A stretch of 64,000 nucleotides of DNA, from IMG/VR virus record IMGVR_UViG_3300050343_000190, positions 1 to 64,000 of that record; one strand, written 5' to 3'. How positions within the stretch are numbered: the first letter of the stretch is position 1; each line of letters starts with the position of its first letter. This document shows, one piece after another, positions 1 through 64,000 of the stretch. Both the position numbers and the translations under genes were made by a program. The notes below the pieces were generated by a model. That model was given only the letters and a program-made list of their open reading frames with translations. It was not told the DNA's origin and did not search any database. The DNA comes from a virus.

Positions 1-3000
1 AGTGTCGTTGAAAATACTATTGAGTTGCCTCAACACTTCTTTGTAACAGGAGAGGAAGTTGTATATTCTTATGATGTTCTTAATGAACCAATTGGAATTG
101 CTTCTACAGATGTTCCTGGAATTGGAGTTACTGATATATTACCATCTAAATTGTTTATCATCAAAGAGGATGAACTACTTGTAAGAGTTGCAGCCAGTGC
201 TACAGAGGCATTGTCTTTAATTCCCAACACCTTTTAATATTACAACTCTTGGAGTTGGATCCGATCATTATATAACCGCAAAGAATCAGAATCCTAAGAC
301 TCTGATCACTATTGATAATATGATCCAATCTCCTATTGTATCTACTGCTACTACAACGGGTGCTGGTAATACTTTTACAACTGTTCAAGATGTTCTTACT
401 TTAACTGAGCAACCAGAAAGATTCTTTAGTGGAGATTTTCTTCAGATTGACGATGAAATCGTAAGAGTATCCATTGTTGGATATGGCGGTTCTGATAATG
501 ATGTATATGTTCAGAGGCCAGTTTTAGGTACACTACTTGCAGATCACGTACAATTTGCAAAAATTACTAAGGTTATTGGTAATTACAATATTATCGATAA
601 TACACTTAGTTTTGCTGAGGCTAGTCTCCATATGGAAAAACTCCGATAGGATCTCCAGATAATCCTCCAGATCAAAGAGATTATAGTGGAATCACTACTT
701 TCTCTAGATTTAGTGGAAGATCGTTCATGAGAAATGGTCAAGTTGATTCTACAAATGATCCATACTACAAAAACTATATCTTTGACGGTATTGAAGATCA
801 ATTCACAGGAATTAAGAGTTCTTTTGAATTAAAAGTTGGTGGTCAAAGTGTTGATGGATTATCGGCAAGTAATGCTATTATTACAGTGAATGATTTATTC
901 CAATCACCTAAGGTAGATCAACTCAATGTTGATATTGAGGGAAACTACACTTTAGAAGAAGACAGTGGAGTAACAAATATCATCTTTGATGAAACATCTT
1001 ATGATAGAGAAGATGATATCATTATTAAAGGTCTTCCTGTTGGCGGTAGGATCGTCTCTGTTGGGTCTACAAAGGGATTTGGGTATCAATCACTAGTATC
1101 TGCTGCTGGAACTGCTACAGTGTCTTCTGCGGGAACCATTAGTGCTATTAACGTCTCTAACGTTGGTGGTGGATATCGAACTGGTATTCAAACTAATATT
1201 AATGTCTACATTCGTGAAGAAACAGTAGAGGCATCTAGTAAAGTTGCGATAGGAACTGCTCTTGTTACTAGAGGAAGAGTTACTGGAGTGGCTGTTACAA
1301 ATTCTGAGGTCTTCTACGCTCCTAGAGATATTTCTAACGTTGGTTATACTTCCATAACAGGTTTAACAACGGTTACAACATCTACAGCGCACGGATTATC
1401 TAAGGGGTAATGATATTGTTCTTTCTGGAATCGCAATGACTTGCGATTATGCTCTACCACTTACCGTAACAAATGCTCAATATGATAACATAACTGGAAT
1501 TATGACTGTTACCACTTCTGTGGGACATGGTTATAGCACATTCGGCAAACTCAGTGAAGTTATTCTAACTGGACTTGCATTTACTTGTGCATATGATGGT
1601 GGAGCGGGAATTCTTACTCACCCAAGAACAACAGATCCTGCATATAACGGTACAGGAGTAATTTCTGTTAATAGTGCTACCGAATTTGCTGTTAATGTTG
1701 GAGTTTCTACCACCGTTAACTTCTACACTAGTGGTGGAACTGCTCAGGGTATAATTATTGCCCCAAGACTCAACAATAATTCTGATAGTCAGTCAGATCC
1801 CTGCTTCGCAGTTTGTGAGTGTAAGAAGAGTTAATAGTGATACTGAGTTTGAAGTTAATACTGGTATTTCTACATTAGGTCACTTTTATGCTAGAGGTGG
1901 TAAAGTTGCGAAGTATCTAACTGTTGATTTTGATGATCCCTCTTCCATACGATAATCTGGCGCTACAACATATTCTACAACTTCAATCGGAGATACTGGA
2001 GGAAGATTTGCAAAGATTAGTGTTGTAGTTGGTGAAGGATCTAGTGTAACTGATTTTGATATAAAAAATGTTGGATATGGATATGAAATTAACAATGTAC
2101 TAACAGTTTCTGTTGGTGGAACGGATGGTATTCCTTACATGTATCACGGAAGATTCGCTGATGCTGGAAATCTTCTTACTTTTAACAGACAGTTCCTTGT
2201 TAAAGAAGAGCTGTTGGATATGCAACTGCTACATATCCTTCCCTACTTTCCAATCCAGATTATGATCAAACTAAGTGTGAAAGAGATACTGGGATTTATT
2301 GTTGATGCGTTAGCAAATGATCTCTTCTTTGGAGGAAACTTTAATTCTGTTGCAGCAGGAAATAAGTATTGGAATGGACCTCTAAATTATGTAACTGGAG
2401 AAACAATAGAAACCATTGCAACTTATGATTATCTTGCTGGTATTTCAACATTCGTTATAAACAATCAAATTCTACCTACTTCATATCAGGGTATTGCAGT
2501 CTCTGTTACCCAATTTACAGATGCTTCTATTGATTATGAAAATGGATCTTCATACACTCTTGATAGTTGTTCTGATGTTGCAACTTCAATTTCCAATCTA
2601 GTTGGAATTGTTACTACAATTATTGGTGATGGTGCAGCATATGCTCCACCAGTGATAAGTCCTTCTGCTAAACCAACACTTGCTTTACCAACAACATTAG
2701 ACTTTGATGAATTCAACTTCTATATTACTAAGACCCAAACTGATCAATTTACAGGATGGACAATTGGAGATCTTCAGGTTGTTGATGATATCAGTCCTCA
2801 GTTTAATGGAGATGCAACTAGATTTGCTATTAAATTTGATGGAGTTAGAACATCAATTAAAGCTGCTAAAGGATCTTTGATTGATGTTCAAGCAACGCTT
2901 CTAGTCTTTATTAATGATATTCTTCAAGTTCCTGGAGAGGCATATTTATTCCCAGGAGGTAGTACACTTCGCTTCTCAGAAGCCTCCAAAACTAGGAGAT

Positions 3001-4391
3001 GTCTGTAAAATTATCTTCTATAGAGGAACTGGAGATGTTGATGTTGAATTTGTAGATATTCTTGAGACTGTTTCTCCTGGAGATATCCTCACAATCGGTA
3101 GTGAGGATATTAGCCCCTAAAACAAAAAGATAGATCAGTTAAATCAGTTACTTCTACTGACTCGGTTGATACTTATCTTTATGGTGGTGTTGGAATCAGT
3201 AATGATCCATTTGTTGAGAGACCAGTTAATTGGTGTCGTGCAACCACTGATCTCATTATCGATGGTGAAGAAGTTAGCAAAGCAAGAGATATTTATGAGG
3301 CAGCAATTCTTCCTCTAACTAATATCATTTACGATGTTGGTACTGCAAGTACACAAATTTGGATTGAAGGCGCAAGAACTTTCTTCGATAATGCGAGAGA
3401 AAATTCAGAACTGAATTGGACAACTACCGTTGATATTATCGATCAAGATGAAACAGAAGAATCTATAGCAACTGCTTCAGTTACATCTGGAATTGTTACT
3501 CAAATATCCCTTACCAATGCAGGATCTGGGTATTTTAACATTCCTACAATATCTATCGGAGCGCCAAAAGATGATAGTGGAACTCAAGCAGAAGCTAATA
3601 TCATTATCGCATCTGGTAAAGTAGCAACCATTAATATTTCTGTTGGTGGAACTGGATATGATGATAATAATCCACCACCAGTTTTAATTTCACCACCAAC
3701 TCCAAAATCAGAAACAATATTTAGAGTTGACTTTGCAGGAGACTTTGGTGAAGTTATTGGAGTCGGAACAACAACAATTGGAGCAGGATCTTCTCAAGGT
3801 CTCATCTTTGAGTTTGCTATTCCAGAAAACTCTCCTTTGAAAGATGAAACAATTGTTGGTACTGGAAATACAATTGATTATAGTGGAATTGGAACAGGTG
3901 ACTTCTTTACTATACGAGATTCCACGGTCGGAAATGCGACAACAGTTGGATATGGCGTTACTTCAATTGAAATAGATGGAGTTGACTTGGTTGAAGGAAA
4001 TCAATTTATTGATAGTGTATTCCAAGTTCATGACATTGTTCCAGGAACTCCAATCGTTATATTCAGTGACGATTTTGTTGCAAGTTTAACAAGACTTGGT
4101 TCTTATTCTGTTGGATTAGGAGTTTCTACTACAGTCGCTGATGGTGCAACACTGATTATTGAAAATAACACTCAGGTTGTTACTGTTGTTGAAGATTATT
4201 CACAACTTGGACTTTCTTCATTCCTCTCTAGACAAACATTTGCAAACTTCTCTTGGGGTAGACTAGATAGTATTTCTAGACCATTCCCTGAAGCATATGA
4301 TATTAAGAGAGATAATGGAATTATTGGTATCGAAACATCACCTATTTTGAGAAGAAAGAATCCATTAAAAGCCTCCAATTATCTTTCATAA
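1..4391 (+). CDS. gp7: Baseplate wedge initiator gp7-like giant protein, C-terminal part (5' truncated, split by several indels)
   Basis: Consecutive + strand ORF fragments 25-4391 read as one protein across frames. It ends with FSWGRL...GIETSPILRRKNPLK, typical of cyanophage gp7, and lies directly upstream of gp8. Confidence 0.75.
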
Positions 4392-4416
4392 ATAACTAGA
4401 AAAGTTCTGTATTTAA

Positions 4417-5970
4417 ATGTCCGCAATTATAACTGATCAACTTAGAATTTTGAATACGCAAAATTTTCTAGATCTTGCCGAAGATACGGAAAATAATGCT
4501 TTCTATGCTTTTATAGGACTTCCAAATCCCACAGACGTTGTTACTAACTGGGATACGTCTCCTCCTGCTCCTAAGGATTCTTTTGAGCAAGAGTTTGACT
4601 ACTGGGACACTATGATTGCACTGAAGAAGATATCTTCAGTGGATATTCGTCAAGTAATTAAAAAAATTACTTGGAATTCTGGTACTACTTATGATATGTA
4701 TCGCCATAATATTAGTAGAACAAACTTAGCAAAACCATCAAACGCTACAAGTCTTTATTCATCAAACTTTTATGTGATGAATAGCGACTTTAGAGTTTAT
4801 ATTTGTCTACAAAATGGTTCTGATCCAGAAAATATAGAGGGAAGACCATCTCTTGATGAACCTTTATTTACTGATCTAGAGCCACAGATTCCTGGAGATA
4901 GTGGTGATGGATATGTATGGAAATATTTGTATACTATCAAACCCTCTGATATTGTAAAATTTGATTCTGTAAATTTTATTCCTGTTCCAAAAAATTGGGA
5001 GACTGATTCTACATTTGATTCAATTAGAGATAATGCAGTAACAAGTGGTCAGATTAAAATTGTAAAAATAACAAATAGAGGTGCTGGTCTAGGAACTGGT
5101 GGAGTAACATACACAAATATTCCAATCAGTGGTGATGGGGAAGATGCGGAATGCACTATTGTCGTCAATAACGACTCAAAGGTTGACAGTGTAACTGTGT
5201 CGGATGGTGGAGAAGGATATACTCATGGAAGAGTCGATCTTTCAAATTCATCTATTATTTCGGGAACAACAATTCCTGAATTTGAAGTTATTATTCCACC
5301 ATCAGATGGACATGGCGCTAACATTTATAAAGAAATGGGATCGACTAACATTTTAATGTATACCCGCATTGAAAATGATTCTGATAATCCAGATTTTATT
5401 GTTGGAAACCAAGTTGCTAGAGTGGGAATTGTTCATAATCCAACAAAAGATGGATCTACAGAGTTATTAACTGATGATAAAGTTAGTGCTGTCTATGCAT
5501 TAAAACTTACCGGTATTGGATATAGTTCGGCATCTTTTGTTTTTGATAGTGAGGTAACTCAAGAAGTCGGTTTGGGAAGTACTGCTGTTGGTAGAGTAGT
5601 TTCTTATGATGAAATCACTGGTGTTTTAAAATACTGGCAGGATAAGGCTCAGGTTGGATTTAATACTGATGGATCTCAAAAAGTTCCAGAATATGGATAT
5701 ATACAACATAGATTTACATCTGATACTGATGATGGTGGAACATTAACTATTAACGGAGGATCAGTTGAACTATCAATTGATGCAAACTATAGCGGTATAA
5801 CTACCTCTATAAATAATACTACATATAACCTGGGACAAAATTTTACAAACGGAACTGCTCTTCCAGAAGTAAAAAAATACTCAGGAGACATCATATATGT
5901 CGATAATAGACCCGCGATCACTAGATCAAAGAGTCAAAAAGAAGATATTAAGGTCATTTTGCAATTCTAA
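4417..5970 (+). CDS. gp8: Baseplate wedge subunit gp8
   Basis: Intact 517-aa ORF with MSAIITDQLRI, YVMNSDFRVYICLQNG, DGYVWKYLYTI and C-terminal YVDNRPAITRSKSQKEDIKVILQF. Confidence 0.92.
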   Translation: MSAIITDQLRILNTQNFLDLAEDTENNAFYAFIGLPNPTDVVTNWDTSPPAPKDSFEQEFDYWDTMIALKKISSVDIRQVIKKITWNSGTTYDMYRHNISRTNLAKPSNATSLYSSNFYVMNSDFRVYICLQNGSDPENIEGRPSLDEPLFTDLEPQIPGDSGDGYVWKYLYTIKPSDIVKFDSVNFIPVPKNWETDSTFDSIRDNAVTSGQIKIVKITNRGAGLGTGGVTYTNIPISGDGEDAECTIVVNNDSKVDSVTVSDGGEGYTHGRVDLSNSSIISGTTIPEFEVIIPPSDGHGANIYKEMGSTNILMYTRIENDSDNPDFIVGNQVARVGIVHNPTKDGSTELLTDDKVSAVYALKLTGIGYSSASFVFDSEVTQEVGLGSTAVGRVVSYDEITGVLKYWQDKAQVGFNTDGSQKVPEYGYIQHRFTSDTDDGGTLTINGGSVELSIDANYSGITTSINNTTYNLGQNFTNGTALPEVKKYSGDIIYVDNRPAITRSKSQKEDIKVILQF

Positions 5971-5976
5971 GAAATC

Positions 5977-8900
5977 ATGCCCCAGGAACTAAATCTTAAC
6001 GTTTCTCCTTATTATGACGATTTTGATCGCGATAATGATTATTATCGCGTTCTGTTTAAACCAGGGTATCCTGTTCAGGCAAGAGAACTTACGACTATGC
6101 AGTCTATGCTGCAAGGTCAGTTAGAGAAATTTAGTGATCATTTCTTTAAAGAAGGGAAAGAGCTATAACTGGTGGAGAAATTCAATATTATGAAAAATAT
6201 CCATGTGTTATGGTTGATGATTCCTTCAATGGAAAGTCAATCTTAGAATATGCTGCGGATTTATTAGACGAAGTTATTGTTGGCGAAAGTTCGGGAATTA
6301 GAGCAAGAGTCGATTCATATTTACCGGGATCTAGTTCTGAAAGGGGATTTGATACTTATTATATTACATATCTAAGTTCAGATTCAGGATCTTCTGAGTT
6401 TACTGGTTTTATTCCAGGAGAAAACCTATTAACAGAAGATGGAATTCAGACTACTAATAACTTAGCGGATGAATATGATTCTGATGATCCAGATGCAGCA
6501 ATTCAAGAAAATTTAGAAAACTTAATTGTATTTGGAGAGAATGCTCCATTTGCAAGATGTGTTGAAGAAAGTCCAAATGAAGTTGGATCTGCAGTTCATA
6601 TTAATGAAGGTGTTTACTATATTAGAGGACACTTTGTAGAGTCTGAGGAAAAAACCTTACTACTTGATCAGTATGATGATAAACCATCATATAGAGTAGG
6701 TTTAATTATTACAGAAGAGATTGCAACACATTTAGATGATGATGCTCTTCTTGATAATGCACAAGGATTTTCTAACTTTACAGCACCAGGTGCAGATAGA
6801 TTACGAATTGAAATTGATCTAGTAAAGATTGACCTTGATGAAGACGACGATGTAGAGAATTTTGTTGAATTAATGGTCGTTCAAAACGGTCAGATTGTCA
6901 ACAATAATAGAAGCAGACAACAAACAGATAATGAAAAATACATTGCAGAAAGAGTTGATGATGTTGCTGGAGACTTCTATGTAGAGCAACCAGAGGTAGA
7001 GATTTTAGAAGCTTCTAAATGATAAAGAAGGTAATGATGGGTTATATGAACCTGGAGAACTTACTTTACAGGGATCAGAACCTACAGATGATATGGGAAT
7101 CTATAAGATTTCCCCATTTAAAAAGCCTATGTTAATGGGTATCAAATTGAAATTAATACACCAACATATCTTGAATTTGATAAACCAAGAGAAACTAAAG
7201 AGTTTGAAGATCAGCAGTTAGCATATAACTCTGGACCAACATTAGCAATAAACAGAGTATTTGGATATCCAACTTTAGGAATTCAAACAAGTTTTTATAT
7301 CACTCTTAGAGATGAAAGAGTTGGTGGATCTCAAGCAACAGCTGCCGGTAAAGAAATTGGTGTTGCTAGAGTTTATGATTATGAATTAGAAGACGGAACA
7401 TATGAAAGAGAAAATTTAGACTTAAACACTTGGGATCTTACATTATATGATGTTAGACCCTATGTTGAATTTGAACTGAATGAGCCAGTAAAATTAACAA
7501 CTCCTATTCATATTAAAGGAAAAGCAACTGGAGCAACTGGACACCTCAGATTTGATGTTAATAATTCTGGTATTGCTACCGCTTATGATGTAAGAGGTAG
7601 ATTCAACGTAGGTGAAAAGTTAATCTTTAATGGTGTAGAAGAAAATACAAGAGTCGTAAAGGATGCAACAGAATATGGAATTAATAAAGTAAGATCTATT
7701 CATGCAGTAAATGCAAATGGAACTTTCTTTAGTGCAGATACTATACTTGAAGATAGCTTCTGAGGATATTCCAGAACCAGGTTTAAATGTAAGTATAACT
7801 GGAGCATCTAGTGGTGTTTCTACGGTAAGTGTTGCAAACTTCAATCTAGATAAAGTATTTGATGTTGGTGATCTTGTATCATATACAAATTCTGGAAACC
7901 CAGAAATTGTAACCTATAATAAAGTTTCTGCTGTAGCTATATCTAAAACAAACATGAGACTGGAGGCGATTACTTCAGTAACAGGAATCTGTGCTGGTGC
8001 TCTCCCAACTTCTGCAGTACAGACTACAGATTTCCAAAAAATTGAAACAGAAATTGAAACTTCTGACGATAATACTCTTTATACAGAGTTTCCAAAAGAT
8101 TTTGTTGCGAAAGTAAATCTTGAAGATTCTACTATTGTCGTTAGAAAAACATTTGATATCAATATTACTGATGGTGCAACAAATGCTATACAATCAGGAA
8201 CTGATTTTACTTTCCTTCCTTTCACAGCAGGAAGATATGTCCTAACAAGAAATGATGGAACTATTGAAGAACTGACTGATGATAAAATGACCTTCAATGG
8301 GTCATCTACACAATTAACCATAAAAGGACTTGGATCTAATACTGCTGGTGTTCTTGTAGCAACTTGCAACAAATCTAATAACACATCTAAAGTAAAAATT
8401 AGAAATAGAATTGGATCTCTTATTATTGATAAATCAAGAGTTCGTCAATCTGGTGTTGGTGGAACCACATTAAACGATGGACTGACATATGGAAATTATC
8501 CATATGGTACTAGAGTACAGGATGAAGAGATTGCTTTGATGAGACCCGATGTTATCGAGGTCTTAGGAATTTTTGAATCTGATAATACTGCAGAACCAGA
8601 TGTTAAGAGACTAGAATTTAGCACCTTCTCTGGCCCTACTCAGTCTACCGATGATTTAATTATTGGTGAAAGATTTGAAGGAGCAACTAGTGAAGCTATC
8701 GGTATTGTAATTGAAAAAATAAATGATACTACTATAGGATTCATACCAGCAAATGATGATGCATTTGATGAACCTGGTGAGAAAATTACATTTAAAGAGT
8801 CTGGAGTAACTGCAAGTTTTGTAAAAGAAACTGGATCAGATTTAAACATTACAAATAAATTTGATTTAGCAGATGGATTTGAAGACACAATATATGATTA

Positions 8901-11900
8901 TGCTAGACTTGTAAGAAATAAAGATGCTAAAGAACCTAAGAGAAAATTAAAAATTATATACGAGTTCTGCACATATGATGCTGCAGACACAGGAGATATC
9001 ACAACGGTAGATTCCTACTCTAATTTTGACTATAAGGATATTCCAGAAACTGGAGACCTTAGACATAGTGATATTATTGATATTAGACCAAGAGTTGATT
9101 TTTATAATGTAACAGAAAATTCTAGATCACCATTTGAATTTTTTGGCAGATCTTTTGATGGTGATGGAAACTCTGCTGATTTTATTCTTGCATCAGACGA
9201 AACTATCACACTTGATTACTCAATCTACTTAGCTAGAGTTGATAAAATTTTCTTAGATGAAGCAGGACAGTTTCACAATGTAGAAGGTCCTCCATCAGAA
9301 AATCCAGCACCTCCTGGAGCAAAGGATGATTCTATTGAAGTTGCTCAAATTATTCATCCACCATTCCTTGAAGATGTAGAAGACGCCAGTATTGAATTAG
9401 CGGACCATAAACGCTATACAATGGATGATATTGGAGATCTAGAAGATCGTATTAAGCAACTTGAGTACTATACATCTTTAAACCTTCTTGAGCAAAGTAC
9501 TGCTAATATGAAGGTGACTGATGGTAATGGTCTTAATAGGTTTAAGTCTGGATTCTTTGTTGATGATTTCTCTGATGCAGAAAATCAACTAAAGGTAACA
9601 ATTCTTAAGAACTCTGTAGATACTGAAGAGGGTGAATTAAGGGCTGCTCCATATACTACTCAAATTGACTTAGAGTTAGGAACATTCAGCGCACTAGGTA
9701 TTGGAACTGACGTTATTGATTCTGTTACTCTTGATCCAGAATTTGATACCAATATTATTGGTGAAAATATCAAAATGACTGGTAGAGTGATTACTCTCGA
9801 TTATGATGAGCAAATTGAGATTCATCAACCATATGCAACTCAAAACGTTCCAGTTAATACTTTTGCTGATATATTTTATGAAGGTGAATTAGAACTTCAA
9901 CCAGATTCTGACCTTTGGGTGCGCCAGAACTTGGGTGGAAGAAGAGTAAAAGATTCAAGAGGTAAATTCTGGTTCACTAGACGGCAATGGAGAAAAATGA
10001 GATGGAATCCTAACTTCGGTTGGGGTGGTGTTATTTGGAAAGATTGGAGACATCATTGGAAAGGTAATCTTCCTAAGGGAGGGCGTCGTCGTGGTGGAGA
10101 ATATAGTGGAACAACTGCTAACCGTAGGAGGAGAAGGAGAAGAAGAAGAATTAGAGCAGCTGGAGGAGTCTTTAGACGGAAAAAGAGATTAAAGATTAAT
10201 AGAAGAAGAAAGCATCGGTTTAAGATTAAGAGAGGTGGTGCTAGAAGAAAGGGATGGGGTAAGAGAACTATAAGACGTAGATTCTGGGCAAGAAGAGTAC
10301 GCCAAGGAAGACGCTTTGTATCCGTAGCCGTCCGTAAGTGGATGAGAATGCGGAACATTCAATTCAAAGCGAAGAAGATGAAACCCAACACAAGGGTTTA
10401 CGCTTTCTTTGATGGTGTTCCAGTAATGAAAACCATTACTCCTAAGCTTATCGAAGTTAAGATGATCAAGGGAACGTTCCAGGTTGGTGAACGTGTAACT
10501 AGTGCAAGAAGGAGAAGATTCCGTAGAAGAGGATCTATTGCAGTTAAAGTAAGAAGGAGAAGAATCAGAGTTAGATCCGTTAGAGGATGGCGTTGGGCAA
10601 TGAGATTCTCTGGACGAGTTTGTCCAATTAATCATAAAGAAGGTCCAGTTAATACTCCATTAAAAGTATATGGTCAGAACCCATATACAAAGACGGCGAT
10701 GCCTACAAGTTATGCATCCAATTCTACGATTCTGAATATTGATACTTTCATCATGTCCCTCAAACAAAGAGGAAGATATTGGGGATTTATTAACCGTAAG
10801 ATGCGTCTAAAAGGACGTAAGAGTAAAAGCCGTTTGTAGAGTTGTTAATAAACGACTTATCACAGACGGTCAGGGCACTGTTGCAGGTTCATTCTTCCTT
10901 CCAGCAGCAGATGGTGTGAGAAAGAGAAAATTTGGTTATGCATTTAGTGCTGGTAAAAAAACATTTAGATTAGTTGACTCCAAAACTAACTCTGATGATA
11001 AGGCAGAACTCACCACAATGGCTGAGGATGAATTTACATGTACCGGTGGTGGTCTTAAGACAAGATATCACCTTCGGAGATTGAAAGTCAGAAGAGGACG
11101 TAGATGTACTCGCAGACCAAATGCAGAGGTCGGAAGAAGAAGAGTACTTAGGAAGTGTAGAGGTGGTCGAGCACGTCCAGTAACTCCCGATCCAGGAGAC
11201 GAAGAAGAATCAGCACCAATCAGTCCCACTCCACCAGGAGGGACGAAAGCCACCGAGACACGTTGACCCACCTAAAGGTCCTAAAGTGCCGAAGGATCCA
11301 CGTCCATGTCGGCGTAAAGGAAGGGGTAAGAAAAGGTGTAAACCAGGAGGCAAGACGCCACCACCCAAGAAGAATAGACCTAAAGTCAAAACTGCTAAGG
11401 TTAAATACGTCTTTGATAAGAAAGGAAAAGCACTTCCTATTTGGTATGTTCCATATACCATTAAAAAGGGTAAAAATAAGGGAAAAACTAGATACCTTAA
11501 CTTTAACCAAATTAGAAGACTAGGTGGTAAAAAGGATGCTAAGAGAGCATTCAGGGAGTTTGGATACCCTCTTCCACCTAAGAATTACCCAGGTAGAGGT
11601 AAACCAGCAAGACCAACTGGAGGTAAAAAGAAGACAACTACCATTGCGATTAAACAAAATCGTAAAGGTGTGATGAAGGTTATTGATACCTCCAAGAAGG
11701 CAAGGAAACTCAAGAGAAAGGGTAAGAAGTCTAACGTCAGGGATGTTATTAAACCAGGCGATAAGGATTATGGCTATTACAACAAGGGTAAACCCCAACT
11801 CTGGAAGTATGGTGCAACACTTCTTGCAACACAAAACAAGAAAGCAACTAAAAAAGTTACTAAGAGAGGTAAGAAGAAGTTTGAGAAACGAGGATTCCCT

Positions 11901-12224
11901 GTTAATAAATTACCACTTAAGAATGGTAGTATAAAGAGATTCCAGCCACGCAAACCAAGACCACGGAGAAGGTCTCGTCCAAGACCTGCACCAAGACCAA
12001 CGCCAAGAGCAAATAGGAGAAGAAGATTAGGTGGAGGTTATCCACGGAGACCTAGACCTAGACCAAGACCAAGACCTCCAGCACGTCCACCTAGACCACC
12101 AGGTAGAGCAGCAAGAAGAGGAGGAGGAAGAAGAAGAGGAAGAAGAGGAAGAAGATCCGACCTCTTACTGAAGACAAACATTATGATCATCCAAAACGCA
12201 CTAAATAGAGTGTTTAGAGTCTGA
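5977..12224 (+). CDS. VrlC/DUF4815-like virion structural protein, N-terminal gene (~2080 aa reconstructed): acidic N-half, Arg/Lys-rich C-half, ending in the start of an S74 chaperone motif
   Basis: Motifs MPQELNLNVSPYYDDF..YYRVLFKPGYPVQARELT, APGADRL, KRYTMDDIGDLEDRIKQLEYYTSLNLLE, RFKSGFFVDDFS and KPNTRVYAFFDG. Fragments 5977, 6210, 7711, 10916 and 11286 join by single indels. Confidence 0.75.
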
Positions 12225-12232
12225 AATATATT

Positions 12233-12488
12233 ATGATTTCTCTTTTGAATAAAGTATGTAATCTTAATGGAACACTTTATAAGTGGAATGATAAAATGAA
12301 AAAACATCATGAAAGAGAGGGTTATGAGTATGGTCTCATAGCCCAGGAAGTTCAAAAAGAGTTTCCCGAAATGGTTTACGAAGAAGATGGGTATCTATCT
12401 GTTGATTATATTCAAATGATACCCGTCTTAGTAGAAGCCCATTAAAGAACTTAAAGGTGAACTTAATACATTAAAAGCAAATAAATAA
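12233..12488 (+). CDS. Stand-alone C-terminal part of a peptidase S74 intramolecular chaperone domain
   Basis: LLNKVCNLNGTLYKW...YGLIAQEVQKEFPEMV...YLSVDYIQMIPVLVEA. Removing one extra C near 12440 gives IKELKGELNTLKANK*. It matches the intact S74 at 38252-38527. Confidence 0.8.
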
Positions 12489-12525
12489 AAGTAAATTATT
12501 CACCAAAAAGCTATTGAGCAGATAA

Positions 12526-15040
12526 ATGTCCGATAAACTAATTGACCCGTTAGCGCAAACATTCTATGTAGATAATCCTAAAGGGATTTTTGCAACGTCT
12601 GTTGACGTTTATTTTTATGAAGGAGATTCTGCTTTACCCGTTTCTATAGAACTGAGACCTACGGTAAATGGAAATCCATCTGCAAAAGACATTTATCCAT
12701 TTTCTCAAACTACATTAGAACCAGAAGATGTTGTTGTAAGTCCTGATGCAGAAGCCCCAACAAATTTTAAATTTAAATCACCAGTATTTCTAAAAGGAGA
12801 AACTTTTCATTCATTAGTTGTTATTGCAAATAGCAAAAAATACTCAGTATGGGTTGCTAAGATGGGTGAGATAGATGTTACTAAAGCGAATGACGATGAT
12901 TCTAAATCAGTTTTCGTTTCAGCAAACCCAAATTCTGGAGTATTCTTTAGATCTCAGAATGGTGCAACATGGACACCATCTGAAAGAGAAGATATGAAGT
13001 TTACTCTTTATAGAGCTGACTTCAAAGAAAATTCAGGAAATGTAAACTTCTATAATCCAGAATTATCCGTAGGAAACGATCAAGTTTCTATTTTGGATAA
13101 TGATGCATTTGAAATGGAATCTAGACAAGTAAGATTAGTTTTAAGTGGTGGATTAAATGAAGTTGGATTTACTACTGGTGTTACTGTAACACAAGAAAAT
13201 TCTGATGGTAGAGGAAATTATATCGGGAATGCTGGCGCTGTTTCATCTGTATCAGTTTTTAATGCTGGTATTGGTCTCACACCATCGATTGGTGGACTTA
13301 CATATTTTGATGTTCCGTTATCAAAAATAACAGGAGAAGGGAAAAACGCTACCTGTAATTTAACTGTCCAAAATGGAGTCGCTGTTGGTGCAACCATAGT
13401 TAATGGAGGATCTGGATATCAGGTTGGAGATTTGGTAACATCTAACTCGATTGGAAGTGGATTAGGAAGAAATTTAAGATTATCTATCGGAGAACTTGGC
13501 GATATAAACGAAATTATTGTTGATGATATTCAAGGTAGGTTTACAACTGGTTCAGGAAGTACAGTTACATATGAAAACTCTAGTGGAGAGAGCTACTGTT
13601 GGATTAAATGCTGGATCAGGTGGACTAACACTCACCGACAGTACAGTTATTCATGATGGTCTTCATATCAAAGTGAATCATCCTAATCATGGAATGTATG
13701 CACTAGAAAATGTCGTTACTATTGATGATGTTGATCCAGACAATCCAAGTGTAGATACAACAGCAGATGTTGAGGAAGACTCAACCTTACCAATTCCTAT
13801 TGATGATTTACTCATTGATAGTGAAACTGGATTAAGTATTTTTGCTACGTTTGAAAACGTAGGTGTATCTTCGACAAATCCAGGATATATTCAAATTGAA
13901 GAAGAAATTATTGGATACACAGGAATTGATGGACTTAATCTAATTGGAATTACAAGAGAAGTTGATAATACCGTAGGAACTTCATATGAAAAAGGTGTAG
14001 ATATTGTTAAGTACGAACTTAATGGTATTTCTCTAAGAAGAATTAATAAAACTCATGAATTGCAAGATGCAACAGTATCTAATCCAATTGATTTGGACTA
14101 TTACACTATAAGAATCGACCCTCAAGAAGCTGGAATTGATAGATCTAGTAGTCCTTTTGGATATCCTGATTTATTTTTTGAAGAAACTAAATCTACTGGT
14201 GGTGATGATATTACTGCTACTCAGAATATTCAATTTGAAATTATCGACCCAGAAATTTCAGCAACAGAAGTCAACGGTACTGAAGTAGAATTAAATCTAA
14301 GAACTGTTTCCGGAAGAAGTATTGGTGGTAATCAAGAATCCTTTATCGATCAAGGATTTGAAAAAATTTCTACAGAAGAAGAAACATACCTATCTTCTCC
14401 TAGACTAATTTGTTCCCGTATTAATGAAACTGAACTTCTTGATGGAATTGACGGAATTGAAGGAAATAAATCTCTTAATATATCCGTCAATCTAACAACC
14501 ACTAGTCCAACATTATCTCCTATGATCGATTTGGATCGATGTGCTGTTATTTTAATCGGTAATAGAATGAATAAACCCATTACCGATTATGCTAATGATG
14601 AGCGTACTGCAGATTTGGAGAATGATCCTCATGCTTTTGTTTATGCTACGAGACCCATAACTTTAGAAAATGCAGCAACATCTCTTCAAATTTATGTTAG
14701 TGCATATGTAAATACTAAAAGTGATTTGAGAGAGTCTTTCTATGCTATTGATGACGATGGTAAAGAAGAAATGATTTATTATCCATTCCCAGGATTTGAT
14801 AATATTGATAATCAGGGAAATGTTGAAGATCTTTCTAAGAGTAATGGAACTCCAGACGAGAAACTATCAAAAACTGATAGTGTTGGATTTGAATCTGATG
14901 AATTAGAATTCCAAGAACTGAAATTTAGTATTAATAAACTTCCTTCCTTTAGAGCTTTCGGTATAAAACTATGTGCATCTACAGAAGATACAACATATCC
15001 CGTTAGATTAAAAGATTTAAGAGTAATCGCACTTGCTTAA
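12526..15040 (+). CDS. VrlC/DUF4815-like structural protein, C-terminal gene (one frameshift near 13590)
   Basis: Starts with DPLAQTF, then FFRSQNGATWTPSEREDMKFTLYRADF and NHGMY, and ends LKDLRVIALA. These motifs normally belong to the C-terminal half of cyanophage VrlC-like proteins. Confidence 0.75.
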
Positions 15041-15042
15041 TT

Positions 15043-15321
15043 ATGAATGACGAATTTGATCAGATTATTGAAATAGAAGATGATGTAGAGGAAGAAAGAG
15101 GTCTTGCTCTTGTAAAAGATTTTGAAAATCTATTGAAAGATGAAGATACTGGGGCAGTAATTAATACGGATGATGATGAATATGAAACCTACTTAGAACT
15201 AAGAGATATAAAATGGCGTGAAGAAAATGAAAAAAATCAACTAAAATTCGATATTGATTTTTTAAAAACCGCAGTCATAGAATTACAACAAAAAGTAATG
15301 GAGTTGCAAAATGAATCCTGA
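15043..15321 (+). CDS. Small acidic/coiled-coil hypothetical protein
   Basis: 92-aa ORF with L.KDEDTGAVINTD..EY..Y and a C-terminal heptad, translationally coupled to its neighbours. Confidence 0.7.
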   Translation: MNDEFDQIIEIEDDVEEERGLALVKDFENLLKDEDTGAVINTDDDEYETYLELRDIKWREENEKNQLKFDIDFLKTAVIELQQKVMELQNES

Positions 15322-15496
15322 TCAAATAGAACTTAAAAAATTATCTAAGACCTTTGAATATGAAAAACTTTCTAGAGATATAGATAGTATAGATGATATT
15401 AAAATTCTTCGAGATGTAACTAAAAGTTACGTTAAGTTGTACTTAAAACAACAAGAAACACTTTCGGTACTACCGTCCATAGACATTTCAAAATAA
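15311..15496 (+). CDS. Small two-helix protein, possibly NblA-like
   Basis: 61-aa ORF ELKKLSKTFEYEKLSRDIDSIDDIKILRDVTKSYVKLYLKQQE overlapping both neighbours. The ORF is likely real; the NblA resemblance is tentative. Confidence 0.6.
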   Translation: MNPDQIELKKLSKTFEYEKLSRDIDSIDDIKILRDVTKSYVKLYLKQQETLSVLPSIDISK

Positions 15497-16321
15497 TGGC
15501 TAAACCATCATCCAGACAAACCCTAATAATAAGCTACTGTAAGAGGCAGCTAGGTGCTCCTGTATTAGAAATTAACGTTGCAGATGAGCAAATAGATGAT
15601 CTTGTGGATGATGCGCTCCAGTTCTTCCAGGAACGCCACTTTGACGGAGTTGGAAAAACATACTTAAAATATAAACTTACTCAAACAGATATTGATAGAG
15701 GAAAAGGAACATCAGGAATAACTACCACCACAGTCAGTGATGGTGGTATTGATTATGACTATGAAGAGGATTCAAGATATCTACCTCTCCCCGATGGAGT
15801 AATTGGTGTAGAAGGAATTCTTCATTTTACAGGATCTAATAATATCTCTAGTGGGATGTTTAACTTTAAATATCAATTATTCCTAAATGATATTCATTAT
15901 CTAGGATCTACTGAGTTATTGACTTATCAAATGACTCAGACATTTTTGTCTGATATTGATCATATGCTCACTACCCAAAAGAAGATTAGATTTAATCAAA
16001 GAAAGGGTAGATTGTACATTGATATGGATTGGAACGAAGCTATCTATTGCAGGTGAATACTTAGTATTAGACACTTATTCAATTGCAGATCCAGCAACTT
16101 ATTCAAAAGTATATAATGACTCATTTTTAAAAAGATACCTTACATCCACGATAAAACGTCAGTGGGGAATGAATCTCATTAAATTTCAGGGAGTAAAACT
16201 TCCTGGTGGTATAGAACTAAATGGTAGACAATTATTTGATGATGCTCAAAAAGAAATTGATGCCATATTAGATAAAATGCCTACTTATTATGAGATGCCT
16301 CCTCTAGACATGATAGGGTGA
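15496..16321 (+). CDS. gp13: Neck protein gp13 (frameshift near 16045)
   Basis: YCKRQLGAPVLEINVADEQIDDLVDDALQFFQERHFDG; KRQWGMNLIKFQGVKLPGGIELNG; PPLDMIG end. Confidence 0.93.
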
Positions 16322-16327
16322 TAAGAT

Positions 16328-17785
16328 ATGCTCAATCCATTTTTTCAACAAGGAACTAAGTCAGAACAAAATCTTATTCAAGATTTAGTTAATGAACAAC
16401 TTCGGATGTATGGGGTAGATGTATACTACATCCCAAGACTTTATGTAAATGAAAAGACTATTATAAGAGAGGTAGTTGATTCTGAATTTAGGGATGCATA
16501 TCCTATTGAAGCATATGTAGATACAAGCGAAGGATATGAAGGATCTGGTGAAATAATGAGTAAATTTGGTATTGAATCTCAAGACGATTTAAATCTCACT
16601 ATCTCTAGAGAACGTTACGAAGAATATGTTAAACCATTAATAGAAAGTAAGAACAATATAAAATTATCCAGTAGACCTAAAGAAGGTGATCTTATATTTT
16701 TCCCTTTAGGCAATCGTATATTTGAAATTAAGTTTGTAGAGCACGAACAACCTTTCTATCAATTAAGAAAAAATTATGTATATAAACTAAGATGTGAACT
16801 ATTCCGGTATGGTGATGAAATCATCGATACTGATGTGGATGCAATTGATACCGCATTACTAGGAACAGAAGTATCGATTGGTGGAGTTGCTGGATCTGCG
16901 GTAAGTGGTATTGGTGCAAACTTAGCAGGGACAAGAATCTATACGATGCTTGGTATTGGATCTACAGCATTAGCAGAAACTACAGTATTTGATGGTGGTG
17001 TAAGGTATGTAACCATTACAAATAGAGGAACTGGATATACATCAACACCAGATATCATATTTTCAAAAGCTCCTGATGATGGATTGACTGCTGTTGGTAT
17101 AGCAACAATGATCACCGGACTTATTGATTATTGCGAAACAAATACTGATAGATCTAGAGTTCAAGGTGTTAGGATAACCAACACTGGATATGGATATACT
17201 TCAGACCCCCTTGTAACAACTTCTGGAGGAGGTGGATCTGGATTTGTAGGAACTGCAGTAACTGGTAATGGAGTAGTTGGAATTATAACTGTAACTGATG
17301 GTGGATCTGGATATTTCGGTCTTCCTGCAGTTACTTTCAGTGCTCCTGTCGGATCTGGTACTTCAGCAATTGCTGAAGTTGTTGTAAGTAGTGCAGGAAC
17401 TATTACATCAATTCAAATACTTGATGCTGGTGCTGGATATGCAAAGACAAATCCACCAACAATAACAATTGCAGATCCTTATCTTGCAGGATCTGGTGAT
17501 TATATCATTGGAGAAACAGTTGTTGGGTCTAGTAGTTCAGTTACTGGTATAGTTAGATATTGGAACTCTACTACAAACCAATTAAATCTTGCACGAATCA
17601 CGGGAGACTTTAATATCTACGATGAATTCGTTGGAGAAGAATCTGGAGCAAGACATAAGGCAACTCCAGGATCTATTGCTGATAAATTCAATCTACCTGA
17701 TCCTTTTGCATCTAATAATGATTTTGAAACTGAAGGAGACAACATATTAGATTTCAGCGAATCTAATCCATTTGGTCTTCCATAA
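16328..17785 (+). CDS. gp14: Neck/head-closure protein gp14 with inserted Gly-rich beta repeats
   Basis: EQNLIQDLVNEQLRMYGVDVYYIPR, RPKEGDLIFFP, FEIKFVEHEQPFYQL, ending ILDFSESNPFG. Confidence 0.92.
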   Translation: MLNPFFQQGTKSEQNLIQDLVNEQLRMYGVDVYYIPRLYVNEKTIIREVVDSEFRDAYPIEAYVDTSEGYEGSGEIMSKFGIESQDDLNLTISRERYEEYVKPLIESKNNIKLSSRPKEGDLIFFPLGNRIFEIKFVEHEQPFYQLRKNYVYKLRCELFRYGDEIIDTDVDAIDTALLGTEVSIGGVAGSAVSGIGANLAGTRIYTMLGIGSTALAETTVFDGGVRYVTITNRGTGYTSTPDIIFSKAPDDGLTAVGIATMITGLIDYCETNTDRSRVQGVRITNTGYGYTSDPLVTTSGGGGSGFVGTAVTGNGVVGIITVTDGGSGYFGLPAVTFSAPVGSGTSAIAEVVVSSAGTITSIQILDAGAGYAKTNPPTITIADPYLAGSGDYIIGETVVGSSSSVTGIVRYWNSTTNQLNLARITGDFNIYDEFVGEESGARHKATPGSIADKFNLPDPFASNNDFETEGDNILDFSESNPFGLP

Positions 17786-17827
17786 GGGTTACTTTTGTTA
17801 AATAGTATATAATTATCATTTAGTATA

Positions 17828-18837
17828 ATGTTTGAGTACTTCTACCACGAGATATTAAGAAAAACGGTAATATCTTTCGGAACACTTTTTAATGATATTG
17901 ATATTAAGAAGACGGATGCTTCAGATAATGTTACCTCAGTAGTAAAAGTGCCTCTTGCATATGGACCTATGCAAAAGTTTCTTGCTAGACTTGAGCAATC
18001 TCCAGATTTAAATAAAGCAACTCAAATTACGTTACCCAGAATGTCTTTTGAGATGACTGGTATTTCATATGACTCATCGAGAAAAGTAACAACAACTCAA
18101 ACATTTTTATCGGGAACAAAAGACGACGGTTCGGATATTAGAAAGAATTATATGCCGGTACCATATAATGTAGATTTTGAATTAAGTATCTATACAAAAA
18201 TAAATGATGAGATGCTTCAAATTGTGGAGCAAATTTTACCATATTTTCAACCACAATATACAATGACTGTTAATCTACTCGAAACTATTGGTGAGAGAAG
18301 AGATGTTCCAATTATTTTGAATTCTATATCAATGGATGATCAATATGAAGGTAACTTTGAAACAAGAAGATCATTAATTTATACTTTAAGATTTACCGCA
18401 AAAACATATATCTTCGGACCAATTTCTACTGGGAGATCTGCTACAACAGATATTATCAAAAAGTCTGTTATTGGATTTGGTGCTGGTGGTTCTGGGTCTA
18501 GACAAATTGATGTTAGATATACTGCAGAACCAGTTGCGACCAAGAGTTATTCTGAGAATAATACTACATCATTACTCAAAGATTTACTCAAAACAGAAAC
18601 AGTACTTGAAGTTATTTCTTCCTCTGGAATTGTTGCAGGAGATAAACTATCGATCGGAGAAGAAACTGTATATGTCTCTGATGTAAACGGCAACAAACTT
18701 AGAGTAACACGAGGATTCTATTCAACTTCTGTTATTGATCATGTTGGCGGAACAGGAGTCAAATTAATTAGTGAAAAGCTGATAACGCCAAGATTGAAAT
18801 TGGTGATGACTTTGGATTTGATGGTGAATGGTCATGA
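17828..18837 (+). CDS. gp15: Tail sheath stabiliser/completion protein gp15
   Basis: MFEYFYHEILRKTVISFGTLFN, KVPLAYGPMQKFLARL, LPRMSFE, QIVEQILPYFQP. The true end is probably ...IGDDFGFDGEWS* after an indel near 18775. Confidence 0.92.
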
Positions 18838-19253
18838 GTAATAAATTTGACGAACTAGATGATACTTTTAATGTTGAAGCAGATATAGTAGAGGTAGACT
18901 CCTCAATTTCAAAAAATAAAATTGAGGAAATAAAGGCAACCTCTGATGATATTAAAAAAGACTATGACTATACAAGAGGAAATTTATACTCTTTAATTGA
19001 AAAAGGTCAAGAAGCAATTAATGGTATTCTTGAATTAGCCCAAGAAACTGAGCAAGCAAGAGCATATGAAGTTGCTGGGCAATTAATTAAAAGTGTTGCA
19101 GATGCAACAGATAAATTATTAGATCTTCAGAAAAAACTAAAAGATGTTGAAGGAGAGAATTCAAAAGGTCCAACGAATGTTACCAACGCACTTTTTGTTG
19201 GATCTACCGCAGATTTAGCAAAACTTTTAAAACAGCAGCAAGATAATAAATAA
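18834..19253 (+). CDS. gp16: Terminase small subunit gp16
   Basis: DYDYTRGNLYSLIEKGQEAINGILELA..RAYEVAGQLIK and NALFVGSTADL. Confidence 0.93.
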   Translation: MSNKFDELDDTFNVEADIVEVDSSISKNKIEEIKATSDDIKKDYDYTRGNLYSLIEKGQEAINGILELAQETEQARAYEVAGQLIKSVADATDKLLDLQKKLKDVEGENSKGPTNVTNALFVGSTADLAKLLKQQQDNK

Positions 19254-19276
19254 TCTTATATCTAAACGCAAATCCA

Positions 19277-19603
19277 ATGAGTGTTCCTGCAGTAACATCA
19301 TTAGCAATATATAAAGGAACTGATTTTGAGAAAAAAGTTTCTATTGCCCTAACTACTTTAGTTGGTACAGAAACGATAACAGCTAAGATCAGAAAGCACG
19401 AAACAGCGAGTACTTCGTATAGTTTCGATACTCACATTGATACAACTAATAATGTAGTTGTTATATCAATGGGTAATAGTGTTACCGACGATCTAACAGA
19501 AGGTAGAAATTATTTTGATATTATTTCCGAAAATTCTTCTACTAATAAAATAATGAAATTAGTTGAAGGTTCAATAATAGTAAATTCAACAGTATCCTCA
19601 TGA
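19277..19603 (+). CDS. Small beta-sandwich virion accessory protein
   Basis: 108-aa ORF with L.IYKGTDF...AKIRKH...LTEGRNYFDI...KLVEGSIIV, preceded by TAAATA. Confidence 0.6.
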   Translation: MSVPAVTSLAIYKGTDFEKKVSIALTTLVGTETITAKIRKHETASTSYSFDTHIDTTNNVVVISMGNSVTDDLTEGRNYFDIISENSSTNKIMKLVEGSIIVNSTVSS

Positions 19604-20502
19604 ATTTTTTATCTCAATTTATGATGATGTCTTCCGCAATTTTAGCGGCATCTCCAACTGATGATGAGGCATTATTTACAACCTCGGGATCTTTTACCTG
19701 GGTTGCTCCACCAAAAGTAAGAAGTGTAAGTGTTGTATGTATTGGTGGAGGAGCTAGTCCTTTAGTCGCTACTAGTAATTTTCCTGGTGGAGGTGGAGGA
19801 GGTTTAGTTTATGCTAATAATATAAGTGTAATTCCTGGTCAATCGTATGATGTTGTTGTAGGAAAAGGAGGAGATTCTCAAGGAAGTTCTGTAAGTCCAT
19901 TATCAGGAGAAAATGGAGGTCTTTCCAGTTTTACTGCCGATTTAACAACATTAATTGCCTATGGTGGTTTTTCTAATGGTAACTCTGGAGTTTTCTCTGG
20001 CGGTGATGGTGGAGGAAACGGTGGAGCATCTAATGCTTCTCAAGGATATGGTGGCGGTGGTGCTGGTGGATATACAGGAAATGGCGGATCTGGTGGGCAA
20101 GGTGGAAGTTCTTCTCAAGGAAATCCCGGTGATGCTGGAACTGGTGGTGCTGGAGGTGGTGGAGGTGGATCTTTCGCACAAACATTTTCATCAACTCAAC
20201 CAGGTAGAGCATCATCTGGAGGTGGTACAGGAGTTTATGGACAAGGTTCAGATGGAACTGGTGGACTCGGTGCAACGTCTGATTCCGGTTTAGGAAATGC
20301 AACTGCATCTGGAGGAGGAAGTAATGGTACAAATGGTGATTTGAATGGTGGTTTATTTGGTGGAGGTGGAAGATCTGGATTTTTAAAAACAACGGTTCCG
20401 AATTTATACATTGCAGGTGGTTCTGGTGGTGGTGGTGCTGTCCGTATAATATGGCCAGGGAATATTAGACAATTCCCCTCACTAAATACTCAAGAGATAT
20501 AG
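19600..20502 (+). CDS. Glycine-rich fibre/receptor-binding-like protein
   Basis: FTTSGSFTWVAP..V.SVSVVCIGGG, long GGxG tracts, ending GGGAVRIIWPG. Confidence 0.7.
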   Translation: MNFLSQFMMMSSAILAASPTDDEALFTTSGSFTWVAPPKVRSVSVVCIGGGASPLVATSNFPGGGGGGLVYANNISVIPGQSYDVVVGKGGDSQGSSVSPLSGENGGLSSFTADLTTLIAYGGFSNGNSGVFSGGDGGGNGGASNASQGYGGGGAGGYTGNGGSGGQGGSSSQGNPGDAGTGGAGGGGGGSFAQTFSSTQPGRASSGGGTGVYGQGSDGTGGLGATSDSGLGNATASGGGSNGTNGDLNGGLFGGGGRSGFLKTTVPNLYIAGGSGGGGAVRIIWPGNIRQFPSLNTQEI

Positions 20503-20514
20503 TAGAGATTTTAA

Positions 20515-20991
20515 ATGTTAGTAAAATTAGAAAATGGAATCCCTGTTGGAAATCCTATTGATGAAAAAAACTTTAGAAAACTGTACAACAATACATCCTT
20601 TCCTAGATCTCTAACTACAGATTGTGTAGAACCTTTTGGTTATGGTTTATATCAATATACAAAACCTCCAATTCCGGGAAGACATTTTAAAGTTGAAGAA
20701 ACTGTTCCTGTAAGAAATTCTGATGGAATTTTTATGCAGACTTGGGAAACAGGGGCAATGTCTGCAGAAGAGATTGAAAAATCTACAGAATTAAAAAAAC
20801 TCGAAATTAAAAGATTGCGAGATGAAAAATTAAGAGGAAGTGATTGGACTATGATGTATGATGTCCGTGAGAATGAACGCTATTCTGATGAATTTATACA
20901 AGGATTTTTGGACTATAGAGAAAAATTAAGAGATATACCATCACAAAAAGAATATCCATGGAATGTTCGGTGGCCAATTGAGCCTAGCTAG
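20515..20991 (+). CDS. Tail fibre assembly chaperone
   Basis: C-terminal IKRLRDEKLRGSDWT...YREKLRDIPSQKEYPWNVRWPIEP, adjacent to the Gly-rich fibre gene. Confidence 0.8.
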   Translation: MLVKLENGIPVGNPIDEKNFRKLYNNTSFPRSLTTDCVEPFGYGLYQYTKPPIPGRHFKVEETVPVRNSDGIFMQTWETGAMSAEEIEKSTELKKLEIKRLRDEKLRGSDWTMMYDVRENERYSDEFIQGFLDYREKLRDIPSQKEYPWNVRWPIEPS

Positions 20992-21027
20992 CCCTACTAA
21001 ATAAAGACATACTAGAAAAAGACGAGA

Positions 21028-23460
21028 ATGTCCCAGCTATTCGTTGATACTATAAGAAATAGAGATGGTAATGGTGCCCCAGTTTTTGATAAGGGTGTCG
21101 TTATTTCAGGTATAATTACTGCATCGGGATCTCTTGCTGGCGATTCTGTTTCGATTGGAGTAACAGAGGTTGTTAGTTCAGGGTTTGAATTAAAAAATAT
21201 CATCGACTTAGATGCAACCACAACTGCAACAATAGAAGCTGCTATTGTTCTTGCACCAAATGATTTTGCAAGTCTAAATGTAAGTGGTATCTCTACTTTT
21301 GGATCTAATATTGATTTAAACGGAAACATTGATATATTAGGCCATACAGAAACTAATACATTAAATGCTACTGGAATTTTAACAGCAGCATTATTATCAA
21401 CAGGAACGGAAGGATCCGATATTAGGATATCTTCAAACACAATTAGTGGTCCAGCAACAATTACAATTGATCCTGCAGGTATTGGGACAAACACAGGAAC
21501 AGTTGTAATCAATGGCGATCTTCAAGTAGATGGAGATACAACAACCGTAAACTCAACTACTTTAACTGTAGACGATAAAAATATTATTCTTGCTAGTGGA
21601 TCCCTCACCGACGCATCCTCTGATGGTGGTGGTATTACACTAGAATCTGGAGAAGGAAATAAAACAATTAATTGGGTTGACTCTACAGATTCTTGGACAT
21701 TCTCCGAGAACATTGATCTTGCTGCTAGTAAGACTTTTAAAATTAGTGGAACAGATGTTCTTTCATCAACTACTGTAGGTTCAGTGTCTGTAACTAACTC
21801 TTCTCTTCAAAATGTAGGAACACTTGCAGGAGTTCAAGTTAGTGGTGCTGCTACAATCGGTGGAGATTTAGATGTAGATGGTCATACCAATCTTGATAAT
21901 GTAAATGTTTCTGGTGCTATCACTGCCACTACATTTACCGGTAATCTAGCTGGATCGATTAATACTGCGGAACAAACTAGTATAACCAAACTTGGTACAC
22001 TAACGGAACTTGATGTAACTGGACAAACAGATCTTAGAAATGTAAGTATTGTTGGAGTAACAACTTTCACAGGTAACATTGACGCTAATGCTGACTTAGA
22101 TGTCGATGGTCACACAAATCTCGATAACGTAAGTATTGCTGGTGTTGTAACAGCAACAACATTTGTTGGAAATGGTGACTTTGTAGAACTAGATGTAGAT
22201 GGTCATACCAATCTTGATAATGTGAGTATTGCTGGTGTAACTACAACTTCAGGTTTACTTGATATTAATGCTGGTGGACAAGCAAATACTTTCAAGGTAG
22301 AAGATCTAACAGATAACCGTGTTATTATTGCTGGAACTGGTGGTGAACTTGAGGACGATGCCAATCTAACCTTCAATGGATCTACCCTTGCAGTTGGTGT
22401 TAATTTAGATATAACTGGAGACCTAGATGTTGATGGTCATACCAACTTAGATAATGTAACTGTTGGTGGGGCTATTACAGCAACCACATTCACTGGTAGT
22501 TTGTCTGGAGAAGTTGATACAGCAGCACAACCAAACATTACTTCGGTTGGTACTCTAACAGGACTTACGATATCTGGTAACATTACTGCTCAAGCAGATT
22601 TGGATGTAGATGGTCATACCAATCTTGATAATGTGAGTATTGCTGGTGTTGTAACAGCAACAACATTTATTGGAAATGGTGACTTTGTAGAACTAGATGT
22701 AGATGGGCATACAAACTTAGATAACGTAAGTATTGCTGGAGTAACAACTTTTGCAGGTAACATTGACGCCGATGCTGACTTAGATGTTGATGGTCATACC
22801 AATCTTGATAATGTAAGTATTGCTGGAGTAACAACTTTTGCTTCTAGAGTTGAACTTGATGGAGATCTTGATGTTGACGGAACTACTGAGTTAGATGTTC
22901 TTAATGTTGCTGAAACTGCTACATTCTCCGCGAATATCGATGCTAACAAGTCTGTAGATGTTGCAGGAAATCTCAATACGCTTACTCTTAGAGCAGGACT
23001 TTCAACATTCACTGGATTTGTTTATGATGAATTAGATCCTGATACTAGTTTAAGAAATGCAGGAGACTTTAATAATATTACTGGTGTAGCATTTACTAGT
23101 GGTTCAACAGATACATTATATTGGGACTTTGCTACGGCACCTTCCGTAATTGGTGGCGAGGCTAGTAACGGAATAGAGAATATTGAACTCGCTGGTCTTC
23201 CAACAAATAGCAAATATATGGTGAGAGCAACTTTAATCACATTTACTGATGCTGCCAATGACTGGGACACTGGTAACGTTGTGCTTAAAGTTAATGGTCA
23301 GACACCAACAAACTATCTTTGGAGAAATGGTGCTCAACCAGTTGGTACGACAACAGGTTCATCAAATGCTTTTGATATTGTAGAATTCAAGATTGTTCAT
23401 GATACGAACGATGAGTTCAGTGTATTCGCTGAGTGGTCTGCTTATCACGCCTCTACTTGA
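21028..23460 (+). CDS. Tail fibre-like protein with internal tandem repeats
   Basis: 810-aa ORF with a GDLQVDGDTTTVNSTTLTVDDKNI shaft motif and seven DGHTNLDNV repeats. Confidence 0.75.
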   Translation: MSQLFVDTIRNRDGNGAPVFDKGVVISGIITASGSLAGDSVSIGVTEVVSSGFELKNIIDLDATTTATIEAAIVLAPNDFASLNVSGISTFGSNIDLNGNIDILGHTETNTLNATGILTAALLSTGTEGSDIRISSNTISGPATITIDPAGIGTNTGTVVINGDLQVDGDTTTVNSTTLTVDDKNIILASGSLTDASSDGGGITLESGEGNKTINWVDSTDSWTFSENIDLAASKTFKISGTDVLSSTTVGSVSVTNSSLQNVGTLAGVQVSGAATIGGDLDVDGHTNLDNVNVSGAITATTFTGNLAGSINTAEQTSITKLGTLTELDVTGQTDLRNVSIVGVTTFTGNIDANADLDVDGHTNLDNVSIAGVVTATTFVGNGDFVELDVDGHTNLDNVSIAGVTTTSGLLDINAGGQANTFKVEDLTDNRVIIAGTGGELEDDANLTFNGSTLAVGVNLDITGDLDVDGHTNLDNVTVGGAITATTFTGSLSGEVDTAAQPNITSVGTLTGLTISGNITAQADLDVDGHTNLDNVSIAGVVTATTFIGNGDFVELDVDGHTNLDNVSIAGVTTFAGNIDADADLDVDGHTNLDNVSIAGVTTFASRVELDGDLDVDGTTELDVLNVAETATFSANIDANKSVDVAGNLNTLTLRAGLSTFTGFVYDELDPDTSLRNAGDFNNITGVAFTSGSTDTLYWDFATAPSVIGGEASNGIENIELAGLPTNSKYMVRATLITFTDAANDWDTGNVVLKVNGQTPTNYLWRNGAQPVGTTTGSSNAFDIVEFKIVHDTNDEFSVFAEWSAYHAST
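21862..22900 (+). repeat. Coding repeat array (LDVDGHTNLDNVSIAG units)
   Basis: Seven exact DGHTNLDNV peptides plus degenerate copies. Blocks starting near 22141 and 22645 are almost identical at DNA level. Confidence 0.9.
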
Positions 23461-23468
23461 TATAAATA
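23461..23468 (+). promoter_or_regulatory. T4-type late promoter TATAAATA
   Basis: Perfect gp55 consensus in the intergenic gap. Core TAAATA also occurs before genes at about 4389, 12482, 17799, 19247, 20998, 27348, 27702, 30839, 38517, 41318, 44479, 46388, 50098, 51343 and 58510. Confidence 0.85.
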
Positions 23469-23502
23469 ACTAAAACTAAAATCAGTAAGGGGATAGTGAA
23501 CC

Positions 23503-25416
23503 TTGGCTATTCAGAAGAATTTTGTTGTAAAGAACGGTTTAGAGGTTGACGAAAATACTCTATACGTCGATTCAGATGCAAATAAAGTTGGTATAGGTAC
23601 GATATTTCCTGATGTAGAACTCAGAGTAATTGGATCTATCGGATGTACTGATTTTAGTGCAACCAGAAATTTAAGAGCTAGTGGAATATCAACATTTAAT
23701 CAAGTTCAGTTTACTGGAGCAAATGTAACTATTGGTGATACCACCGGTGCGCCAGGACAATACTTGAGATCTACTGGTAGTGGCGTAGAGTGGGCATCTT
23801 TCCCTACCACAGTCAGAGCACAGCAAACTTTTATTGCTACAGATAATCAAACAACATTTACTTATGCATATAATATTGGGTTCCTTGATGTATACATCAA
23901 TGGTGTAAAATTAAGGGGAGACGGTGCATCTGATGTTTCTGATTATATTGCAAACAATGGAGTTAATTTTTCAGTAAATCAAGAGTGCTTTGATGGAGAT
24001 ATTGTTGAAGTAGCCGCATATAATCCAGCAGCAGTTGGCGGAGGTAATACCGGTATCCTTGGTGTTACCATTCAAGAAGAAGGAGTAATAGTAGGTAATC
24101 CAAACGGGGTTAATTCTATAAACTTTATTGGAGTTGCTATTACTGCAGTTGGTTCTGGTGCTGGTGTTACTGTTTATGGAACAGGTGGAGGTGGATCTGG
24201 AAGTCTTACTGTTAGAGATAAAAATAATATTGTAAGTGCTGCTACAAGCGATATAGATTTTACTGGAAATTCTGCGACAGTATTTACCAGTAGCGAAGGA
24301 GTAACCGTAGAAATTAATAGTGGAATTAATACTGTAGGAACAAGCACGTTCAACGATGTAAGAATTCTTGGAATTCTCACCGCAGCACAATACAGTGGAG
24401 ATGGATCTGGACTTACAAATATTACATCTACAGGAACTGGTGTAGAAATTCAAAATGATGGAGCATCAGTAGGTACTGCAGCAACAATTAGTTTTGTTGA
24501 AGGGTTTACTATAGAACCAATTTCGGCAGGTGTTGTTACGGTAAGAACTGCATATGCTTGGAGTGGAACTGCAGCAGGAATTAGCACAACTGCTAATGTA
24601 AGTATAAGTGGTCTTACCGCACTTACTAATGCTTCCGTATCAGGAGTATCTACTTTCGGTGGTATAATTGAAGCATCATCAGGTGAAAACAAAATACCTT
24701 CTTTATATGCTAATCTAGCAGCATTACCGAGTGCAGCGTCATATCATGGTATGTTTGCTCATGTTCACTCAGAAGGCAAAGGATATTTTGCACACGCTGG
24801 TAATTGGTTAGAGTTAGTCAATAGAGACACTGGTGGTAATGTATCAATAAGTGGAATTATAACTGCATCATCATTTAGTGGTTCTGGTGCTGGTCTGACA
24901 AGTCTTCCTTCGGGTCAACTTACTGGTGCTTTACCTGCAATTGATGGTTCTGCACTGACTGGAATTAGTGGTGGTGGTTCTGGTGGTGGTAAGTTTAGTG
25001 ATCAACAAACAAATGCAGGTATCCACACTACATCATCTCATGTTGGTTTTGGTACAACCAATCCAATAACTTCTATCCAAGTAAATAATGTTTATGGTAT
25101 TGAAACTGGATCTGGATCATTTACTGCTTCTGCTGGTATTGCATATACTGCAAATACATACACATCTACAGACTTTGTAAATTCAGAGTATACATTATTC
25201 TTCCAACATTCATCAGGAATTCAATCTCAAAAAATTCTTGTTATGGATAATGACTCCACAGCATATTCCCAGGAATATGCAATTATGTATAGTAGTGATC
25301 TTCTAGTTTCTGTCGGCGCAACAGTTAAATCTGGTAATGTAGAACTTTGGTGGACACCAGAAAGTGGAGTCAACGGTATCGTTACATATAGATTTACTAG
25401 GGAGACAATGATCTGA
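23503..25416 (+). CDS. Fibre-like structural protein (TTG start)
   Basis: MAIQKNFVVKNGLEV start, VGIGT repeats, a QTTFT..Y...LDVYINGVKL domain, and a perfect TATAAATA upstream. Confidence 0.75.
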   Translation: MAIQKNFVVKNGLEVDENTLYVDSDANKVGIGTIFPDVELRVIGSIGCTDFSATRNLRASGISTFNQVQFTGANVTIGDTTGAPGQYLRSTGSGVEWASFPTTVRAQQTFIATDNQTTFTYAYNIGFLDVYINGVKLRGDGASDVSDYIANNGVNFSVNQECFDGDIVEVAAYNPAAVGGGNTGILGVTIQEEGVIVGNPNGVNSINFIGVAITAVGSGAGVTVYGTGGGGSGSLTVRDKNNIVSAATSDIDFTGNSATVFTSSEGVTVEINSGINTVGTSTFNDVRILGILTAAQYSGDGSGLTNITSTGTGVEIQNDGASVGTAATISFVEGFTIEPISAGVVTVRTAYAWSGTAAGISTTANVSISGLTALTNASVSGVSTFGGIIEASSGENKIPSLYANLAALPSAASYHGMFAHVHSEGKGYFAHAGNWLELVNRDTGGNVSISGIITASSFSGSGAGLTSLPSGQLTGALPAIDGSALTGISGGGSGGGKFSDQQTNAGIHTTSSHVGFGTTNPITSIQVNNVYGIETGSGSFTASAGIAYTANTYTSTDFVNSEYTLFFQHSSGIQSQKILVMDNDSTAYSQEYAIMYSSDLLVSVGATVKSGNVELWWTPESGVNGIVTYRFTRETMI

Positions 25417-27350
25417 TGAAAAAATACACCTTAGAGCTGTTACGAGTCCAGACTATTGGTCCGAGATTCATGATGCTTTAATTGTAGATTCTAATCAAGA
25501 TAATATTCCAGATAGACAGGTTACATGCTCTGATTCTAAAAATCATAGTCCTACTAGAGGAACCTACGAATTAACAGAAGATGAAGCAGCAGAGATTGCT
25601 GTACATCCTCACATTAAGTGGATTGAGTTGTCTCCTACAGATAATCCAGAATCATATCCAAAACCAGATCTCGCTACAAAAAGATTTAAGAAAAATGTAA
25701 AGTTCTATCGGGATTTAGTTTCTCAATCCATACCAACTACAAGTCCAAGTTCTGATGAATTGGATAGATCTAATTGGGGTGTAGCAAGACCAACAGTTAG
25801 AAAAAGTGGAGAATTTTTTACCGATAACCTTGGTGCGGTTAATTTAGTAACAAAAGATGTATCATACAACCTTACTGGTAAAAATGTAGATGTTGTTATT
25901 CATGATTCTGGAGTTTTACAATATCATCCAGAGTTTATGGATGCAAATGGTCAGTCAAGAGTGAGAGATATTATTCTTGATGGTCCGTATTATATCGACC
26001 CAGATTACTTTATCTCTAATGGTTATACAACTACAAGAGCAGATGGTAGAGTAACAGGATCAGAAGTAGAATCAAGAGGATGGTGGACAAATAGTTCAAA
26101 TAGATCTGCACAATTCCAATCAGAAGGAACTATTTCAGTATCATCAAATTATACCGAAGCAAGATCTATGGGTGGATCTTTAGATGGAACTAATAGTTTA
26201 AGTAGTGGTCATGGAACTGCATGTGCATCTTTAGCAGCAGGTAAAAACTTTGGTAATGCTTTTGAAGCAAATATTTGGAATATGCCTGGTATTAGTGATA
26301 ATGTTTCAATGGGTCCTGAAACTAATTATGATGCGATGAAACTTTGGCAACGTTTGAAACCAGTTAACCCAGAAATTGGTAGAAAAAATCCAACCGTGGT
26401 TAATGGAAGTTGGGGATATCAAGCGGCCTTTGAATCTACTGATTTGGTTGATTATAAATTTAGAGGATCTACTGGATCATTTTCTGGTGATGCAGCAGTT
26501 ACTGATCAAGTTACTGCGATGAAGGATGGTCTTAATAATCAAGTTACCGGTGAATATAGATCTTGGTCAACATCATCAAGATCTTCATCAACAGATACTG
26601 CAGCAGATGAACTGATACAAACTGGAGTAATTTATGTTGCTGCATCAGGAAATAATAATCAAAGACTTGGAGTTGGTGCGGATGATGTAGATCGTTTAAA
26701 CTATATGGAAGATCATAGGTTCTTTTCTGGTGATCCCAGGTCAGAGTTTCCAGGAATTACTTGTCCATGCAATCATAGAGACTGGATGAATCCACAAGGT
26801 ATTGGATTTGAATCCGATAAGGATTTTCATCCAGTGGTTTGTGTTGGTGCAATAGAAGATAGTGTAACAACTGGTGGTGCAGAATATCAAGCAACTTATT
26901 CAAATAATGGTCCTGGTATTGATATCTGGTCTCCAGCAGATGAAACCTTAGCTGCAGGAGGGGATTTCTCTGGTGGTGGATATGATGACTATGAAAGATA
27001 TGATGATTCTAGATTTTATGACGCATACTTCAATGGAACATCTGCAGCTGGCTGCTCCAGTCGTCACTGGTATTATTGCGTTATATTTACAAGTAAGACC
27101 AACAGCAACATCTAGAGATGTAAAAAATTGGATTAAAGATAATGGTACATTATTACCACAAACTATTGATTCTAATTCTGGCGACGGATGGTGGAGTCCA
27201 TATAGTGACGACACCGACACTGCATATTGGACTGGATCATATAATTTAAGAGGTGCAGATTCTCGCGTTCTTTATAATCCATATGCTAATGATGATGCAT
27301 CCTCAATAGAAAATGTACAAATTGAAGGTATATCATTTCAAATATCATAA
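25416..27350 (+). CDS. Subtilisin-like (S8) serine protease (indels near 25435 and 27050)
   Basis: Catalytic motifs VDVVIHDSG (Asp), GHGTACAS (His), AASGN (oxyanion Asn) and FNGTSAAAPVVTG (Ser), with a prodomain-like N-terminus. Confidence 0.88.
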
Positions 27351-27365
27351 ATAACTAAAAAACCC

Positions 27366-27701
27366 ATGGCAGATAAGGATTTTGGTGTAAAAAAAATAAA
27401 TTTAATTAGTTCTTCTGGTTCTTCAAAAGTAACTAGTCCAACTACTTTAAATTTAAATGCACCAACTGTCGCAATCAGCACAGACGTTACAGTTGGTGGG
27501 AAAGTTCAGTCAGACATTATTGTAGGAACTGGGTATTCTGTAGGTATTGGTAGCACTCAACCTACAGTAAATCTGGACATTAATGGTGACGCAAGAGTTG
27601 GCGTAGACACTTCTAAAGGATTAATCTTGACTGATTCTACGGGAACTCAATATAGAGTCAGTGTAAATACTGATGGAACTATATTTACAGTATCTATCTG
27701 A
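27366..27701 (+). CDS. Short fibre-like hypothetical protein
   Basis: 111-aa ORF with VGIGSTQP..LDINGD and GLILTDSTGTQYRV, preceded by TAAATA. Confidence 0.65.
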   Translation: MADKDFGVKKINLISSSGSSKVTSPTTLNLNAPTVAISTDVTVGGKVQSDIIVGTGYSVGIGSTQPTVNLDINGDARVGVDTSKGLILTDSTGTQYRVSVNTDGTIFTVSI

Positions 27702-27731
27702 TAAATACAAACATAGGAAGACTCTACCAAC

Positions 27732-30700
27732 ATGGCAAGGAACAATAGAGAACTATCTCAGTTAGCCGCTTTTATCGGAATTGAGGATCACAGTCAAGAA
27801 ATTGAGTCGGGTTCTAATTACGAATACGCTCAAGTTGTAGCCATTGGAGCATCCCTCTATGCTGGTACAGATGAAGCTCCAGCAGTTGGAATAGGAACAA
27901 CAGATATAGTCAGAGCTTTCCAAGTTGCGTCTAGAGACGGATCTCTTTTTTCAAAAGTTCAAAACGCAGAAGGAGTACCACAAGGTGGTGGTGTTGAGTT
28001 AGAAGGTGATCTAGTAGTAGGTGGTATAAGTACTATAGGTGGTACTGTTACTATAAATGAAGGAATAAATGATATAGAGTATCAGGATTCATTGGCTCTT
28101 AGTATACCATTAAGAGTAGTTGAATTAGGCGGTAATATTGGTATTAACACATTGCTTCAAGGCAGTGTTGGTATTGGAACGACATTAATAGCATTAGATA
28201 TTAATAGTACAACTATTTCTATTGGAAACAGTGCTGGTGGAAAAATCACTTCTAAACTTCCACTCTTTGTTGATGGTGTTGATACATTTAATCTGGGAGC
28301 TGCATCTACAATTGGTGAAGTACAACCAATATTGGAGGTTCAGGGTGGTAAAACAAGTGTTCAAGGTCCAATAGTAATTGGGGCCAGGTCTTGCAGGAAC
28401 TTCAATATCTCAAACCACCGATACGGAAACTGGTTTAATAACAATTAATGGTGATATTGGACTAAGAGGATCAGTTTATCAAGATTTTGGAAATTTTAAA
28501 ACTCCAGAAATTAGTATTCTTTCCGGTGGTTCCATTTTTATGGAAGCGGACACCACTGTATTGCAATGCAAAAGTTTTAGTGATTTTAGTGAAGGTTATA
28601 CTGAACTTGGGGCGATAAGTCAGTCAAGTCCATTTATTGCTACTTTCAATTCTAGTATTTACATAAGTAATGGATCTAATCCTTTAGGATTCTCAACTAT
28701 AGGTGAACAGAATGCTGGCGCTTTACAAGTCGCTGGTGGAGCAATATTTGGACAAGATGTATTTATAGTTGGCCAACTTCAAACAACAGGAATTATTTCT
28801 TGTACAGACCTAGAAGTTAGTACTGGAATTGGTGGTCGAACTCAAATCTTCTCACCAACTATTGATATTGGTCAATCTGGAGTACTAGGAGTTTCAACTC
28901 ATAAAATAAATTTAAACAATCAGATAAACAGTGCTATTATACCATTTGAACCCAATTTCTATAATTTGGGCGATGCTTCATATACATGGAAAACTCTATT
29001 TGTAGAAACAATAAACGTAGATAACGTTGCTATTAATACTGAGGCAGTAGTAAATAACCTCAGAATTACTGGAGTATCAACTAATCAAGGAGAGTTTTAT
29101 CATACTGGACTTGAGGGAACTGCAATATTTTATAATGGTTTAGAAATTCAAAATAATTCAATCCTAGATAATACATTTATACAAACTTTAACAGCTGCTG
29201 ACGATATCCTAGGAACAGCAACAACTTCTTTAAGAGCACAAGCTATTGATGTTGGTGTTGCCGTAACAGATCAATATTATTCAGTTCTATTAACTGATAG
29301 TACTGGAAATAACACTAAAAGATCTGTATTTGTTGACCAACCAGATGCTGCATCTGGTGGTTTAAGATTAAATCCATTTGATCATAGTTTCTTGGTTGAT
29401 GCTAATTTATATGTTGGTGGTCCAATCACTTCCGATACCATCTACATTGGTATGAATCCCGAAATTTGCTATAACCAATAAAACTTTAGAATTTTATAAT
29501 GATGGTCCTAATATCATCAAGATGTTTACAAATGACCAAAGATCATTAAGTATTGGATCAACTCTTGGTATAACAACATTTAATACATATGAAACTTGCC
29601 TAAGAGGAAGTCTTAAGTTAGGTACTCCTGGTATTGATACAGCGGCGATTAGGTCTGCAAATGGTCTTGAAAACATAACTATCACTGGCAGTGACTTGAC
29701 GGAATTTTCCGGCAATATTGCGATGGAAGGAAGTGATATAGATGTAAGAAATGGAATACTTCGTCTTGCTAATAACTTCACCACAACGGTAGATGCATTT
29801 CAACTTGCTAATCAAATTACAATTGGTTCCACTGCAGGATTTACTTCTTTTAGAAACCCACTTGTAAGATTTGAGGGTGAGGTTAGGATTGATAGTAATA
29901 CAATTTTAGCATCTGATGGTCAACCAAATATCGTCATGACCGGTGCAGATTTGACTAGATTTGCTGGAGATATTCAAGTCGATGGTTCTGATATCCTAGT
30001 TGCTGGTGGTGTAACAAACATCACGATGGTAAATGGTAATAACACTATTTTTGCAGGTGATATTCAAGTTAATGGAAATGAACTTAGAGATTCTAATGGG
30101 GAATTATCTATATCTTTTATTGGAGATGGATTAGTTAGTATTGCTTCCACATTAAGGGTTGAAGGAAATTCAATTCAATCTGGTGCGGGTGTAACTAACA
30201 TAACTCTAGCGACGGGTTATACTCAAATTGAGGCTGCTGATCTTCGCGTTAATGGTGATAGAATTAGGGCATCTGATAATTCCATTAATATTACAATGGA
30301 TGCAGCAACCAACACAACCGTTGCTGGGGATTTAACAGTTGGAAGTAATAAAATAAATGCAGCAGATGGCGTCGAGTGTGTTGAATTAATAAATGGAACT
30401 GGTGCTGTTGGAATTGCATCACACTTAACAGCAAATGGAGATCTATATGTAAGGGGTAGTACAACAAATATCTTATCAGATAGTATTAATCTAAGAGATA
30501 AGTTAATTGATATTGGTTTAGGTATTAGTACAGTAACAAATTTTGAATTAGTAGTACCAACTTTAGATGAAAATAAAGATGTAGGATTACTTTTAAATTA
30601 CTATGATACTACTCCCAAGAAAGCAGCAATTTTCTGGGATGATTCTTTAGGATCTATTGGAATTGCATCAGATGTCTCAGAAACATCTGAAGTATTATCT

Positions 30701-30832
30701 ATTAATTCATATGCAAAAATTGTTACTAAATCAGTAACAATATCAGACTGTGCAGGAACTTCCGACATTATTGAGTGTGAAGGAACGACTAGAACTTTAG
30801 CAAATATCACCATCGATGGTGGGGAGTATTAA
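27732..30832 (+). CDS. Long fibre-like structural protein (~1030 aa, two frameshifts)
   Basis: Fragments 27732, 28378 and 29522 join. Contains GALQVAGG and repeated FxGDIQVxG units, and ends TIDGGEY. Confidence 0.7.
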
Positions 30833-30897
30833 GGTTACTAAATAAGATAGCACTCAATTTCTATTGGGTATTACGGTATATACCAAACATGTAGAAG

Positions 30898-33800
30898 ATG
30901 TCAGATCCCCAAATTCGTTTAAAAAGGTCAACGGTAGCTGGTAAAATTCCAACTACATCACAACTTGCTCTTGGTGAAATAGCTGCTGTAAATGCTTTTG
31001 ATGGAGAAATATTTTTAAAGCAAGATACAGCAGGAGTTGGAATTGCAACTCGCGTCATTAGAGTTGGCGCTGGAGGATCTTTAGGTAAAACTATTTTTGT
31101 ATGTAAAGAAGGTAATGATGATAATACTGGTCTAAATGAAAAGGATGCAAAACTAACAATCAAAAAAGCTGCTGCAGAGATAGCAGAAATTTTTGATACT
31201 GTTAAAGTTTATCCTGGTGTATATGTTGAAAATAATCCTATTTTACTCGATAAGAACGTATCAGTAGAAGGTTTAGAATTAAGAAACTGTATTGTTTCTC
31301 CAGGAAATGCAGATAAAGATTTATTTCATGTAAATGATGGATGTCATCTAACTGACCTTGGATTTACAGGTTCGATGGACGCAGGTTCTGCTGCAGTCGC
31401 GTTTAGACCACTTGAAAGCGTAGCATCTGATAGATATTTTGACGCAGCAAGACTTATTCGCGTCAACTCAGATTTTATTGCAAGAGAAGCAGTCGGATTC
31501 CTAACCAGTGGATATAGTGGATATGCTGGTGGCCACCTTGAACAAGATGGTGCAAATGCTCTTGAGGCTAACTTAGATTATATTGCTCAAGAAGCAGTTG
31601 GTTATATTACAAGTACTGACTATAAAAATCCAGCATTTGTTGTTACCGATGTTGGTGGTGCTGCAGATGATCCACAAAACTGTAGAGATGATATTAAAGA
31701 TATACTTAAATCAGTTGCATACGACTTAAAGTCTACTGGTAATTTACAATCAGTAGGAGCAGCATTATCATATTTCACAGGTGGAGCTCTTGCTCATGTA
31801 ACGGGAACAGATACAAATGGTTATAGTATTGCCGATGCTACTGTCGCTGCTATTGATCGCGCTGCTGGTATCTCAACATATGTAATCAACCAGAGACCAT
31901 GGGCTAGTGTTGGTGCTGGTGGTACTACAAATGTTACTGGATTTACTTACGATAAATTAACTGGTATTGCAACAGTCACTTCTGTTGGTCATGGTGTAAC
32001 AACTGGTGATATTGTTGAACTAGAAGGAATTGAATTTACCTGTCCTGGAGGCAGCGGAGTTACAACCAGTATTTTCCCAGATGGTTCAAACGGAGAATAC
32101 TTTACAGTAACAGAATATGTTGGAGTAAATACTTTCAAAACAAATGTTGGTATTTCTTCAATCTCACATGCATACGATACTGGTGGAACAGTAGAGAAGT
32201 ACGTTAATTATTCTACCAATAAAACTCAAGCAATTGATCCTACAAGAAGAAACAAGAGAATCTTATATGATAATTCAAATAATAAGATCGTTGTAGGAAC
32301 AGGATGGTGTACTGGTGTAGGTAATAGCATCAGTTATCTTACAGGAATTACATCAAGTGCTATTGGTGCTGGTTCTTCCTCTGGTGTTGTTGGAATTATT
32401 ACTGGTATCAATCTCGATACATTCCGTTGCTCAAGAGACGTAAGAGATATTCTCAAAGCAGTTTGCTACGATATTACAAGGGGTGGATCTACAAAAGTAG
32501 TTGCTGCTGGTAAGACCTACTTTGATGAGTCATTGGCTCAAATTGGTATTTCCTCCTTTGCTGCTGCTACTCTCAGTAAATCTCCATTTGATGAAGTAAC
32601 ACAAACAATCCGTGCAGTCGATTATGCACAAGATATTATTCGTTGCGTAATCAATAACACAACATGGGGTGGAGTTTCTATCGGATACACAACTCCAATT
32701 AGTGATATTGATTGGGATACTAATACTGGTCTTGCAACTGTTACAACCAGATTTAATCACGATCTATCTAAAGATGATGGTATTGAAGTTACTGGACTAG
32801 GATTTACATGTCTTCCAGGATCTCCTGGAGATGAAACTACAATTCTTACTGCAACTTATGATAGTGTTACTGGTATTACTACGTTTGAAACATCAACGAA
32901 TCATGAATTAAAGTCTGGTAATGGTATCATAGTTACTTCTACAACTGGTAGTGATTTCAATAATCTGATTGTAGATGATAGTATGTCCTCTACTACATTT
33001 ACAGCAAGAGTTGGAAATGGACTTGCAGCATCTGCGGGTTTAACTGGAACGATTAAGGTTCAGCGTTACTACACTCCAGAAGTAGGAATTAACTCTGCTG
33101 TTTACGATAGAATCACAGGATTTACTACAATTGGATTTACAGACAGTGGTTCTAGTAGTTCAGATAATGATCCGGCATATATTGATAATGATGGTAAAGT
33201 TCGTCTTGAGAATTTGGTATTCCAGTGCGACTCTGGTGGTGGTCTTTCGACTCAGTATTTCCCCTCAGGTGCTCTTGGATTTGACTTCCCAGTAGAAAAA
33301 GTTGGTGGAGACAGATATCAAGATTCTGCAAACTTAATCGCTGGTAACAAACTAGAAATCACAGATAAGGCTCTTGCGAATATTGCTATTCTTCATCCAG
33401 ATTTCTTCTATCCTGGAGATAATCAGATTACAACAACATCCAGATATAAGGATGCATATCGTCTAATCCAACAGAACAAAGGTGAAATTGTTGGTGCAGC
33501 ATATACAAATGCTCAAGTAACATATCCATCAATCGATTCTACTAAGTTCAGAAGAAATCTGAATTACCTAGTAGATGCTGTTTCTACAGATATCTTCACC
33601 GGTGGTAATAACTATACCGTTTCTGTTACTAACAAATACTTTGATAATGGAGGTTCTCTGATTGGAGAAGGTGATGATTCTATTGCAGGTGTGACTGAGG
33701 AAACAATTATTGCCTTCAATGAAGCAAAATCTTTAATGAAGCAGGCGATTGCTAATCAGTTATCAACAAAAGATACAACAGTTTCTGGTGGTTCTAGTTA

Positions 33801-35976
33801 CTTTGGTGATGGAAGTCCTGCTATTGGTAATAGCGAAACTTACTCTTGTAGTGATGTTCAAGCATCTATCGATACACTTGTAAGCATTTCTACAGAAGCA
33901 TTTGGTGTTGCTAACTTAAATGTTGTTAATGGTCTTACTATTAACTATGGTAACTTCCCTGCTGGTGAGTTTAAGTGTAGAAGAGATATTGCATATGTTG
34001 TTGATTCTATCATAGATGATTTAAGAACAGATGGCAATAAGAACATTAGAGAGACAACTAGAAAGTACTTTGATGCTACTGGGGCACCTATTAGTGGTGG
34101 ATTGATTGGAGAAGAATCTGAATCTGTAACAGGATTTACATCTATTGGAGAATATGCAAAACTTGCTATCAACAATCTCCTCAATTACAAAGATTACACA
34201 ATTACCGCAGATCCAGCTGTAGGAATTAATTCCTCTCCTTCTGGTTGTGCCGACATTCGTGCTTCTATTGATAGTCTTGTCGGTATCATAACCACTCATG
34301 TTGGTGCAGGAAATCTAAACAACTTCCCAACACTTTCTATCGCAAGTTCTATTACAGTTAATACTGGTATTTCAACATTAGATCATACTTACGTTGGTGG
34401 TGGTAGTGCTTTCGTTGGAATCACAACAACCGTATTCCCAGATGGAACATTTGGAAATATCTTTAACGTTGATACGATCGTTGGACCCACAACGTTTACT
34501 ACAAACTTTGGACCTAGTGATATTTCTCACACATATGCTACAAATACTGGTAACATCCTGAAGTTCCAACCATTTACTAAGAACTCTGGTTATGCTGGCG
34601 GACAAATCAAAGATGAGTCTATTCAATATGATCCTAGAGTTAATAGTAACACAAGCCCTGCTGGATGTAAGAACGTTCAGAGTGCTATCGATACTGTTAT
34701 TGGTATTGTTACCTCTATTGTTGGTGGTGGAATTACTGCAATTCAAGGTCCTGTAAATCCAACTGGTATTACCACAAGATTTGAAGGATTTGATGGTGTA
34801 GGTTACAACCCAGCAGAAGGTGAGGATGCCGATCTAAACTTTAGTCCTGGATGTGGACAGATCTTCAAAGGTCCATATGTAAGAAACTGTACAAACTTTA
34901 TCTTTGATAGCATCGGTCTGAAGATCGATGGATTTGCTGCAGAACCTGGAGATGAGGATGAAATTGGTGTTCAGGGTTCCATGTCGGTTGACTCTTACAC
35001 GCAGTACAACCAGAGAGGAATTGGTGTATCGATTACAAACGGATCTTATGCTCAGTTGGTGTCTATCTTCACAATTTGCTGCGACGAAGCAATCGTAACA
35101 TCAAGTGGTGGTCAGTGTGACTTGACTAACTCTAACTCTTCCTTCGGAAGAATTGGTCTTATCTCTAATGGAATTAGTGATGCTACAACTAAGTCTATCT
35201 ACAGACAGACAGGAAAGGTTGTTAATGCTGCATCCGCTAATGATATTACATTAGAAGTAAGTGGTCTTGGAACACAAAGACCTTATGATGGTCAGGTGTA
35301 TTATATCGATCAACTTTACTATTCATTAGCAGAAATTTCAATCACTAATGGTGGATCTGGATATAACATTCCAAACGATGCAATCGTTACAATTGAGTCT
35401 CCAACAGGACCAAATGGAATTTCTGCACAGGCAATTCCTACAGTTGAAAATGGAGCAGTAACAGCAGTTACTCTTATTAACACTGGTACTCAATATGAGA
35501 CAAGAACACCAAATGTAAGCATTGCAGCGCCTCCTGGAGGTGGTACACAAGCAACTGCGGAAGTAAGTAAGAGTGATCCTTTATATTATAAAGTTGGTGC
35601 TGCAACCTTCCCAAGAGCAGGTATTTCAACTATCACTGCTGTTGCTGGGTTAAATAATGATGTAGGTGCTGGAGCTACTGTTTATCTAAGTCGCCAGAGT
35701 TTACAAATTACATCTTCTCACTCGTTTGAATATGTTGGTGCAGGTAATGATATCTTCACCGCAAGGCCTGGTGTTGGTGGTGTAACCATCCAAGAAAACG
35801 AGGTTGTTAAAGAAGAAGGTGGTGAAGTTATTTTCACATCTACTGACCAGGCAGGTAACTTTAGAATTGGTGATGGTGTTACCATCAACCAAGCAACTGG
35901 AACGATTACAGGTAGAACATACCTTAAATCTCTATTCAACAACGTAACACCATTCATTCTAGCACTAGGAGATTAA
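30898..35976 (+). CDS. 1692-aa tailspike-like protein: pectin-lyase-type beta-helix frame with a large insert of phycobiliprotein-like helical domains and small beta domains
   Basis: N-terminal IRLKRSTVAGKIP..LALGE. Beta-helix cap IFVCKEGNDDNTG..AKLTIKKA..VKVYPGVYVE. The helix resumes at GPYVRNCTNF..YTQYNQRGIGVSITNGSYAQLVS. Ends STDQAGNFRIG. Confidence 0.75.
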   Translation: MSDPQIRLKRSTVAGKIPTTSQLALGEIAAVNAFDGEIFLKQDTAGVGIATRVIRVGAGGSLGKTIFVCKEGNDDNTGLNEKDAKLTIKKAAAEIAEIFDTVKVYPGVYVENNPILLDKNVSVEGLELRNCIVSPGNADKDLFHVNDGCHLTDLGFTGSMDAGSAAVAFRPLESVASDRYFDAARLIRVNSDFIAREAVGFLTSGYSGYAGGHLEQDGANALEANLDYIAQEAVGYITSTDYKNPAFVVTDVGGAADDPQNCRDDIKDILKSVAYDLKSTGNLQSVGAALSYFTGGALAHVTGTDTNGYSIADATVAAIDRAAGISTYVINQRPWASVGAGGTTNVTGFTYDKLTGIATVTSVGHGVTTGDIVELEGIEFTCPGGSGVTTSIFPDGSNGEYFTVTEYVGVNTFKTNVGISSISHAYDTGGTVEKYVNYSTNKTQAIDPTRRNKRILYDNSNNKIVVGTGWCTGVGNSISYLTGITSSAIGAGSSSGVVGIITGINLDTFRCSRDVRDILKAVCYDITRGGSTKVVAAGKTYFDESLAQIGISSFAAATLSKSPFDEVTQTIRAVDYAQDIIRCVINNTTWGGVSIGYTTPISDIDWDTNTGLATVTTRFNHDLSKDDGIEVTGLGFTCLPGSPGDETTILTATYDSVTGITTFETSTNHELKSGNGIIVTSTTGSDFNNLIVDDSMSSTTFTARVGNGLAASAGLTGTIKVQRYYTPEVGINSAVYDRITGFTTIGFTDSGSSSSDNDPAYIDNDGKVRLENLVFQCDSGGGLSTQYFPSGALGFDFPVEKVGGDRYQDSANLIAGNKLEITDKALANIAILHPDFFYPGDNQITTTSRYKDAYRLIQQNKGEIVGAAYTNAQVTYPSIDSTKFRRNLNYLVDAVSTDIFTGGNNYTVSVTNKYFDNGGSLIGEGDDSIAGVTEETIIAFNEAKSLMKQAIANQLSTKDTTVSGGSSYFGDGSPAIGNSETYSCSDVQASIDTLVSISTEAFGVANLNVVNGLTINYGNFPAGEFKCRRDIAYVVDSIIDDLRTDGNKNIRETTRKYFDATGAPISGGLIGEESESVTGFTSIGEYAKLAINNLLNYKDYTITADPAVGINSSPSGCADIRASIDSLVGIITTHVGAGNLNNFPTLSIASSITVNTGISTLDHTYVGGGSAFVGITTTVFPDGTFGNIFNVDTIVGPTTFTTNFGPSDISHTYATNTGNILKFQPFTKNSGYAGGQIKDESIQYDPRVNSNTSPAGCKNVQSAIDTVIGIVTSIVGGGITAIQGPVNPTGITTRFEGFDGVGYNPAEGEDADLNFSPGCGQIFKGPYVRNCTNFIFDSIGLKIDGFAAEPGDEDEIGVQGSMSVDSYTQYNQRGIGVSITNGSYAQLVSIFTICCDEAIVTSSGGQCDLTNSNSSFGRIGLISNGISDATTKSIYRQTGKVVNAASANDITLEVSGLGTQRPYDGQVYYIDQLYYSLAEISITNGGSGYNIPNDAIVTIESPTGPNGISAQAIPTVENGAVTAVTLINTGTQYETRTPNVSIAAPPGGGTQATAEVSKSDPLYYKVGAATFPRAGISTITAVAGLNNDVGAGATVYLSRQSLQITSSHSFEYVGAGNDIFTARPGVGGVTIQENEVVKEEGGEVIFTSTDQAGNFRIGDGVTINQATGTITGRTYLKSLFNNVTPFILALGD

Positions 35977-35980
35977 TTAA

Positions 35981-36326
35981 ATGGGCTGCTCAAATTGCGA
36001 TTAATAATTTTAGAACAATTACTAATACGCCCACAGTATCAGATGTTCAAATTTACACAGCACCAACAGGATATACCTCAGTATTCCTATTGGCTCAAGC
36101 AATCAATACTGGAACAGTAACTAGAAGAATTACTTTTAGTTACTATGATAGTACCGACACAACTACAACACCTATCGTCAATTCATTTCCTGTCCCCGCA
36201 GGAGATACGGTCAATCTTCTCCCTGGAAAATTAGTTCTAGAAACTGGAGATAAGATTGCTGTTTCTGTAGATGCAGGAACAGATATGAAATTTCTTTCAT
36301 CAATCCTGGAAACCTCTAACTTCTAA
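35981..36326 (+). CDS. Small spike-associated hypothetical protein (5' indel)
   Basis: IYTAPTGYTSVFLLAQAIN...GKLVLETGDKI...LSSILETSN, directly after the spike gene. Confidence 0.65.
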
Positions 36327-36334
36327 TTTATAAA

Positions 36335-38527
36335 ATGGCTTAATTACGGTAAATTCCTATCTGGAAGAGAAAGATCTTTTGGAATCGGCATCACTGATTA
36401 CAGTGAGAATAGTAGAGTATTGGACGTTATTGGTAACGTTTCAATTGGTGGTAGTATCGGCATCGGATCAGATCATGGTACAGATAGAAACAATGATACT
36501 CCCACTGCTGATGTAGATACTGGAAACATCAGGATTCATAAAGAATTATTTTCTTATGATGGAACGATGGGTGATAACAATACCATCTTAACATCTTTAG
36601 GTGGAACTTCTGTAACTTGGAAAACTCTTGAAGGTATTCAAGATCTTGGTATCACTATCAGAGATGAAGGTGTTCAGGTAGGTTCTAGTAATAGTATACG
36701 AGATATAAATTTTGTTGGTAATTTAATAAGCGCAGTTGCTTCTGGTGCTGCTGCTACTATTACGGTTACTGATGTTGCTCCTGGTGGTTCTGATGGACAA
36801 ATTCAATATAATGATGGAGGAATATTTGGTGGATCTGCAGATCTTATTTTCAATGATTCTACAGGTAGAATAGGAATCGCTTCTGCTACTCCTGATCGTA
36901 AGTTAAGCGTTGTTGGTGATGTTGGTGTTGCTGGATCTGGATTCTTTAATAGAGCATATGCTAGTGTAGATACACTAACACCCCTGTTAGACCAGGAACT
37001 TGCCACAAAAGCCTATGTGGACAACTTTGCAACTGCTGGTCTTGTGGTTCAGAAAGCTGTATCTGTAGCAACGACAGAAGCACTTGTAGCATATTATGAT
37101 AACGTAGATACATCACCTAATGGTGTCGGTGGTATCTTATTTGCACAAGTAAATCAAAATATTACTACAGCAGGTGTTGGTGGAACGGGTCTTATTGATA
37201 GATTCTTAGATTTAACAGTTTCTGATCGTGTTCTTGTAAAAGATCAAGGTAAACTTGGAGTAGGAAATACATTTGAAAATGGATATTATACCGTTACTAG
37301 AGTAGGAAGTGGATCAACATCATGGCAGTTAACTCGTTCTGTTGACTTTGACCAACAAAGTGAAATTGCATCAGGTGCGTTCTCGTTCGTTCTGAACGGT
37401 GAGGAGAATGCTGGTGGTGGTTTCGTGTTGATCACTAAAGAACCAGTTTCTATTGGTGTTAGCGCACTGGAATTTACCCAGTTCTCTAGTCCTGGTGAAC
37501 TACAGGCTGGTAAAGGTTTGTTGAAAACTGGTAACAGATTTGATGTTATAACTTTAGATGCTAGTGCGATTGTTGTTAATGATGATGATATTAATCTCGC
37601 TCAGGTAACAACAACTTATGATGATAGAACTGATAGAGATGATAGATTTATTACTGATGTACAAATTGATGAATACGGTAGAGTAACTGGTATCGTTACT
37701 ACAAATACGGTTTCTCTAGCATCTTCAACTCCAACTACTTATGGTGTTGCTTCTTTCTTCGGAGAGCATTTTGAGATAGATTTCAACTCCACTTCAGGTC
37801 ATGTTGGTCTTGCAAGTAACTTCACTGGTCCAGTTATGGCCATTGATGGGACGGCGCTAATCAGGTTGCAGTTACTAGAAATGAAGGAAGAGTTATCGTT
37901 GGTCTCCCAGCAGCTATAACTGTTTCTGGTAATGTAACTAGTACTAGTGGACAATTTATAGGAGATGGTTCTCAATTAACAGGAATTATTTCTGGTGTTG
38001 AAGTTCAAAAAGATGATGTACAATCAGTTGCAGCAGCAACAGTACTAAATTTTGAAGGAACTGCAATTACTAGTATCGTTTCTGAATCTGCTGGATCTAA
38101 AGCAACTGTTACTATTGATGCTGTAGATATTAATGCTATTGGTTCTGCAAACCAAGTGTTATTTAAGAATGGTTCTAACGTTGCAACAACATCGGCAAAC
38201 TTACAATTTAATGGAACTAACTTAACTTGTGCTGGTACAGTTACTGCAAACTCTGACGAAAGACTTAAGAAGAATATTGAAACTATCAGTGATGCACTTC
38301 CTAAAGTAACAAGTCTACGTGGTGTTGAATATGATCATAAAAACACTGGAGACCATTGCTTAGGTTTGATTGCACAAGAAGTTGAGAAGATTGTGCCAGA
38401 TGTTGTCTACGAAGACGTTGAGGGTATTAAGTCTATTGCATATCAAAATATGGTTGCTCTTTTGGTTGAAGCCGTTAAAGATCAGCAGAAACAGATTGAC
38501 GAACTAAAGTCTCTACTAAATAACTAA
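36335..38527 (+). CDS. Tail fibre protein with C-terminal peptidase S74 chaperone (indels near 36340 and 37855)
   Basis: ATKAYVD, DRVLVKDQ..ENGYY fibre domain, PGGSDGQIQYND, and C-terminal NSDERLKKNIETISDAL..GLIAQEVEKIVP..YQNMVALLVEAVK. Confidence 0.85.
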
Positions 38528-38544
38528 AAAGAGTCTTTTCAATA

Positions 38545-39147
38545 ATGTCTAATATTGATGAAGCAACAAGAATACCTTCAAAGGTCGGCAACCTTATGAT
38601 GGTTGTTGTGACTTGGAAAGGAAGAACATATGTTTTAAAAATGTTCTTCCCTCAAGCAAAACTTCCTTCAAGAAAAGAAGTTGAAGCACAAATGCAAGGA
38701 ATTTATCCTGGATCTAAAGTAAAATATACATCTGTTTCTGAGAAAGAACCTGGTGAAACCTTCTTATATGCAGAAGAGATTGAGATTGAAGAGAAAGCAA
38801 AGGATTGTTGGGACACCCACAAGAAAGTGGGTATGAAAATGAAAGGTGGTAAATTAGTAAATGATTGCCGTCCAAAGAATGAAGAAACGGAAGTTTCGGA
38901 AGGTGCTGCATGGACTAAGAAGTCTGGTAAAAATAAAGAAGGTGGTCTCAATGAAAAAGGACGTAAGTCTTATGAAGCAGAAAATCCTGGTAGTGATCTG
39001 AAAGCACCATCTAAAAAGAAAGGTAATAAAAGAAGAGCATCATTCTGTGCAAGAATGAAAGGTATGAAGAAGAAATTAACCTCTGCTAAAACTGCTAGAG
39101 ATCCCGATAGCAGAATTAATAAAAGTTTGAGAGCTTGGAATTGTTGA
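38545..39147 (+). CDS. Basic modular protein, putative internal head protein
   Basis: GAAWTKKSGKNKEGGLNEKGRKSY...RRASFCARMKGM...SRINKSLRAWNC. Modules are separated by Glu-rich linkers; a late promoter lies upstream. Confidence 0.65.
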   Translation: MSNIDEATRIPSKVGNLMMVVVTWKGRTYVLKMFFPQAKLPSRKEVEAQMQGIYPGSKVKYTSVSEKEPGETFLYAEEIEIEEKAKDCWDTHKKVGMKMKGGKLVNDCRPKNEETEVSEGAAWTKKSGKNKEGGLNEKGRKSYEAENPGSDLKAPSKKKGNKRRASFCARMKGMKKKLTSAKTARDPDSRINKSLRAWNC

Positions 39148-39154
39148 TTGATTT

Positions 39155-40807
39155 ATGAGTGAAATTTATCTTGGTAATCCAAATCTAAAAAAAGCAAATA
39201 CTAAAATAGAATTTACAGAGGAACAAATTCTTGAGTTCCTCAAATGTAAAGAAGATCCAGTATATTTTGCTAAAAATTATGTGCAAATTGTCTCTCTTGA
39301 TAAGGGTCTAGTTCCTTTTGAGATGTATCCATTTCAGGAAAAACTGGTAAACAATTTTCATGAAAACAGATTCAATATTTGTAAGATGCCTCGTCAGACT
39401 GGTAAGTCTACGACTGTGGTATCTTATCTTCTTCACTACGCAGTCTTTAACGATAGTGTTAATATTGGTATCCTTGCTAACAAGGCAGCAACCGCCAGGG
39501 AACTGTTAGGTAGATTACAAACTGCATATGAAAACCTGCCCAAGTGGATGCAACAGGGTATAATAGCATGGAATAAAGGATCTTTGGAGTTAGAAAATGG
39601 GAGTAAAATACTGGCAGCTCTTCTACGTCTGCAAGTGCTGTCCGAGGTATGTCTTTTAACATCCTCTTTCTCGATGAGTTCGCATTTGTCCCAAATCACA
39701 TTGCTGACTCGTTCTTTGCCTCTGTTTATCCTACTATTACTTCTGGTAAAAGTACCAAAGTAATTATCGTGTCTACACCACATGGTATGAATCATTTCTA
39801 CCGAATGTGGCATGATGCAGAAAGAAGTAAAAATGATTACATTCCCACAGACGTTCATTGGTCGGAAGTTCCTGGACGTGATGCAAAGTGGAAACAACAA
39901 ACTATTGCTAACACATCAGAGCAGCAGTTCAAGGTTGAGTTTGAATGTGAGTTTTTAGGATCTATCGATACATTGATAGCTCCGAGTAAATTGCGATCAA
40001 TGGCTTTATGATACTCCTCTAAGGCAAAGTGCAGGATTGGATATTTACGAACTACCAAAAGAAGGGCATGATTATATTGTTACAGTAGACGTTGCTAGAG
40101 GTGTTAGTGAAGATTACTCAGCATTTGTGGTTGTAGATATTACAGAGTTTCCCCATAAGATAGTTTCAAAATATAAGAATAATACAATCAAACCTATGTT
40201 GTTTCCAAATATAATATGGGAAATAGCAAGAAATTATAATCAAGCATATATTTTATGTGAGGTAAATGATATTGGCGATCAAGTAGCATCATTACTTCAC
40301 TATGATCTTGAGTATCAAAACGTTCTTATGTGTTCAATGAGAGGACGTGCTGGACAAATTGTTGGTCAAGGATTCAGTGGAAAGAAGACTCAATTGGGAG
40401 TCAAAATGTCTAAGACTGTTAAGAAAGTAGGGTCTCTCAATCTTAAAGCATTAATCGAAGAGGATAAATTAATATTTAATGACTATGATATCATATCAGA
40501 ATTAACTACATTTATTTCAAAGCACAATTCTTTTGAAGCAGAAGAGGGTTGTAATGATGACCTTGCGATGTGTCTTGTGATTTATGCATGGTTGGTTCTT
40601 CAAGATTACTTTAAAGAACTAACCGATCAAGATGTTAGAAAGAGAATTTATGAAGAACAGAAAAATCAAATAGAACAGGATATGGCTCCTTTTGGATTTA
40701 TTGATGATGGATTAGATAACTCCACTTTTATAGATGCTGAAGGAGATAGATGGTCTAATGCGACTAGTGAATATGGTGATATGTCGTATATGTGGGATTA
40801 TCAGTGA
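39155..40807 (+). CDS. gp17: Terminase large subunit gp17 (frameshifts near 39620 and 40005)
   Basis: YLGNPNLKKAN, Walker A PRQTGKST, Walker B LFLDEFAFV, and nuclease motifs VDVARG and NDDLAMC. Confidence 0.96.
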
Positions 40808-41049
40808 TTAGATTGTTAAAATTATTGAGTAATGTAGTTGATCCTAATTGGTGGGCGGAAGTAGTTGGTAAAAAATTTGGTTTATATGATTGGGCTAGCA
40901 AACCAAATAAATTTAAAGAATGGAAATTAAAACAACCATTATGGAAACAACTTTTCATTGAAGTCTTGATGCTTACGCTTTTAGCGTTAGCATTTGAACC
41001 AGTATTAAATATGTTAGGATATTCGATGCTCCCTTGGAGATGGTTCTAA
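40804..41049 (+). CDS. Small membrane-associated hypothetical protein
   Basis: Trp-rich ORF with hydrophobic segment LFIEVLMLTLLALAF, overlapping both neighbours. Confidence 0.55.
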   Translation: MIRLLKLLSNVVDPNWWAEVVGKKFGLYDWASKPNKFKEWKLKQPLWKQLFIEVLMLTLLALAFEPVLNMLGYSMLPWRWF

Positions 41050-41279
41050 TGGATTTAGATAGTCAAATAAAACTTGGTCATCTTTTATTAACAGACAGAA
41101 AGTGTAGAATTTGCGATAAGACTAAGAATCTAATAGAAGACTTTTATAGAACAAGAAAGGACAGAGGAGCAGTTCCATCCTCATGGTCATATGAATGTAA
41201 AGACTGTACTATAAAGAGAATTGTTGAAAGTAGAAAAAAACAAACGCCATTTGTTGATTGGTTATATCCAGACTGGTAG
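41049..41279 (+). CDS. Small Zn-finger protein
   Basis: CRIC...FY...YECKDC (two CxxC motifs), ending YPDW. Confidence 0.7.
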   Translation: MDLDSQIKLGHLLLTDRKCRICDKTKNLIEDFYRTRKDRGAVPSSWSYECKDCTIKRIVESRKKQTPFVDWLYPDW

Positions 41280-41358
41280 TTCACGCGGCATTTCCCCACT
41301 GAAAATGCAACTTTTAATAAATATTTCAAGTTAACTGAAACCCTTACAGGAGAAAAAC

Positions 41359-43819
41359 ATGGCGACTCCTCAATTATCTCCTGGTGTATTAACCAGGGAA
41401 GTGGACCTAACGGTAGGAAGAGCTGAGAATGTTTTAGATAATATTGGCGCTATCGCAGGACCCTTCCCTATTGGTCCCGTGGAAGATCCAACTGATGTGG
41501 CCACCGAGCAAGAACTCATCACAGAGTTCGGCAAACCAAGTAATAATAACAACCAGTATGAGTACTGGCTTGCAGCATCATCTTTCCTTTCATACGGCGG
41601 CGTACTGAAAGTTGTAAGAACTGATGGCGATAACCTGAAGAACGCATACCGAGGATTTGGTGCTTCAGGTTCTGCACCAAAAGTAAAAAATTACGAAGAC
41701 TATCAAGATAACCAGTCTGCAGATTCTGTAGATTGGGCATTCGCTGCCAAGAACCCAGGAGAATGGGCAAATGGTATTAAAGTCTGCGTTATCGACGATT
41801 TAGCAGACCAAAGACTAACTGTTAATAATGCTAACCTAGATGGTTTTAGCGTTGGAACAGGTATTACTTACACCCTATCAGGTGTAACAGTTCCAAATGC
41901 TTCTAATGGTACTACCTCTACATTTGATGGTTTCTTAAAAGGTATCATTACAGGTAAAGATGAATCAAATAAAACCATTGATGTAAAAATTACATCAAGA
42001 GTTTCCGTTGGTTCTACAGCAAGCGTAGTTGCAAGATCTCAGACAACAGTTGGTATTCATACTGTTGCAGATTCAGTTATTACTGTTGGATCTACTGCTG
42101 GTATATCTACATCTTCTGCTCTCACCGCAGAATTTGGAGATGGAACAGGATTCTTTAGTGTAGTCAGTGTTCTTTCTGGTAACAGAGTAACATTGGGAAG
42201 CACAATTGGTAGTAGTGTTGCTGCAGGCGTTGCAGTTACATTCTCTAATCTGATTTCTAATGCAGGTTCGATCACTGCTATTAACTATGCAGAAGGAGTA
42301 ACAGGATCTGCATTCCCATCTAGTGGAGTAATTTACTCACATTCAAGTGATGGTACATCGTCCGTTCCTTTCAGCATCACAAATGCAGTTGATTGGTATG
42401 ATCAACAGACACTTGGATTAACAAATTCCACAGTTTTCTGGAAGAACATCGCACCAAAAGCCAGTTACAAGTAGACATTCTACTGAAAGATCTGGTAAAG
42501 GAGATGCTCTCCACATTGCTGTCTATGATGATGAAGGAAAAGTAACAGGAATTCAAGGAAATCTTCTTGAGAAGCATACTTTCCTCTCTAAGGCTACAGA
42601 TACAATTTCTGCAGTCAATTCTCCCCTGAAGGTATTCTATAAGGATTATCTCGCAGATAGATCCGAATACATTTTTGCAGGAGCAAATCTCGGTGATGAG
42701 AATGATTCCTTTAACGGAACAACAATTACTGCTATTGATTTCCAAACAAATACAACAGGAACTGCTTCAGCAAATACAACTGCACAATGGTCTGGAATCT
42801 CTACAGGATCTGGTTCTTGGAACACATTAGCACAAGGAATTTCCTTTAATGCTATTGGTGCTGCAACTTATGATCTTACAGGTGGTCAAGATTATGGTGC
42901 ATCACAAGGAATGCAAGCAACTCTTAGTGATGTAATTTCTGGATATTCTTTACTAACAAATAAAGATGAAGTAGAGGTTGACTTTGTACTTGGCGGTCCT
43001 GGACTTGCACAAGAAGATGAGTCTAGAGCAAAAGCAAACTATCTGATTTCCCTGGTTAACCAGAGAAAGGATTGCATGGCAACAATTTCTCCTCATAAAG
43101 CAAATGTTGTTGATGTTGCAAATTCTGATACTGCAACAGATAATGTTATCGCATTCTATTCGTCACTAACATCTTCATCGTATGCTGTATTCGATACTGG
43201 ATACAAGTACATGTATGATAGATTTAATGATAAGTTCCGTTATGTTCCAACCAACGGAGACGTTGGTGGTTTGATGGTAAGAACTAATCTTATCGCTTAT
43301 CCATGGTTCTCCCCCGCTGGTCTTCAGAGAGGACAACTTAATAATGCAATCAAACTTGCATTTAATCCATCCAAGGCTCAAAGAGATAGACTCTATCCAA
43401 GAAGAATTAACTCCATTGTTAATCAGTCTGGTTCAGGAATTCTGTTGTTCGGTGATAAGACCGCACTTGCTGTTTCTTCCGCATTCGATCGTATCAATGT
43501 TCGTCGTCTCTTCCTCACAGTTGAGCAAGCACTGCAAAAAGCAGCAGAGTCACAACTCTTTGAACTTAATGATCAGATCACAAGAGCAAACTTTGTTAAT
43601 ATCGTAGAACCTTATCTCCGCGATATTCAAGCAAAGAGAGGTATTTATGATTATCTGGTTATTTGTGATAAAACAAATAACACTCCAGATGTCATTGATA
43701 ATAATGAGTTTAGAGCAGACATCTTCCTGAAGCCTGCTAAATCAATCAACTTCGTTACACTTACTTTCGTTGCTACGAGAACAGGTGTAAGTTTTGAAGA
43801 AGTTGCTGGTAGAGTTTAA
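41359..43819 (+). CDS. gp18: Tail sheath protein gp18 (frameshift near 42460)
   Basis: LSPGVLTREVDLT, PWFSPAG..RG, FGDKT..SAFDRINVRRLF, KPAKSINFVTLTFVATRTG. Confidence 0.96.
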
Positions 43820-43848
43820 TTTATTATAAAAAATAGGAGGAACCCCAA

Positions 43849-44478
43849 ATGTCTACTTTACGCACAATTACTGACTTCAAAACCGCCCTTCAGGGCGGCG
43901 GCGCTAGAGCTAATTTATTTGAAGTCGATATTCCAACAATTCCAGCAGTAGCAACTCAAGGTATTGATTGGGATGCAGAAAACTTCCAGTTCCTGTGTAA
44001 GGCTGCGGCACTTCCCGCATCCAACGTTGCACCTATCGATGTTCCCTTCAGAGGTCGTACTCTGAAGGTTGCTGGAGATAGAACTATTGAAAACTGGACT
44101 GTAACCGTCATTAACGATGAAGACTTCAAATTAGAAATGCGATGGAAGCATGGATGAATGCAATTGCCAAACTCAGTAATAACACTGGTGCGGTACAAAC
44201 CCCTCTTCCTACATGACAAGATGCTTTGTTTATCAACTTGGAAGAGGTTGCTCATCAAGGTAGATTTAGTCAAACAAATTCTGCGTACTATCGATGGAGG
44301 TTCTGGAGTTAACTCCTTTAGAAACATATCAAATTCTTGATATTTTCCCAGTTTCTGTTTCTCAATTGATCTTTCTTACGATTCGGCAGATACGATTGAA
44401 GAGTTTACTGTAGAATTTGCAGTTCAATCTTTTGAATCTCAGGCTCTGGTGGACGCAACTGGCGTTGCTCTGAACTAA
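43849..44478 (+). CDS. gp19: Tail tube protein gp19 (frameshifted)
   Basis: GGGARANLFEV, FLCKAAALPAS, VPFRGRTLKVAGDRT..WTVTVINDEDF, later DTIEEFTVEF. Confidence 0.93.
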
Positions 44479-44509
44479 TAAATAGAAGAGATAAAGTTCC
44501 AATATAATA

Positions 44510-46166
44510 ATGTCAAAATTGTTTGGGTTCTCAATAGAGGACAACGAACCACTCTCACCGTCAGCGGTCTCCCCCGTTCCTCCTAATAATGAGGACGGGG
44601 TTGATCACTATCTGAGTAGTGGTTTTTTTGGTTCCTATGTAGATATTGAAGGTGTATATAAGAATGAATTTGATTAATCAAAGATATCGTGAGATGGCAC
44701 TTCATCCAGAGTGTGATAGTGCGATTGAAGATATTGTAAATGAAGCAATTGTTTCAGATTCTAATGATAGTCCTGTAGAAATTGAACTATCAAATCTAAA
44801 TGCCAGTGATGGTATAAAGAAAACTATTAGAACAAGAATTTAAATATATTTTAGATCTTATTAGATTTTGATAAAAAAGCACATGAAATTTATAGAAATT
44901 GGTATGTTGATGGTAGATTTACTATCATAAATAATTGATTTAAAAAATCCCAAGAAGGAATTCAAGAAGTTCGATATATTGACGCAATGAAAATGCGTTA
45001 TGTAAGAACAGCAAAAGAAAAACGAGCAGAAAGGCTGAATAAACTCAATCCTCTGAAAAATGATCCAATGGATTATGATTTTCCAGAGATTGAAGAGTTT
45101 TACATTTACAATCCAAAAGGAAATACTTCAGGAAATATGGGATCTCCTGGTGCAAGGAATTAAGATTGCAAAAGATGCAATCACATATTGCACTTCTGGT
45201 CTTGTAGATAGAAATAAGGGACACTACTCTTTCATATCTTCATAAAGCAATCAAATCACTCAATCAACTTGAGAATGATTGAGGATAGTCTTGTAATCTA
45301 TAGACTATCAAGAGCACCAGAACGTAGAATTTTCTACATTGATGTTGGTAATCTTCCTAAGCAAAAGGCAGAACAATATCTGCGTGATGTTATGATGCGT
45401 TATCGCAACAAACTTGTATATGATGCAAACACTGGAGAGATTCGTGATGACAAAAAATACATGTCGATGCTTGAGGACTTCTGGCTTCCCAGGCGTGAAG
45501 GTGGAAGAGGAACCGAAATCACCACTCTCCCTGGCGGACAAAACTTGGGTGAAATCACTGATATTGAATATTTTAAAAAGAAATTGTACAGGTCCCTTAA
45601 TGTTCCACCATCAAGAATGGATGGAGAAGGTGGGTTTAACTTGGGGAGATCTTCTGAGATCTTAAGAGATGAACTCAAGTTTACTAAGTTTGTTGGTCGT
45701 TTGAGAAAGAGATTCTCTAACATGTTTAATGACATGCTGAAGACTCAATTACTCCTGAAGAATGTAATTACTCCTGAAGATTGGGAGTCAATGAGTGAGC
45801 ATATTCAATATGACTTCCTATATGATAATCACTTCTCTGAACTGAAAGAAGCAGAATTGATGAATGAGAGACTTGCTATTGTTGCAACTGCAGAACCATA
45901 TGTTGGTAAGTATTTCTCACAAGATTATCTGAGACGAAAAGATTCTTGCGTCAAACTGATGATTGAAATTCTTGAACAGGATAAACTTGATTGAAAATGA
46001 AATTGCGGCAGGACTTATTCCAGATCCTACTGCTCCGGTTGATCCCGAAACAGGAATGCCTATAGATGATTCTACGAATGGTAATATGGGGGTTGTTCCT
46101 GTTGAACCAGAAATAGATGGATCTTCAACCGAGGCACCAGAAATGCCTAAGGGTGGAGAGATATAA
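44510..46166 (+). CDS. gp20: Portal vertex protein gp20 (multiple frameshifts)
   Basis: MSKLFGFSI, YREMALHPECDSAIEDIVNE, MIEDSLVIYRLSRAPERRIFYIDVGNLP, EDFWLPRREGGRGTEITTLPGG. Confidence 0.96.
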
Positions 46167-46174
46167 TATAAATA
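46167..46174 (+). promoter_or_regulatory. T4-type late promoter TATAAATA
   Basis: Perfect consensus immediately after the gp20 stop. Confidence 0.8.
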
Positions 46175-46203
46175 AATTGTAATCGTAGTACAGAATTATT
46201 AAC

Positions 46204-46386
46204 ATGGATGAATTAATGGATATGATTGTGAGTGATGAGTCCCCCTCACAGATTACAGATGCTATCAAAGATCTTCTTTTCGCTAAGAGCGCAGAAAAAG
46301 TTGATGCATTTAAACCTGTTGTGGCAAATTCTTATGTAGATTCTAAAGAAGATGAAATTTCTTCAGAAGAAGAAAGTGGAGAATGA
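46204..46386 (+). CDS. Small acidic prohead-core-region protein
   Basis: 60-aa acidic ORF between gp20 and gp21 with its own TATAAATA. Confidence 0.6.
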   Translation: MDELMDMIVSDESPSQITDAIKDLLFAKSAEKVDAFKPVVANSYVDSKEDEISSEEESGE

Positions 46387-46418
46387 ATAAATAACTCTTA
46401 TAAGACACTTTTAAGTTC

Positions 46419-46688
46419 ATGTATAGAACATTATTAAATGGATCTGGCGTTGAGGTTGCTCTTAATAGTGCAACTACTCTTAGTAATGCAACCGTTGTTA
46501 GAGTAATCAATCTTTCTGGAGCTGACGCGACAGTTAGTATTGCAAAAAGTACAACTGCTGGTTATGCAAGTACTGCTACTGTAACTCTACCAGACGATAG
46601 AGTTGAATTTTTTGAGAAAGGTCCTCAAGATATTATTTCAGCATCTGCTGCAACAGTTAAAGGTTTTAAAGTAGGATTTACTGGCTAA
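46419..46688 (+). CDS. Hypothetical protein
   Basis: 89-aa ORF ending KVGFTG, upstream of gp21, preceded by TAAATA. Confidence 0.6.
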   Translation: MYRTLLNGSGVEVALNSATTLSNATVVRVINLSGADATVSIAKSTTAGYASTATVTLPDDRVEFFEKGPQDIISASAATVKGFKVGFTG

Positions 46689-46692
46689 TCAA

Positions 46693-47337
46693 ATGAAACT
46701 AATCAGAGAAGAAATCGAAGAAGTAAAAGTCCTCGTAGAAGGTAAAGGGTCTAAAAAGTCTCTTTACATCGAAGGAGTTTTCCTTCAAGGAAACATCAAA
46801 AACCGTAATGGTCGTATGTATCCTATGGAGACTCTTCGTAAAGAAGTTGGTCGTTATAATGAAGGAGAATGTTTCTTCAGGTAGAGCACTTGGAGAACTT
46901 GGACACCCAGATGGTCCAACCGTAAATCTCGATAGAGTTTCTCATAAAATTGTATCCTTAAAGAAAGTGGATCTAATTTTATTGGTAAAGCAAAGATTTT
47001 GAATACCCCTATGGGTAAAATTGCTGAGGCTCTTCTTGATGATGGTGTAAAACTAGGAGTTTCTTCTCGTGGTATTGGATCAATCTAAAGCAAGAAGGTG
47101 TCAATATTGTTGGTGAGACTTTATGTTAGCAACTGCTGCTGATATTGTTGCTGATCCTTCTGCTCCTGATGCTTTTGTTGAAGGTATTATGGAAGGTAAA
47201 GAATGGGTATGGGAAGGTGGTATTCTTCGCGAAAGTATGCGCACAATCTGAGAGCTGAGATTGAAATAGCATCTCGCCAGAGACGCCTGGAAGAGCGTAA
47301 GATTGAACTGTTTGATCAGTTTATATCAAATCTTTAG
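46693..47337 (+). CDS. gp21: Prohead protease gp21 (frameshifted)
   Basis: MKLIREEI, LYIEGVFLQGNIKNRNGRMYP, ALGELGHP, LGVSSRG, ADIVADPSAPDAFV. Confidence 0.93.
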
Positions 47338-47340
47338 TTT

Positions 47341-47348
47341 TATAAATA
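47341..47348 (+). promoter_or_regulatory. T4-type late promoter TATAAATA upstream of gp22/gp23
   Basis: Perfect consensus in the gp21-gp22 gap. Confidence 0.85.
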
Positions 47349-47390
47349 AATATAGTTAATCTAAATTAAAAGATAAACGGAGAGTCTCAA

Positions 47391-48532
47391 ATGTCTAGTG
47401 GACAACAATTTACAGGAAATGGAAGCGGGCACTACACAATCCAAAACTGCTGTAAATGCGAATGCTGCTGCAGCGGATCCGATGCCAACGCTATCTAATC
47501 CCGGTCCATCTGCATCAGTAGAAGATCTCGGAGGTCCTACCCCCGAGAATTATAAACCTGATGACGATTCCGCAAAGTTAAAAGAGCCTGGCGCAACGCT
47601 TGCTCAAGTTAAGAAACGTAGTAAACAAAGGTGCTGCTAAGGCAGATCCTATGCCTGCTGGCGTTAAGGAAGAAGAAGAAGTCGAAGGCGAGAAGTTGTC
47701 GCAGAAGAAGAAGCAACTGAGGAAGAAGTAGTATCTGAAGAAGAAACTACAGAAGTTGCGGAGGCAGAAGTTGTTGCAGAATACGACATCGAAGAAGATG
47801 TAATGCTCTTCTCAATGGCGAAGAACTCTCCGAAGAATTCCAAGAAAAAAAGCTCGTACAATCTTTGAAGCAGCAATCAACTCTAAAGTTGCAGCAATCA
47901 AAGAACAACTAGAAGCACAATACGAAGACAAAATTTGTTTCTGAACTCTCAGAAGCAATTACAGAAACTAAAGAAGAATTAACTCGCAGAGCGAGTTGAT
48001 TCTTATCTTGAGTATGTTGCTGAAGAGTGGTTCACTGAGAACCAACTCGCTATTGAAGCATGCACTCAAGACCGAAATGACTGAATCCTTCATCTGAAGG
48101 AATGAAGGGTCTTTTTGAAGAACATTATGTATCAATCCCTGAAGAAAAATATGATGTGCTTGAGAGCATGGTAGAAAAACTTGATGACATGGAGACAAAA
48201 CTCAACGAGCAAATTGAGAAGAATATTTCCCTAAACTCCCGTCTTTCTGAGTCGGTTGCTGATGGAATCTTAGATCAAGTCTCTGAAGGTCTAGCACAGA
48301 CACAGAAAGAGAAGCTCGCCTCACTTTCCGAAAGTGTAGAGTTTGAAAGTGAAGAACAATATCGTGAAAAATTGGAAACTCTGAAGGAGTCATATTTCTC
48401 AGCAAAGAAACTCACTCCAGCAGCAAAAACTGAAACCCTTTCTGAGGGTGTAGAAAGTGGAACCTGAGTCCTACTCAAATTCCATGGCTGCATACCTGAA
48501 GAACTTTGGGTTATTGCTTAAGCAAAAACTGA
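47391..48532 (+). CDS. gp22: Prohead core scaffold gp22 (frameshifted; 3' end approximate)
   Basis: EDLGGPTPENYKPDDDSAKLK, acidic tract, VDSYLEYVAEEW, KGLFEEHYVSIPEEKYDV, KLETLKESYF. Confidence 0.9.
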
Positions 48533-48578
48533 ATTTAATATTAACTCAAACGTAAATTAACCACTAGGTAAAAAGCAA

Positions 48579-49975
48579 ATGTTCCAATCCGAACATCTGC
48601 AGGAAAAGTGGGCACCTCTCCTCAATCATGAGGGACTTGATTCAATCTCAAGATTCTCACAAGTAGAGCTGTAACCGCAGTCCTGTTAGAAAACCAAGAA
48701 AAATTCCTTAGAGAGCAATCCGCATTCGAGCAGGCTGGAATGCTTTGAGCAATCCAAGCACCACCAACGCTGTTGGTAATGGTGGGTATTTCCAGCTGGT
48801 GGTCAGACAGTTGCTGGTTTCGACCCCGTACTGATCTCCTTGATCAGACGCTCTATGCCTAACCTGGTCGCATATGACCTCGCAGGCGTTCAACCAATGT
48901 CTGGTCCTACTGGACTCATCTTCGCGATGCGTTCGAAGTACGAGACTCAGAACGGTACAGAGAGCATTCTTCGACGAAGCAGATACCGCATTCTCTGGTC
49001 AGAACGAGGTTTGACCTCACCAACGGCATTCACCGATGTTACTTCCGTTGGTATGGGTACTACCGCACAAGCAGGTAGCTAACCCCGGTGCACTGAACCC
49101 TGTTGGTTCTGCAACCGAATCAGGGATATACTGTTGGTCAGGGTATGCGTACCGATGATGCTGAAACCTCGGCACAGCTGGTGACCACTTCAACCAGATG
49201 GCATTCTCGATCGAGAAAGTCACCGTAACCGCCAAGTCCAGAGCTCTGAAAGCAGAGTACTCTTTAGAACTGGCACAAGACCTTAAGGCAATCCACGGTC
49301 TGAACGCTGAAGCGGAACTCGCAAACATCCTCTCTACTGAGATCCTTGCTGAGATCAACCGTGAAGTCATCAGAACTATCTACAAGGTTGCTGAGCAAGG
49401 CGCAACACAAAACGTTGCAACTGCTGGTGAGTTTGACCTCGACATCGACTCCAACGGACGTTGGTCTGTTGAGAAGTTCAAAGGTCTTCTGTTCCAAATC
49501 GAAAGAGATGCGAACGCAATCGCACAAAGAACTCGTAGAGGAAAGGGCAACGTAATCATGTGCTCCGCTGACGTTGCTTCCGCACTTGCACCATGGCTGG
49601 TGTACTTGATTACACCCCTGCACTCAACGCTAACCTTGAACGTTGATGACACTGGTAACACCTTCGCTGGTGTTCTGCAAGGTAAGTATCGCGTATACAT
49701 CGATCCTTATTCTGCAAACAACGCTGCTAACCAGTACTACGTTGTTGGTTATAAGGGTACTTCCCCTTATGACGCAGGTCTATTCTACTGCCCATACGTT
49801 CCCCTTCAGATGGTTCGTGCAGTTGGAGAGAACACCTTCCAGCCCAAAATCGGCTTTAAGACTCGCTACGGCATGGTTGCTAACCCCTTCGCACAAGGAA
49901 CCACAGTTGGCGCTGGTGCTCTTAACCAATGCTAACCGCTACTACCGTCGCGTTGCAGTTAAGAACCTCATGTGA
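48579..49975 (+). CDS. gp23: Major capsid protein gp23 (frameshifted)
   Basis: LQEKWAPLL, AGFDPVLISLIRRSMPNLVAYDLAGVQPMSGPTGLIFAMR, MAFSIEK..KSRALKAEY, FQPKIGFKTRYG, YYRRVAVKNLM*. Confidence 0.97.
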
Positions 49976-50058
49976 TCAAGTGGTTGCTGCGGAAGCGGTT
50001 GCCCCACATTGCAAATAAATAGTTAAAAATCTTGTTATGAAAATTCACAAGGTTACCG

Positions 50059-50094
50059 AGAGGGTCCTTACATTGGTGGGGACCCTCTTTTTTT
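50059..50094 (+). terminator. Rho-independent terminator after gp23
   Basis: Stem AGAGGGTCC/GGACCCTCT followed by a T-tract. Confidence 0.85.
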
Positions 50095-50114
50095 ATCTAA
50101 ATAATTAAAAAAAG

Positions 50115-50704
50115 ATGGCATGGACAATGATTTTTGTAAAGAAACGATACTCAAATAGACAGAATAGAAACTTTCTTTCACCAACTGGATTTAGATTTGG
50201 TTTAACTAGAAGCACCTAAGTAGCATTTTTTGCAATCAGTGCAAATATTCCCAGATCATTGGATCTTGGAGTTGCAACAGTTCAACCATCATCTTAAAAG
50301 AGATTGATGTACCTGGAGATAAATTGTATTTGGAGATTTAAACTTAGATTTCTTAGTTGATGAAGATCTCAAAAATTATATGGAAATTCAAAACTGGATG
50401 AGAGGTCTTGGATATCCAGAAACGTTAAAAGAAATTTATAGATCTCAAAGTAATACCTAGGAGAACTTAAGGGAAATATCATTCCAGATTTGAAAAGGTG
50501 GACATCTATTCTGATGGTTCTTCAAATTTTAACAAGTAATAACTTAATATTCCAAATTTCAAGTTAATTTTAAAGATATGTTCCCATACATATTTATCAA
50601 CTATTACTTTGATGCTACTGATACAGACATAGAGTACTTTACAGCAGACGTTGCTTTCAAGTATACTATCTACAATATAACTGATAGAATAACAAGACCT
50701 TTAT
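50115..50704 (+). CDS. gp3: Tail tube terminator/completion protein gp3 (heavily frameshifted; ends approximate)
   Basis: Read across frames: NRNFLSPTGFRF, ANIP, IDVPGDK, VDEDL.NYMEIQNWMRGLGYPE, EYFTADVAFKYTIY. Confidence 0.8.
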
Positions 50705-51133
50705 GATCGATCTTGATAAACTTCAAGAGATGTGGGAAAAGATTCAAAAATTGATAGAGATAATCTACATGATGAATCTTAAATATCCCCTCTCTACATG
50801 CAAAATACTTTGAACTTTATAATACATTTTCTTCTAAGAAAAAAAGCAGAGCAACAAAGAAAAAATATAAGACATGAACGATATGAATACTTCAGTGGTA
50901 AATCAGATCCTGATGTATACATAGAAAATCCTTTTCCTAAAAAAATTAGAGATAAAGATACTATGCAAAAGTATCTTGATGCAGATGAAAAACTTTCTAC
51001 AGTATGTTTAAAAATTGATTACTATGATACTATATTAGTATATATTGAGAGTATATTAAAACAGATAACTAATAGAACTTATCAAATTAAAAACGCAATT
51101 GAGTTTATGAGGTTTAATTCAGGACTAGGATAA
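50703..51133 (+). CDS. uvsY: Recombination mediator UvsY
   Basis: IPSLHAKY, YEYFSGK, YLDADEKL and RTYQIKNAIEFMRF, located before uvsW. Confidence 0.85.
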
Positions 51134-51342
51134 TGAATGAAGAATTCGAACCAAGTCAAGAGTTTGATTATACAGTTAATTTGACTATAGAAGATATTCG
51201 TCTATTACATCACTGTGTTTTGAAAAGAATTGAAAATTGGGAAGGTTCTCCTGCCAGACATCCAATGGAACAAGAGCATCTTTGGTACTTAAGAGATTCG
51301 TTGTATAGAATGATATTAGAATATAAGTTTGAAAATATGTAA
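51133..51342 (+). CDS. Hypothetical protein
   Basis: 69-aa coupled ORF with WEGSPARHPMEQEHLWYLRD. Confidence 0.65.
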   Translation: MNEEFEPSQEFDYTVNLTIEDIRLLHHCVLKRIENWEGSPARHPMEQEHLWYLRDSLYRMILEYKFENM

Positions 51343-51369
51343 TAAATATTATTAGATGAATGGGTCTAT

Positions 51370-52840
51370 GTGATTGATACGACTGCCAATCTTGTTATAT
51401 CTAAATCAAACGAAGTATTTTTAAAGATTAATACAGAACCTCATATAGAATATGAACTTAGAGACCACTTTAAGTTTGAGGTTCCTAATGCAAAATTTAT
51501 GCCACAGTATCGTGGAAGGAATTGGAACGGAGAGATTCACCTTTACGATATGCGGTCTAAGCAGATCTATGTTGGTCTGTTAGATAAGATTGTAGTTCTG
51601 TGAGAACTACGGATACAGTTATAAGTTTGAAGATAATAAATTTTATGGCACTCCATATGAAGAGAATGATCATATTTCCTTAGAAGGTGTTAAGGATTAT
51701 ATGAATTCTATTTGTTCTCATACTCCTAGGAAATATCAAGTTGAGGGAGTATACGGTGCTCTAAAGCATAATAGAAAGCTATTGATAAGCCCCACTGCTT
51801 CTGGCAAATCTTTGATGATTTATTCTCTCGTAAGATACTACGTAGACCGAGGAGAAAAAATTCTTTTAGTTGTTCCAACGACATCTCTTGTAGAGCAGAT
51901 GTACAAGGATTTTCTTGATTATGGTTGGGATGCTGATTCATATTGTCACCGTATCTATTCGGGTAAAGAAAAAAGTAATGAAGCACCAGTAACAATTACA
52001 ACCTGGCAATCTGTTTATAAACTTAGATAGATCTTTCTTTGAAGACTATGGTGTCATTATAGGTGATGAAGCACATTTATTCAAGTCTAAGTCTCTAATA
52101 CAGATTATGACCAAACTACATCATGCAAAGTATAGATTTGGATTCACTGGTACTTTAGACGGCACACAGACGCATAAGTGGGTGTTAGAGGGACTGTTTG
52201 GACCATCATATAAAGTGACAAGAACTGATGAGTTGATGAGACAGGGACATCTTTCACAACTTGATATTCAGTGTCTTGTTCTTAAACATCCTCCACAAAA
52301 TTTGATGTTTATGAGGATGAGATACAGTATTTAATAGGTCACGAACAACGTAATAATTTTATTAAAAATCTAGCATTAGATCTTAAAGGAAATAGTCTTG
52401 TTCTTTTCCAAAGAGTCGAAGTCATGGAGCAGTACTCTATGAAAGATAAATAAAACAAAGGTGACAACCGTAAGGTATTTTTTATACATGGTGGTGTAGA
52501 TACAGAAGAAAGAGAACTAGTAAGAGAAATAACAGAAAGAGAAAACAACGCTATTATTGTTGCTTCTTATGGAACTTTTTCTACTGGTATCAACATTAAA
52601 AACCTCCATAATGTTATCTTTGCCTCTCCAAGTAAGTCAAGAGTCCGCAATCTTCAAAGTATTGGACGAGTTCTTAGAAAAGGAAAAGGACAAAGTAAAA
52701 GCAACTCTATATGATATCTCAGATGATTGCTCTACAAAAAATAGAAGAAATTACACACTCAATCATTTCATAGAAAGAATTAAAACATATAATGAAGAAA
52801 ACTTTAATTATGAAATAATCACTATTCAATTAAAATATGA
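51370..52840 (+). CDS. uvsW: SF2 helicase UvsW (frameshifted)
   Basis: SPTASGKS, GDEAH, FGFTGTL, ASYGTFSTGINI, LQSIGRVLR. Confidence 0.94.
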
Positions 52841-53240
52841 TAGAAGAAGATTTTTATGCAACCGTAAAATTTAAATCTGGAGAAGAAATATTTGCTAAAG
52901 TAGCTGCATCTGAAGAAAAAGATAGAACTATGTTATTAGTTTCTAATCCAATTATTGTTGAAGAGTTAAAAGGAAAAGAGAGGTAGTTGGATATAAAATA
53001 GAACCTTGGTTAAAAACAACAACTGATGATATGTTTATTATTAATTAGATGATGTTCTTACTTTGTCAGAATCATCTGATATTGAAATGATAATGATGTA
53101 TCAAGATTATATAAGATCTGCAAATAAAGATAATAAAAATCAACTAAAATTAATCGTAATATGGGATATCTAGGTAATGTCAATGATACAAAAGAACTTT
53201 TAGAAAAGATATTTAAGAAGAGCTCAGAAGAAGCTATAGC
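52837..53240 (+). CDS. Conserved hypothetical protein (Sm-like), frameshifted
   Basis: MIEEDFYATVKFKSGEEIFAKV...GYKIEPWLK...MGYLGNVNDTKELLEKIF, between uvsW and gp55. Confidence 0.65.
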
Positions 53241-53339
53241 TATCCTATCAACCCTAACAGAGTTATTCTACTGTACTTTTGAGAACTTGTCAAGTAACGC
53301 TGAAGATGATATAATCTATACATATTATGAGATAAACTT

Positions 53340-53832
53340 ATGATAAGACCTATGGCTAAAAGAAAAAGGTCAGAACATTATGTGAATAACAAAGAGTTTC
53401 TGGCAGAATACTTATCAAGTATCGTGAAGATAAAGAGATTGCTTTAATCAAGATCTTCCTAAACCTCCCATTCCTCGCTACATTGGGGAGTGTTTCTTGA
53501 AGATTGCAAATCATCTATCATTCAAACCAAACTTCGTCAACTACATGTTCAAAGAGGACATGATCTCTGACGGAATTGAGAACTGTGTTCAGTACATACA
53601 TAACTTTAACCCAGAGAAATCCCAGAATCCCTTTGCGTATTTCACTCAGATTATTCATTACGCTTTTCTGCGTCGTATTCAGCGAGAGAAAAGACAGTTA
53701 GAAATCAAGAACAAGATTATTGAACGGTCTGGTTACAGTGAGGTGTTTGACGACAACAACACCCTTGACGGATCCAACTACAGCGACTATAATAGTATCA
53801 AAGACGCAGTGCATTCCAAACTCCGTAATTGA
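53340..53832 (+). CDS. gp55: Late-transcription sigma factor gp55
   Basis: HYVNNKEF, YIGECFLKIANHLSFKPNFVNYMFKEDMISDGIENC, NPFAYFTQIIHYAFLRRI. Confidence 0.95.
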
Positions 53833-54867
53833 TGAAAGTTGCAATCATTACCGATCAACACTTTGGTGCTCGTAAAAACTCTAAGTTATTTCACGACTAT
53901 TTCCTGAAGTTCTATAATGACGTGTTCTTTCCTTATTTGGAAGAGCACGGAATTACTACAGTTATAGATATGGGAGATACTTTTGATAGTCGTAAAGGTA
54001 TTGATTTCTCTGCACTAGCATGGGCAAAGAATAATTATTATGATCGACTTAAAAGACATGGGTATTCATGTTCATACTATTGTTGGTAATCATACTGCAT
54101 ATTATAAAAATACTAATGATGTTAATGCTGTTGACTTCTTCTTCGTGAGTATGATAATGTAACAGTTTATTCAGAACCAACTGAAGTTTGGATAATCGTT
54201 AAAAGTACTTTTTATTCCTTGGATTAATCAAGAAAATGAAGAAAAGACTTTTAAGTTTATTAAAAATTCAAATTGCAAGTGTGCGATGGGGCACCTTGAC
54301 TCTAAATGGATTTAGAGCTCATAGAGGACATCGTCATGGATCATGGTCATGCAAGCGAGTTATATTCAAAGTTCACCAAGGTCTTCTCCGGTCACTATCA
54401 CACTAGATCGGATGATGGAAGATCTATTACTTGGAAATCCCTATGAGATGTTCTGGAACGATTTAAATGACCCAAGAGGATTTCCATCTTTGATACAGAA
54501 ACTCTAGAACATTTTCATGTAGATAATCCATATAGGATTTTCTATAATATTTACTATAATGACACACCACATCAAACTTTTGATGTTAGTGAATATGAAA
54601 ATAAAATTGTAAAGTTATTGTTCGTAAAAAAACTAGCATAAAGAATTTGAAAAATTTATTGATAAACTTTATGAAGTTGGAGTTTCTGATCTTAAAATTG
54701 TAGAAAACTTTGTTCTGCATGGTATCTTCTGAGTTTGAAGTATTTGAATCTGAAGATACTCTTTCTATCTTAATAGATATATTCAAGAAGCAGAAATTAA
54801 TCTTGATAAGTCAAGAATTCAAAATATTATGAGAGATACTTATCAAGAAGCATGTGAATTGATTTAA
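53832..54867 (+). CDS. gp47: Recombination endonuclease gp47 (Mre11/SbcD-like), frameshifted
   Basis: ITDQHFG, MGDTFD, VGNH and FSGHYH phosphoesterase motifs. Confidence 0.92.
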
Positions 54868-55140
54868 ATGTATATCTTAACAATCTACGGAAAAGAAACT
54901 GAAGGTGCATATTCTGTACTTGATGATGAGGAGAACAGATACTTTATATTGTTTGAAGAAGAAGATGATGCTATGAGATATGCTATGATGTTAGAAGATG
55001 ATGGAAGTCCAAAATGCATGTCATAGAAGTTGAAGATGATATAATGATAAAAACTTGTGAACTTCATGATTATAGTTACACTATAATTACTAAAAATGAC
55101 ATTGTAATTCCACCTAGAACAAATCATGATTTTATTTGAA
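54868..55140 (+). CDS. Conserved hypothetical protein (frameshifted)
   Basis: MYILTIYGKETEGAYSV...LFEEEDDAMRYAMML...IITKNDIVIPP. Confidence 0.6.
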
Positions 55141-56790
55141 AAATTCGTTGGAAAAATTTTCTTTCTACTGGAAATCAATTTACTGAAGTAGATTTACTAA
55201 AACACCTACCAATTTATTATTGGTACAAATGGTGCTGGTAAATCTACTATTCTTGATGCTCTTACTTTTCTCTTGTTTGGAAAACCTTTTCGTAAAATTA
55301 ATAAACCTCAACTTATCAATTCTGTAAATGAAAAGGACTGTGTAGTTGAAGTTGAATTTTCTATTGGTAATGTGAACTGGAAAGTTTTCGTGGAATCAAA
55401 CCAAATATATTTGAGATTTGGAGAGATGATAACTTTTAGATCAAGTGCAGCTGCTGCAGATCAGCAAAAATGGTTTGAGCAGAATGTATTAAAGATGAAC
55501 TATAAGTCTTTTACTCAGATTGTAATTTTGGGTAGTAGCACTTTGTTCCTTTCATGCAATTGACTTCTACTAATCGTAGAGAAGTTATTGAAGATCTTCT
55601 TGATATTCGTATCTTTTCTTCTATGAATAGTGTGATTAAAGATAAGATTCGAGGCCAAAGAAGATATTAAAGTTTTAGAACTTAAGAAAGAATCTCTTAC
55701 TGATAAAGTTAAAATGCAAGAAAACTTTATTGAAGAACTTGAGAGTCGTGGAAAAGAAAATATTAAAGATAAAGAAATCGTATAGGTAATCTTCTTAATG
55801 AAGAGAATAATTGGATGGGATCTAATGAAGAGTTAGAAAGAATCTCTTATAGATGTCAATGGTAAACTTGAAAATTTTCTGGTGCAACAGCAAACTTCGT
55901 AAACTTGGTAATCTAAAAGGTAAGATTTCTAACAAAGTATCAACTATTACTAAGGAACATAAATTTTTCACAGAGAATACGGTTTGCCCTACATGCACAC
56001 AATCTATTGAAGAGACCTTCAGAATAAATAAAATTGACGACGCTCAAATAAAGCAAAAGAGTTGCAATCTGGTTATAAAGAACTAGAGAGGCAATTAAAG
56101 AAGAAGAAAAGCGAGAGCGTCAATTTCACAGTTCTATCTAAGGAGATTACTTCACTCACACATGGCATTTCTCAAAACAATACTAAGATCGCTGGATGTC
56201 AAAGACAAATCAGAGATCTGGAATCGGAAATTCAAAGAGTTACCGACAACCTTGCAAACAGAAATACTGAGAATGAAAAGTTAGCAACCTTCAAGGATAA
56301 TCTAAAAACTACATACGACGAACTAGCAACAACGAAAGAAACAATTAACTATTACGATTTTCGTATAGTTTACTTAAAGACGGTGGAGTCAAATCTAAAA
56401 TCATTAAGAAGTATCTACCGCTGATAAATCAGCAAGTAATAAGTATCTACAACTGATGGACTTCTATATTAACTTCTACACTTGATGAAGAATTTAACGA
56501 AACCGTCCAGTCTCCAATTCATGAAGACTTTTCTTATGCTTCTTTCAGCGAGGGAGAGAAGATGAGAATTGACTTAGCACTCTTGTTTACTTGGAGAGAA
56601 GTAGCAAGAATGAAGAACTCTGTCAATACTAATCTATTGATTATGGATGAAGTATTTGATAGTTCTCTTAGATGGATTTGGTACAGAAGAATTTCTAAAG
56701 ATTATTAGATTTGTATTAAAGATGCAAATATTTTTGTTATCTCTCATAAAGAATCTTTGCATGATAAGTTTAAAAGAAAACGCCTCTGAG
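55126..56790 (+). CDS. gp46: Recombination ATPase gp46 (Rad50/SbcC-like), frameshifted with a corrupted 3' end
   Basis: WKNFLSTGN, GTNGAGKST, CPTC zinc hook, SFSEGEKMRIDLALLFTW, LIMDEVFDSSL, FVISH. Confidence 0.92.
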
Positions 56791-56799
56791 TCTATAATG

Positions 56800-57237
56800 A
56801 CGAATATCTTTTTGGAGAACAAGATTATGATTATAGAGAAACAAATATTGAAGAGGTAAAAGTTGACGCGGTTTTTTCTAATCAAATGATTAGAAGAAAC
56901 TTAATTCTTATTAAAGAGTTATTAGATTGTAATAAGTTAGATGAAAATTTTCTTTTTGTTAGGTATGAAGATCTCATAGAAAATCCTTATCGGGAGCTTT
57001 TTCAATCATATATGACTTTATTGGTGCATCTCCCTTTAAAAATAATTTTGAAGATATACAGCAGATACCTTTTCATGATGCTATGTTCTTGCCTTATGGT
57101 AGACATAAGATAAATTCAAAATTAGAAAATAGAGATCCTTGGAAATTTAATATATGTCCAACAGCAGAAGATAAAATACTAGGAGAAAATTTTTGGTATT
57201 ATGAAGAATTTTATCCAGAATTACTTACATCATAATA
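56800..57237 (+). CDS. Sulfotransferase-family C-terminal fragment
   Basis: NFLFVRYEDLIENPYREL..IYDFIG read across frames. The N-terminal PAPS-binding loop is not visible. Confidence 0.45.
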
Positions 57238-57323
57238 AATAAATAAAAAATCTATGGAAAATTTCCATCTTGATAATTCTGATTGGTATGATAGATTGAT
57301 TAATAAAACACTGGACGAGTACC

Positions 57324-57545
57324 ATGACGATACCGAACTGGCAGCACAACTCTGGGAAAAAGCAGAAAAGAAAATTAAAACCTCAGGCACTTCGTCAAGC
57401 GAAAGCAAGACTAAGACAGTTTAAAAAGAGTCACATGACCTCGCCCAAAAGGCGGGGTTCTTTTGTATACTACGTTCATACGCATCAAAGCAATGTCTGT
57501 TTCTCAGGAAATCAAGTCTCAACTAGCAAAGTTGCTTGCAACTGA
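57324..57545 (+). CDS. Small basic hypothetical protein (3' end uncertain)
   Basis: MTIPNWQHNSGKKQKRKLKPQALRQAKARLRQFKK. Confidence 0.55.
   Translation: MTIPNWQHNSGKKQKRKLKPQALRQAKARLRQFKKSHMTSPKRRGSFVYYVHTHQSNVCFSGNQVSTSKVACN
57437..57464 (+). terminator. Hairpin plus T-tract, followed by a TATACT -10-like box
   Basis: GACCTCGCC-CAAAA-GGCGGGGTT-CTTTT; TATACT at 57466-57471 precedes the next ATG at 57493. Confidence 0.55.
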
Positions 57546-58512
57546 GGATCTGGTTGTAGAGCACCGTAAGGTTAACACACAGCTCAGTTCAATGTTCATA
57601 CGCGAGTTTTGACTCTGCCTGTTTGGGATAAGGCATCTGGAGTTGTCTACGATCTCTTGGTCGGTCATGAAGTTGGACATGCCCTATTTACTCCTGATGT
57701 AGATTGGAGTATTGATTATAAAATTTCACCTAGTGTTGTAAATATCGTAGAAGATGTCCGTATTGACACAGAAAGAAGTCAATTATCTTGTTAAAGAGTT
57801 TGAGTGTAAGAAAGCAGCAGACTCTTATGCCCGTGCTACCACAGCACGTACAGGTGTCTTAGATACAACTAAACTGCATACCTACAAATACAACGAAGAT
57901 CTATTTCAAAGAAAGTCACAACTCTTGCTGATGGTAAAAGTCATGGACTAGTCTTTATCCTTGATTGGTCTGGTTCTATGAGCCGTGTTTTAAAGTTCTG
58001 GATACTTGCAAGCAATGTTCAATCTTGTCTGGTTCTGTAAGAAAGTTGGTATTCCTTTTGATGTTTATGCTTTCACTAATGAATGGCAGCGTTGGAAGGG
58101 ATTGCTTAGAGATCGTAAACTAGGACGTACATATGCTTTTAGTGGAAAGTATACTGCCTTCACTAAGACTATGTTGACTCATCTGAAAGAGAGTTTTCCT
58201 AATACCAATTTTATTGGTATTCGTGTTCTTGATGGTCGTGATGTTAATTACTTTATTAATAACAATTCTAATAATGAACTTGAGATTAAAAAAGCAAGAG
58301 AGTCATATAGAAAGAATAAGTCGTTCTCCCTTAAAGATTCTGGTTATGATGCATATTTTGGTATTGCTTCCAGTGCTCTATCTGCGGATACTGATTTTGA
58401 AGTTAAGGAAGATGCTACAAAAACTCAAATTAAGAGTGCATTTATCAAATCTCTTCGTGGTAAAAAAACAAACAAGAAAGTTCTTAGTGAGTTCATTTCT
58501 TTAGTTGCATAA
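57493..58512 (+). CDS. CobT-like protein (HEXXH metallopeptidase-like plus VWA domain), apparently internally shortened and frameshifted
   Basis: LAKLLATEDLVVEH, LLVGHEVGHALFTP, KEVNYLVKEFECKKAADSYARA, MIDAS motif LDWSGSM. Confidence 0.75.
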
Positions 58513-58537
58513 ATATATAAAAAAGTTGTCCTTAAAA

Positions 58538-59063
58538 TGATATCTTTCGACGACATCAAAGCAGAACTAGTTGAGAAGAGAGATGGTAAGTAGAAGAAAC
58601 TATCCTAGAAAAGGATATGCTAGATAAGCAAGGTAATGATAAGTTCGATCGTCATAAGCGTATGATTCGTCATAAGCAGGATAAGCATGGTCGTGCTTCT
58701 GTAATGGATAAAATTAAGACTGGTAAAGATTATAAGGAAGAAACCGTAATCGAAAAAGCAGGAGAGAAGGATGCCTGCTATCATAAGGTCAAGTCTCGTT
58801 ATTCTGTATGGCCTTCTGCATATGCATCAGGTGCTTTAGTTAAGTGTCGTAAGAAAGGTGCTGCTAACTGGGGCAATAAAACCAAGAAAGAAGAATTTGA
58901 ATTCTCTAATTGGAGAGACGAGTTTAAGGCAACTGAGTTTGAATTTATTGATCTAATCAAACCAAAACCTCTTGCTGAAAAGTGCTGGAAAGGTTATACT
59001 AAAAAAGGTATGAAAACAATGTTCGGAAAGAGGTATCCAAATTGTGTGAAGAAAAAGAATTGA
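58538..59063 (+). CDS. Basic modular protein, putative internal head protein
   Basis: KDACYHKVKSRYSVWPSAYASGALVKCRKKGAANWG and EKCWKGY..KGMK..FGKRYPNCVK; TAAATA at 58510. The 5' part is disrupted. Confidence 0.6.
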
Positions 59064-59197
59064 ATTGGAAAAAAATTGCAAAGGAATCTGAAAAAGATCC
59101 TAAGGTAATTGATATTCTTGAGAATGGACCAAAATCTCTTTCTCAAGCGTACTTACTTCAGGCAATGCGATATAAATATGGACGGTCTGGAAACTGA
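59060..59197 (+). CDS. Small hypothetical protein (TTG start)
   Basis: MNWKKIAKESEKDPKVIDILENGPKSLSQAYLLQAMRYKYGRSGN, with a 4-nt overlap with the upstream stop. Confidence 0.5.
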   Translation: MNWKKIAKESEKDPKVIDILENGPKSLSQAYLLQAMRYKYGRSGN

Positions 59198-59202
59198 CCA
59201 CT

Positions 59203-59236
59203 AGGGGGTTTACCGACCCTCTTTTTCGTATATAAT
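59203..59236 (+). promoter_or_regulatory. Terminator-like hairpin directly followed by a TATAAT -10 box upstream of the cobS-like gene
   Basis: AGGGGGT/ACCCTCT stem plus T-tract; TATAAT at 59231-59236. Confidence 0.55.
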
Positions 59237-59258
59237 AACTTCAGTTCAAACAAACCAA

Positions 59259-60340
59259 ATGTCCCTCTCACCTGAGTTCATTCGCACTTCCCTTCAGGGT
59301 TGTATGGTGAGTCTGTTGCTGCTGCTGATATTCGTGCCTGGTGTGCTATGAATGGTGCGAACTATCAAACTGTCACCAACAAACTGACTGATTACAAAAC
59401 TAGTCGTGGAAAGTGGAACTTGACCGTAACAAGAAAAACTAGAGCAAACCTATCAGGCACCTCCTGCAATGCCTGCTGTTGAGCAAAACCTTATTCCTGC
59501 AAAAGATGATACCTTCGTCAGCTTTGGTAACTTCGCTGATATTAAAAAGATTATTAAGTCCGGTCTGTTCTATCCAACGTTCATTACGGGTCTTTCGGGT
59601 AATGGTAAAACGTTCTCTGTGGAACAAGCATGTGCTCAAACAAAACGTGAACTCATCCGTGTAAACATCACAATCGAAACAGATGAAGATGATCTTATTG
59701 GCGGTTTCCGTCTTGTTAATGGTGAAACCGTCTGGCACAATGGCCCAGTCACTGAAGCACTCCAACGTGGAGCAATCTTGCTCCTTGACGAAATCGACCT
59801 TGCCTCAAACAAAATCCTTTGTCTCCAGTCTATTCTCGAAGGAAAAGGAGTTTTCCTCAAGAAGATTGGCAAATACATTACGCCCGCAGAAGGTTTCAAC
59901 GTATTCGCAACCGCCAATACTAAAGGTAAAGGATCCGAGGACGGACGATTTATTGGAACTAACGTGCTCAACGAAGCATTCCTTGAACGATTCCCTGTAA
60001 CCTTTGAGCAGTCCTATCCTGCCTCTGTAATAGAGCAGAAGATCCTTATGGCACTCTGTAGTGATACAGACTTCTGTAAGCGTCTCTGTTGATTGGGCAG
60101 ACATCATCCGCAAGACATTCTATGATGGTGGTATTGAAGAGATTATCCACGTCGCATATCATTCGTGCTGGTTCATATTCGTTCGATGAGACCAAGCAGC
60201 ATACGCTGAGTATCTTCTGAGGAATGATAAGGCAAAGGCAATTCAAGTATGTGTGAAAATCGTTTTGATGATGAACCAAGCAAGCATTCTTTTCTGGAAC
60301 TGTACGATGTAACGGAGTTGACGACACTATTAACTTAAAT
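59259..60340 (+). CDS. cobS: CobS-like MoxR-family AAA+ ATPase (frameshifted, 3' end corrupted)
   Basis: GLSGNGKT, RVNITIETDEDDLIGGFRL, LLLDEIDL, ATANTKGKGS.DGRFIGTNVLNEAFLERF. Confidence 0.88.
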
Positions 60341-60620
60341 ATGGATGATAAAATTGATTTAAATCTTGATCGTACTTATCTCAAACCTATAACGCACATT
60401 ACACATCTCCTGATTCCAAGACTCAAACTCTTGATCTGATTGAAAGTATTGGAGATGCAGAACCATTCTGTCGTTCTAATGCTATCAAATATCTTTCACG
60501 TTTTGGTAAGAAGGGTGGTAAGTCTAAACAAGACATTTTAAAAGCAATTCACTATTGCGTCCTCCTCTATCACTTCTCTGGAATCCACGATCAACCTAAA
60601 GGTAATTATGAAACTTTCTG
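60340..60620 (+). CDS. DUF3310-like conserved protein (5' end uncertain)
   Basis: HY...TQTLDLIESIGDAEPFCRSNAIKYLSRFGKKGG...DILKAIHY. Confidence 0.65.
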
Positions 60621-60875
60621 AAAAAACTCTTTCTCTCCTCAAGAACTTCGGTAGCATCAATCAATCTATTCTTTTCAAAGAAGGAAACAAACTTCGCACT
60701 ATTAGCGTGATGAAGAATATTCTTGCAGAGGCAGAGATTGCAGAAGACATCCCTCAGGATTTTGGTATCTATGACTTGAACCAATTCTTGAATGGACTTT
60801 CTCTTCACCAGAGTCCAGAACTAGATTTTGAAAACCACGGATACGTTGTTATCCGTGAGGGTAAGATGCGTTATA
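60608..60875 (+). CDS. gp45: Sliding clamp gp45, N-terminal ~90 aa only
   Basis: MKLSEKTLSLLKNFGSINQSILFKEG..ILAEA..FGIYDLNQFL, running abruptly into speD. Confidence 0.85.
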
Positions 60876-61211
60876 ATGAAACATATTCTTTTTACTTTGA
60901 AAGGTTGTCCTTTTGATTTACTTGATGATAAAGAGTTCATACGAATGGTTTTGTTTAGAGCATCAAAAGAATGTAAGTCAACATTGCTTGATTTGACAGT
61001 ACATAAGTTTGATCCTCAAGGTGTGACTGGAATTGCTATGCTTGCTGAGAGTCATCTCAGTATCCATACTTGGCCAGAGAATGGTATGGCAGTTTGTGAT
61101 GTCTTTACTTGTGGGGATACCGCTATGCCTGAAAATGGTGTAGAATATATGAAAGAACAATTGAAGGCAACTGATATTGTGTCAAATGAATTTGTTCGTC
61201 CTTTGGAATGA
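60876..61211 (+). CDS. speD: S-adenosylmethionine decarboxylase proenzyme
   Basis: HKFDPQGVTGIAMLAESHLSIHTWPE..CDVFTCG, including the E-SH autocleavage site. Confidence 0.92.
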   Translation: MKHILFTLKGCPFDLLDDKEFIRMVLFRASKECKSTLLDLTVHKFDPQGVTGIAMLAESHLSIHTWPENGMAVCDVFTCGDTAMPENGVEYMKEQLKATDIVSNEFVRPLE

Positions 61212-61213
61212 CT

Positions 61214-62156
61214 ATGCGTTGATGAATTTCTCTGGGTTGAAAAATATCGACCCAAAACTATTGATGAATGTATTTTACCACCAATATTAAGAAGACTTTT
61301 CAAGACTTCCTAGATAAGGGTGAGATACCAAATATGCTCCTTGCAGGTCCTGCTGGGTGTGGAAAGACTACGGTAGCAAAAGCACTCTGCAATGAACTAG
61401 GAGTAGATTTTTATGTCATCAACGGATCCGATGAAGGACGATTCCTTGATACCGTCAGAAATACTGCGAAGAATTTCGCTTCGACCGTCTCGCTTTCTTC
61501 AACTGCAAAACACAAAGTCATCATCATTGATGAGGCAGATAACACAACCAATGATGTACAACTCCTCCTACGGGCGTTTATTGAGGAGTTTAGTGGCAAC
61601 TGCAGATTCATCTTTACCTGCAACTTCAAAAACAAAATTCTCGAACCACTTCATTCCCGCACAACGGTCGTTGAATTTTCCATTAAGGGAAAAGAACGAC
61701 AGGGACTTGCAGCCTCATTCTTCAAACGTATCCAAGAAATCTTGGATACAGAAGGTGTTAAATATGATAACAAGGTCCTGGTAGAACTTATTAATAAGCA
61801 CTTTCCAGATTGGAGACGTGTTCTTAATGAGTGTCAAAGATATTCTTAAGTGGTACTATTGACTCAGGTATTCTTGCAACTTTTAGTGATGTAAAAGTAA
61901 ATGACTTGGTTAAAAACTTAAGGAAAAAGATTTTCCCGAAGTACGTAAATGGGTTGTCAATAACCTGGACAATGATACTTCTGTCCTACTGCGTCGTATT
62001 TACGATGCTTGTTATGATTCCTTGGTTCCGAATAGTATTCCTGCTGCTGTGCTTACTCTTGCTAAGTATCAGTATCAAATGGCATTTGTTGCGGATCAGG
62101 AAATAAATATGCTTGCATGTTTGACTGAAATTATGGTGGAGTGTGAATTCAAATGA
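61214..62156 (+). CDS. gp44: Clamp loader subunit gp44 (frameshifted)
   Basis: LWVEKYRPKT, GPAGCGKT, IIDEAD, FTCNFKNKILEPLHSR, DQEINMLACLTEIM. Confidence 0.94.
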
Positions 62157-62356
62157 TGGTAGTATTCCCAAATCAAAATCAAACTGTAGGATTTGCTCCC
62201 TGGGCTTTGGTACCAGATAAATCTAATCCAGAGCTCAATGTAAATCGTCAGCATATTGTGTATATTACAGATGTTGATCCTGGAGTAAAAGGAAAGTACA
62301 ATGAAATCTATGGAAGCAAACTGGTCACTCCAGAAGAAAAGAAACTCATTATCTGA
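62153..62356 (+). CDS. Hypothetical protein (possibly N-terminally truncated)
   Basis: VGFAPWA...YNEIYGSKLVTPEEKKLII. Confidence 0.55.
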   Translation: MMVVFPNQNQTVGFAPWALVPDKSNPELNVNRQHIVYITDVDPGVKGKYNEIYGSKLVTPEEKKLII

Positions 62357-62357
62357 T

Positions 62358-62543
62358 ATGTCTAAAAAAGAAAAGAAAGAAAAGAAAAAACTAAAGCATC
62401 AGGTCAAATCAAGGTTCTACTATATTTTCTGGGGAACTGCTACTGCTGCAGTAGTTCTTGGACAAGTTTATGTTGGAACTGGATATAGAGAAATGGTAAG
62501 AGGAATTAATGCACTTACTTATGCTTTAGCAAGGTCAGTATAA
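62358..62543 (+). CDS. Small membrane protein
   Basis: Basic N-terminus followed by FYYIFWGTATAAVVLGQVYVG. Confidence 0.55.
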   Translation: MSKKEKKEKKKLKHQVKSRFYYIFWGTATAAVVLGQVYVGTGYREMVRGINALTYALARSV

Positions 62544-62761
62544 TGAGTTTATTCTCTAAACCTACCGAAGAAAATTTAACTAATCCTGTAGTAAAAACTA
62601 CTTCCGAAAACGTAAAGGAATCGCATGAAGCATTGTTTTATGCTACAATGAATTTACCAGAAGCGGCTGCTCACTGTGGTATGACTCAGAAGGAAATGAA
62701 AATGACTTTCTGGGAGTACTTAAAATATAATGAACCAAACTATGAATGTGACGAACGATGA
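62543..62761 (+). CDS. Hypothetical protein with HTH-like segment
   Basis: ALFYATMNLPEAAAHCGMTQKEMKMTFWEY; translationally coupled to the upstream ORF. Confidence 0.6.
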   Translation: MSLFSKPTEENLTNPVVKTTSENVKESHEALFYATMNLPEAAAHCGMTQKEMKMTFWEYLKYNEPNYECDER

Positions 62762-63858
62762 TGCTGTATGGGCAGCAAATGAGTTTATAAACTACTTCTC
62801 CAATATGGGGAATATTGAAGATTATCTCAGGTTCGTAAAGAAAGAAGTAATCAATTCATCAAGTTCTATTTTTTCATTACATGATGACTTCTTCAATGAA
62901 GACATTCATCCTGAAGAGATGGAATTTGATATCAAATTTGTGGGGGAAAGATTTCAACAATCTATTCCTCAAGATCATTATGGAAATTTGCTGAGAGCAG
63001 TTTCTTCTCATAACAATGAAAGTAATATACCTGGAAGAGAACTACGTTGGGTAGTTTTTGAAAAGAGGACACAAACTGTTCTTGGATTTATTAGGTTTGG
63101 TTCTCCTACTATTAATTCTAGACCAAGAAATATATGGTTGGGAAAGGCACCTGATCTGAGGATCTTTAATCGTCATGCTGCGATGGGATTTGTGATCGTT
63201 CCTTCTCAACCATTTGGATATAACTACCTTGGAGGGAAACTCCTTGCGCTCTTGTGCTGCTCTCACTTCGCCCGTGAGACGCTTAATGAGGTCTTTGAGA
63301 AGGACATTGCTCTCTTTGAAACAACGTCTCTCTACGGGTCTACTACAGATGCCTCACAGTACGATGGACTCAAACCGTTCATGCGATTCAGGGGTTTGAC
63401 TGAAAGTAAGTTCTTACCTCTTCTTCATGATGAGGTATTTCATCGTCTTCACGATCGTTTTACTATCCTCAATAATAATACTCCCTTGACTGATAGTAAG
63501 GGCTTCTTCTAAGAAACTAAAACGTCAGACGAAGATGATTTCTATTATTCGCAATTCACTTGAGGATACTGAAAAACTGAATGAGTTTAATTCTGTGATT
63601 AATATTGCTTTTAATCTAACTCAAAAGAAGAGATTTTATATTTCTAATTATGGATATGAAAATGTGCGTGAAGTTATTTGTGGTGAACAAGAAACTCTAG
63701 TTCGCGGTCCTAACTGGGAAAAGTTTCACCTTGAGAATATTATTTCTTGGTGGAAGAAGAAATCAACCAAGAGATATGAAAAACTAAAAAGGGAAGGAAG
63801 GTTCAGAACAAAAGTTGAACTATGGACAGATGATGACGACATTCAGATTATCCGATGA
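62742..63858 (+). CDS. DUF4338/DruA-like protein (one frameshift near 63500)
   Basis: PGRELRWVV...LGFIRFGSP...RNIWLG, IVPSQPFGYNYLGGKLLALLC, ETTSLYG...SQYDG. Confidence 0.75.
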
Positions 63859-63998
63859 CTTGTGAAGTAACTTTGTTCAAGGCTGGAAAAGTCTTTAAAG
63901 AAACTGTGATAGCACGGGACTATCAAGATGCTAAGGAAGTTGCCTTAGCAAGAAATCCTGGAGCAACAATTGTTAGTGTAACTGCTGTATTTAAATAA
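63855..63998 (+). CDS. Small hypothetical protein
   Basis: MTCEVTLFKAGKVFKETVIARDYQDAKEVALARNPGATIVSVTAVFK, with an ATGA overlap on the upstream stop. Confidence 0.65.
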   Translation: MTCEVTLFKAGKVFKETVIARDYQDAKEVALARNPGATIVSVTAVFK

Positions 63999-64000
63999 TG

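Follow-up and report, generated by a model that had tools for sequence, protein, structure and literature searches.

The window, as the whole 64,000-nucleotide stretch of viral DNA analysed here is called (positions 1 to 64,000 of the IMG/VR record IMGVR_UViG_3300050343_000190), begins inside a giant baseplate gene that carries a helical module with a predicted phycobiliprotein fold, and further copies of this module lie in a second gene encoding a tail-fibre-like protein. The features concerned are the following.

1..4391, + strand: 3' part (~1,460 codons) of a giant gp7-like baseplate wedge gene, read by frame hopping and by reference to intact ORFs in the relatives L003, L005 and L006
2151..2666, + strand: module of predicted phycobiliprotein fold (bilin-binding-globin type), two-Cys subfamily, ~170 aa (profile match, E 1.7e-36)
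2207..2208, + strand: spurious 2-nt insertion, moving the frame from 3 to 2; absent from the relatives L002-L005 and from contigs of four runs from four studies
2273..2287, + strand: CxRD motif (K-C-E-R-D codons), in frame 2 of the record owing to the artefacts; placed by HMM alignments to phycocyanin alpha chains
2291..2291 (2290/2291 in the DNA alignment), + strand: spurious 1-nt insertion, returning the frame to 3; absent from the same relatives and contigs
2568..2570, + strand: second Cys codon (TGT), one residue ahead of the last helix of the module and a hallmark of the two-Cys subfamily
30898..35976, + strand: intact gene for a 1,692-aa tail-fibre-like protein with other module copies (tblastn and profile matches; PHROG tail fiber families)
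31543-31917, 32401-32706, 33439-33921 and 33919-34344, + strand: four substantial module copies in the tail-fibre-like protein (tblastn/profile)
31432-31521 and 34639-34764, + strand: two partial module pieces in the tail-fibre-like protein (tblastn/profile)

The gene at the left edge of the window encodes gp7, the baseplate wedge protein of a marine cyanophage of the T4-like type. In the L003 orthologue, residues 8-1943 match phrog_2885 (baseplate wedge subunit) with E=0, and the module matches in P-HM1 and P-HM2 fall within genes annotated as gp7. A 517-aa ORF, a candidate gp8, lies directly 3' of gp7 both in the window and in its relatives, and the annotation of P-HM2 likewise places gp8 after gp7. 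The gp7 ORF exceeds 2,690 aa in L002-L005 and is complete, at 4,225 aa, in a further relative (G001); cyanophage gp7 proteins measure about 4,200-4,450 aa, and the gp7 of T4 is far shorter. Megablast of window positions 1-4400 against GenBank phages returned no match. Further module copies upstream in gp7, a prospect raised in the preliminary description, were not found, a profile search of the complete G001 protein detecting exactly one.

In the record, at least 10 spurious insertions interrupt the gp7 part of the window, where its relatives have a single ORF. The reading in frame 3 is ...LVKEELLDMQLLHILPYF..., and that in frame 2, from ~2207 to ~2291, is AVGYATATYPSLLSNPDYDQTKCERDTG. The preliminary description had read the domain through this stretch by allowing for 2 extra nucleotides at ~2206 and one at ~2292, and that correction is borne out by a DNA alignment with the four relatives L002-L005, in which the gene stays open over >2,690 aa and against which the window has 2 additional nucleotides at 2207-2208 and one at 2290/2291. 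Contigs from four public runs, each from an independent study, show no substitutions relative to window positions 1500-3500, and all of them omit the nucleotides inserted at 1799 (1 nt), 1938 (1 nt), 1960 (2 nt), 2207 (2 nt), 2291 (1 nt), 2983 (1 nt) and 3114 (2 nt). The first 8 kb of the window contain at least 15 indels, every one an insertion. Because the four relatives and the contigs of four studies lack the insertions, the corrected frame is that of the natural sequence; the indels are record artefacts without biological meaning, a sign of poor sequence quality at its 5' end. Real frameshifting or a pseudogene is ruled out as their cause, since the identical sequence minus the insertions occurs in independent runs. 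The compensating indels that were said to hide the domain are thus present in the record, but as artefact and not as biology.

The module is one contiguous copy within gp7, spanning positions 3-156 of the 158-position profile. When a 38-sequence family profile was compared with 177,635 PDB sequences, 32 of the 33 matches were phycocyanin alpha chains (best E 3.4e-4), with profile position 5 aligned to phycocyanin alpha residue 38 and the family cysteine to alpha-Cys84. An independent profile of the two-Cys subfamily gave 32 matches in the PDB, all of them phycobiliproteins (best E 1.6e-3). Pfam PF00502 is matched by 10 of the 38 family members, with a best E of 2.8e-5, and no other Pfam family is matched by more than one member. 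Together with the predicted fold described below, these two profile searches and the reciprocal PF00502 matches bear out the earlier proposal of a phycobiliprotein-like domain. Sequence similarity ends after ~56 of the ~158 positions, a stretch that covers helices A/B to E, and its E-values are borderline. As a single sequence, the intact domain finds nothing in the PDB at E<=10 (phmmer), and the intact orthologue of the window gp7 copy (P0003), searched alone, finds nothing in Pfam at E<=10 and does not reach the PF00502 gathering threshold of 22.2 bits. The further claim that this copy is the closest to real phycobiliproteins is therefore not supported, as other family members and a copy in the second protein do match, the tail-fibre-like protein (30898-35976) giving a sub-threshold match to PF00502 of 15.3 bits (E 0.02). 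A literature search found no paper on this domain.

A template-free AF2 model of an intact orthologue (L003:5848-6381), computed from a phage-only alignment, has a pLDDT of 87.4 and a pTM of 0.87. In a Foldseek search with this model, the top matches listed are phycobiliproteins, with TM 0.60-0.65 over ~168 columns, the sole exception among the matches listed being a 'Bacterial fluorescent protein' entry at rank 37. In a VIA comparison of the model with 48,161 chains, the best eight are all phycobiliproteins or ApcE (Z 15.8-12.5), led by a match with Z 15.8 and an rmsd of 2.4 A over 149 aa; photocobilins, heme sensor globins and a non-heme RsbR domain come next at Z <= 11.6, with a photocobilin at Z 11.6. 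The model displays the phycobiliprotein globin-type fold, with helices A, B, E, F, G and H. The N-terminal X-Y helix pair, which in phycobiliproteins forms the alpha-beta monomer, is absent from the module, residue 1 of the model aligning to residues 29-31 of phycobiliprotein chains, and a loop of ~37 residues lies ahead of the last helix. As modelled, the module is all-helical and has the phycobiliprotein fold minus the X-Y helices, and it is very probably a diverged phycobiliprotein homologue of globin-type fold.

The first cysteine of the module (TGT, 2276-2278), to which the preliminary description had already pointed, falls in the HMM alignments on phycocyanin alpha-Cys84, the bilin attachment site, within a conserved CxRD. 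Across 1,785 copies that are ~30% identical, the C is preserved in 96%, the R in 96% and the D in 99%. Other near-invariant residues are an Asp and a Tyr, respectively 14 and 30 residues beyond the Cys, and an Asn in helix A, and to our knowledge this second Asp, the Tyr and the helix-A Asn are not phycobiliprotein signatures. CXRD is the covalent and hydrogen-bonding bilin motif in phycobiliproteins and BBAGs (PMC10151467), and judging from its conservation this bilin-attachment motif is under strong purifying selection in the phage module. Since some copies in the window have lost it (FRRN at ~33520, CRDD at 31681), CxRD is not needed in every copy.

The second cysteine is an addition of the marine T4-like subfamily of modules, in which it is invariant. 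It is preserved throughout the 15-sequence two-Cys alignment (A3), is found in both copies of P-HM2 gp7, and occurs in 77 of 816 full instances (9.4%), all-or-none within each carrier protein. The claim that the domain keeps both Cys sites holds for the cysteine at 2276, which lies on alpha-84, but is not borne out for the one at 2568, which is beyond all alignments: with the two-Cys profile, the longest of these (to phycoerythrin beta) ends at profile position 121 and chain residue 159, short of the Cys. Its equivalence to a beta-155-type site is topological only and is not established.

The presence of other copies in a second protein, also reported earlier, is confirmed by the four substantial copies and two partial pieces in the ORF at 30898-35976. 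Among 50,697 phage records, 351 match the module, all of them cyanophages, and the carriers include gp7, tail fibres and structural proteins with varying copy numbers. Giant fibre proteins contain arrays of up to 35 tandem copies, and the PHROG matches of these many-copy carriers are cyanophage-type fibre proteins. No close relative of the single domain was found in the cellular genomes of 185,579 species, in a search that reaches close relatives only. Because the module is found in many different virion proteins and in variable copy number, it behaves as a mobile virion module, present in two virion proteins here and in many cyanophage tail, baseplate and structural proteins, which agrees with the initial view of it as mobile and not a one-off.

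A comparison of 17 reference cyanomyoviruses suggests a link between the module and the lyase CpeT. All 12 CpeT-positive genomes have the module, and the three genomes that lack the module are all without CpeT (Fisher one-sided p 0.015, n=17 genomes counted irrespective of kinship); two module-bearing phages of the 17 have only sub-threshold CpeT candidates. The module and cpeT genes are not adjacent, and no CpeT was found in the window's own record, which is 45% complete. T-type lyases act on the beta-153/155 site and not on the 84 site. P-SSM2, S-SM2 and S-SSM7 may form one clade. Serving the module is not the only purpose of the phage bilin genes, since P-SSM2 lacks the module yet carries pebS and ho1. 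In the literature, the role of phage cpeT is regarded as unresolved, and what pebS/pcyA do is considered a mystery (PMC3037559). Dark adsorption is absent in P-HM1 and P-HM2 and present in P-SSM2 and P-SSP7 (PMC6628666), and adsorption of S-PM2 is described as light-dependent and independent of host photosynthesis (Jia et al. 2010, as cited in PMC6628666). The module is present in P-HM1, P-HM2 and S-PM2 and absent from P-SSM2 and P-SSP7, a distribution drawn from few genomes irrespective of their kinship.

The chances are about even that the module is a phycobiliprotein homologue that covalently binds bilin at the CxRD cysteine. It would be made in the infected cell amid host and phage bilins (HO, PebS, PcyA), and a bilin would become covalently bound at this putative site either autonomously, as in BBAG globins, or with a lyase; the second cysteine might be served by CpeT, the T-type lyase of the phage. 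The result would be a virion with pigmented baseplate and fibres. More speculatively, the pigment could make the adsorption apparatus light-responsive, which would account for light-dependent adsorption. That modules with bound bilin act as the virion's own photoreceptor, with absorbed light causing a conformational change in gp7 or the fibres that licenses adsorption, is rather unlikely; if true, it would explain why phages such as S-PM2, P-HM1 and P-HM2 require light to adsorb, and do so irrespective of photosynthesis in the host, and would give phage cpeT (and partly pebS, pcyA and ho1) a virion substrate in place of the host antenna.

It is possible, if short of probable, that the module is instead an apo structural unit: a captured phycobiliprotein or bilin-binding globin that has lost pigment binding and whose role in fibres and baseplate is that of a decoration or a stiff helical spacer, its conserved C, R, D, D and Y forming an internal polar or disulfide network for folding or inter-copy contacts. 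The long tandem arrays of the giant fibre proteins, with up to 35 copies, resemble a structural repeat, the Cys or Asp is lost in some copies, the loss of the X-Y helices marks a domain out of its phycobilisome context, and the extra invariant Asp and Tyr, foreign to phycobiliproteins as far as we know, could form a structural polar network with the R and D. However, retention of the Cys in 96% of ~1,800 copies at ~30% identity, in the bilin position and flanked by bilin-contacting R and D, is hard to account for without a ligand, and a purely mechanical role predicts neither the restriction to cyanophages nor the association with cpeT. There is a small chance that what binds is not a bilin but a different tetrapyrrole, a metal or a ligand on the host surface, or that the Cys senses redox state or thiols; the module would then serve receptor binding or environmental sensing and have nothing to do with light. 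The globin fold accommodates varied ligands, the next-best structural matches include heme sensor globins as well as the non-heme RsbR domain, and the module is located in host-contacting proteins; against this, CxRD is specifically a bilin motif (PMC10151467), and an occurrence in cyanophages only fits bilin best, as their hosts and the phage genomes make bilins.

Convergence, in which the short KCxRDxG...GG motif common to phycocyanin alpha and an unrelated helical bundle would be a coincidence, is already disfavoured and very improbable. The borderline E-values (3.4e-4 and 1.6e-3), a sequence alignment over only ~56 positions and middling structural Z-scores of the sort common for helical bundles would be in keeping with it. 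On the other hand, two different profiles match essentially only phycobiliproteins among the 177,635 sequences, 10 members reciprocally match PF00502 (down to E 2.8e-5), the template-free model fits full-length phycobiliproteins best (Z 15.8), above all other globins, and the motif lies on the same helix and in the same place as in phycobiliproteins.

A bilin-binding module would bear on two cyanophage puzzles that are 15-20 years old, one of them being why most cyanomyoviruses carry a lone cpeT and bilin-synthesis genes. The module is a concrete, cheaply testable candidate for both, because it is found in the baseplate and fibres, its motif is under strong purifying selection, its distribution among cultured phages is limited to cyanophages, and it is found together with cpeT. 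A pigmented virion would be the first known among phages to contain a light-absorbing cofactor, and it would add virus structural proteins to the bilin-binding globin superfamily (phycobiliproteins, BBAGs, photoglobins). An apo module would still show clearly how a phage has taken over an antenna protein of its host and multiplied it to build fibres. Whether a virus particle carries pigment and senses light is now a testable question.

Among known systems, T4 gp7 is the counterpart of the carrier, which belongs to the cyanophage baseplate wedge PHROG (E=0) and in P-HM1/P-HM2 is annotated as gp7 with gp8 next to follow. In contrast to T4 gp7, cyanophage gp7 is a mosaic of ~4,200-4,450 aa, and the module insert is seen in cyanophages only (50,697 phage records). 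For the module itself, BBAGs, photoglobins and photocobilins are comparable as phycobiliprotein paralogues outside the antenna, some with CXRD (PMC10151467). BBAG-1/3 self-attach bilins with no lyase, and BBAGs are genetically associated with bilin-pathway genes (PMC10151467); a possible counterpart for the phage module is its co-occurrence with cpeT (17 genomes, kinship ignored). BBAGs, however, are small proteins of cells, encoded in bacterial gene clusters, whereas in the phage it is structural proteins that contain the module as a domain, and photocobilins are outscored by phycobiliproteins in both the sequence and the fold searches with the phage module. The core-membrane linker ApcE (fold matches at Z 12.5-13.3) offers a precedent for a phycobiliprotein domain with a loop insertion built into a large multidomain protein, although it is a phycobilisome component joining allophycocyanin discs, whereas the phage module, without X-Y helices, resides in baseplate and fibres. 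With phycobiliproteins proper (PF00502), the module shares the predicted globin-type fold over its whole length, the CxRD on the same helix with its Cys on alpha-84, and a similar sequence from helix A/B through the loop to helix E; phycocyanin alpha is the best match by sequence and phycoerythrin and allophycocyanin chains are the best by fold. The phage module differs in lacking the X-Y helices, in its ~37-residue loop and in its own invariant Asp, Tyr and Asn, and whereas phycobiliproteins are free phycobilisome subunits of 160-180 aa, the module is built into giant virion proteins, either alone or as an array.

The window covers the first 64 kb of an IMG/VR viral contig of 86 kb, about 45% complete by CheckV. 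Its first 4.4 kb, read on the + strand, hold the 3' portion of a very long gene whose frame changes about ten times. In the related IMG/VR loci chosen for comparison (L002-L005, with 84-91% amino-acid identity, and L006, with 55%), the gene is one open frame of >2,690 aa within the sequenced loci, and is complete at 4,225 aa in the record of L006 (G001). PHROGs assigns it to the baseplate wedge subunit (phrog_2885, E=0), and the P-HM1 and P-HM2 equivalents are annotated as gp7, followed by gp8. The features of this region are:

2151-2666 (+), phycobiliprotein-like module of about 170 aa within gp7
2276 and 2568, the two Cys codons of the module
4417-5970, 517-aa ORF, gp8 by position

The preliminary description had proposed a domain hidden by compensating indels, and its observation is exact: frame 3 of the window gives ...LVKEELLDMQLLHILPYF..., and frame 2 gives AVGYATATYPSLLSNPDYDQTKCERDTG, with the Cys codons where it placed them. 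In a DNA alignment with four intact relatives, the window has a 2-nt insertion at 2207-2208 and a 1-nt insertion at 2290/2291. Across the first 8 kb, all 15 indels relative to L003 are insertions in the window, of 1-6 nt each (226, 621, 1401, 1799, 1941, 1959, 2207, 2290, 2994, 3114, 6159, 7013, 7120, 7751 and 7941). AGCT or CTAG adjoins several of them, e.g. [AG]AGCT twice, [AGAT]AGCT and [CTAGT].

A fraction of 0.88-0.89 of the 31-mers from window 1500-3500 is found in 20 public runs from 13 studies, and contigs from four runs in four studies match this stretch with 0 substitutions. All four contigs lack exactly the extra letters at 1799, 1938, 1960, 2207 (two), 2291 (one), 2983 and 3114, and none of the seven insertions inside 1500-3500 is present in independent contigs. 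Because these contigs are substitution-free and the relatives also lack the insertions, the natural phage keeps an intact frame, the one that had been proposed as corrected; the compensating indels are artefacts of this record. A pseudogene, programmed frameshifting and a hidden gene were rejected as sources of the indels, given that the insertion-free contigs are otherwise identical. Since the large ORFs at 28-40 kb are unbroken, including one of 1,692 aa, the insertions seem to reflect poor sequence quality confined to the end of the contig. The gene 3' of gp8 (5977-10839) is split into pieces of 63, 270, 42 and 1,042 aa, coinciding with the insertions at 6159, 7013, 7120, 7751 and 7941; in the relatives a single ORF of >1,000 aa begins directly after gp8, and in P-HM2 a 'VrlC protein' gene occupies this position. 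The 13 studies, which date from 2017-2025, cover metagenomes (viral and seawater) plus one named organism. As the sequence recurs across them, either the phage genotype is remarkably widespread and stable, or a laboratory or reference strain is shared.

The intact orthologue of the window's module in L003 (P0003, L003:5848-6381, 178 aa) has no match in Pfam or among PDB sequences when used as a single-sequence query, and the claim that the window's gp7 copy is the closest to real phycobiliproteins does not hold. The family is very large: HMMER, run exhaustively over 1.84 billion cluster representatives, gave 1,030 proteins at E<=1e-3, many of them giant (2,000-6,400 aa) and with up to 35 matched stretches each. 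A profile from a 38-sequence single-copy alignment (A2), compared with 177,635 distinct PDB sequences, gave 33 matches at E<=10, of which 32 are phycocyanin alpha (best E 3.4e-4). Phycocyanin alpha residues 38-104 align with profile positions 5-60, and alpha-Cys84 occupies the exact place of the family's conserved Cys, in the common pattern KC.RD.G...GG. An independent profile built from 15 members of the two-Cys subfamily only (A3) matched phycobiliproteins in 32 of 32 cases (best E 1.6e-3), spanning phycocyanin alpha, allophycocyanin, phycoerythrocyanin beta, phycoerythrin alpha/beta and smURFP. In the reciprocal Pfam search, 10 of the 38 A2 members individually matched PF00502 (best E 2.8e-5); every other Pfam family was matched by one member at most.

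A template-free AlphaFold2 model from the phage-only alignment (pLDDT 87.4, pTM 0.87) has helices at 4-16, 18-32, 35-38, 44-64, 68-79, 88-107 and 145-164, with a long loop at 108-144. The best listed Foldseek matches in the PDB are phycobiliproteins (E 2e-3, TM 0.60-0.65 over about 168 columns), except for an entry titled 'Bacterial fluorescent protein' at rank 37. In VIA-align, run against 48,161 representative chains, phycobiliprotein or ApcE chains take ranks 1-8, their Z running from 15.8 (rmsd 2.4 A over 149 residues) to 12.5, followed by a bilin-binding photocobilin (Z 11.6), globin-coupled sensors (about 11) and RsbR (10.7). Structural matches in BFVD are tail or structural proteins of cyanophages and uncultured phages, none bearing a phycobiliprotein-like name. 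The proposed phycobiliprotein similarity is borne out by the profile, Pfam and model comparisons, and the module is very probably a phycobiliprotein homologue with the phycobiliprotein fold; convergence, in which the likeness would have arisen without common descent, has to account for the sequence matches as well as the fold and is highly improbable.

Among 1,785 copies from 149 carrier proteins (about 30% mutual identity), CxRD is conserved at 96% (C), 96% (R) and 99% (D), with Asp at Cys+14 and Tyr at Cys+30 also at 99%. The second Cys is not family-wide: 77 of the 816 full-length copies have it, in every case two residues ahead of the profile position that starts the last helix. It is all-or-none per protein (every copy in 10 of 146 carriers), and the two-Cys subfamily includes the window's copies and both P-HM2 gp7 copies. 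Its place just before the last helix resembles where beta subunits have their second bilin site. Both Cys sites had been described as kept: the first falls on alpha-Cys84, and equivalence of the second does not follow, as the alignments of the A3 profile with PDB sequences all stop before it.

In the phycobiliprotein motif CXRD, the Cys is thioether-linked to bilin and the chromophore receives hydrogen bonds from R and D, and the related globins BBAG-1/3, which have CXRD, attach bilins without a lyase (PMC10151467). The best supported reading is a phycobiliprotein-derived globin module with its bilin site preserved, which has been inserted into gp7 and has become multicopy in fibres. That the module would bind bilin inside the infected cell is evenly balanced. 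An apo structural module is a possible but less likely account; another ligand or thiol chemistry is quite unlikely.

The window's second carrier has a sub-threshold match to PF00502 (E 0.02), and its module pieces, at 31432-34764, look nested rather than plainly tandem:

30898-35976 (+), 1,692-aa ORF, fibre protein
31432, N-terminal helix piece (profile 3-32)
copy A (profile 5-110), its Cys and last helix only at 32308, beyond a beta-rich insert
32401, copy B (profile 31-115), last helix not nearby
two complete copies, between copy B and the orphan helix
34639, orphan last helix (profile 115-156)

Copies may have entered other copies at the loop leading into the last helix. The motif is CSRD and CRRD in two copies, CRDD in one and lost (FRRN) in one. 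The window's phage and G001 share one layout, a single module copy in gp7 together with four to six pieces in the fibre protein; the scan of upstream gp7 that the preliminary description suggested gave no further copies.

A tblastn search of 50,697 GenBank phage records with the domain matched 351, all cyanophages (279 Synechococcus, 59 'Cyanophage', 12 Prochlorococcus and 1 'Marine' by name), with 1-9 module places per record among those listed. The matched genes are annotated as gp7/baseplate wedge, tail fiber, short tail fiber or virion structural protein, in agreement with the suggestion of a mobile virion module. Cellular genomes of 185,579 species contained no close relative, in a search sensitive to close relatives only, and no description of such domains in cyanophage virion proteins was found in a literature search of incomplete coverage. 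Matches number 3-5 in most cultured cyanomyoviruses, 8 in Syn1, 11 in S-PM2 and 13 in S-RSM4, spread across two to four giant ORFs; P-HM2 NC_015284 82604-83941 is the region cited for copy-number variation, with the S-PM2, S-RSM4 and Syn1 records. Six metagenomic proteins of uncultured phages (P0004-P0009) are fibre proteins of 4,000-6,400 aa with 21-35 tandem one-Cys copies. These match the same cyanophage fibre PHROGs as the window's fibre protein and share with it a phrog_3442 C-terminal region; no close copy was found in cultured phages (67 records, all cyanophage, at <=43% identity).

Seventeen reference cyanomyovirus genomes were searched with the module profile and Pfam CpeT. Fourteen carry the module. 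CpeT is above threshold in 12, all of them module carriers; P-SSM7 and S-ShM2 have the module and only sub-threshold CpeT candidates. P-SSM2, S-SM2 and S-SSM7, which may be a single clade, have neither. The association has a one-sided Fisher p of 0.015, or 0.006 counting the P-SSM7 candidate, uncorrected for shared ancestry. In the literature, cpeT is stated to occur in 12 of 16 cyanomyoviruses with its role unresolved, and the role of pebS/pcyA is called a mystery (Sullivan et al., PMC3037559). In the dark, P-HM1 and P-HM2 do not adsorb, P-SSM2 adsorbs less well and P-SSP7 adsorbs (Liu et al., PMC6628666); module matches number 4 in P-HM1, 5 in P-HM2 and 11 in S-PM2, and zero in P-SSM2 and the podovirus P-SSP7. 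This small, confounded sample is a lead and not a test, and that the module would render adsorption light-responsive is doubtful. Experiments on the module would bear directly on two open questions.

The preliminary interpretation is thus partly supported, and the module extends the bilin-binding globins to an unexpected location. Because the model begins at phycobiliprotein residue ~29-31, the X-Y helix pair is absent. In phycobiliproteins this pair builds the alpha-beta monomer.

What the first reader, a model, noticed from the sequence alone, without database searches (positions are those of the whole stretch)
9940..12155. Supercharged Arg/Lys-rich half in the VrlC/DUF4815-like baseplate protein
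SEEN: after an Asp/Glu-rich N-half, about 740 aa switch abruptly to a protamine-like composition (NRRRRRRRRRIR, FRRKKRLKINRRRKHRFKIKRGG, KKARKLKRKGKK), with Trp/Arg segments such as WFTRRQWRKMRW and RGWRWAMR. Family core motifs persist inside it (RNIQFKAKKMKPNTRVYAFFDG, PKLIEVKMIKGTFQVGE, NHKEGP, STILNIDTF, KRLITD...GSFFLP), so this is the real frame. The downstream C-terminal gene is acidic again. INFERENCE: the folded domain has been cationised and extended under selection. It could be a polycationic virion appendage that binds anionic LPS or sulfated EPS, permeabilises the outer membrane like cationic peptides, or binds nucleic acid. The acidic flanks could mask the charge during assembly.
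Basis: partly seen in the sequence, partly recalled or inferred. Interest (0 to 1): 0.8.

Follow-up and report, generated by a model that had tools for sequence, protein, structure and literature searches.

The report
Supercharged cationic arm of phage baseplate
A widespread uncultured marine T4-like phage has turned the outer 742 residues of its giant baseplate arm protein into a polycation (net charge about +208), while the neighbouring arm parts became unusually acidic; no such charge-split baseplate has been described, and its function is untested.

Summary
In the window the Arg/Lys-rich stretch (9928-12155) runs over three frames only because this contig has two extra bases (10825, 11246). 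Two 99.7%-identical contigs and contigs from four independent sequencing runs lack them, so in nature it is one ORF: VrlC-N, 2076 aa. Residues 1313-2054 carry net +208 and the N-half carries -131.

Part A (to about 11050) is the family's own segment just after Pfam DUF4815. The beta-sandwich is kept (AF2 pLDDT >90; Z 12 to the phage 812 arm scaffold protein). Its net charge is +55 to +97, against -28 to +7 in 62 typical loci. Part B (11051-12155) is a clade-specific insert: linker, Lys-rich module and Pro/Arg tail, ending at the Ser-x4-Lys site of a split S74 chaperone.

The cationic part is under purifying selection (dN/dS 0.17-0.25) and is shared by at least 8 viral contigs. It occurs in many seawater metagenomes and in metatranscriptome contigs.

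New here: the arm partners are specifically acidified (VrlC N-part z -8, VrlC-C z -6, gp8 z -4), while the neck proteins are not.

Function is inferred only. My best guess is an electrostatic adhesion or latch module at the baseplate periphery. Earlier scan notes on other genomes describe VrlC split by S74 with other tip modules, but none describes this cationic form.

The parts
4417..5970 (+). gp8-like baseplate wedge / arm-segment protein (517 aa), net charge -29. It is more acidic than in 39 typical loci (z -3.9).
   Evidence: 61% identical to cyanomyovirus gp8. Charges. Acidification is concentrated at residues 1-30 and 241-270.
5977..9927 (+). Acidic N-part of VrlC-N (P0013 residues 1-1312, net -131), including Pfam DUF4815, which ends at residue 1312. 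In the window it is broken by contig-specific insertions at 6161, 7014, 7123 and 7753.
   Evidence: tblastn to S-SM2 VrlC. Pfam 178 bits and phrog_358. Insertions listed. N-terminus matches phage 812 arm scaffold protein, E 1e-14. Charge z -8.0 against 39 typical loci.
9928..10326 (+). A1: the most cationic family segment (133 aa, net +51, 40 R, 14 K, 9 W), containing the R9 run. It corresponds to the variable Thr/Glu-rich linker of typical VrlC.
   Evidence: Alignment. Composition. AF2 pLDDT <50. The same segment is partly cationised independently in P0078, P0109, P0133 and P0159.
10327..11050 (+). A2: the retained double beta-sandwich of the family (241 aa, net +43), with an Arg-rich loop insert (RRRRFRRRGS..RGWRW). 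The extra base at 10825 is private to this contig.
   Evidence: AF2 pLDDT mostly >90. VIA Z 12.0, rmsd 1.9, 102 aligned, 31% identity to 9euf_0 residues 589-773. Base absent from L005 and 4 runs.
11051..11363 (+). Arg/Pro-rich linker (104 aa, net +26). The extra base at 11246 is private to this contig. In relatives L006-L010 a Hint-like domain sits at this position.
11364..11963 (+). Region B: clade-specific Lys-rich module (200 aa, net +59, 50 K). It is conserved in the clade and, in a less basic form, in sister lineage P0016.
   Evidence: Alignment A3. No Pfam family. AF2 confident only for a ~45-aa beta/helix core. No fold match, best Z 2.7.
11964..12155 (+). Pro/Arg tail (64 aa, net +29, 29 R, 16 P) ending ...GGGRRRGRRGRR. 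It derives from the PRPxP repeats seen in P0016.
12156..12224 (+). First piece of the S74 intramolecular chaperone (SDLLLKTNIMIIQNALNRVFRV, then stop), carrying the Ser-x4-Lys motif. The stop is conserved in all clade members.
12233..12485 (+). Small ORF (83 aa in L005) encoding the rest of the S74 domain. In the window it is truncated by an extra base at 12438.
   Evidence: Pfam PF13884, 39.8 bits against cut-off 22. PHROG tail-fibre C-termini. Insertion.
12526..15040 (+). VrlC-C (835 aa in L005, net -68): the C-terminal third of the family protein as a separate gene. It is unusually acidic (z -6.2). In the window it is broken by a 4-nt insertion at 13586.
   Evidence: phrog_358 positions 1421-2055. 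Matches 9euf_0 residues 789-964, E 8.5e-20. Charges. Acidification lies in residues 361-760.

Best explanation
WHAT IT IS (shown). The region is the distal 742 residues of VrlC-N. VrlC-N is the DUF4815-type baseplate arm scaffold protein of an uncultured, widespread marine T4-like phage lineage whose closest cultured relatives are cyanomyoviruses. It has two components.
(1) The family's own linker and double beta-sandwich, which follow the DUF4815 core. The fold and core motifs are kept, but about 120 polar surface-type positions are now Arg or Lys, and about 8-10 Trp have been added.
(2) An inserted tip module made of a linker, a Lys-rich domain and a Pro/Arg tail. It splits VrlC into two genes and ends at the Ser-Lys site of an S74 chaperone.
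The charge is selected, not drift. The other arm components (VrlC N-part, VrlC-C, gp8) have become about twice as acidic as in relatives, so the whole VrlC is nearly neutral.

HOW IT WORKS (inferred). By homology with the phage 812 arm scaffold, the module sits at the periphery of the baseplate arm. In the free virion the polycation is neutralised by, and probably docked on, the acidified arm partners. At the cell it acts as a multivalent, low-specificity electrostatic adhesin for polyanionic envelope polymers such as acidic or sulfated polysaccharide or LPS. The charge density is high enough to work at seawater ionic strength. If the S74 site cleaves, the mature chain ends in RRRGRRGRR. The confidence given is for this functional reading; the descriptive part I hold at about 0.95.
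For: Real and natural:
- One ORF in L005-L010.
- The window's two frame breaks are absent from 4 runs of 4 studies.
- At least 14 DNA runs in at least 9 studies hold 94-96% of its words, and metatranscriptome contigs cover it.

Family and fold:
-.
- Phage 812 gp117 is the arm scaffold. Its N-terminus lies in the wedge and its arm carries gp8-like dimers and docks receptor-binding proteins (PMC13433997).

Cationisation is lineage-specific:
-.
- Substitutions fall at polar positions, and 84 of 113 conserved columns are kept.

Selection:
- dN/dS 0.17-0.25.
- K/R swaps among relatives.

Recurrence:
- Weaker, independent cationisation of the same segment in P0109, P0133, P0024, P0078 and P0159.

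Compensation:
- N-part z -8.0, VrlC-C z -6.2, gp8 z -3.9, against gp13, gp14 and gp15 at z -1.1, -0.2 and +0.3.
- The neutral-A sister P0016 has a typical N-part.
- Outside the clade, mid-segment charge against C-part charge gives rho -0.44, p 0.026. P0109 and P0133 have the most acidic C-parts.

Tip position:
- The tail abuts the S74 Ser.
- In known S74 proteins cleavage exposes the upstream residues as the distal end (my knowledge of endoNF and T5 pb1).
Against: - No binding, virion-proteome or structural data exist for this protein.
- The host is unknown. No psbA or hli was found on these 23-45% complete fragments.
- From my own knowledge, marine Synechococcus LPS is reported to be poor in phosphate and Kdo, which would weaken an LPS-phosphate target.
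- Seawater ionic strength screens electrostatics.
- Charge compensation by neighbours is what a purely internal structural contact would also predict.
- dN/dS is not raised as in typical receptor-binding tips.
- The S74 domain is split by a conserved stop, so cleavage and trimerisation are uncertain.
- The most cationic 133 aa and most of region B are low-confidence in AF2.
- The equivalence of A2 with the 812 'elbow' domain is my inference. The paper text I read gives no residue ranges.
Confidence: 0.4

Rival explanations
1. Internal electrostatic glue. The cationic linkers and surfaces are permanent structural contacts with the acidified gp8 dimers, VrlC N-part and VrlC-C. They tighten or re-wire the baseplate arm and have no role in touching the host.
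For: - Acidification is specific to the arm partners and absent from the neck proteins.
- There is a negative mid-segment/C-part charge correlation outside the clade.
- In phage 812 the scaffold linkers thread between gp8-like dimers by beta-augmentation (PMC13433997).
- A1 keeps an alternating hydrophobic/basic strand-like pattern (FKIK, LKIN, RRFVSVAV).
- Purifying rather than diversifying selection.
Against: - The net positive gain (about +220) sits largely in segments that are variable in length and composition across the family (A1), or in an inserted tip ending at an S74 site. These are features of exposed, distal elements.
- gp8 acidity does not scale with cationic charge within the clade: L009 is the least cationic but has the most acidic gp8.
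- The baseplate works in hundreds of relatives without such charges.
Confidence: 0.3
2. Membrane-active or penetrating element. The Arg/Trp-rich segments and the Pro/Arg tail act like cationic antimicrobial or cell-penetrating peptides, locally destabilising the outer membrane under the baseplate.
For: - Trp enrichment next to Arg: 12-19 W against 4-8 in typical homologues. Examples are WFTRRQWRKMRW and RGWRWAMR.
- A PRP-repeat tail.
- Earlier scan notes on other genomes describe VrlC halves ending in hydrophobic, membrane-like tips before an S74 domain. This is a lead only.
Against: - The support is compositional resemblance only, with no homology to any AMP family.
- The PRPxP repeats are ancestral and nearly uncharged in P0016.
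- Several of the Trp belong to the conserved family motif W..W...W.G.
Confidence: 0.12
3. Nucleic-acid or other cytoplasmic polyanion binding. The protamine- or histone-like segment binds DNA, RNA or polyphosphate during assembly or infection.
For: Protamine-like composition, a Lys-rich region B and a GRGKPARP motif loosely like an AT-hook.
Against: - The position in a baseplate arm protein, between gp8 and the neck genes, is far from the DNA path.
- No nucleic-acid-binding family was detected.
- No fold match for region B.
- Partner acidification argues that the charge is kept from free polyanions.
Confidence: 0.08
4. Artefact or decay. The basic reading is a wrong frame of a purine-rich stretch, or the gene is a frameshifted pseudogene or an assembly error.
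For: The window itself has frame breaks at 10825 and 11246 and many others along the gene. An alternative frame of the R-run reads Glu-rich.
Against: - The alternative frames are full of stops.
- tblastn to S-SM2 VrlC selects this frame.
- Relatives have uninterrupted ORFs of 2076-2235 aa.
- dN/dS 0.17-0.25 in this frame.
- Four independent runs lack the extra bases.
- The window differs from L005 by 12 insertions, no deletions and only 5 substitutions, which is a sequencing-error pattern.
Confidence: 0.02

Closest known systems
Arm scaffold protein gp117 of Staphylococcus phage 812 (DUF4815; PDB 9EUF and related entries; EMBO J 2026, PMC13433997)
   Same: - The N-terminus matches (E 1e-14) and the post-split domain matches (E 8.5e-20).
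- The profile of the cationic segment hits residues 559-712.
- The A2 beta-sandwich superposes on residues 589-773: Z 12.0, rmsd 1.9 A, 31% identity.
- A gp8-like partner gene lies adjacent.
   Different: - 812 gp117 has 1152 aa, is one gene and comes from a Gram-positive host.
- It has no inserted tip module and no S74 domain.
- I did not compute the charge of its aligned segment.
VrlC of cultured cyanomyoviruses, e.g. Synechococcus phage S-SM2 (ADO97441, 2519 aa); phrog_358
   Same: Collinear over the whole length and in the same locus, between gp8 and the neck genes. 31-41% identity.
   Different: - S-SM2 VrlC is a single gene.
- Its aligned segment has net -26 (pI 4.4) against +93 here.
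- Its flanks and gp8 are about half as acidic.
Sister metagenomic lineage P0016 (2151 aa)
   Same: The same split architecture: region B, PRPxP repeats and an S74 start (SDINLKSNI..NALNRLF).
   Different: - Family segment A is neutral (-6).
- The N-part has typical acidity (-44).
- The tail is PRPxP with few charges.
- It carries a Hint-like insert beginning with Cys.
S74 intramolecular chaperone domains of endosialidase and tail fibres (Pfam PF13884; endoNF, T5 pb1)
   Same: The Ser-x4-Lys motif directly follows the tail. The rest of the domain scores 39.8 bits.
   Different: The domain is divided between two ORFs by a conserved stop. The upstream sequence is a Pro/Arg tail, not a recognisable triple beta-helix. 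Cleavage is untested.
Engineered supercharged proteins and polycation-tagged endolysins (my knowledge, not tested here)
   Same: Surface polar residues replaced wholesale by Arg/Lys on a retained fold. Polycationic tails are used to reach anionic envelopes.
   Different: Those are man-made. This one is natural, conserved and embedded in a virion machine with co-acidified partners.

Membership tests
VrlC / DUF4815 baseplate arm scaffold (PF16075, phrog_358) | Pfam DUF4815 match above the curated cut-off | tested here: met
   178.2 bits against cut-off 30, ending at residue 1312, just before the cationic part.
VrlC / DUF4815 baseplate arm scaffold (PF16075, phrog_358) | Collinearity with full-length family members through the cationic segment | tested here: met
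   S-SM2 residues 588-1644 align to window 7792-11047. phrog_358 positions 1-1380 and 1421-2055 are covered by the two genes. 84 of 113 conserved columns are kept.
VrlC / DUF4815 baseplate arm scaffold (PF16075, phrog_358) | Locus between gp8 and the neck genes gp13-15 | tested here: met
VrlC / DUF4815 baseplate arm scaffold (PF16075, phrog_358) | Fold shared with a solved member | tested here: met
   9euf_0: Z 12.0, rmsd 1.9, 102 aligned. This covers the A2 sandwich only. A1 and region B were not modelled confidently.
VrlC / DUF4815 baseplate arm scaffold (PF16075, phrog_358) | Presence in the virion baseplate | not testable with these tools
   Needs proteomics or cryo-EM of an isolate.
Peptidase_S74 intramolecular chaperone (PF13884) | Pfam match above the cut-off | tested here: met
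   The small ORF scores 39.8 bits against cut-off 22. PHROG tail-fibre C-termini match.
Peptidase_S74 intramolecular chaperone (PF13884) | Ser-x4-Lys catalytic motif at the junction | tested here: met
   SDLLLK directly follows ...GRRGRR and is invariant in alignment A3.
Peptidase_S74 intramolecular chaperone (PF13884) | Domain contiguous with the protein it folds and is cleaved from | tested here: not met
   A stop follows NALNRVFRV in all clade members. The rest is a separate ORF 8 nt downstream in another frame.
Peptidase_S74 intramolecular chaperone (PF13884) | Autocleavage and trimerisation | not testable with these tools
   Needs expression and mass spectrometry.
Cationic or proline-rich antimicrobial peptides, cell-penetrating peptides | Sequence homology to a described family | tested here: inconclusive
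   No Pfam family at E <= 0.1 for the tail or region B. The resemblance is compositional only. Short peptide families are poorly covered by these libraries.
Protamine/histone-like nucleic-acid-binding proteins | Recognisable DNA/RNA-binding domain or fold | tested here: inconclusive
   No Pfam hit. The region B model has pLDDT 53 and a best fold match of Z 2.7.

The most novel reading that the evidence does not exclude
An electrostatic latch for adsorption in seawater. The polycationic arm module is parked on co-evolved acidic surfaces of gp8, VrlC-N and VrlC-C in the free virion. Contact with a denser polyanion on the host envelope out-competes these contacts. That both glues the baseplate to the cell and releases the arm rearrangement that triggers contraction. 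This would be a receptor-independent, charge-competition trigger not described for any phage.
Probability: 0.2. Interest if true: 0.85.

Novelty: new variant of a known kind. Interest (0 to 1): 0.65.

Why it matters
Baseplate arm scaffolds of T4-like marine phages are giant, conserved and functionally almost unstudied. Here one abundant lineage has rebuilt about a third of the protein into one of the most highly charged natural protein segments I know of: +208 over 742 aa, with pI about 12 for the family segment. It kept the fold and re-charged its partners in the opposite direction.

If the module binds the host envelope, it would show a charge-based adsorption strategy that works at high ionic strength. 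It would also give a natural template for polycationic targeting domains. If the module is internal, it is a clear natural case of large-scale compensatory charge co-evolution within a molecular machine.

Either reading is directly testable with recombinant domains and multimer modelling. Weaker versions in independent lineages suggest a tunable property of the family.

Tried and rejected
- **The protein-atlas search** could not read the window's own region B. The stored homologue P0014 only returned Hint-domain leads.
- **The search for related loci with the 48-sequence alignment A1** failed for lack of a conserved stretch. It was redone with A2.
- **Foldseek of the region A model** gave no hit at E <= 0.001. 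9euf_0 was top at E 0.037, and VIA was needed.
- **Region B.** The AF2 model is poor (pLDDT 53, 8-sequence alignment). The wide fold search gave nothing above Z 2.7, and Pfam gave nothing. Its fold and origin remain unknown.
- **Host.** psbA and hli were not found on the window's record or on three relatives' records. All are 23-45% complete fragments, so this says nothing firm. Two relatives' records were not held.
- **Literature.** No paper was found on cationic VrlC or arginine-rich baseplate proteins. '9EUF' was not found as a term. The 812 paper text gives no residue ranges for the elbow domain.
- **Wrong-frame reading, rejected.** The Glu-rich alternative frame has four stops in about 75 codons.
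- **Mutational bias or hypermutation, rejected.** The GC and purine shift is what Arg/Lys/Gly/Pro codons give, and dN/dS is low.
- **Horizontal transfer of part A, rejected.** It is collinear and homologous with the family, and AGA is still 65% of Arg codons.
- **Proteome-wide acid shift as the cause of acidic flanks, rejected.** gp13, gp14 and gp15 are unchanged.
- **Correlation within typical loci.** Among typical loci alone, mid-segment charge does not correlate negatively with flank charge. Compensation is seen only where cationisation is strong.
Full report
**1. What is in the sequence.**
ORF listing and three-frame translation show the Arg/Lys-rich text at 9940-12155. It is spread over three frames: frame 1 up to the stop at 10839, frame 2 for 10829-11266, and frame 3 for 11286-12224. 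GC rises from about 0.33 to 0.41-0.51 with strong purine skew. tblastn with VrlC of Synechococcus phage S-SM2 (fetched) shows the whole 5977-15037 stretch is collinear with that 2519-aa protein. The alignment jumps frame at about 6170, 7770, 10826 and 13595, and 11047-12475 has no counterpart. Residue by residue, the cationic text aligns with acidic or Thr-rich S-SM2 sequence, while RNIQF..KP.T..YAFFDG, PKL.E..M..GTFQVGE, NH.EG and STILN.DTF are kept.

**2. The frame breaks are not natural.**
The window is part of an 86-kb IMG/VR viral contig.

- A metagenomic protein, P0001, reads straight through both breaks.
- Nine related viral contigs were found. In L005-L010 the gene is one ORF of 2076-2235 aa, followed by an 835-aa ORF.
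- L005 and L004 are 99.7% identical to the window. They differ by 12 insertion events in the window (1-6 nt, no deletions) and only 5 substitutions. These include single extra bases at 10825 and 11246.
- Contigs from three DNA runs and one metatranscriptome run, from four studies, all lack exactly these two bases and otherwise differ at no more than one position.

I therefore used the L005 translation (P0013) as the true protein.

**3. Anatomy.**

| Residues (P0013) | Segment | Net charge | Note |
|---|---|---|---|
| 1-1312 | Acidic N-part | -131 | Pfam DUF4815 ends at residue 1312 |
| 1313-1445 | A1 | +51 | 40 R, 9 W |
| 1446-1686 | A2 | +43 | |
| 1687-1790 | Linker | +26 | |
| 1791-1990 | Lys-rich region B | +59 | |
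| 1991-2054 | Pro/Arg tail | +29 | |
| 2055-2076 | SDLLLKTNIMIIQNALNRVFRV, then stop | +2 | First piece of an S74 chaperone |

- Together, residues 1313-2054 are 742 aa with net +208, at window 9928-12155.
- An 83-aa ORF begins 8 nt downstream. It encodes the rest of the S74 domain (PF13884, 39.8 bits).
- Next comes VrlC-C (835 aa, net -68), which covers phrog_358 positions 1421-2055.
- VrlC is therefore split in this clade by an inserted module of about 390 aa plus S74.

**4. Is the charge unusual for the family?**
Yes.

- In a 13-sequence alignment, segment A has net +55 to +97 (pI 10.9-12.0) in the clade. It has -2 to -27 (pI 4.4-5.7) in typical homologues. Trp count is 12-19 against 4-8.
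- An exhaustive search of 1.84 billion representatives gave 716 hits. Among about 145 of the best 150, the aligned segment lies between -0.065 and +0.03 charges per residue. The exceptions are fragments of this clade and a few partly cationised lineages: P0109 +54, P0133 +26, P0024 +28, P0078 +20, P0159 +24, P0100 +16.
- In 62 typical IMG/VR loci the segment averages -0.023 +/- 0.021 per residue. The clade is about 11 sd away.
- P0016 is a sister lineage with the same region B, PRPxP repeats and S74 start, but a neutral segment A. The insertion therefore came first and the supercharging of the family segment came later.

**5. Fold retained, surface changed, selection acting.**

- AF2 on a 48-sequence alignment models residues 186-426 of the 441-aa query as beta domains with pLDDT mostly >90. 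The R-run segment and one Arg-rich loop are low-confidence.
- VIA places the sandwich on residues 589-773 of chain 9euf_0: Z 12.0, rmsd 1.9 A, 102 aligned, 31% identity. Sequence profiles agree.
- 9EUF is the phage 812 baseplate. Its DUF4815 protein, gp117, is the arm scaffold. Its N-terminus sits in the wedge, its linkers thread through gp8-like arm-segment dimers, and its loops dock the receptor-binding proteins. A double beta-sandwich 'elbow' sits at the arm periphery (PMC13433997).
- That A2 equals this elbow domain is my inference.
- There are 119 columns where at least 4 of 6 clade members have K or R. In 97 of them typical homologues have a residue: mostly T, S, D, E, N or Q, with 24% already K/R. 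84 of 113 family-conserved columns are unchanged.
- dN/dS against four relatives is 0.17-0.25 in A and B, against 0.11-0.21 in the N-half.
- AGA remains the main Arg codon (65%), though AAG and CGN are more frequent than elsewhere.

**6. New observation: the partners are acidified.**

- The first 1300 residues of VrlC-N carry -99 to -139 in the clade, against -21 to -66 in 39 typical loci (z -8.0).
- VrlC-C carries -55 to -70, against -9 to -39 (z -6.2).
- gp8 carries -27 to -33, against -3 to -21 (z -3.9).
- The neck proteins gp13, gp14 and gp15 are within the typical range (z -1.1, -0.2, +0.3).
- The least cationic member, L009, also has the least acidic N- and C-parts, but not the least acidic gp8.
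- The sister P0016 has a typical N-part (-44).
- The extra acidity is localised: VrlC-N residues 151-400 and 1051-1150, VrlC-C residues 361-760, and gp8 residues 1-30 and 241-270.
- Outside the clade, across 25 representatives, mid-segment charge correlates negatively with C-part charge (rho -0.44, p 0.026). The two most cationic independent lineages, P0109 and P0133, have the most acidic C-parts.
- The whole of VrlC (N + C) is near neutral here (-30 to +11), against about -60 to -106 in the two typical homologues summed.

**7. Occurrence.**
At least eight viral contigs from different metagenomes carry the cationic form. Near-identical sequence is present in at least 14 seawater or viral-metagenome runs from at least 9 studies (2017-2025) and in marine metatranscriptome contigs. 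RNA libraries can contain DNA, so transcription is likely but not proven. gp8 is about 61% identical to that of cultured cyanomyoviruses, and no closer cultured relative exists. The host is not established.

**8. Interpretation.**

*Shown:* a natural, selected, lineage-specific supercharging of the distal part of a baseplate arm scaffold, accompanied by acidification of the arm partners.

*Inferred:* peripheral location, by homology with phage 812, and a poly-Arg mature C-terminus if the S74 site cleaves.

My preferred mechanism (confidence 0.4) is an electrostatic adhesion module. It would be neutralised or docked by acidic partners in the free virion and would bind polyanionic envelope polymers at the cell. 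Several points favour this:

- The charge sits in variable, exposed-type segments and in an inserted tip next to an S74 site.
- The same linker has been cationised repeatedly in other lineages.
- Arg is paired with Trp.
- A very high charge density is needed for electrostatics to matter in seawater.

The main rival (0.3) is a purely internal electrostatic contact with gp8 and VrlC-C. The compensation data fit that equally well. Membrane-active (0.12) and nucleic-acid-binding (0.08) readings rest on composition only. Artefact is excluded for the natural gene.

**9. Comparison and novelty.**
The protein is a member of the VrlC/DUF4815 arm scaffold family, and all testable criteria were met. The S74 element meets the motif and Pfam criteria but fails contiguity. 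I found no description of a polycationic VrlC or baseplate arm, or of charge-split co-evolution in a baseplate. Earlier notes of this scan on other genomes describe VrlC split by S74 with hydrophobic tip modules. Those notes are unchecked, but they suggest the split point is a general site for envelope-interacting tips. I class this as a new variant of a known kind and set interest at 0.65.

Noticed in passing
window 4001-16000 (positions 6161, 7014, 7123, 7753, 7940, 10825, 11246, 12438, 12505, 13586, 14733, 15524): This contig differs from the 99.7%-identical contigs L005 and L004 by 12 insertion events (1-6 nt), no deletions and only 5 substitutions. This is an insertion-type sequencing or assembly error pattern. 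It breaks VrlC, the small S74 ORF and VrlC-C, so other apparent frameshifts in this window should be treated with suspicion.
   Followed up: yes
L010:8880-9296, L006:8880-9296, L009:9033-9449; also P0014 and P0016: A ~120-aa Hint/intein-like domain sits in the linker between the cationic family segment and region B in most clade members and in sister P0016. It scores PT-HINT 25.6 bits against cut-off 27.7, runs from LILMHDG to LLSHN, and its first residue is Ala in the clade and Cys in P0016, with HN followed by Lys. It is absent from the window, L005, L004, L003 and P0001. It may be a presence/absence polymorphism of an autoprocessing element.
   Followed up: partly
window 12156-12485: The S74 chaperone is divided. 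The Ser-x4-Lys piece ends the big ORF at a stop that is conserved in all clade members. The remainder is a separate 83-aa ORF 8 nt downstream in another frame, repeating the (I/L)xxALN(R/K)V helix. In P0016 the domain appears to run on in frame. This is the subject of another note (e1-6104858).
   Followed up: partly
window 21028-23460: An 810-aa fibre-like virion protein (phrog_30158, phrog_6002, tail-fibre hits) has net charge -82 (-0.10 per residue). It is the most acidic large protein in the window outside VrlC and a candidate partner of the polycation.
   Followed up: partly
P0003, P0004, P0009, P0100 (metagenomic VrlC homologues): Other VrlC lineages also end or are split at the same point after the TVQENI..RN motif, with different tails. 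P0003 and P0004 have PT/Ser-rich tails, P0100 has a Lys-rich tail and P0009 has RRRRNSWARRQRRKRRGRGGKKGGS. The site looks like a hot spot for tip modules.
   Followed up: no
window 9928-12155 (L005:6579-8804): Codon use shifts within the cationic part. Lys AAG is 51% there against 20-25% elsewhere, AGA falls from 81% to 65% of Arg codons, and GC3 is 0.29 against 0.17. This may reflect avoidance of long A-runs, or a different origin for the inserted half.
   Followed up: no
window 12103-12158: Short-read (Logan) contigs of all four runs break at the GA-rich repeat that encodes RRGGGRRRGRRGRR. Assemblies of this phage will tend to fragment exactly at the end of the cationic gene.
   Followed up: no

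What the first reader, a model, noticed from the sequence alone, without database searches (positions are those of the whole stretch)
31432..34730. Four phycobiliprotein-like domains with bilin-attachment signatures inside a tailspike: possible pigmented or light-responsive virion
SEEN: four copies of a helical module. Opening helices are RYFDAARLIRVNSDFIAREAV, EQDGANALEANLDYIAQEAV, RYQDSANLIAGNKLEITDKAL and RYKDAYRLIQQNKGEIVGAAY. Central helices are NCRDDIKDILKSVAYDLKSTGN (Cys 31681), RCSRDVRDILKAVCYDITRGG (32428), KCRRDIAYVVDSIIDDLRTDGN (33976) and KFRRNLNYLVDAVSTDIFTGGN (Cys lost). Closing helices are WCTGVGNSISYL (32308), SCSDVQASIDTL (33847), GCADIRASIDSL (34246) and GCKNVQSAIDTV (34666). 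KNOWN: phycocyanin/phycoerythrin subunits show, in this same order, RLDAVN.I..NA..IV..A, then KCxRDIGYYLR.V.Y.L..GG, then GDCSALASEIASYFD. The Asp of the first is the counter-ion of the beta155 bilin, the second holds the alpha84/beta82 bilin Cys plus Arg-Asp, and the third holds the beta155 bilin Cys. INFERENCE: these are globin-fold phycobiliprotein homologues lacking the X/Y dimerisation helices. All four keep the beta155-type Cys and Asp, and three keep the beta82-type Cys. Many cyanomyoviruses encode ho1, pebS/pcyA and a T-type lyase CpeT; T-type lyases serve the beta155-type site, and the phage enzyme's substrate is unclear. These domains may be that substrate, giving bilin-decorated particles for light-gated adsorption, photoprotection or host mimicry. 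None of those enzyme genes is in this window.
Basis: partly seen in the sequence, partly recalled or inferred. Interest (0 to 1): 0.93.

Follow-up and report, generated by a model that had tools for sequence, protein, structure and literature searches.

The report
Phycobiliprotein-like domains nested in cyanophage fibre
A tail-fibre protein of a marine cyanobacterial virus contains four nested domains that are true relatives of the host's light-harvesting pigment proteins and mostly keep the pigment-attachment residues, so it can now be tested whether the virus particle carries pigment and senses light; pigment binding itself is not shown.

Summary
Observation confirmed. All twelve motifs lie at the stated coordinates in one 1692-aa ORF (30898-35976, +).

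What the modules are:
- They are about 150-aa globin domains of the phycobiliprotein (PBP) family without the X/Y helices.
- A profile of the module retrieves almost only PBPs from PDB sequences (E 3e-5). A confident AlphaFold model matches phycoerythrin beta at Z 16, rmsd 1.8 Å.
- The four domains are nested like Russian dolls, with beta-domains in the G-H loops.

Site conservation:
- Across 588 non-redundant copies the Cys84-type C-x-R-D site is 98% conserved.
- When the Cys is lost, Arg and Asp are lost with it, while fold-determining residues stay. This marks a functional ligand site.
- The beta155-type Cys is invariant in all four domains of 25 orthologues.

Distribution:
- Among 50,697 phage records the module occurs only in T4-like cyanophages.
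- It is present in phages reported not to adsorb in the dark (S-PM2, P-HM1/2) and absent from P-SSM2 and P-SSP7, which do.

CpeT link: suggestive only. cpeT occurs only in genomes with a module ORF and is adjacent to the fibre gene in five genera. Counter-examples exist (P-SSM3/4, G043, B23).

Bilin binding is inferred, not shown. This scan flagged the same theme on eight other genomes; six literature searches found no published report.

The parts
30898..35976 (+). ORF of 1692 aa: fibre/tailspike-like virion protein that carries the four PBP-like domains
   Evidence: PHROGs phrog_17885 'tail fiber protein' E 3e-237 and phrog_3442. Full-length orthologues at 45-95% identity.
30898..31431 (+). 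N-terminal fibre-attachment region (aa 1-178); the sequence looks like the start of a beta-helix
   Evidence: Conserved among 25 orthologues. No Pfam match. The beta-helix reading is from sequence pattern only.
31432..31509 (+). D1 segment a: opening helix pair (aa 179-204), Asp182 = Asp39-type
   Evidence: hmm 4-36 at 31426-31524; helices 2-11 and 13-26 of the large model.
31531..32373 (+). D2 (aa 212-492), inserted between helices B and E of D1. Central motif C262-R-D-D (Cys codon 31681). Closing Cys471 (32308). Carries its own beta-domain insert at 31909-32295.
   Evidence: hmm 8-108, E 7e-10. Helix/strand layout of the model. Cys262 and Cys471 invariant in 25 orthologues.
32410..32655 (+). 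D1 segment b: helices E to G (aa 505-586) with intact C511-S-R-D (Cys codon 32428)
   Evidence: hmm 36-112, E 8e-10; model helices 331-407; orthologue table.
32674..33303 (+). Beta-strand domains (aa 593-802) sitting in the G-H loop of D1; repeated motif F-x-C-x-x-G-G...F-P-x-G-x-x-G-x-x-F-x-V
   Evidence: Strands 415-624 of the model; sequence. Function unknown.
33310..33396 (+). D3 segment a: opening helix pair (aa 805-833), Asp809
   Evidence: hmm 5-36; model helices 627-654. The only stretch of this protein that Pfam PF00502 touches (aa 809-855).
33430..33909 (+). D4 (aa 845-1004): the only uninterrupted domain, inserted between helices B and E of D3. Central site dead (K-F883-R-R-N886). 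Closing Cys984 (33847) kept.
   Evidence: hmm 2-150, E 3e-52. AF2 pLDDT 87.6, pTM 0.85. PE beta Z 16.0, rmsd 1.8 Å over 134 residues. In-frame check.
33910..34308 (+). D3 segment b: helices E to H (aa 1005-1137) with intact K-C1027-R-R-D (33976) and closing Cys1117 (34246)
   Evidence: hmm 28-150, E 3e-40. KCRRD and the closing Cys are invariant in all 25 orthologues.
34348..34569 (+). Beta-strand domain (aa 1151-1224) between D3 and the closing helix of D1
   Evidence: Strands 973-1046 of the model.
34663..34722 (+). D1 segment c: closing helix (aa 1256-1275) with Cys1257 (34666)
   Evidence: hmm 112-149, E 7e-7, at 34603-34716; model helix 1080-1096; Cys invariant in orthologues.
34795..35976 (+). 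C-terminal part (aa 1300-1692): highly conserved, beta-helix-like, then distal fibre end
   Evidence: PHROG best stretches 1186-1692 and 1217-1690. Dense near-invariant columns in A2. 76% nucleotide match to the Sf-CH5 'major tail protein'.
2148..2621 (+). Fifth PBP-like module, in a frameshift-broken giant baseplate-wedge-like gene at the window's start. Closing S-C-S-D-V is kept. An intact K-C-E-R-D (Cys codon 2276) is readable only in a neighbouring frame.
   Evidence: hmm 5-150, E 3e-23. Translation. phrog_2885 baseplate wedge, positions 3654-3753 of 4179. Alternative frame.

Best explanation
The ORF encodes a virion fibre of a T4-like marine cyanophage. Four phycobiliprotein-family globin domains are built into it, one inside another.

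Shown:
- The domains are homologous to PBPs in sequence and in fold, and they lack the X/Y helices.
- The Cys84-type C-x-R-D site behaves as a functional ligand site across the family. It is intact in D1 and D3, is a variant (C-x-D-D) in D2, and has recently decayed in D4.
- A second Cys at the beta155-equivalent place is invariant in this fibre family.
- The two Cys are lost independently of each other.

Inferred:
- While the fibre is made in the infected cell, bilin from the host (or from phage HO/FDBR in Prochlorococcus phages) is attached by thioether to these Cys.
- Attachment at the Cys84-type site could be autocatalytic, as in BBAGs and ApcE, or use host S/U- or E/F-type lyases.
- Attachment at the closing Cys could use T-type lyases (host or phage CpeT).
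- The released particle would then carry tens to hundreds of bilins on its fibres and baseplate.

Speculative: light absorbed by these bilins changes fibre conformation or receptor engagement. That would account for the light-dependent adsorption of S-PM2 and P-HM1/2.
For: Homology:
- The A1 profile against 177,635 PDB sequences returns almost only PBPs (57 of the 60 best rows). The best is CpcA at E 3.1e-5, with module C-x-R-D on K-C84-A-R-D and helix B aligned.
- Five of five homologues pass the PF00502 gathering score at 30-43 bits.
- 19 of 37 single modules hit PF00502 (E <= 1, best 7e-6); no other family is hit by more than 3.
- AF2 of D4 gives pLDDT 87.6.
- The Foldseek top 50 are all PBPs.
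- VIA-align gives PE beta Z 16.0 at 1.8 Å over 134 residues, and ApcE Z 14.4. The next non-PBP globin scores 10.9.

Functional site, from 588 non-redundant copies:
- Cys43 is present in 575.
- Asp46 is present in 575 of 575 Cys-bearing copies but only 6 of 13 Cys-less ones (p = 4e-13).
- Arg45 p = 3e-6; E/Q88 p = 1e-4.
- D57, Y73 and N63 are unaffected by loss of the Cys.
- The Cys is replaced mostly by F, Y or W (10 of 13), as if filling a pocket.

Closing Cys:
- It is present at 100 of 100 positions in 25 orthologues.
- It maps to PC-beta Cys153 by alignments of model 668-825 onto chain 33-172.
- It is independent of Cys43 (p = 0.27), so the two do not form an obligate disulfide pair.

Host restriction: 326 of 50,697 phage records hold the module, all of them cyanophages. 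None of roughly 1,450 T4-like phages of heterotrophs holds it.

Phenotype fit:
- S-PM2 has 13 module matches and P-HM1/P-HM2 have 5 each.
- P-SSM2 and P-SSP7 have none.
- The dark-adsorption data are in PMC6628666.

CpeT: it occurs only in genomes with a module ORF, and cpeT lies next to the fibre gene in S-PM2, Syn1, S-RSM4, S-WAM2 and S-CAM1.

Literature: CXRD is the bilin motif of PBPs and of the self-attaching BBAGs (PMC10151467).
Against: - No chromophore was observed. Everything about pigment is inference from homology and conservation.
- My literature searches found no report of coloured or fluorescent purified cyanophage particles.
- PBPs and BBAGs are generally not photoswitches.
- P-SSM3 and P-SSM4 carry CpeT and PcyA but their modules have no Cys.
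- P-SSM2 carries an FDBR without any module.
- G043 has CpeT but no closing Cys. B23, ACG-2014d, ACG-2014f and G026 have modules without CpeT.
- The phenotype correlation rests on only two independent lineages on each side.
- All isolates with the module belong to one viral family, so host restriction may simply reflect descent.
- Module-specific invariants (D57, GGN, Y73) have no PBP counterpart that I could show.
Confidence: 0.5

Rival explanations
1. Apo structural module. A PBP gene captured from a cyanobacterial host was exapted as a rigid helical spacer in fibres and baseplate proteins and binds no pigment. The conserved Cys, Arg and Asp serve packing, salt bridges or inter-chain (trimer) disulfides in the extracellular particle.
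For: - The modules occur in arrays of up to 30 per genome fragment and 22 per protein, like structural repeats.
- D4 folds confidently without the Cys or the Asp.
- P-SSM3 and P-SSM4 keep Cys-less modules.
- Module-specific invariants D57, GGN and Y73 are retained whatever the site state.
- The literature searches found no report of pigmented virions.
Against: - A purely structural Cys would drift to Ala, Ser or Val over 20-25% identity. Instead it is 98% kept.
- Its loss is coupled to loss of Arg and Asp, which are exactly the PBP bilin ligands (p = 4e-13).
- The two Cys are lost independently, and many modules have a single Cys, so an intradomain disulfide is excluded.
Confidence: 0.27
2. 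The pocket binds a ligand other than bilin. The PBP cleft has been retooled to bind a host-surface molecule or a metal, making the modules receptor-binding or sensing domains unrelated to light.
For: - The correlated-loss pattern shows a functional site but does not identify the ligand.
- The protein is a fibre.
- Fibre proteins commonly carry inserted binding domains (general knowledge).
Against: - The residues kept are precisely the bilin-contacting triad of PBPs and BBAGs, at the same spacing.
- The modules sit internally and nested, not at the distal tip.
- Restriction to cyanophages fits a ligand available in cyanobacterial cytoplasm.
Confidence: 0.18
3. The resemblance to PBPs is convergent or a chance motif match in an unrelated helical bundle.
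For: - The window protein itself scores only 15.3 bits (E 0.02) on PF00502, below the gathering score.
- Foldseek E-values are about 1e-2.
- Helical bundles give inflated Z-scores (tool note).
Against: Independent lines agree:
- Profile against PDB sequences at E 3e-5, with almost only PBPs listed.
- PF00502 above the gathering score in 5 of 5 homologues.
- 134 of 158 residues superpose at 1.8 Å, with PBPs ranked above all other globins.
- The motif order helix B, Pro, C-x-R-D-x-G-Y, G-G is shared.
Confidence: 0.03

Closest known systems
Light-harvesting phycobiliprotein subunits (Pfam PF00502: CpcA/B, CpeA/B, ApcA/B)
   Same: - Globin-type fold, helices B to H.
- Helix-B motif.
- C-x-R-D-x-G-Y with Cys at the 82/84 position.
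- G-G after helix E.
- A second Cys at the beta153/155 position, with an Asp at the Asp39 position.
   Different: - No X/Y helices, so no alpha-beta monomer or disc assembly.
- Embedded, nested and repeated inside giant virion proteins.
- Shorter B-E loop.
- Own invariants (D57, G-G-N, Y73).
- 10-20% identity.
- Chromophore not shown.
Bilin biosynthesis-associated globins BBAG-1/-3 (Rockwell, Martin, Lagarias 2023, PMC10151467)
   Same: PBP paralogues outside the phycobilisome that carry CXRD. BBAGs attach bilins without a lyase, which offers a precedent for lyase-free loading of the phage modules.
   Different: - BBAGs are small, stand-alone cellular proteins clustered with HO and FDBR genes.
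- The phage modules are domains of structural proteins.
- No HO or FDBR lies next to them. In G043 these genes are about 140 kb away.
- I did not place the modules phylogenetically relative to BBAGs.
ApcE (core-membrane linker) phycobiliprotein domain
   Same: A PBP domain that is part of a large multidomain polypeptide, is interrupted by an inserted loop, and (by established knowledge) binds its bilin autocatalytically. It is the second-best structural match (4xxi_A, Z 14.4).
   Different: - ApcE has a single PBP domain, inside the phycobilisome.
- Its bilin Cys is not at position 84.
- Here whole domains, not a loop, are inserted, and the protein leaves the cell on a virus particle.
Bilin photoreceptors (phytochromes, cyanobacteriochromes; photochemically active alpha-phycoerythrocyanin)
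   Same: This is what the fibre modules might work like: a thioether-bound bilin whose photoisomerisation changes protein conformation.
   Different: - GAF-fold photoreceptors are unrelated in fold.
- No photochemistry is known for PBP-fold proteins other than alpha-PEC (my own knowledge).
- Nothing here tests photochemistry.

Membership tests
Phycobiliprotein family (Pfam PF00502) | Sequence match to the family profile above Pfam's gathering score (22.2 bits) | tested here: inconclusive
   - The window protein itself scores 15.3 bits, E 0.02, below the cut-off.
- Homologues P0002, P0009, P0030, P0038 and P0094 score 30-43 bits, all above it.
- 19 of 37 single modules hit PF00502 (E <= 1, best 7e-6).
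- The reverse search, module profile against PDB sequences, gives E 3e-5 to CpcA.
Phycobiliprotein family (Pfam PF00502) | PBP-type globin fold (helices B, E, F', G, H) | tested here: met
   - D4 model has pLDDT 87.6.
- PE beta 5aqd_M: Z 16.0, rmsd 1.8 Å, 134 of 158 residues aligned.
- The eight best VIA hits are all PBPs or ApcE.
- The Foldseek top 50 are all PBPs.
Phycobiliprotein family (Pfam PF00502) | Cys82/84 bilin site with the C-x-R-D motif | tested here: met
   - The motif is aligned residue for residue on CpcA K-C-A-R-D-I-G-Y-Y.
- In this protein D1 (C-S-R-D) and D3 (C-R-R-D) are intact, D2 is C-R-D-D, and D4 is lost (F-R-R-N).
- Family-wide: C 97%, R 94%, D 98%.
Phycobiliprotein family (Pfam PF00502) | Beta153/155-type second Cys before helix H, with Asp39 partner (beta subunits) | tested here: met
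   - PC-beta chains align 33-172 onto model 668-825. This places Cys984 on residue 153, assuming an ungapped last helix; no residue-level alignment was displayed.
- The Cys is invariant 100 of 100 times in orthologues.
- Cys133 and Asp9 are associated, p = 2e-60, but this is confounded by subfamily.
- The Cys is only 49% conserved family-wide.
Phycobiliprotein family (Pfam PF00502) | N-terminal X/Y helices that build alpha-beta monomers and discs | tested here: not met
   Structural and profile alignments start at PBP residues 30-37. The module begins directly with helix B.
Phycobiliprotein family (Pfam PF00502) | Covalently bound bilin chromophore | not testable with these tools
   Requires co-expression with bilin synthesis genes, or spectroscopy and mass spectrometry of virions.
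BBAG bilin-binding globins (PMC10151467) | Gene clustered with heme oxygenase and a ferredoxin-dependent bilin reductase | tested here: not met
   - None is in the 86-kb record, which is only 45% complete.
- In the complete genome G043, HO and FDBR lie at 197-198 kb and the modules at 52-59 kb.
- No Synechococcus phage of the 20 sampled has an FDBR.
Heme globins / globin-coupled sensors | Conserved proximal histidine ligating heme | tested here: not met
   His is not among the four commonest residues of any of the 152 profile columns over 704 copies. Heme globins and sensor globins rank below all PBPs (Z <= 10.9).
Phage tail fibre / baseplate structural proteins | Similarity to known virion fibre families and position in a structural gene block | tested here: met
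   - phrog_17885 'tail fiber protein' E 3e-237.
- Neighbours are baseplate wedge, neck and sheath-stabiliser genes and further fibre proteins.
- The S-PM2, S-RSM4 and Syn1 homologues are annotated as tail fibre or short tail fibre proteins.

The most novel reading that the evidence does not exclude
Most marine T4-like cyanophages leave the cell with bilins covalently bound to PBP-derived domains in their fibres and baseplate, and use them as a virion-borne photoreceptor that gates adsorption. This would be the first light-sensing virus particle. It would explain the light-dependent adsorption of S-PM2 and P-HM1/2, and part of the purpose of phage cpeT and bilin-synthesis genes.
Probability: 0.2. 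Interest if true: 0.97.

Novelty: new variant of a known kind. Interest (0 to 1): 0.85.

Why it matters
Two questions in cyanophage biology have stayed open for more than fifteen years.

1. Why do some cyanophages adsorb only in the light, independently of host photosynthesis? [quoted passage not shown]
2. What are phage cpeT, pebS, pcyA and ho1 for? Reviews and genome papers call their roles "a mystery" and "unresolved" (PMC3037559, PMC2984593).

PBP-family domains with a conserved, functionally constrained bilin-attachment site inside the fibres give both questions a concrete candidate that is cheap to test. The results also make testable predictions:
- P-SSM3, P-SSM4, P-SSM2 and SynMITS9220M01 should adsorb in the dark.
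- S-RSM4, S-WAM2 and Syn1 should not.

The modules also add a large, virus-borne branch to the bilin-binding globin family, which bears on the origin of phycobiliproteins. The nested-domain arrangement (two levels of globin-in-globin nesting, plus beta-domain inserts) is unusual protein architecture in its own right.

Tried and rejected
Steps that failed or gave limited information:
- The search for related loci with the 37-sequence alignment failed because no stretch was conserved enough. I replaced it with a degenerate DNA pattern for K-C-x-R-D-x-G-[YF]-x-[VIL]-D-x4-D.
- Co-occurrence in IMG/VR contigs was uninformative: 48 of 50 records are 8-52% complete fragments.
- VIA-align on the 1097-aa model aligned every PBP chain to D4 only. 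D1-D3 therefore rest on HMM pieces and helix layout, not on a fold match.
- I could not display a residue-level alignment of the closing Cys to beta-Cys153/155. HMMER's PE-beta coordinates (profile 5-138 against 37-176) would put it about 10 residues later, while the structural ranges put it exactly on 153. A single-module phmmer search aligned only the CXRD region.
- Gasper et al. 2017 on the phage CpeT is not held.

Hypotheses rejected:
- Intradomain disulfide between the two Cys. They are lost independently (p = 0.27), and many modules carry only one of them.
- Heme binding. There is no conserved His.
- MAG taxon labels as evidence of host. The 18 real hits are short contigs binned into many phyla, and two of the MAGs carry psbA (one on the module contig itself). 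The 6 hits on large or isolate genomes were chance pattern matches with no HMM support.
- "The module occurs only in phages with CpeT" (earlier finding). Four counter-examples exist; only the reverse implication holds.
- D4's lost site as a frameshift artefact. It is in frame and is shared by the five closest metagenomic relatives (P0019, P0021-P0024).
Full report
**1. The observation**

The region lies in one ORF, 30898-35976 (+), of 1692 aa.

PHROGs places the protein among tail-fibre families: phrog_17885 at E 3e-237, and phrog_3442. Its neighbours are baseplate-wedge, neck, sheath-stabiliser and further fibre genes. The window belongs to an 86-kb IMG/VR fragment estimated 45% complete. Its nearest cultured relatives are marine Synechococcus myoviruses.

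**2. The module is real and widespread**

An HMM seeded on the uninterrupted copy (D4, aa 845-1002) finds 704 full copies of about 150 aa in 240 of the 265 related proteins held at that point. A search of 1.84 billion representative proteins finds 368 proteins at E <= 1e-3. Most are giants of 1000-8000 aa, with up to 22 matched stretches each.

**3. Architecture in this protein**

The HMM pieces occur in this order:
- D1 opening (hmm 4-36)
- D2 opening to helix G (hmm 8-108)
- D1 helices E to G (hmm 36-112)
- D3 opening (hmm 5-36)
- D4 complete (hmm 2-150)
- D3 helices E to H (hmm 28-150)
- D1 closing helix (hmm 112-149)

A 1097-aa AlphaFold model built with 25 orthologues (pLDDT 75, pTM 0.56) shows the matching succession of helix groups, separated by beta-strand domains. 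The domains are therefore nested:
- D2 sits in the B-E loop of D1.
- D4 sits in the B-E loop of D3.
- D3/D4 together with beta domains sit in the G-H loop of D1.
- D2 has its own beta insert in its G-H loop.

Only D4 could be confirmed by fold search, because every PBP chain aligned to D4 in the large model.

**4. Homology to phycobiliproteins**

The window protein alone gives only a sub-threshold PF00502 hit (15.3 bits). The wider evidence is much stronger:
- Five of five homologues tested pass Pfam's gathering score at 30-43 bits.
- 19 of 37 single modules hit PF00502, with a best E-value of 7e-6. No other family is hit by more than three.
- A profile of 37 diverse modules, searched against all 177,635 distinct PDB sequences, returns almost exclusively PBPs. 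The best is C-phycocyanin alpha at E 3.1e-5. Helix B and K-C-x-R-D-I-G-Y...G-G align on CpcA residues 39-103, so the module Cys falls on Cys84, Arg on Arg86 and Asp on Asp87.
- The D4 model (pLDDT 87.6, pTM 0.85) has only PBPs in its 50 best Foldseek hits (TM 0.47-0.67).
- In an exhaustive VIA-align search, phycoerythrin beta scores Z 16.0 with rmsd 1.8 Å over 134 of 158 residues. ApcE, allophycocyanins and PE alpha follow at Z 12-14. The first non-PBP globins (RsbR, photocobilin, sensor globins) score at most 10.9.
- Alignments begin at PBP residues 30-37, so the X/Y helices are absent.

**5. Is the bilin site merely a relic?**

Over 704 copies the central motif is C 97%, R 94% and D 98%.

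I reduced the set to 588 copies at 80% identity:
- 575 copies keep the Cys, and every one of them keeps the Asp.
- Of the 13 Cys-less copies, only 6 keep the Asp (p = 4e-13) and only 6 keep the Arg (p = 3e-6).
- An E/Q at profile column 88 also decays (p = 1e-4).
- D57, Y73 and the G-G-N turn are unaffected.
- The Cys is replaced by F, Y or W in 10 of the 13 cases.

This is the signature of a ligand site that is dispensable for folding but under joint functional constraint. The aromatic substitutions are consistent with a pocket being filled.

CXRD is the bilin-attachment motif of PBPs and of BBAG-1/-3, and BBAGs attach bilins without a lyase (PMC10151467).

The states in this protein are:
- D1: C-S-R-D, intact.
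- D3: C-R-R-D, intact and invariant in 25 orthologues.
- D2: C-R-D-D, a recurrent C-x-[DE]-D variant.
- D4: F-R-R-N. This is a recent loss confined to the window's clade, in frame, and shared by five independent metagenomic sequences.

**6. The closing Cys**

Family-wide the closing Cys is only 49% conserved. In the orthologues of this fibre, however, it is present at all 100 positions (four domains in 25 proteins). That includes D4 of the window clade, where the central site is dead.

PC-beta chains align residues 33-172 onto model residues 668-825. This places Cys984 on residue 153, the beta155 consensus site, and aa 883 near residue 82. It is an end-anchored inference, because the residue-level alignment was not shown.

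Loss of the two Cys is uncorrelated (p = 0.27), and whole subfamilies have only one of them. They are therefore not a disulfide pair.

**7. Distribution**

tblastn of aa 806-1141 against 50,697 phage records finds 326 records, every one a cyanophage (Synechococcus 255, Cyanophage 58, Prochlorococcus 12, Marine 1). A gp15 marker finds 1,921 T4-like records, including about 1,450 from heterotroph hosts and Pelagibacter phage HTVC008M. None of those carries the module.

Metagenomic contigs carrying the module are numerous:
- At least 120 IMG/VR contigs hold it.
- 18 MAG contigs hold real modules and are binned into many phyla, probably wrongly. One of them carries a psbA itself, and another MAG has a psbA on one of its contigs.
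- No isolate bacterial genome has the module.

**8. Link to bilin genes**

In 26 isolate genomes:
- module ORF and CpeT both present: 20
- module only: 3 (ACG-2014f, ACG-2014d, B23)
- neither: 3 (P-SSM2, SynMITS9220M01, HTVC008M)
- CpeT only: 0

This gives one-sided p = 0.008, or 0.015 for the 17 genomes that were not chosen for having the module.

Long-form cpeT lies 0.7-1.5 kb upstream of a giant module-rich fibre gene, on the same strand, in S-PM2, Syn1, S-RSM4, S-WAM2 and S-CAM1. These represent five genera. In S-PM2 and Syn1 a 2OG-Fe(II) oxygenase lies between the two genes.

Reading the site states weakens this link:
- P-SSM3 and P-SSM4 have CpeT and an FDBR, but their modules have no Cys at either site.
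- The complete genome G043 has HO, FDBR and CpeT and 13 CXRD modules, but no closing Cys.
- G026 and B23 have Cys-bearing modules and no CpeT.
- Against Cys-bearing modules the association is p = 0.06.

FDBR genes follow the host: they are in 6 of 6 Prochlorococcus phages and 0 of 20 others. P-SSM2 has one without any module. The phage bilin genes therefore cannot exist only to serve these domains. Kinship among genomes also inflates all of these tests.

**9. Link to light-dependent adsorption**

According to PMC6628666:
- P-HM1 and P-HM2 do not adsorb in the dark.
- P-SSM2 and the podoviruses P-SSP7 and P-GSP1 do adsorb in the dark.
- S-PM2 adsorption is light-dependent and independent of host photosynthesis.

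Module matches are S-PM2 13, P-HM1 5, P-HM2 5, P-SSM2 0 and P-SSP7 0. The fit is perfect, but it rests on only two independent lineages per class. It is a lead, not a result.

**10. Verdict**

The homology and the functional constraint on the Cys84-type site are shown. Covalent bilin attachment is the most economical reading (about 0.5). A light-gating role is speculative (about 0.2). The main rivals are an apo structural module and a pocket retooled for another ligand.

Six literature searches found no report of PBP-like domains in phage fibres. The scan's own records show eight earlier findings of the same theme on other genomes.

Noticed in passing
window 39000-50500: The T4-type core genes are each split over several short reading frames: terminase large subunit (39152-40807), tail sheath (about 42400-43819), portal gp20 (about 44500-45994), scaffold (48081-48467) and major capsid gp23 (48780-49935). 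Pfam matches cover only parts of the profiles, for example gp23 positions 134-361 of 376. This looks like many indel errors in the assembly (or pseudogenes), yet the 5-kb fibre ORF next door is intact.
   Followed up: partly
window 1-3008: The window starts inside what looks like one giant baseplate-wedge-like gene (phrog_2885, profile positions about 3190-3750 of 4179) broken into at least six frame pieces. It holds a fifth PBP-like module (2148-2621). Its K-C-E-R-D is readable only in a neighbouring frame (Cys codon 2276), so two compensating frameshifts disrupt it.
   Followed up: partly
window 32020-32100, 32790-32860, 33200-33290, 34420-34500 (aa about 375-400, 632-655, 770-797, 1175-1200): The beta-strand domains inserted in the G-H loops share a repeated motif F-x-C-x-x-G-G...T..F-P-x-G-x-x-G-x-x-F-x-V, with conserved Cys382, Cys638 and Cys777. 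There is no Pfam match, only phrog_1276 (unknown function).
   Followed up: no
L165 (S-PM2 NC_006820.1 165928-177267): The RefSeq record annotates 16 tRNA genes inside the giant 'short tail fiber protein' CDS, all sharing the locus tag S-PM2t009. This is most likely a coordinate or annotation artefact of the record.
   Followed up: no
L165 and L166 (S-PM2 165307-165888; Syn1 20572-21144): A 2OG-Fe(II) oxygenase (T4-like GC 104) sits between cpeT and the module-rich fibre gene in both S-PM2 and Syn1. It could be a modifying enzyme of the fibre or of its ligand. Not tested.
   Followed up: no
G043 (IMGVR_UViG_3300034050_000451, 270,865 bp, complete): This complete 271-kb phage genome has no psbA. 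It has an adjacent heme oxygenase and bilin reductase (197155-198278), a CpeT (218192-218758) and 14 modules, 13 of them with CXRD (52-59 kb). It is a candidate for bilin use by a phage that does not carry photosystem genes.
   Followed up: partly
26 isolate genomes: Ferredoxin-dependent bilin reductase genes are present in all six phages isolated on Prochlorococcus and in none of the 20 others. Their presence tracks the host rather than the module.
   Followed up: partly
L203 (PBPT01000016.1, 335,231-bp contig of a Neomarinimicrobiota MAG): A 335-kb contig binned as Neomarinimicrobiota carries a 2536-aa open frame with at least four modules. There is no psbA in the MAG. It may be a jumbo phage genome or a prophage.
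   Followed up: no
large model, residues 640-654 (aa 818-832): In the 1097-aa model many cryptophyte and red-algal beta chains align from their residue 3-8 onward (model 636-643 to 825). They use the opening helix of the enclosing domain D3 in the place of the PBP X/Y helices next to D4. This may be an alignment artefact.
   Followed up: no
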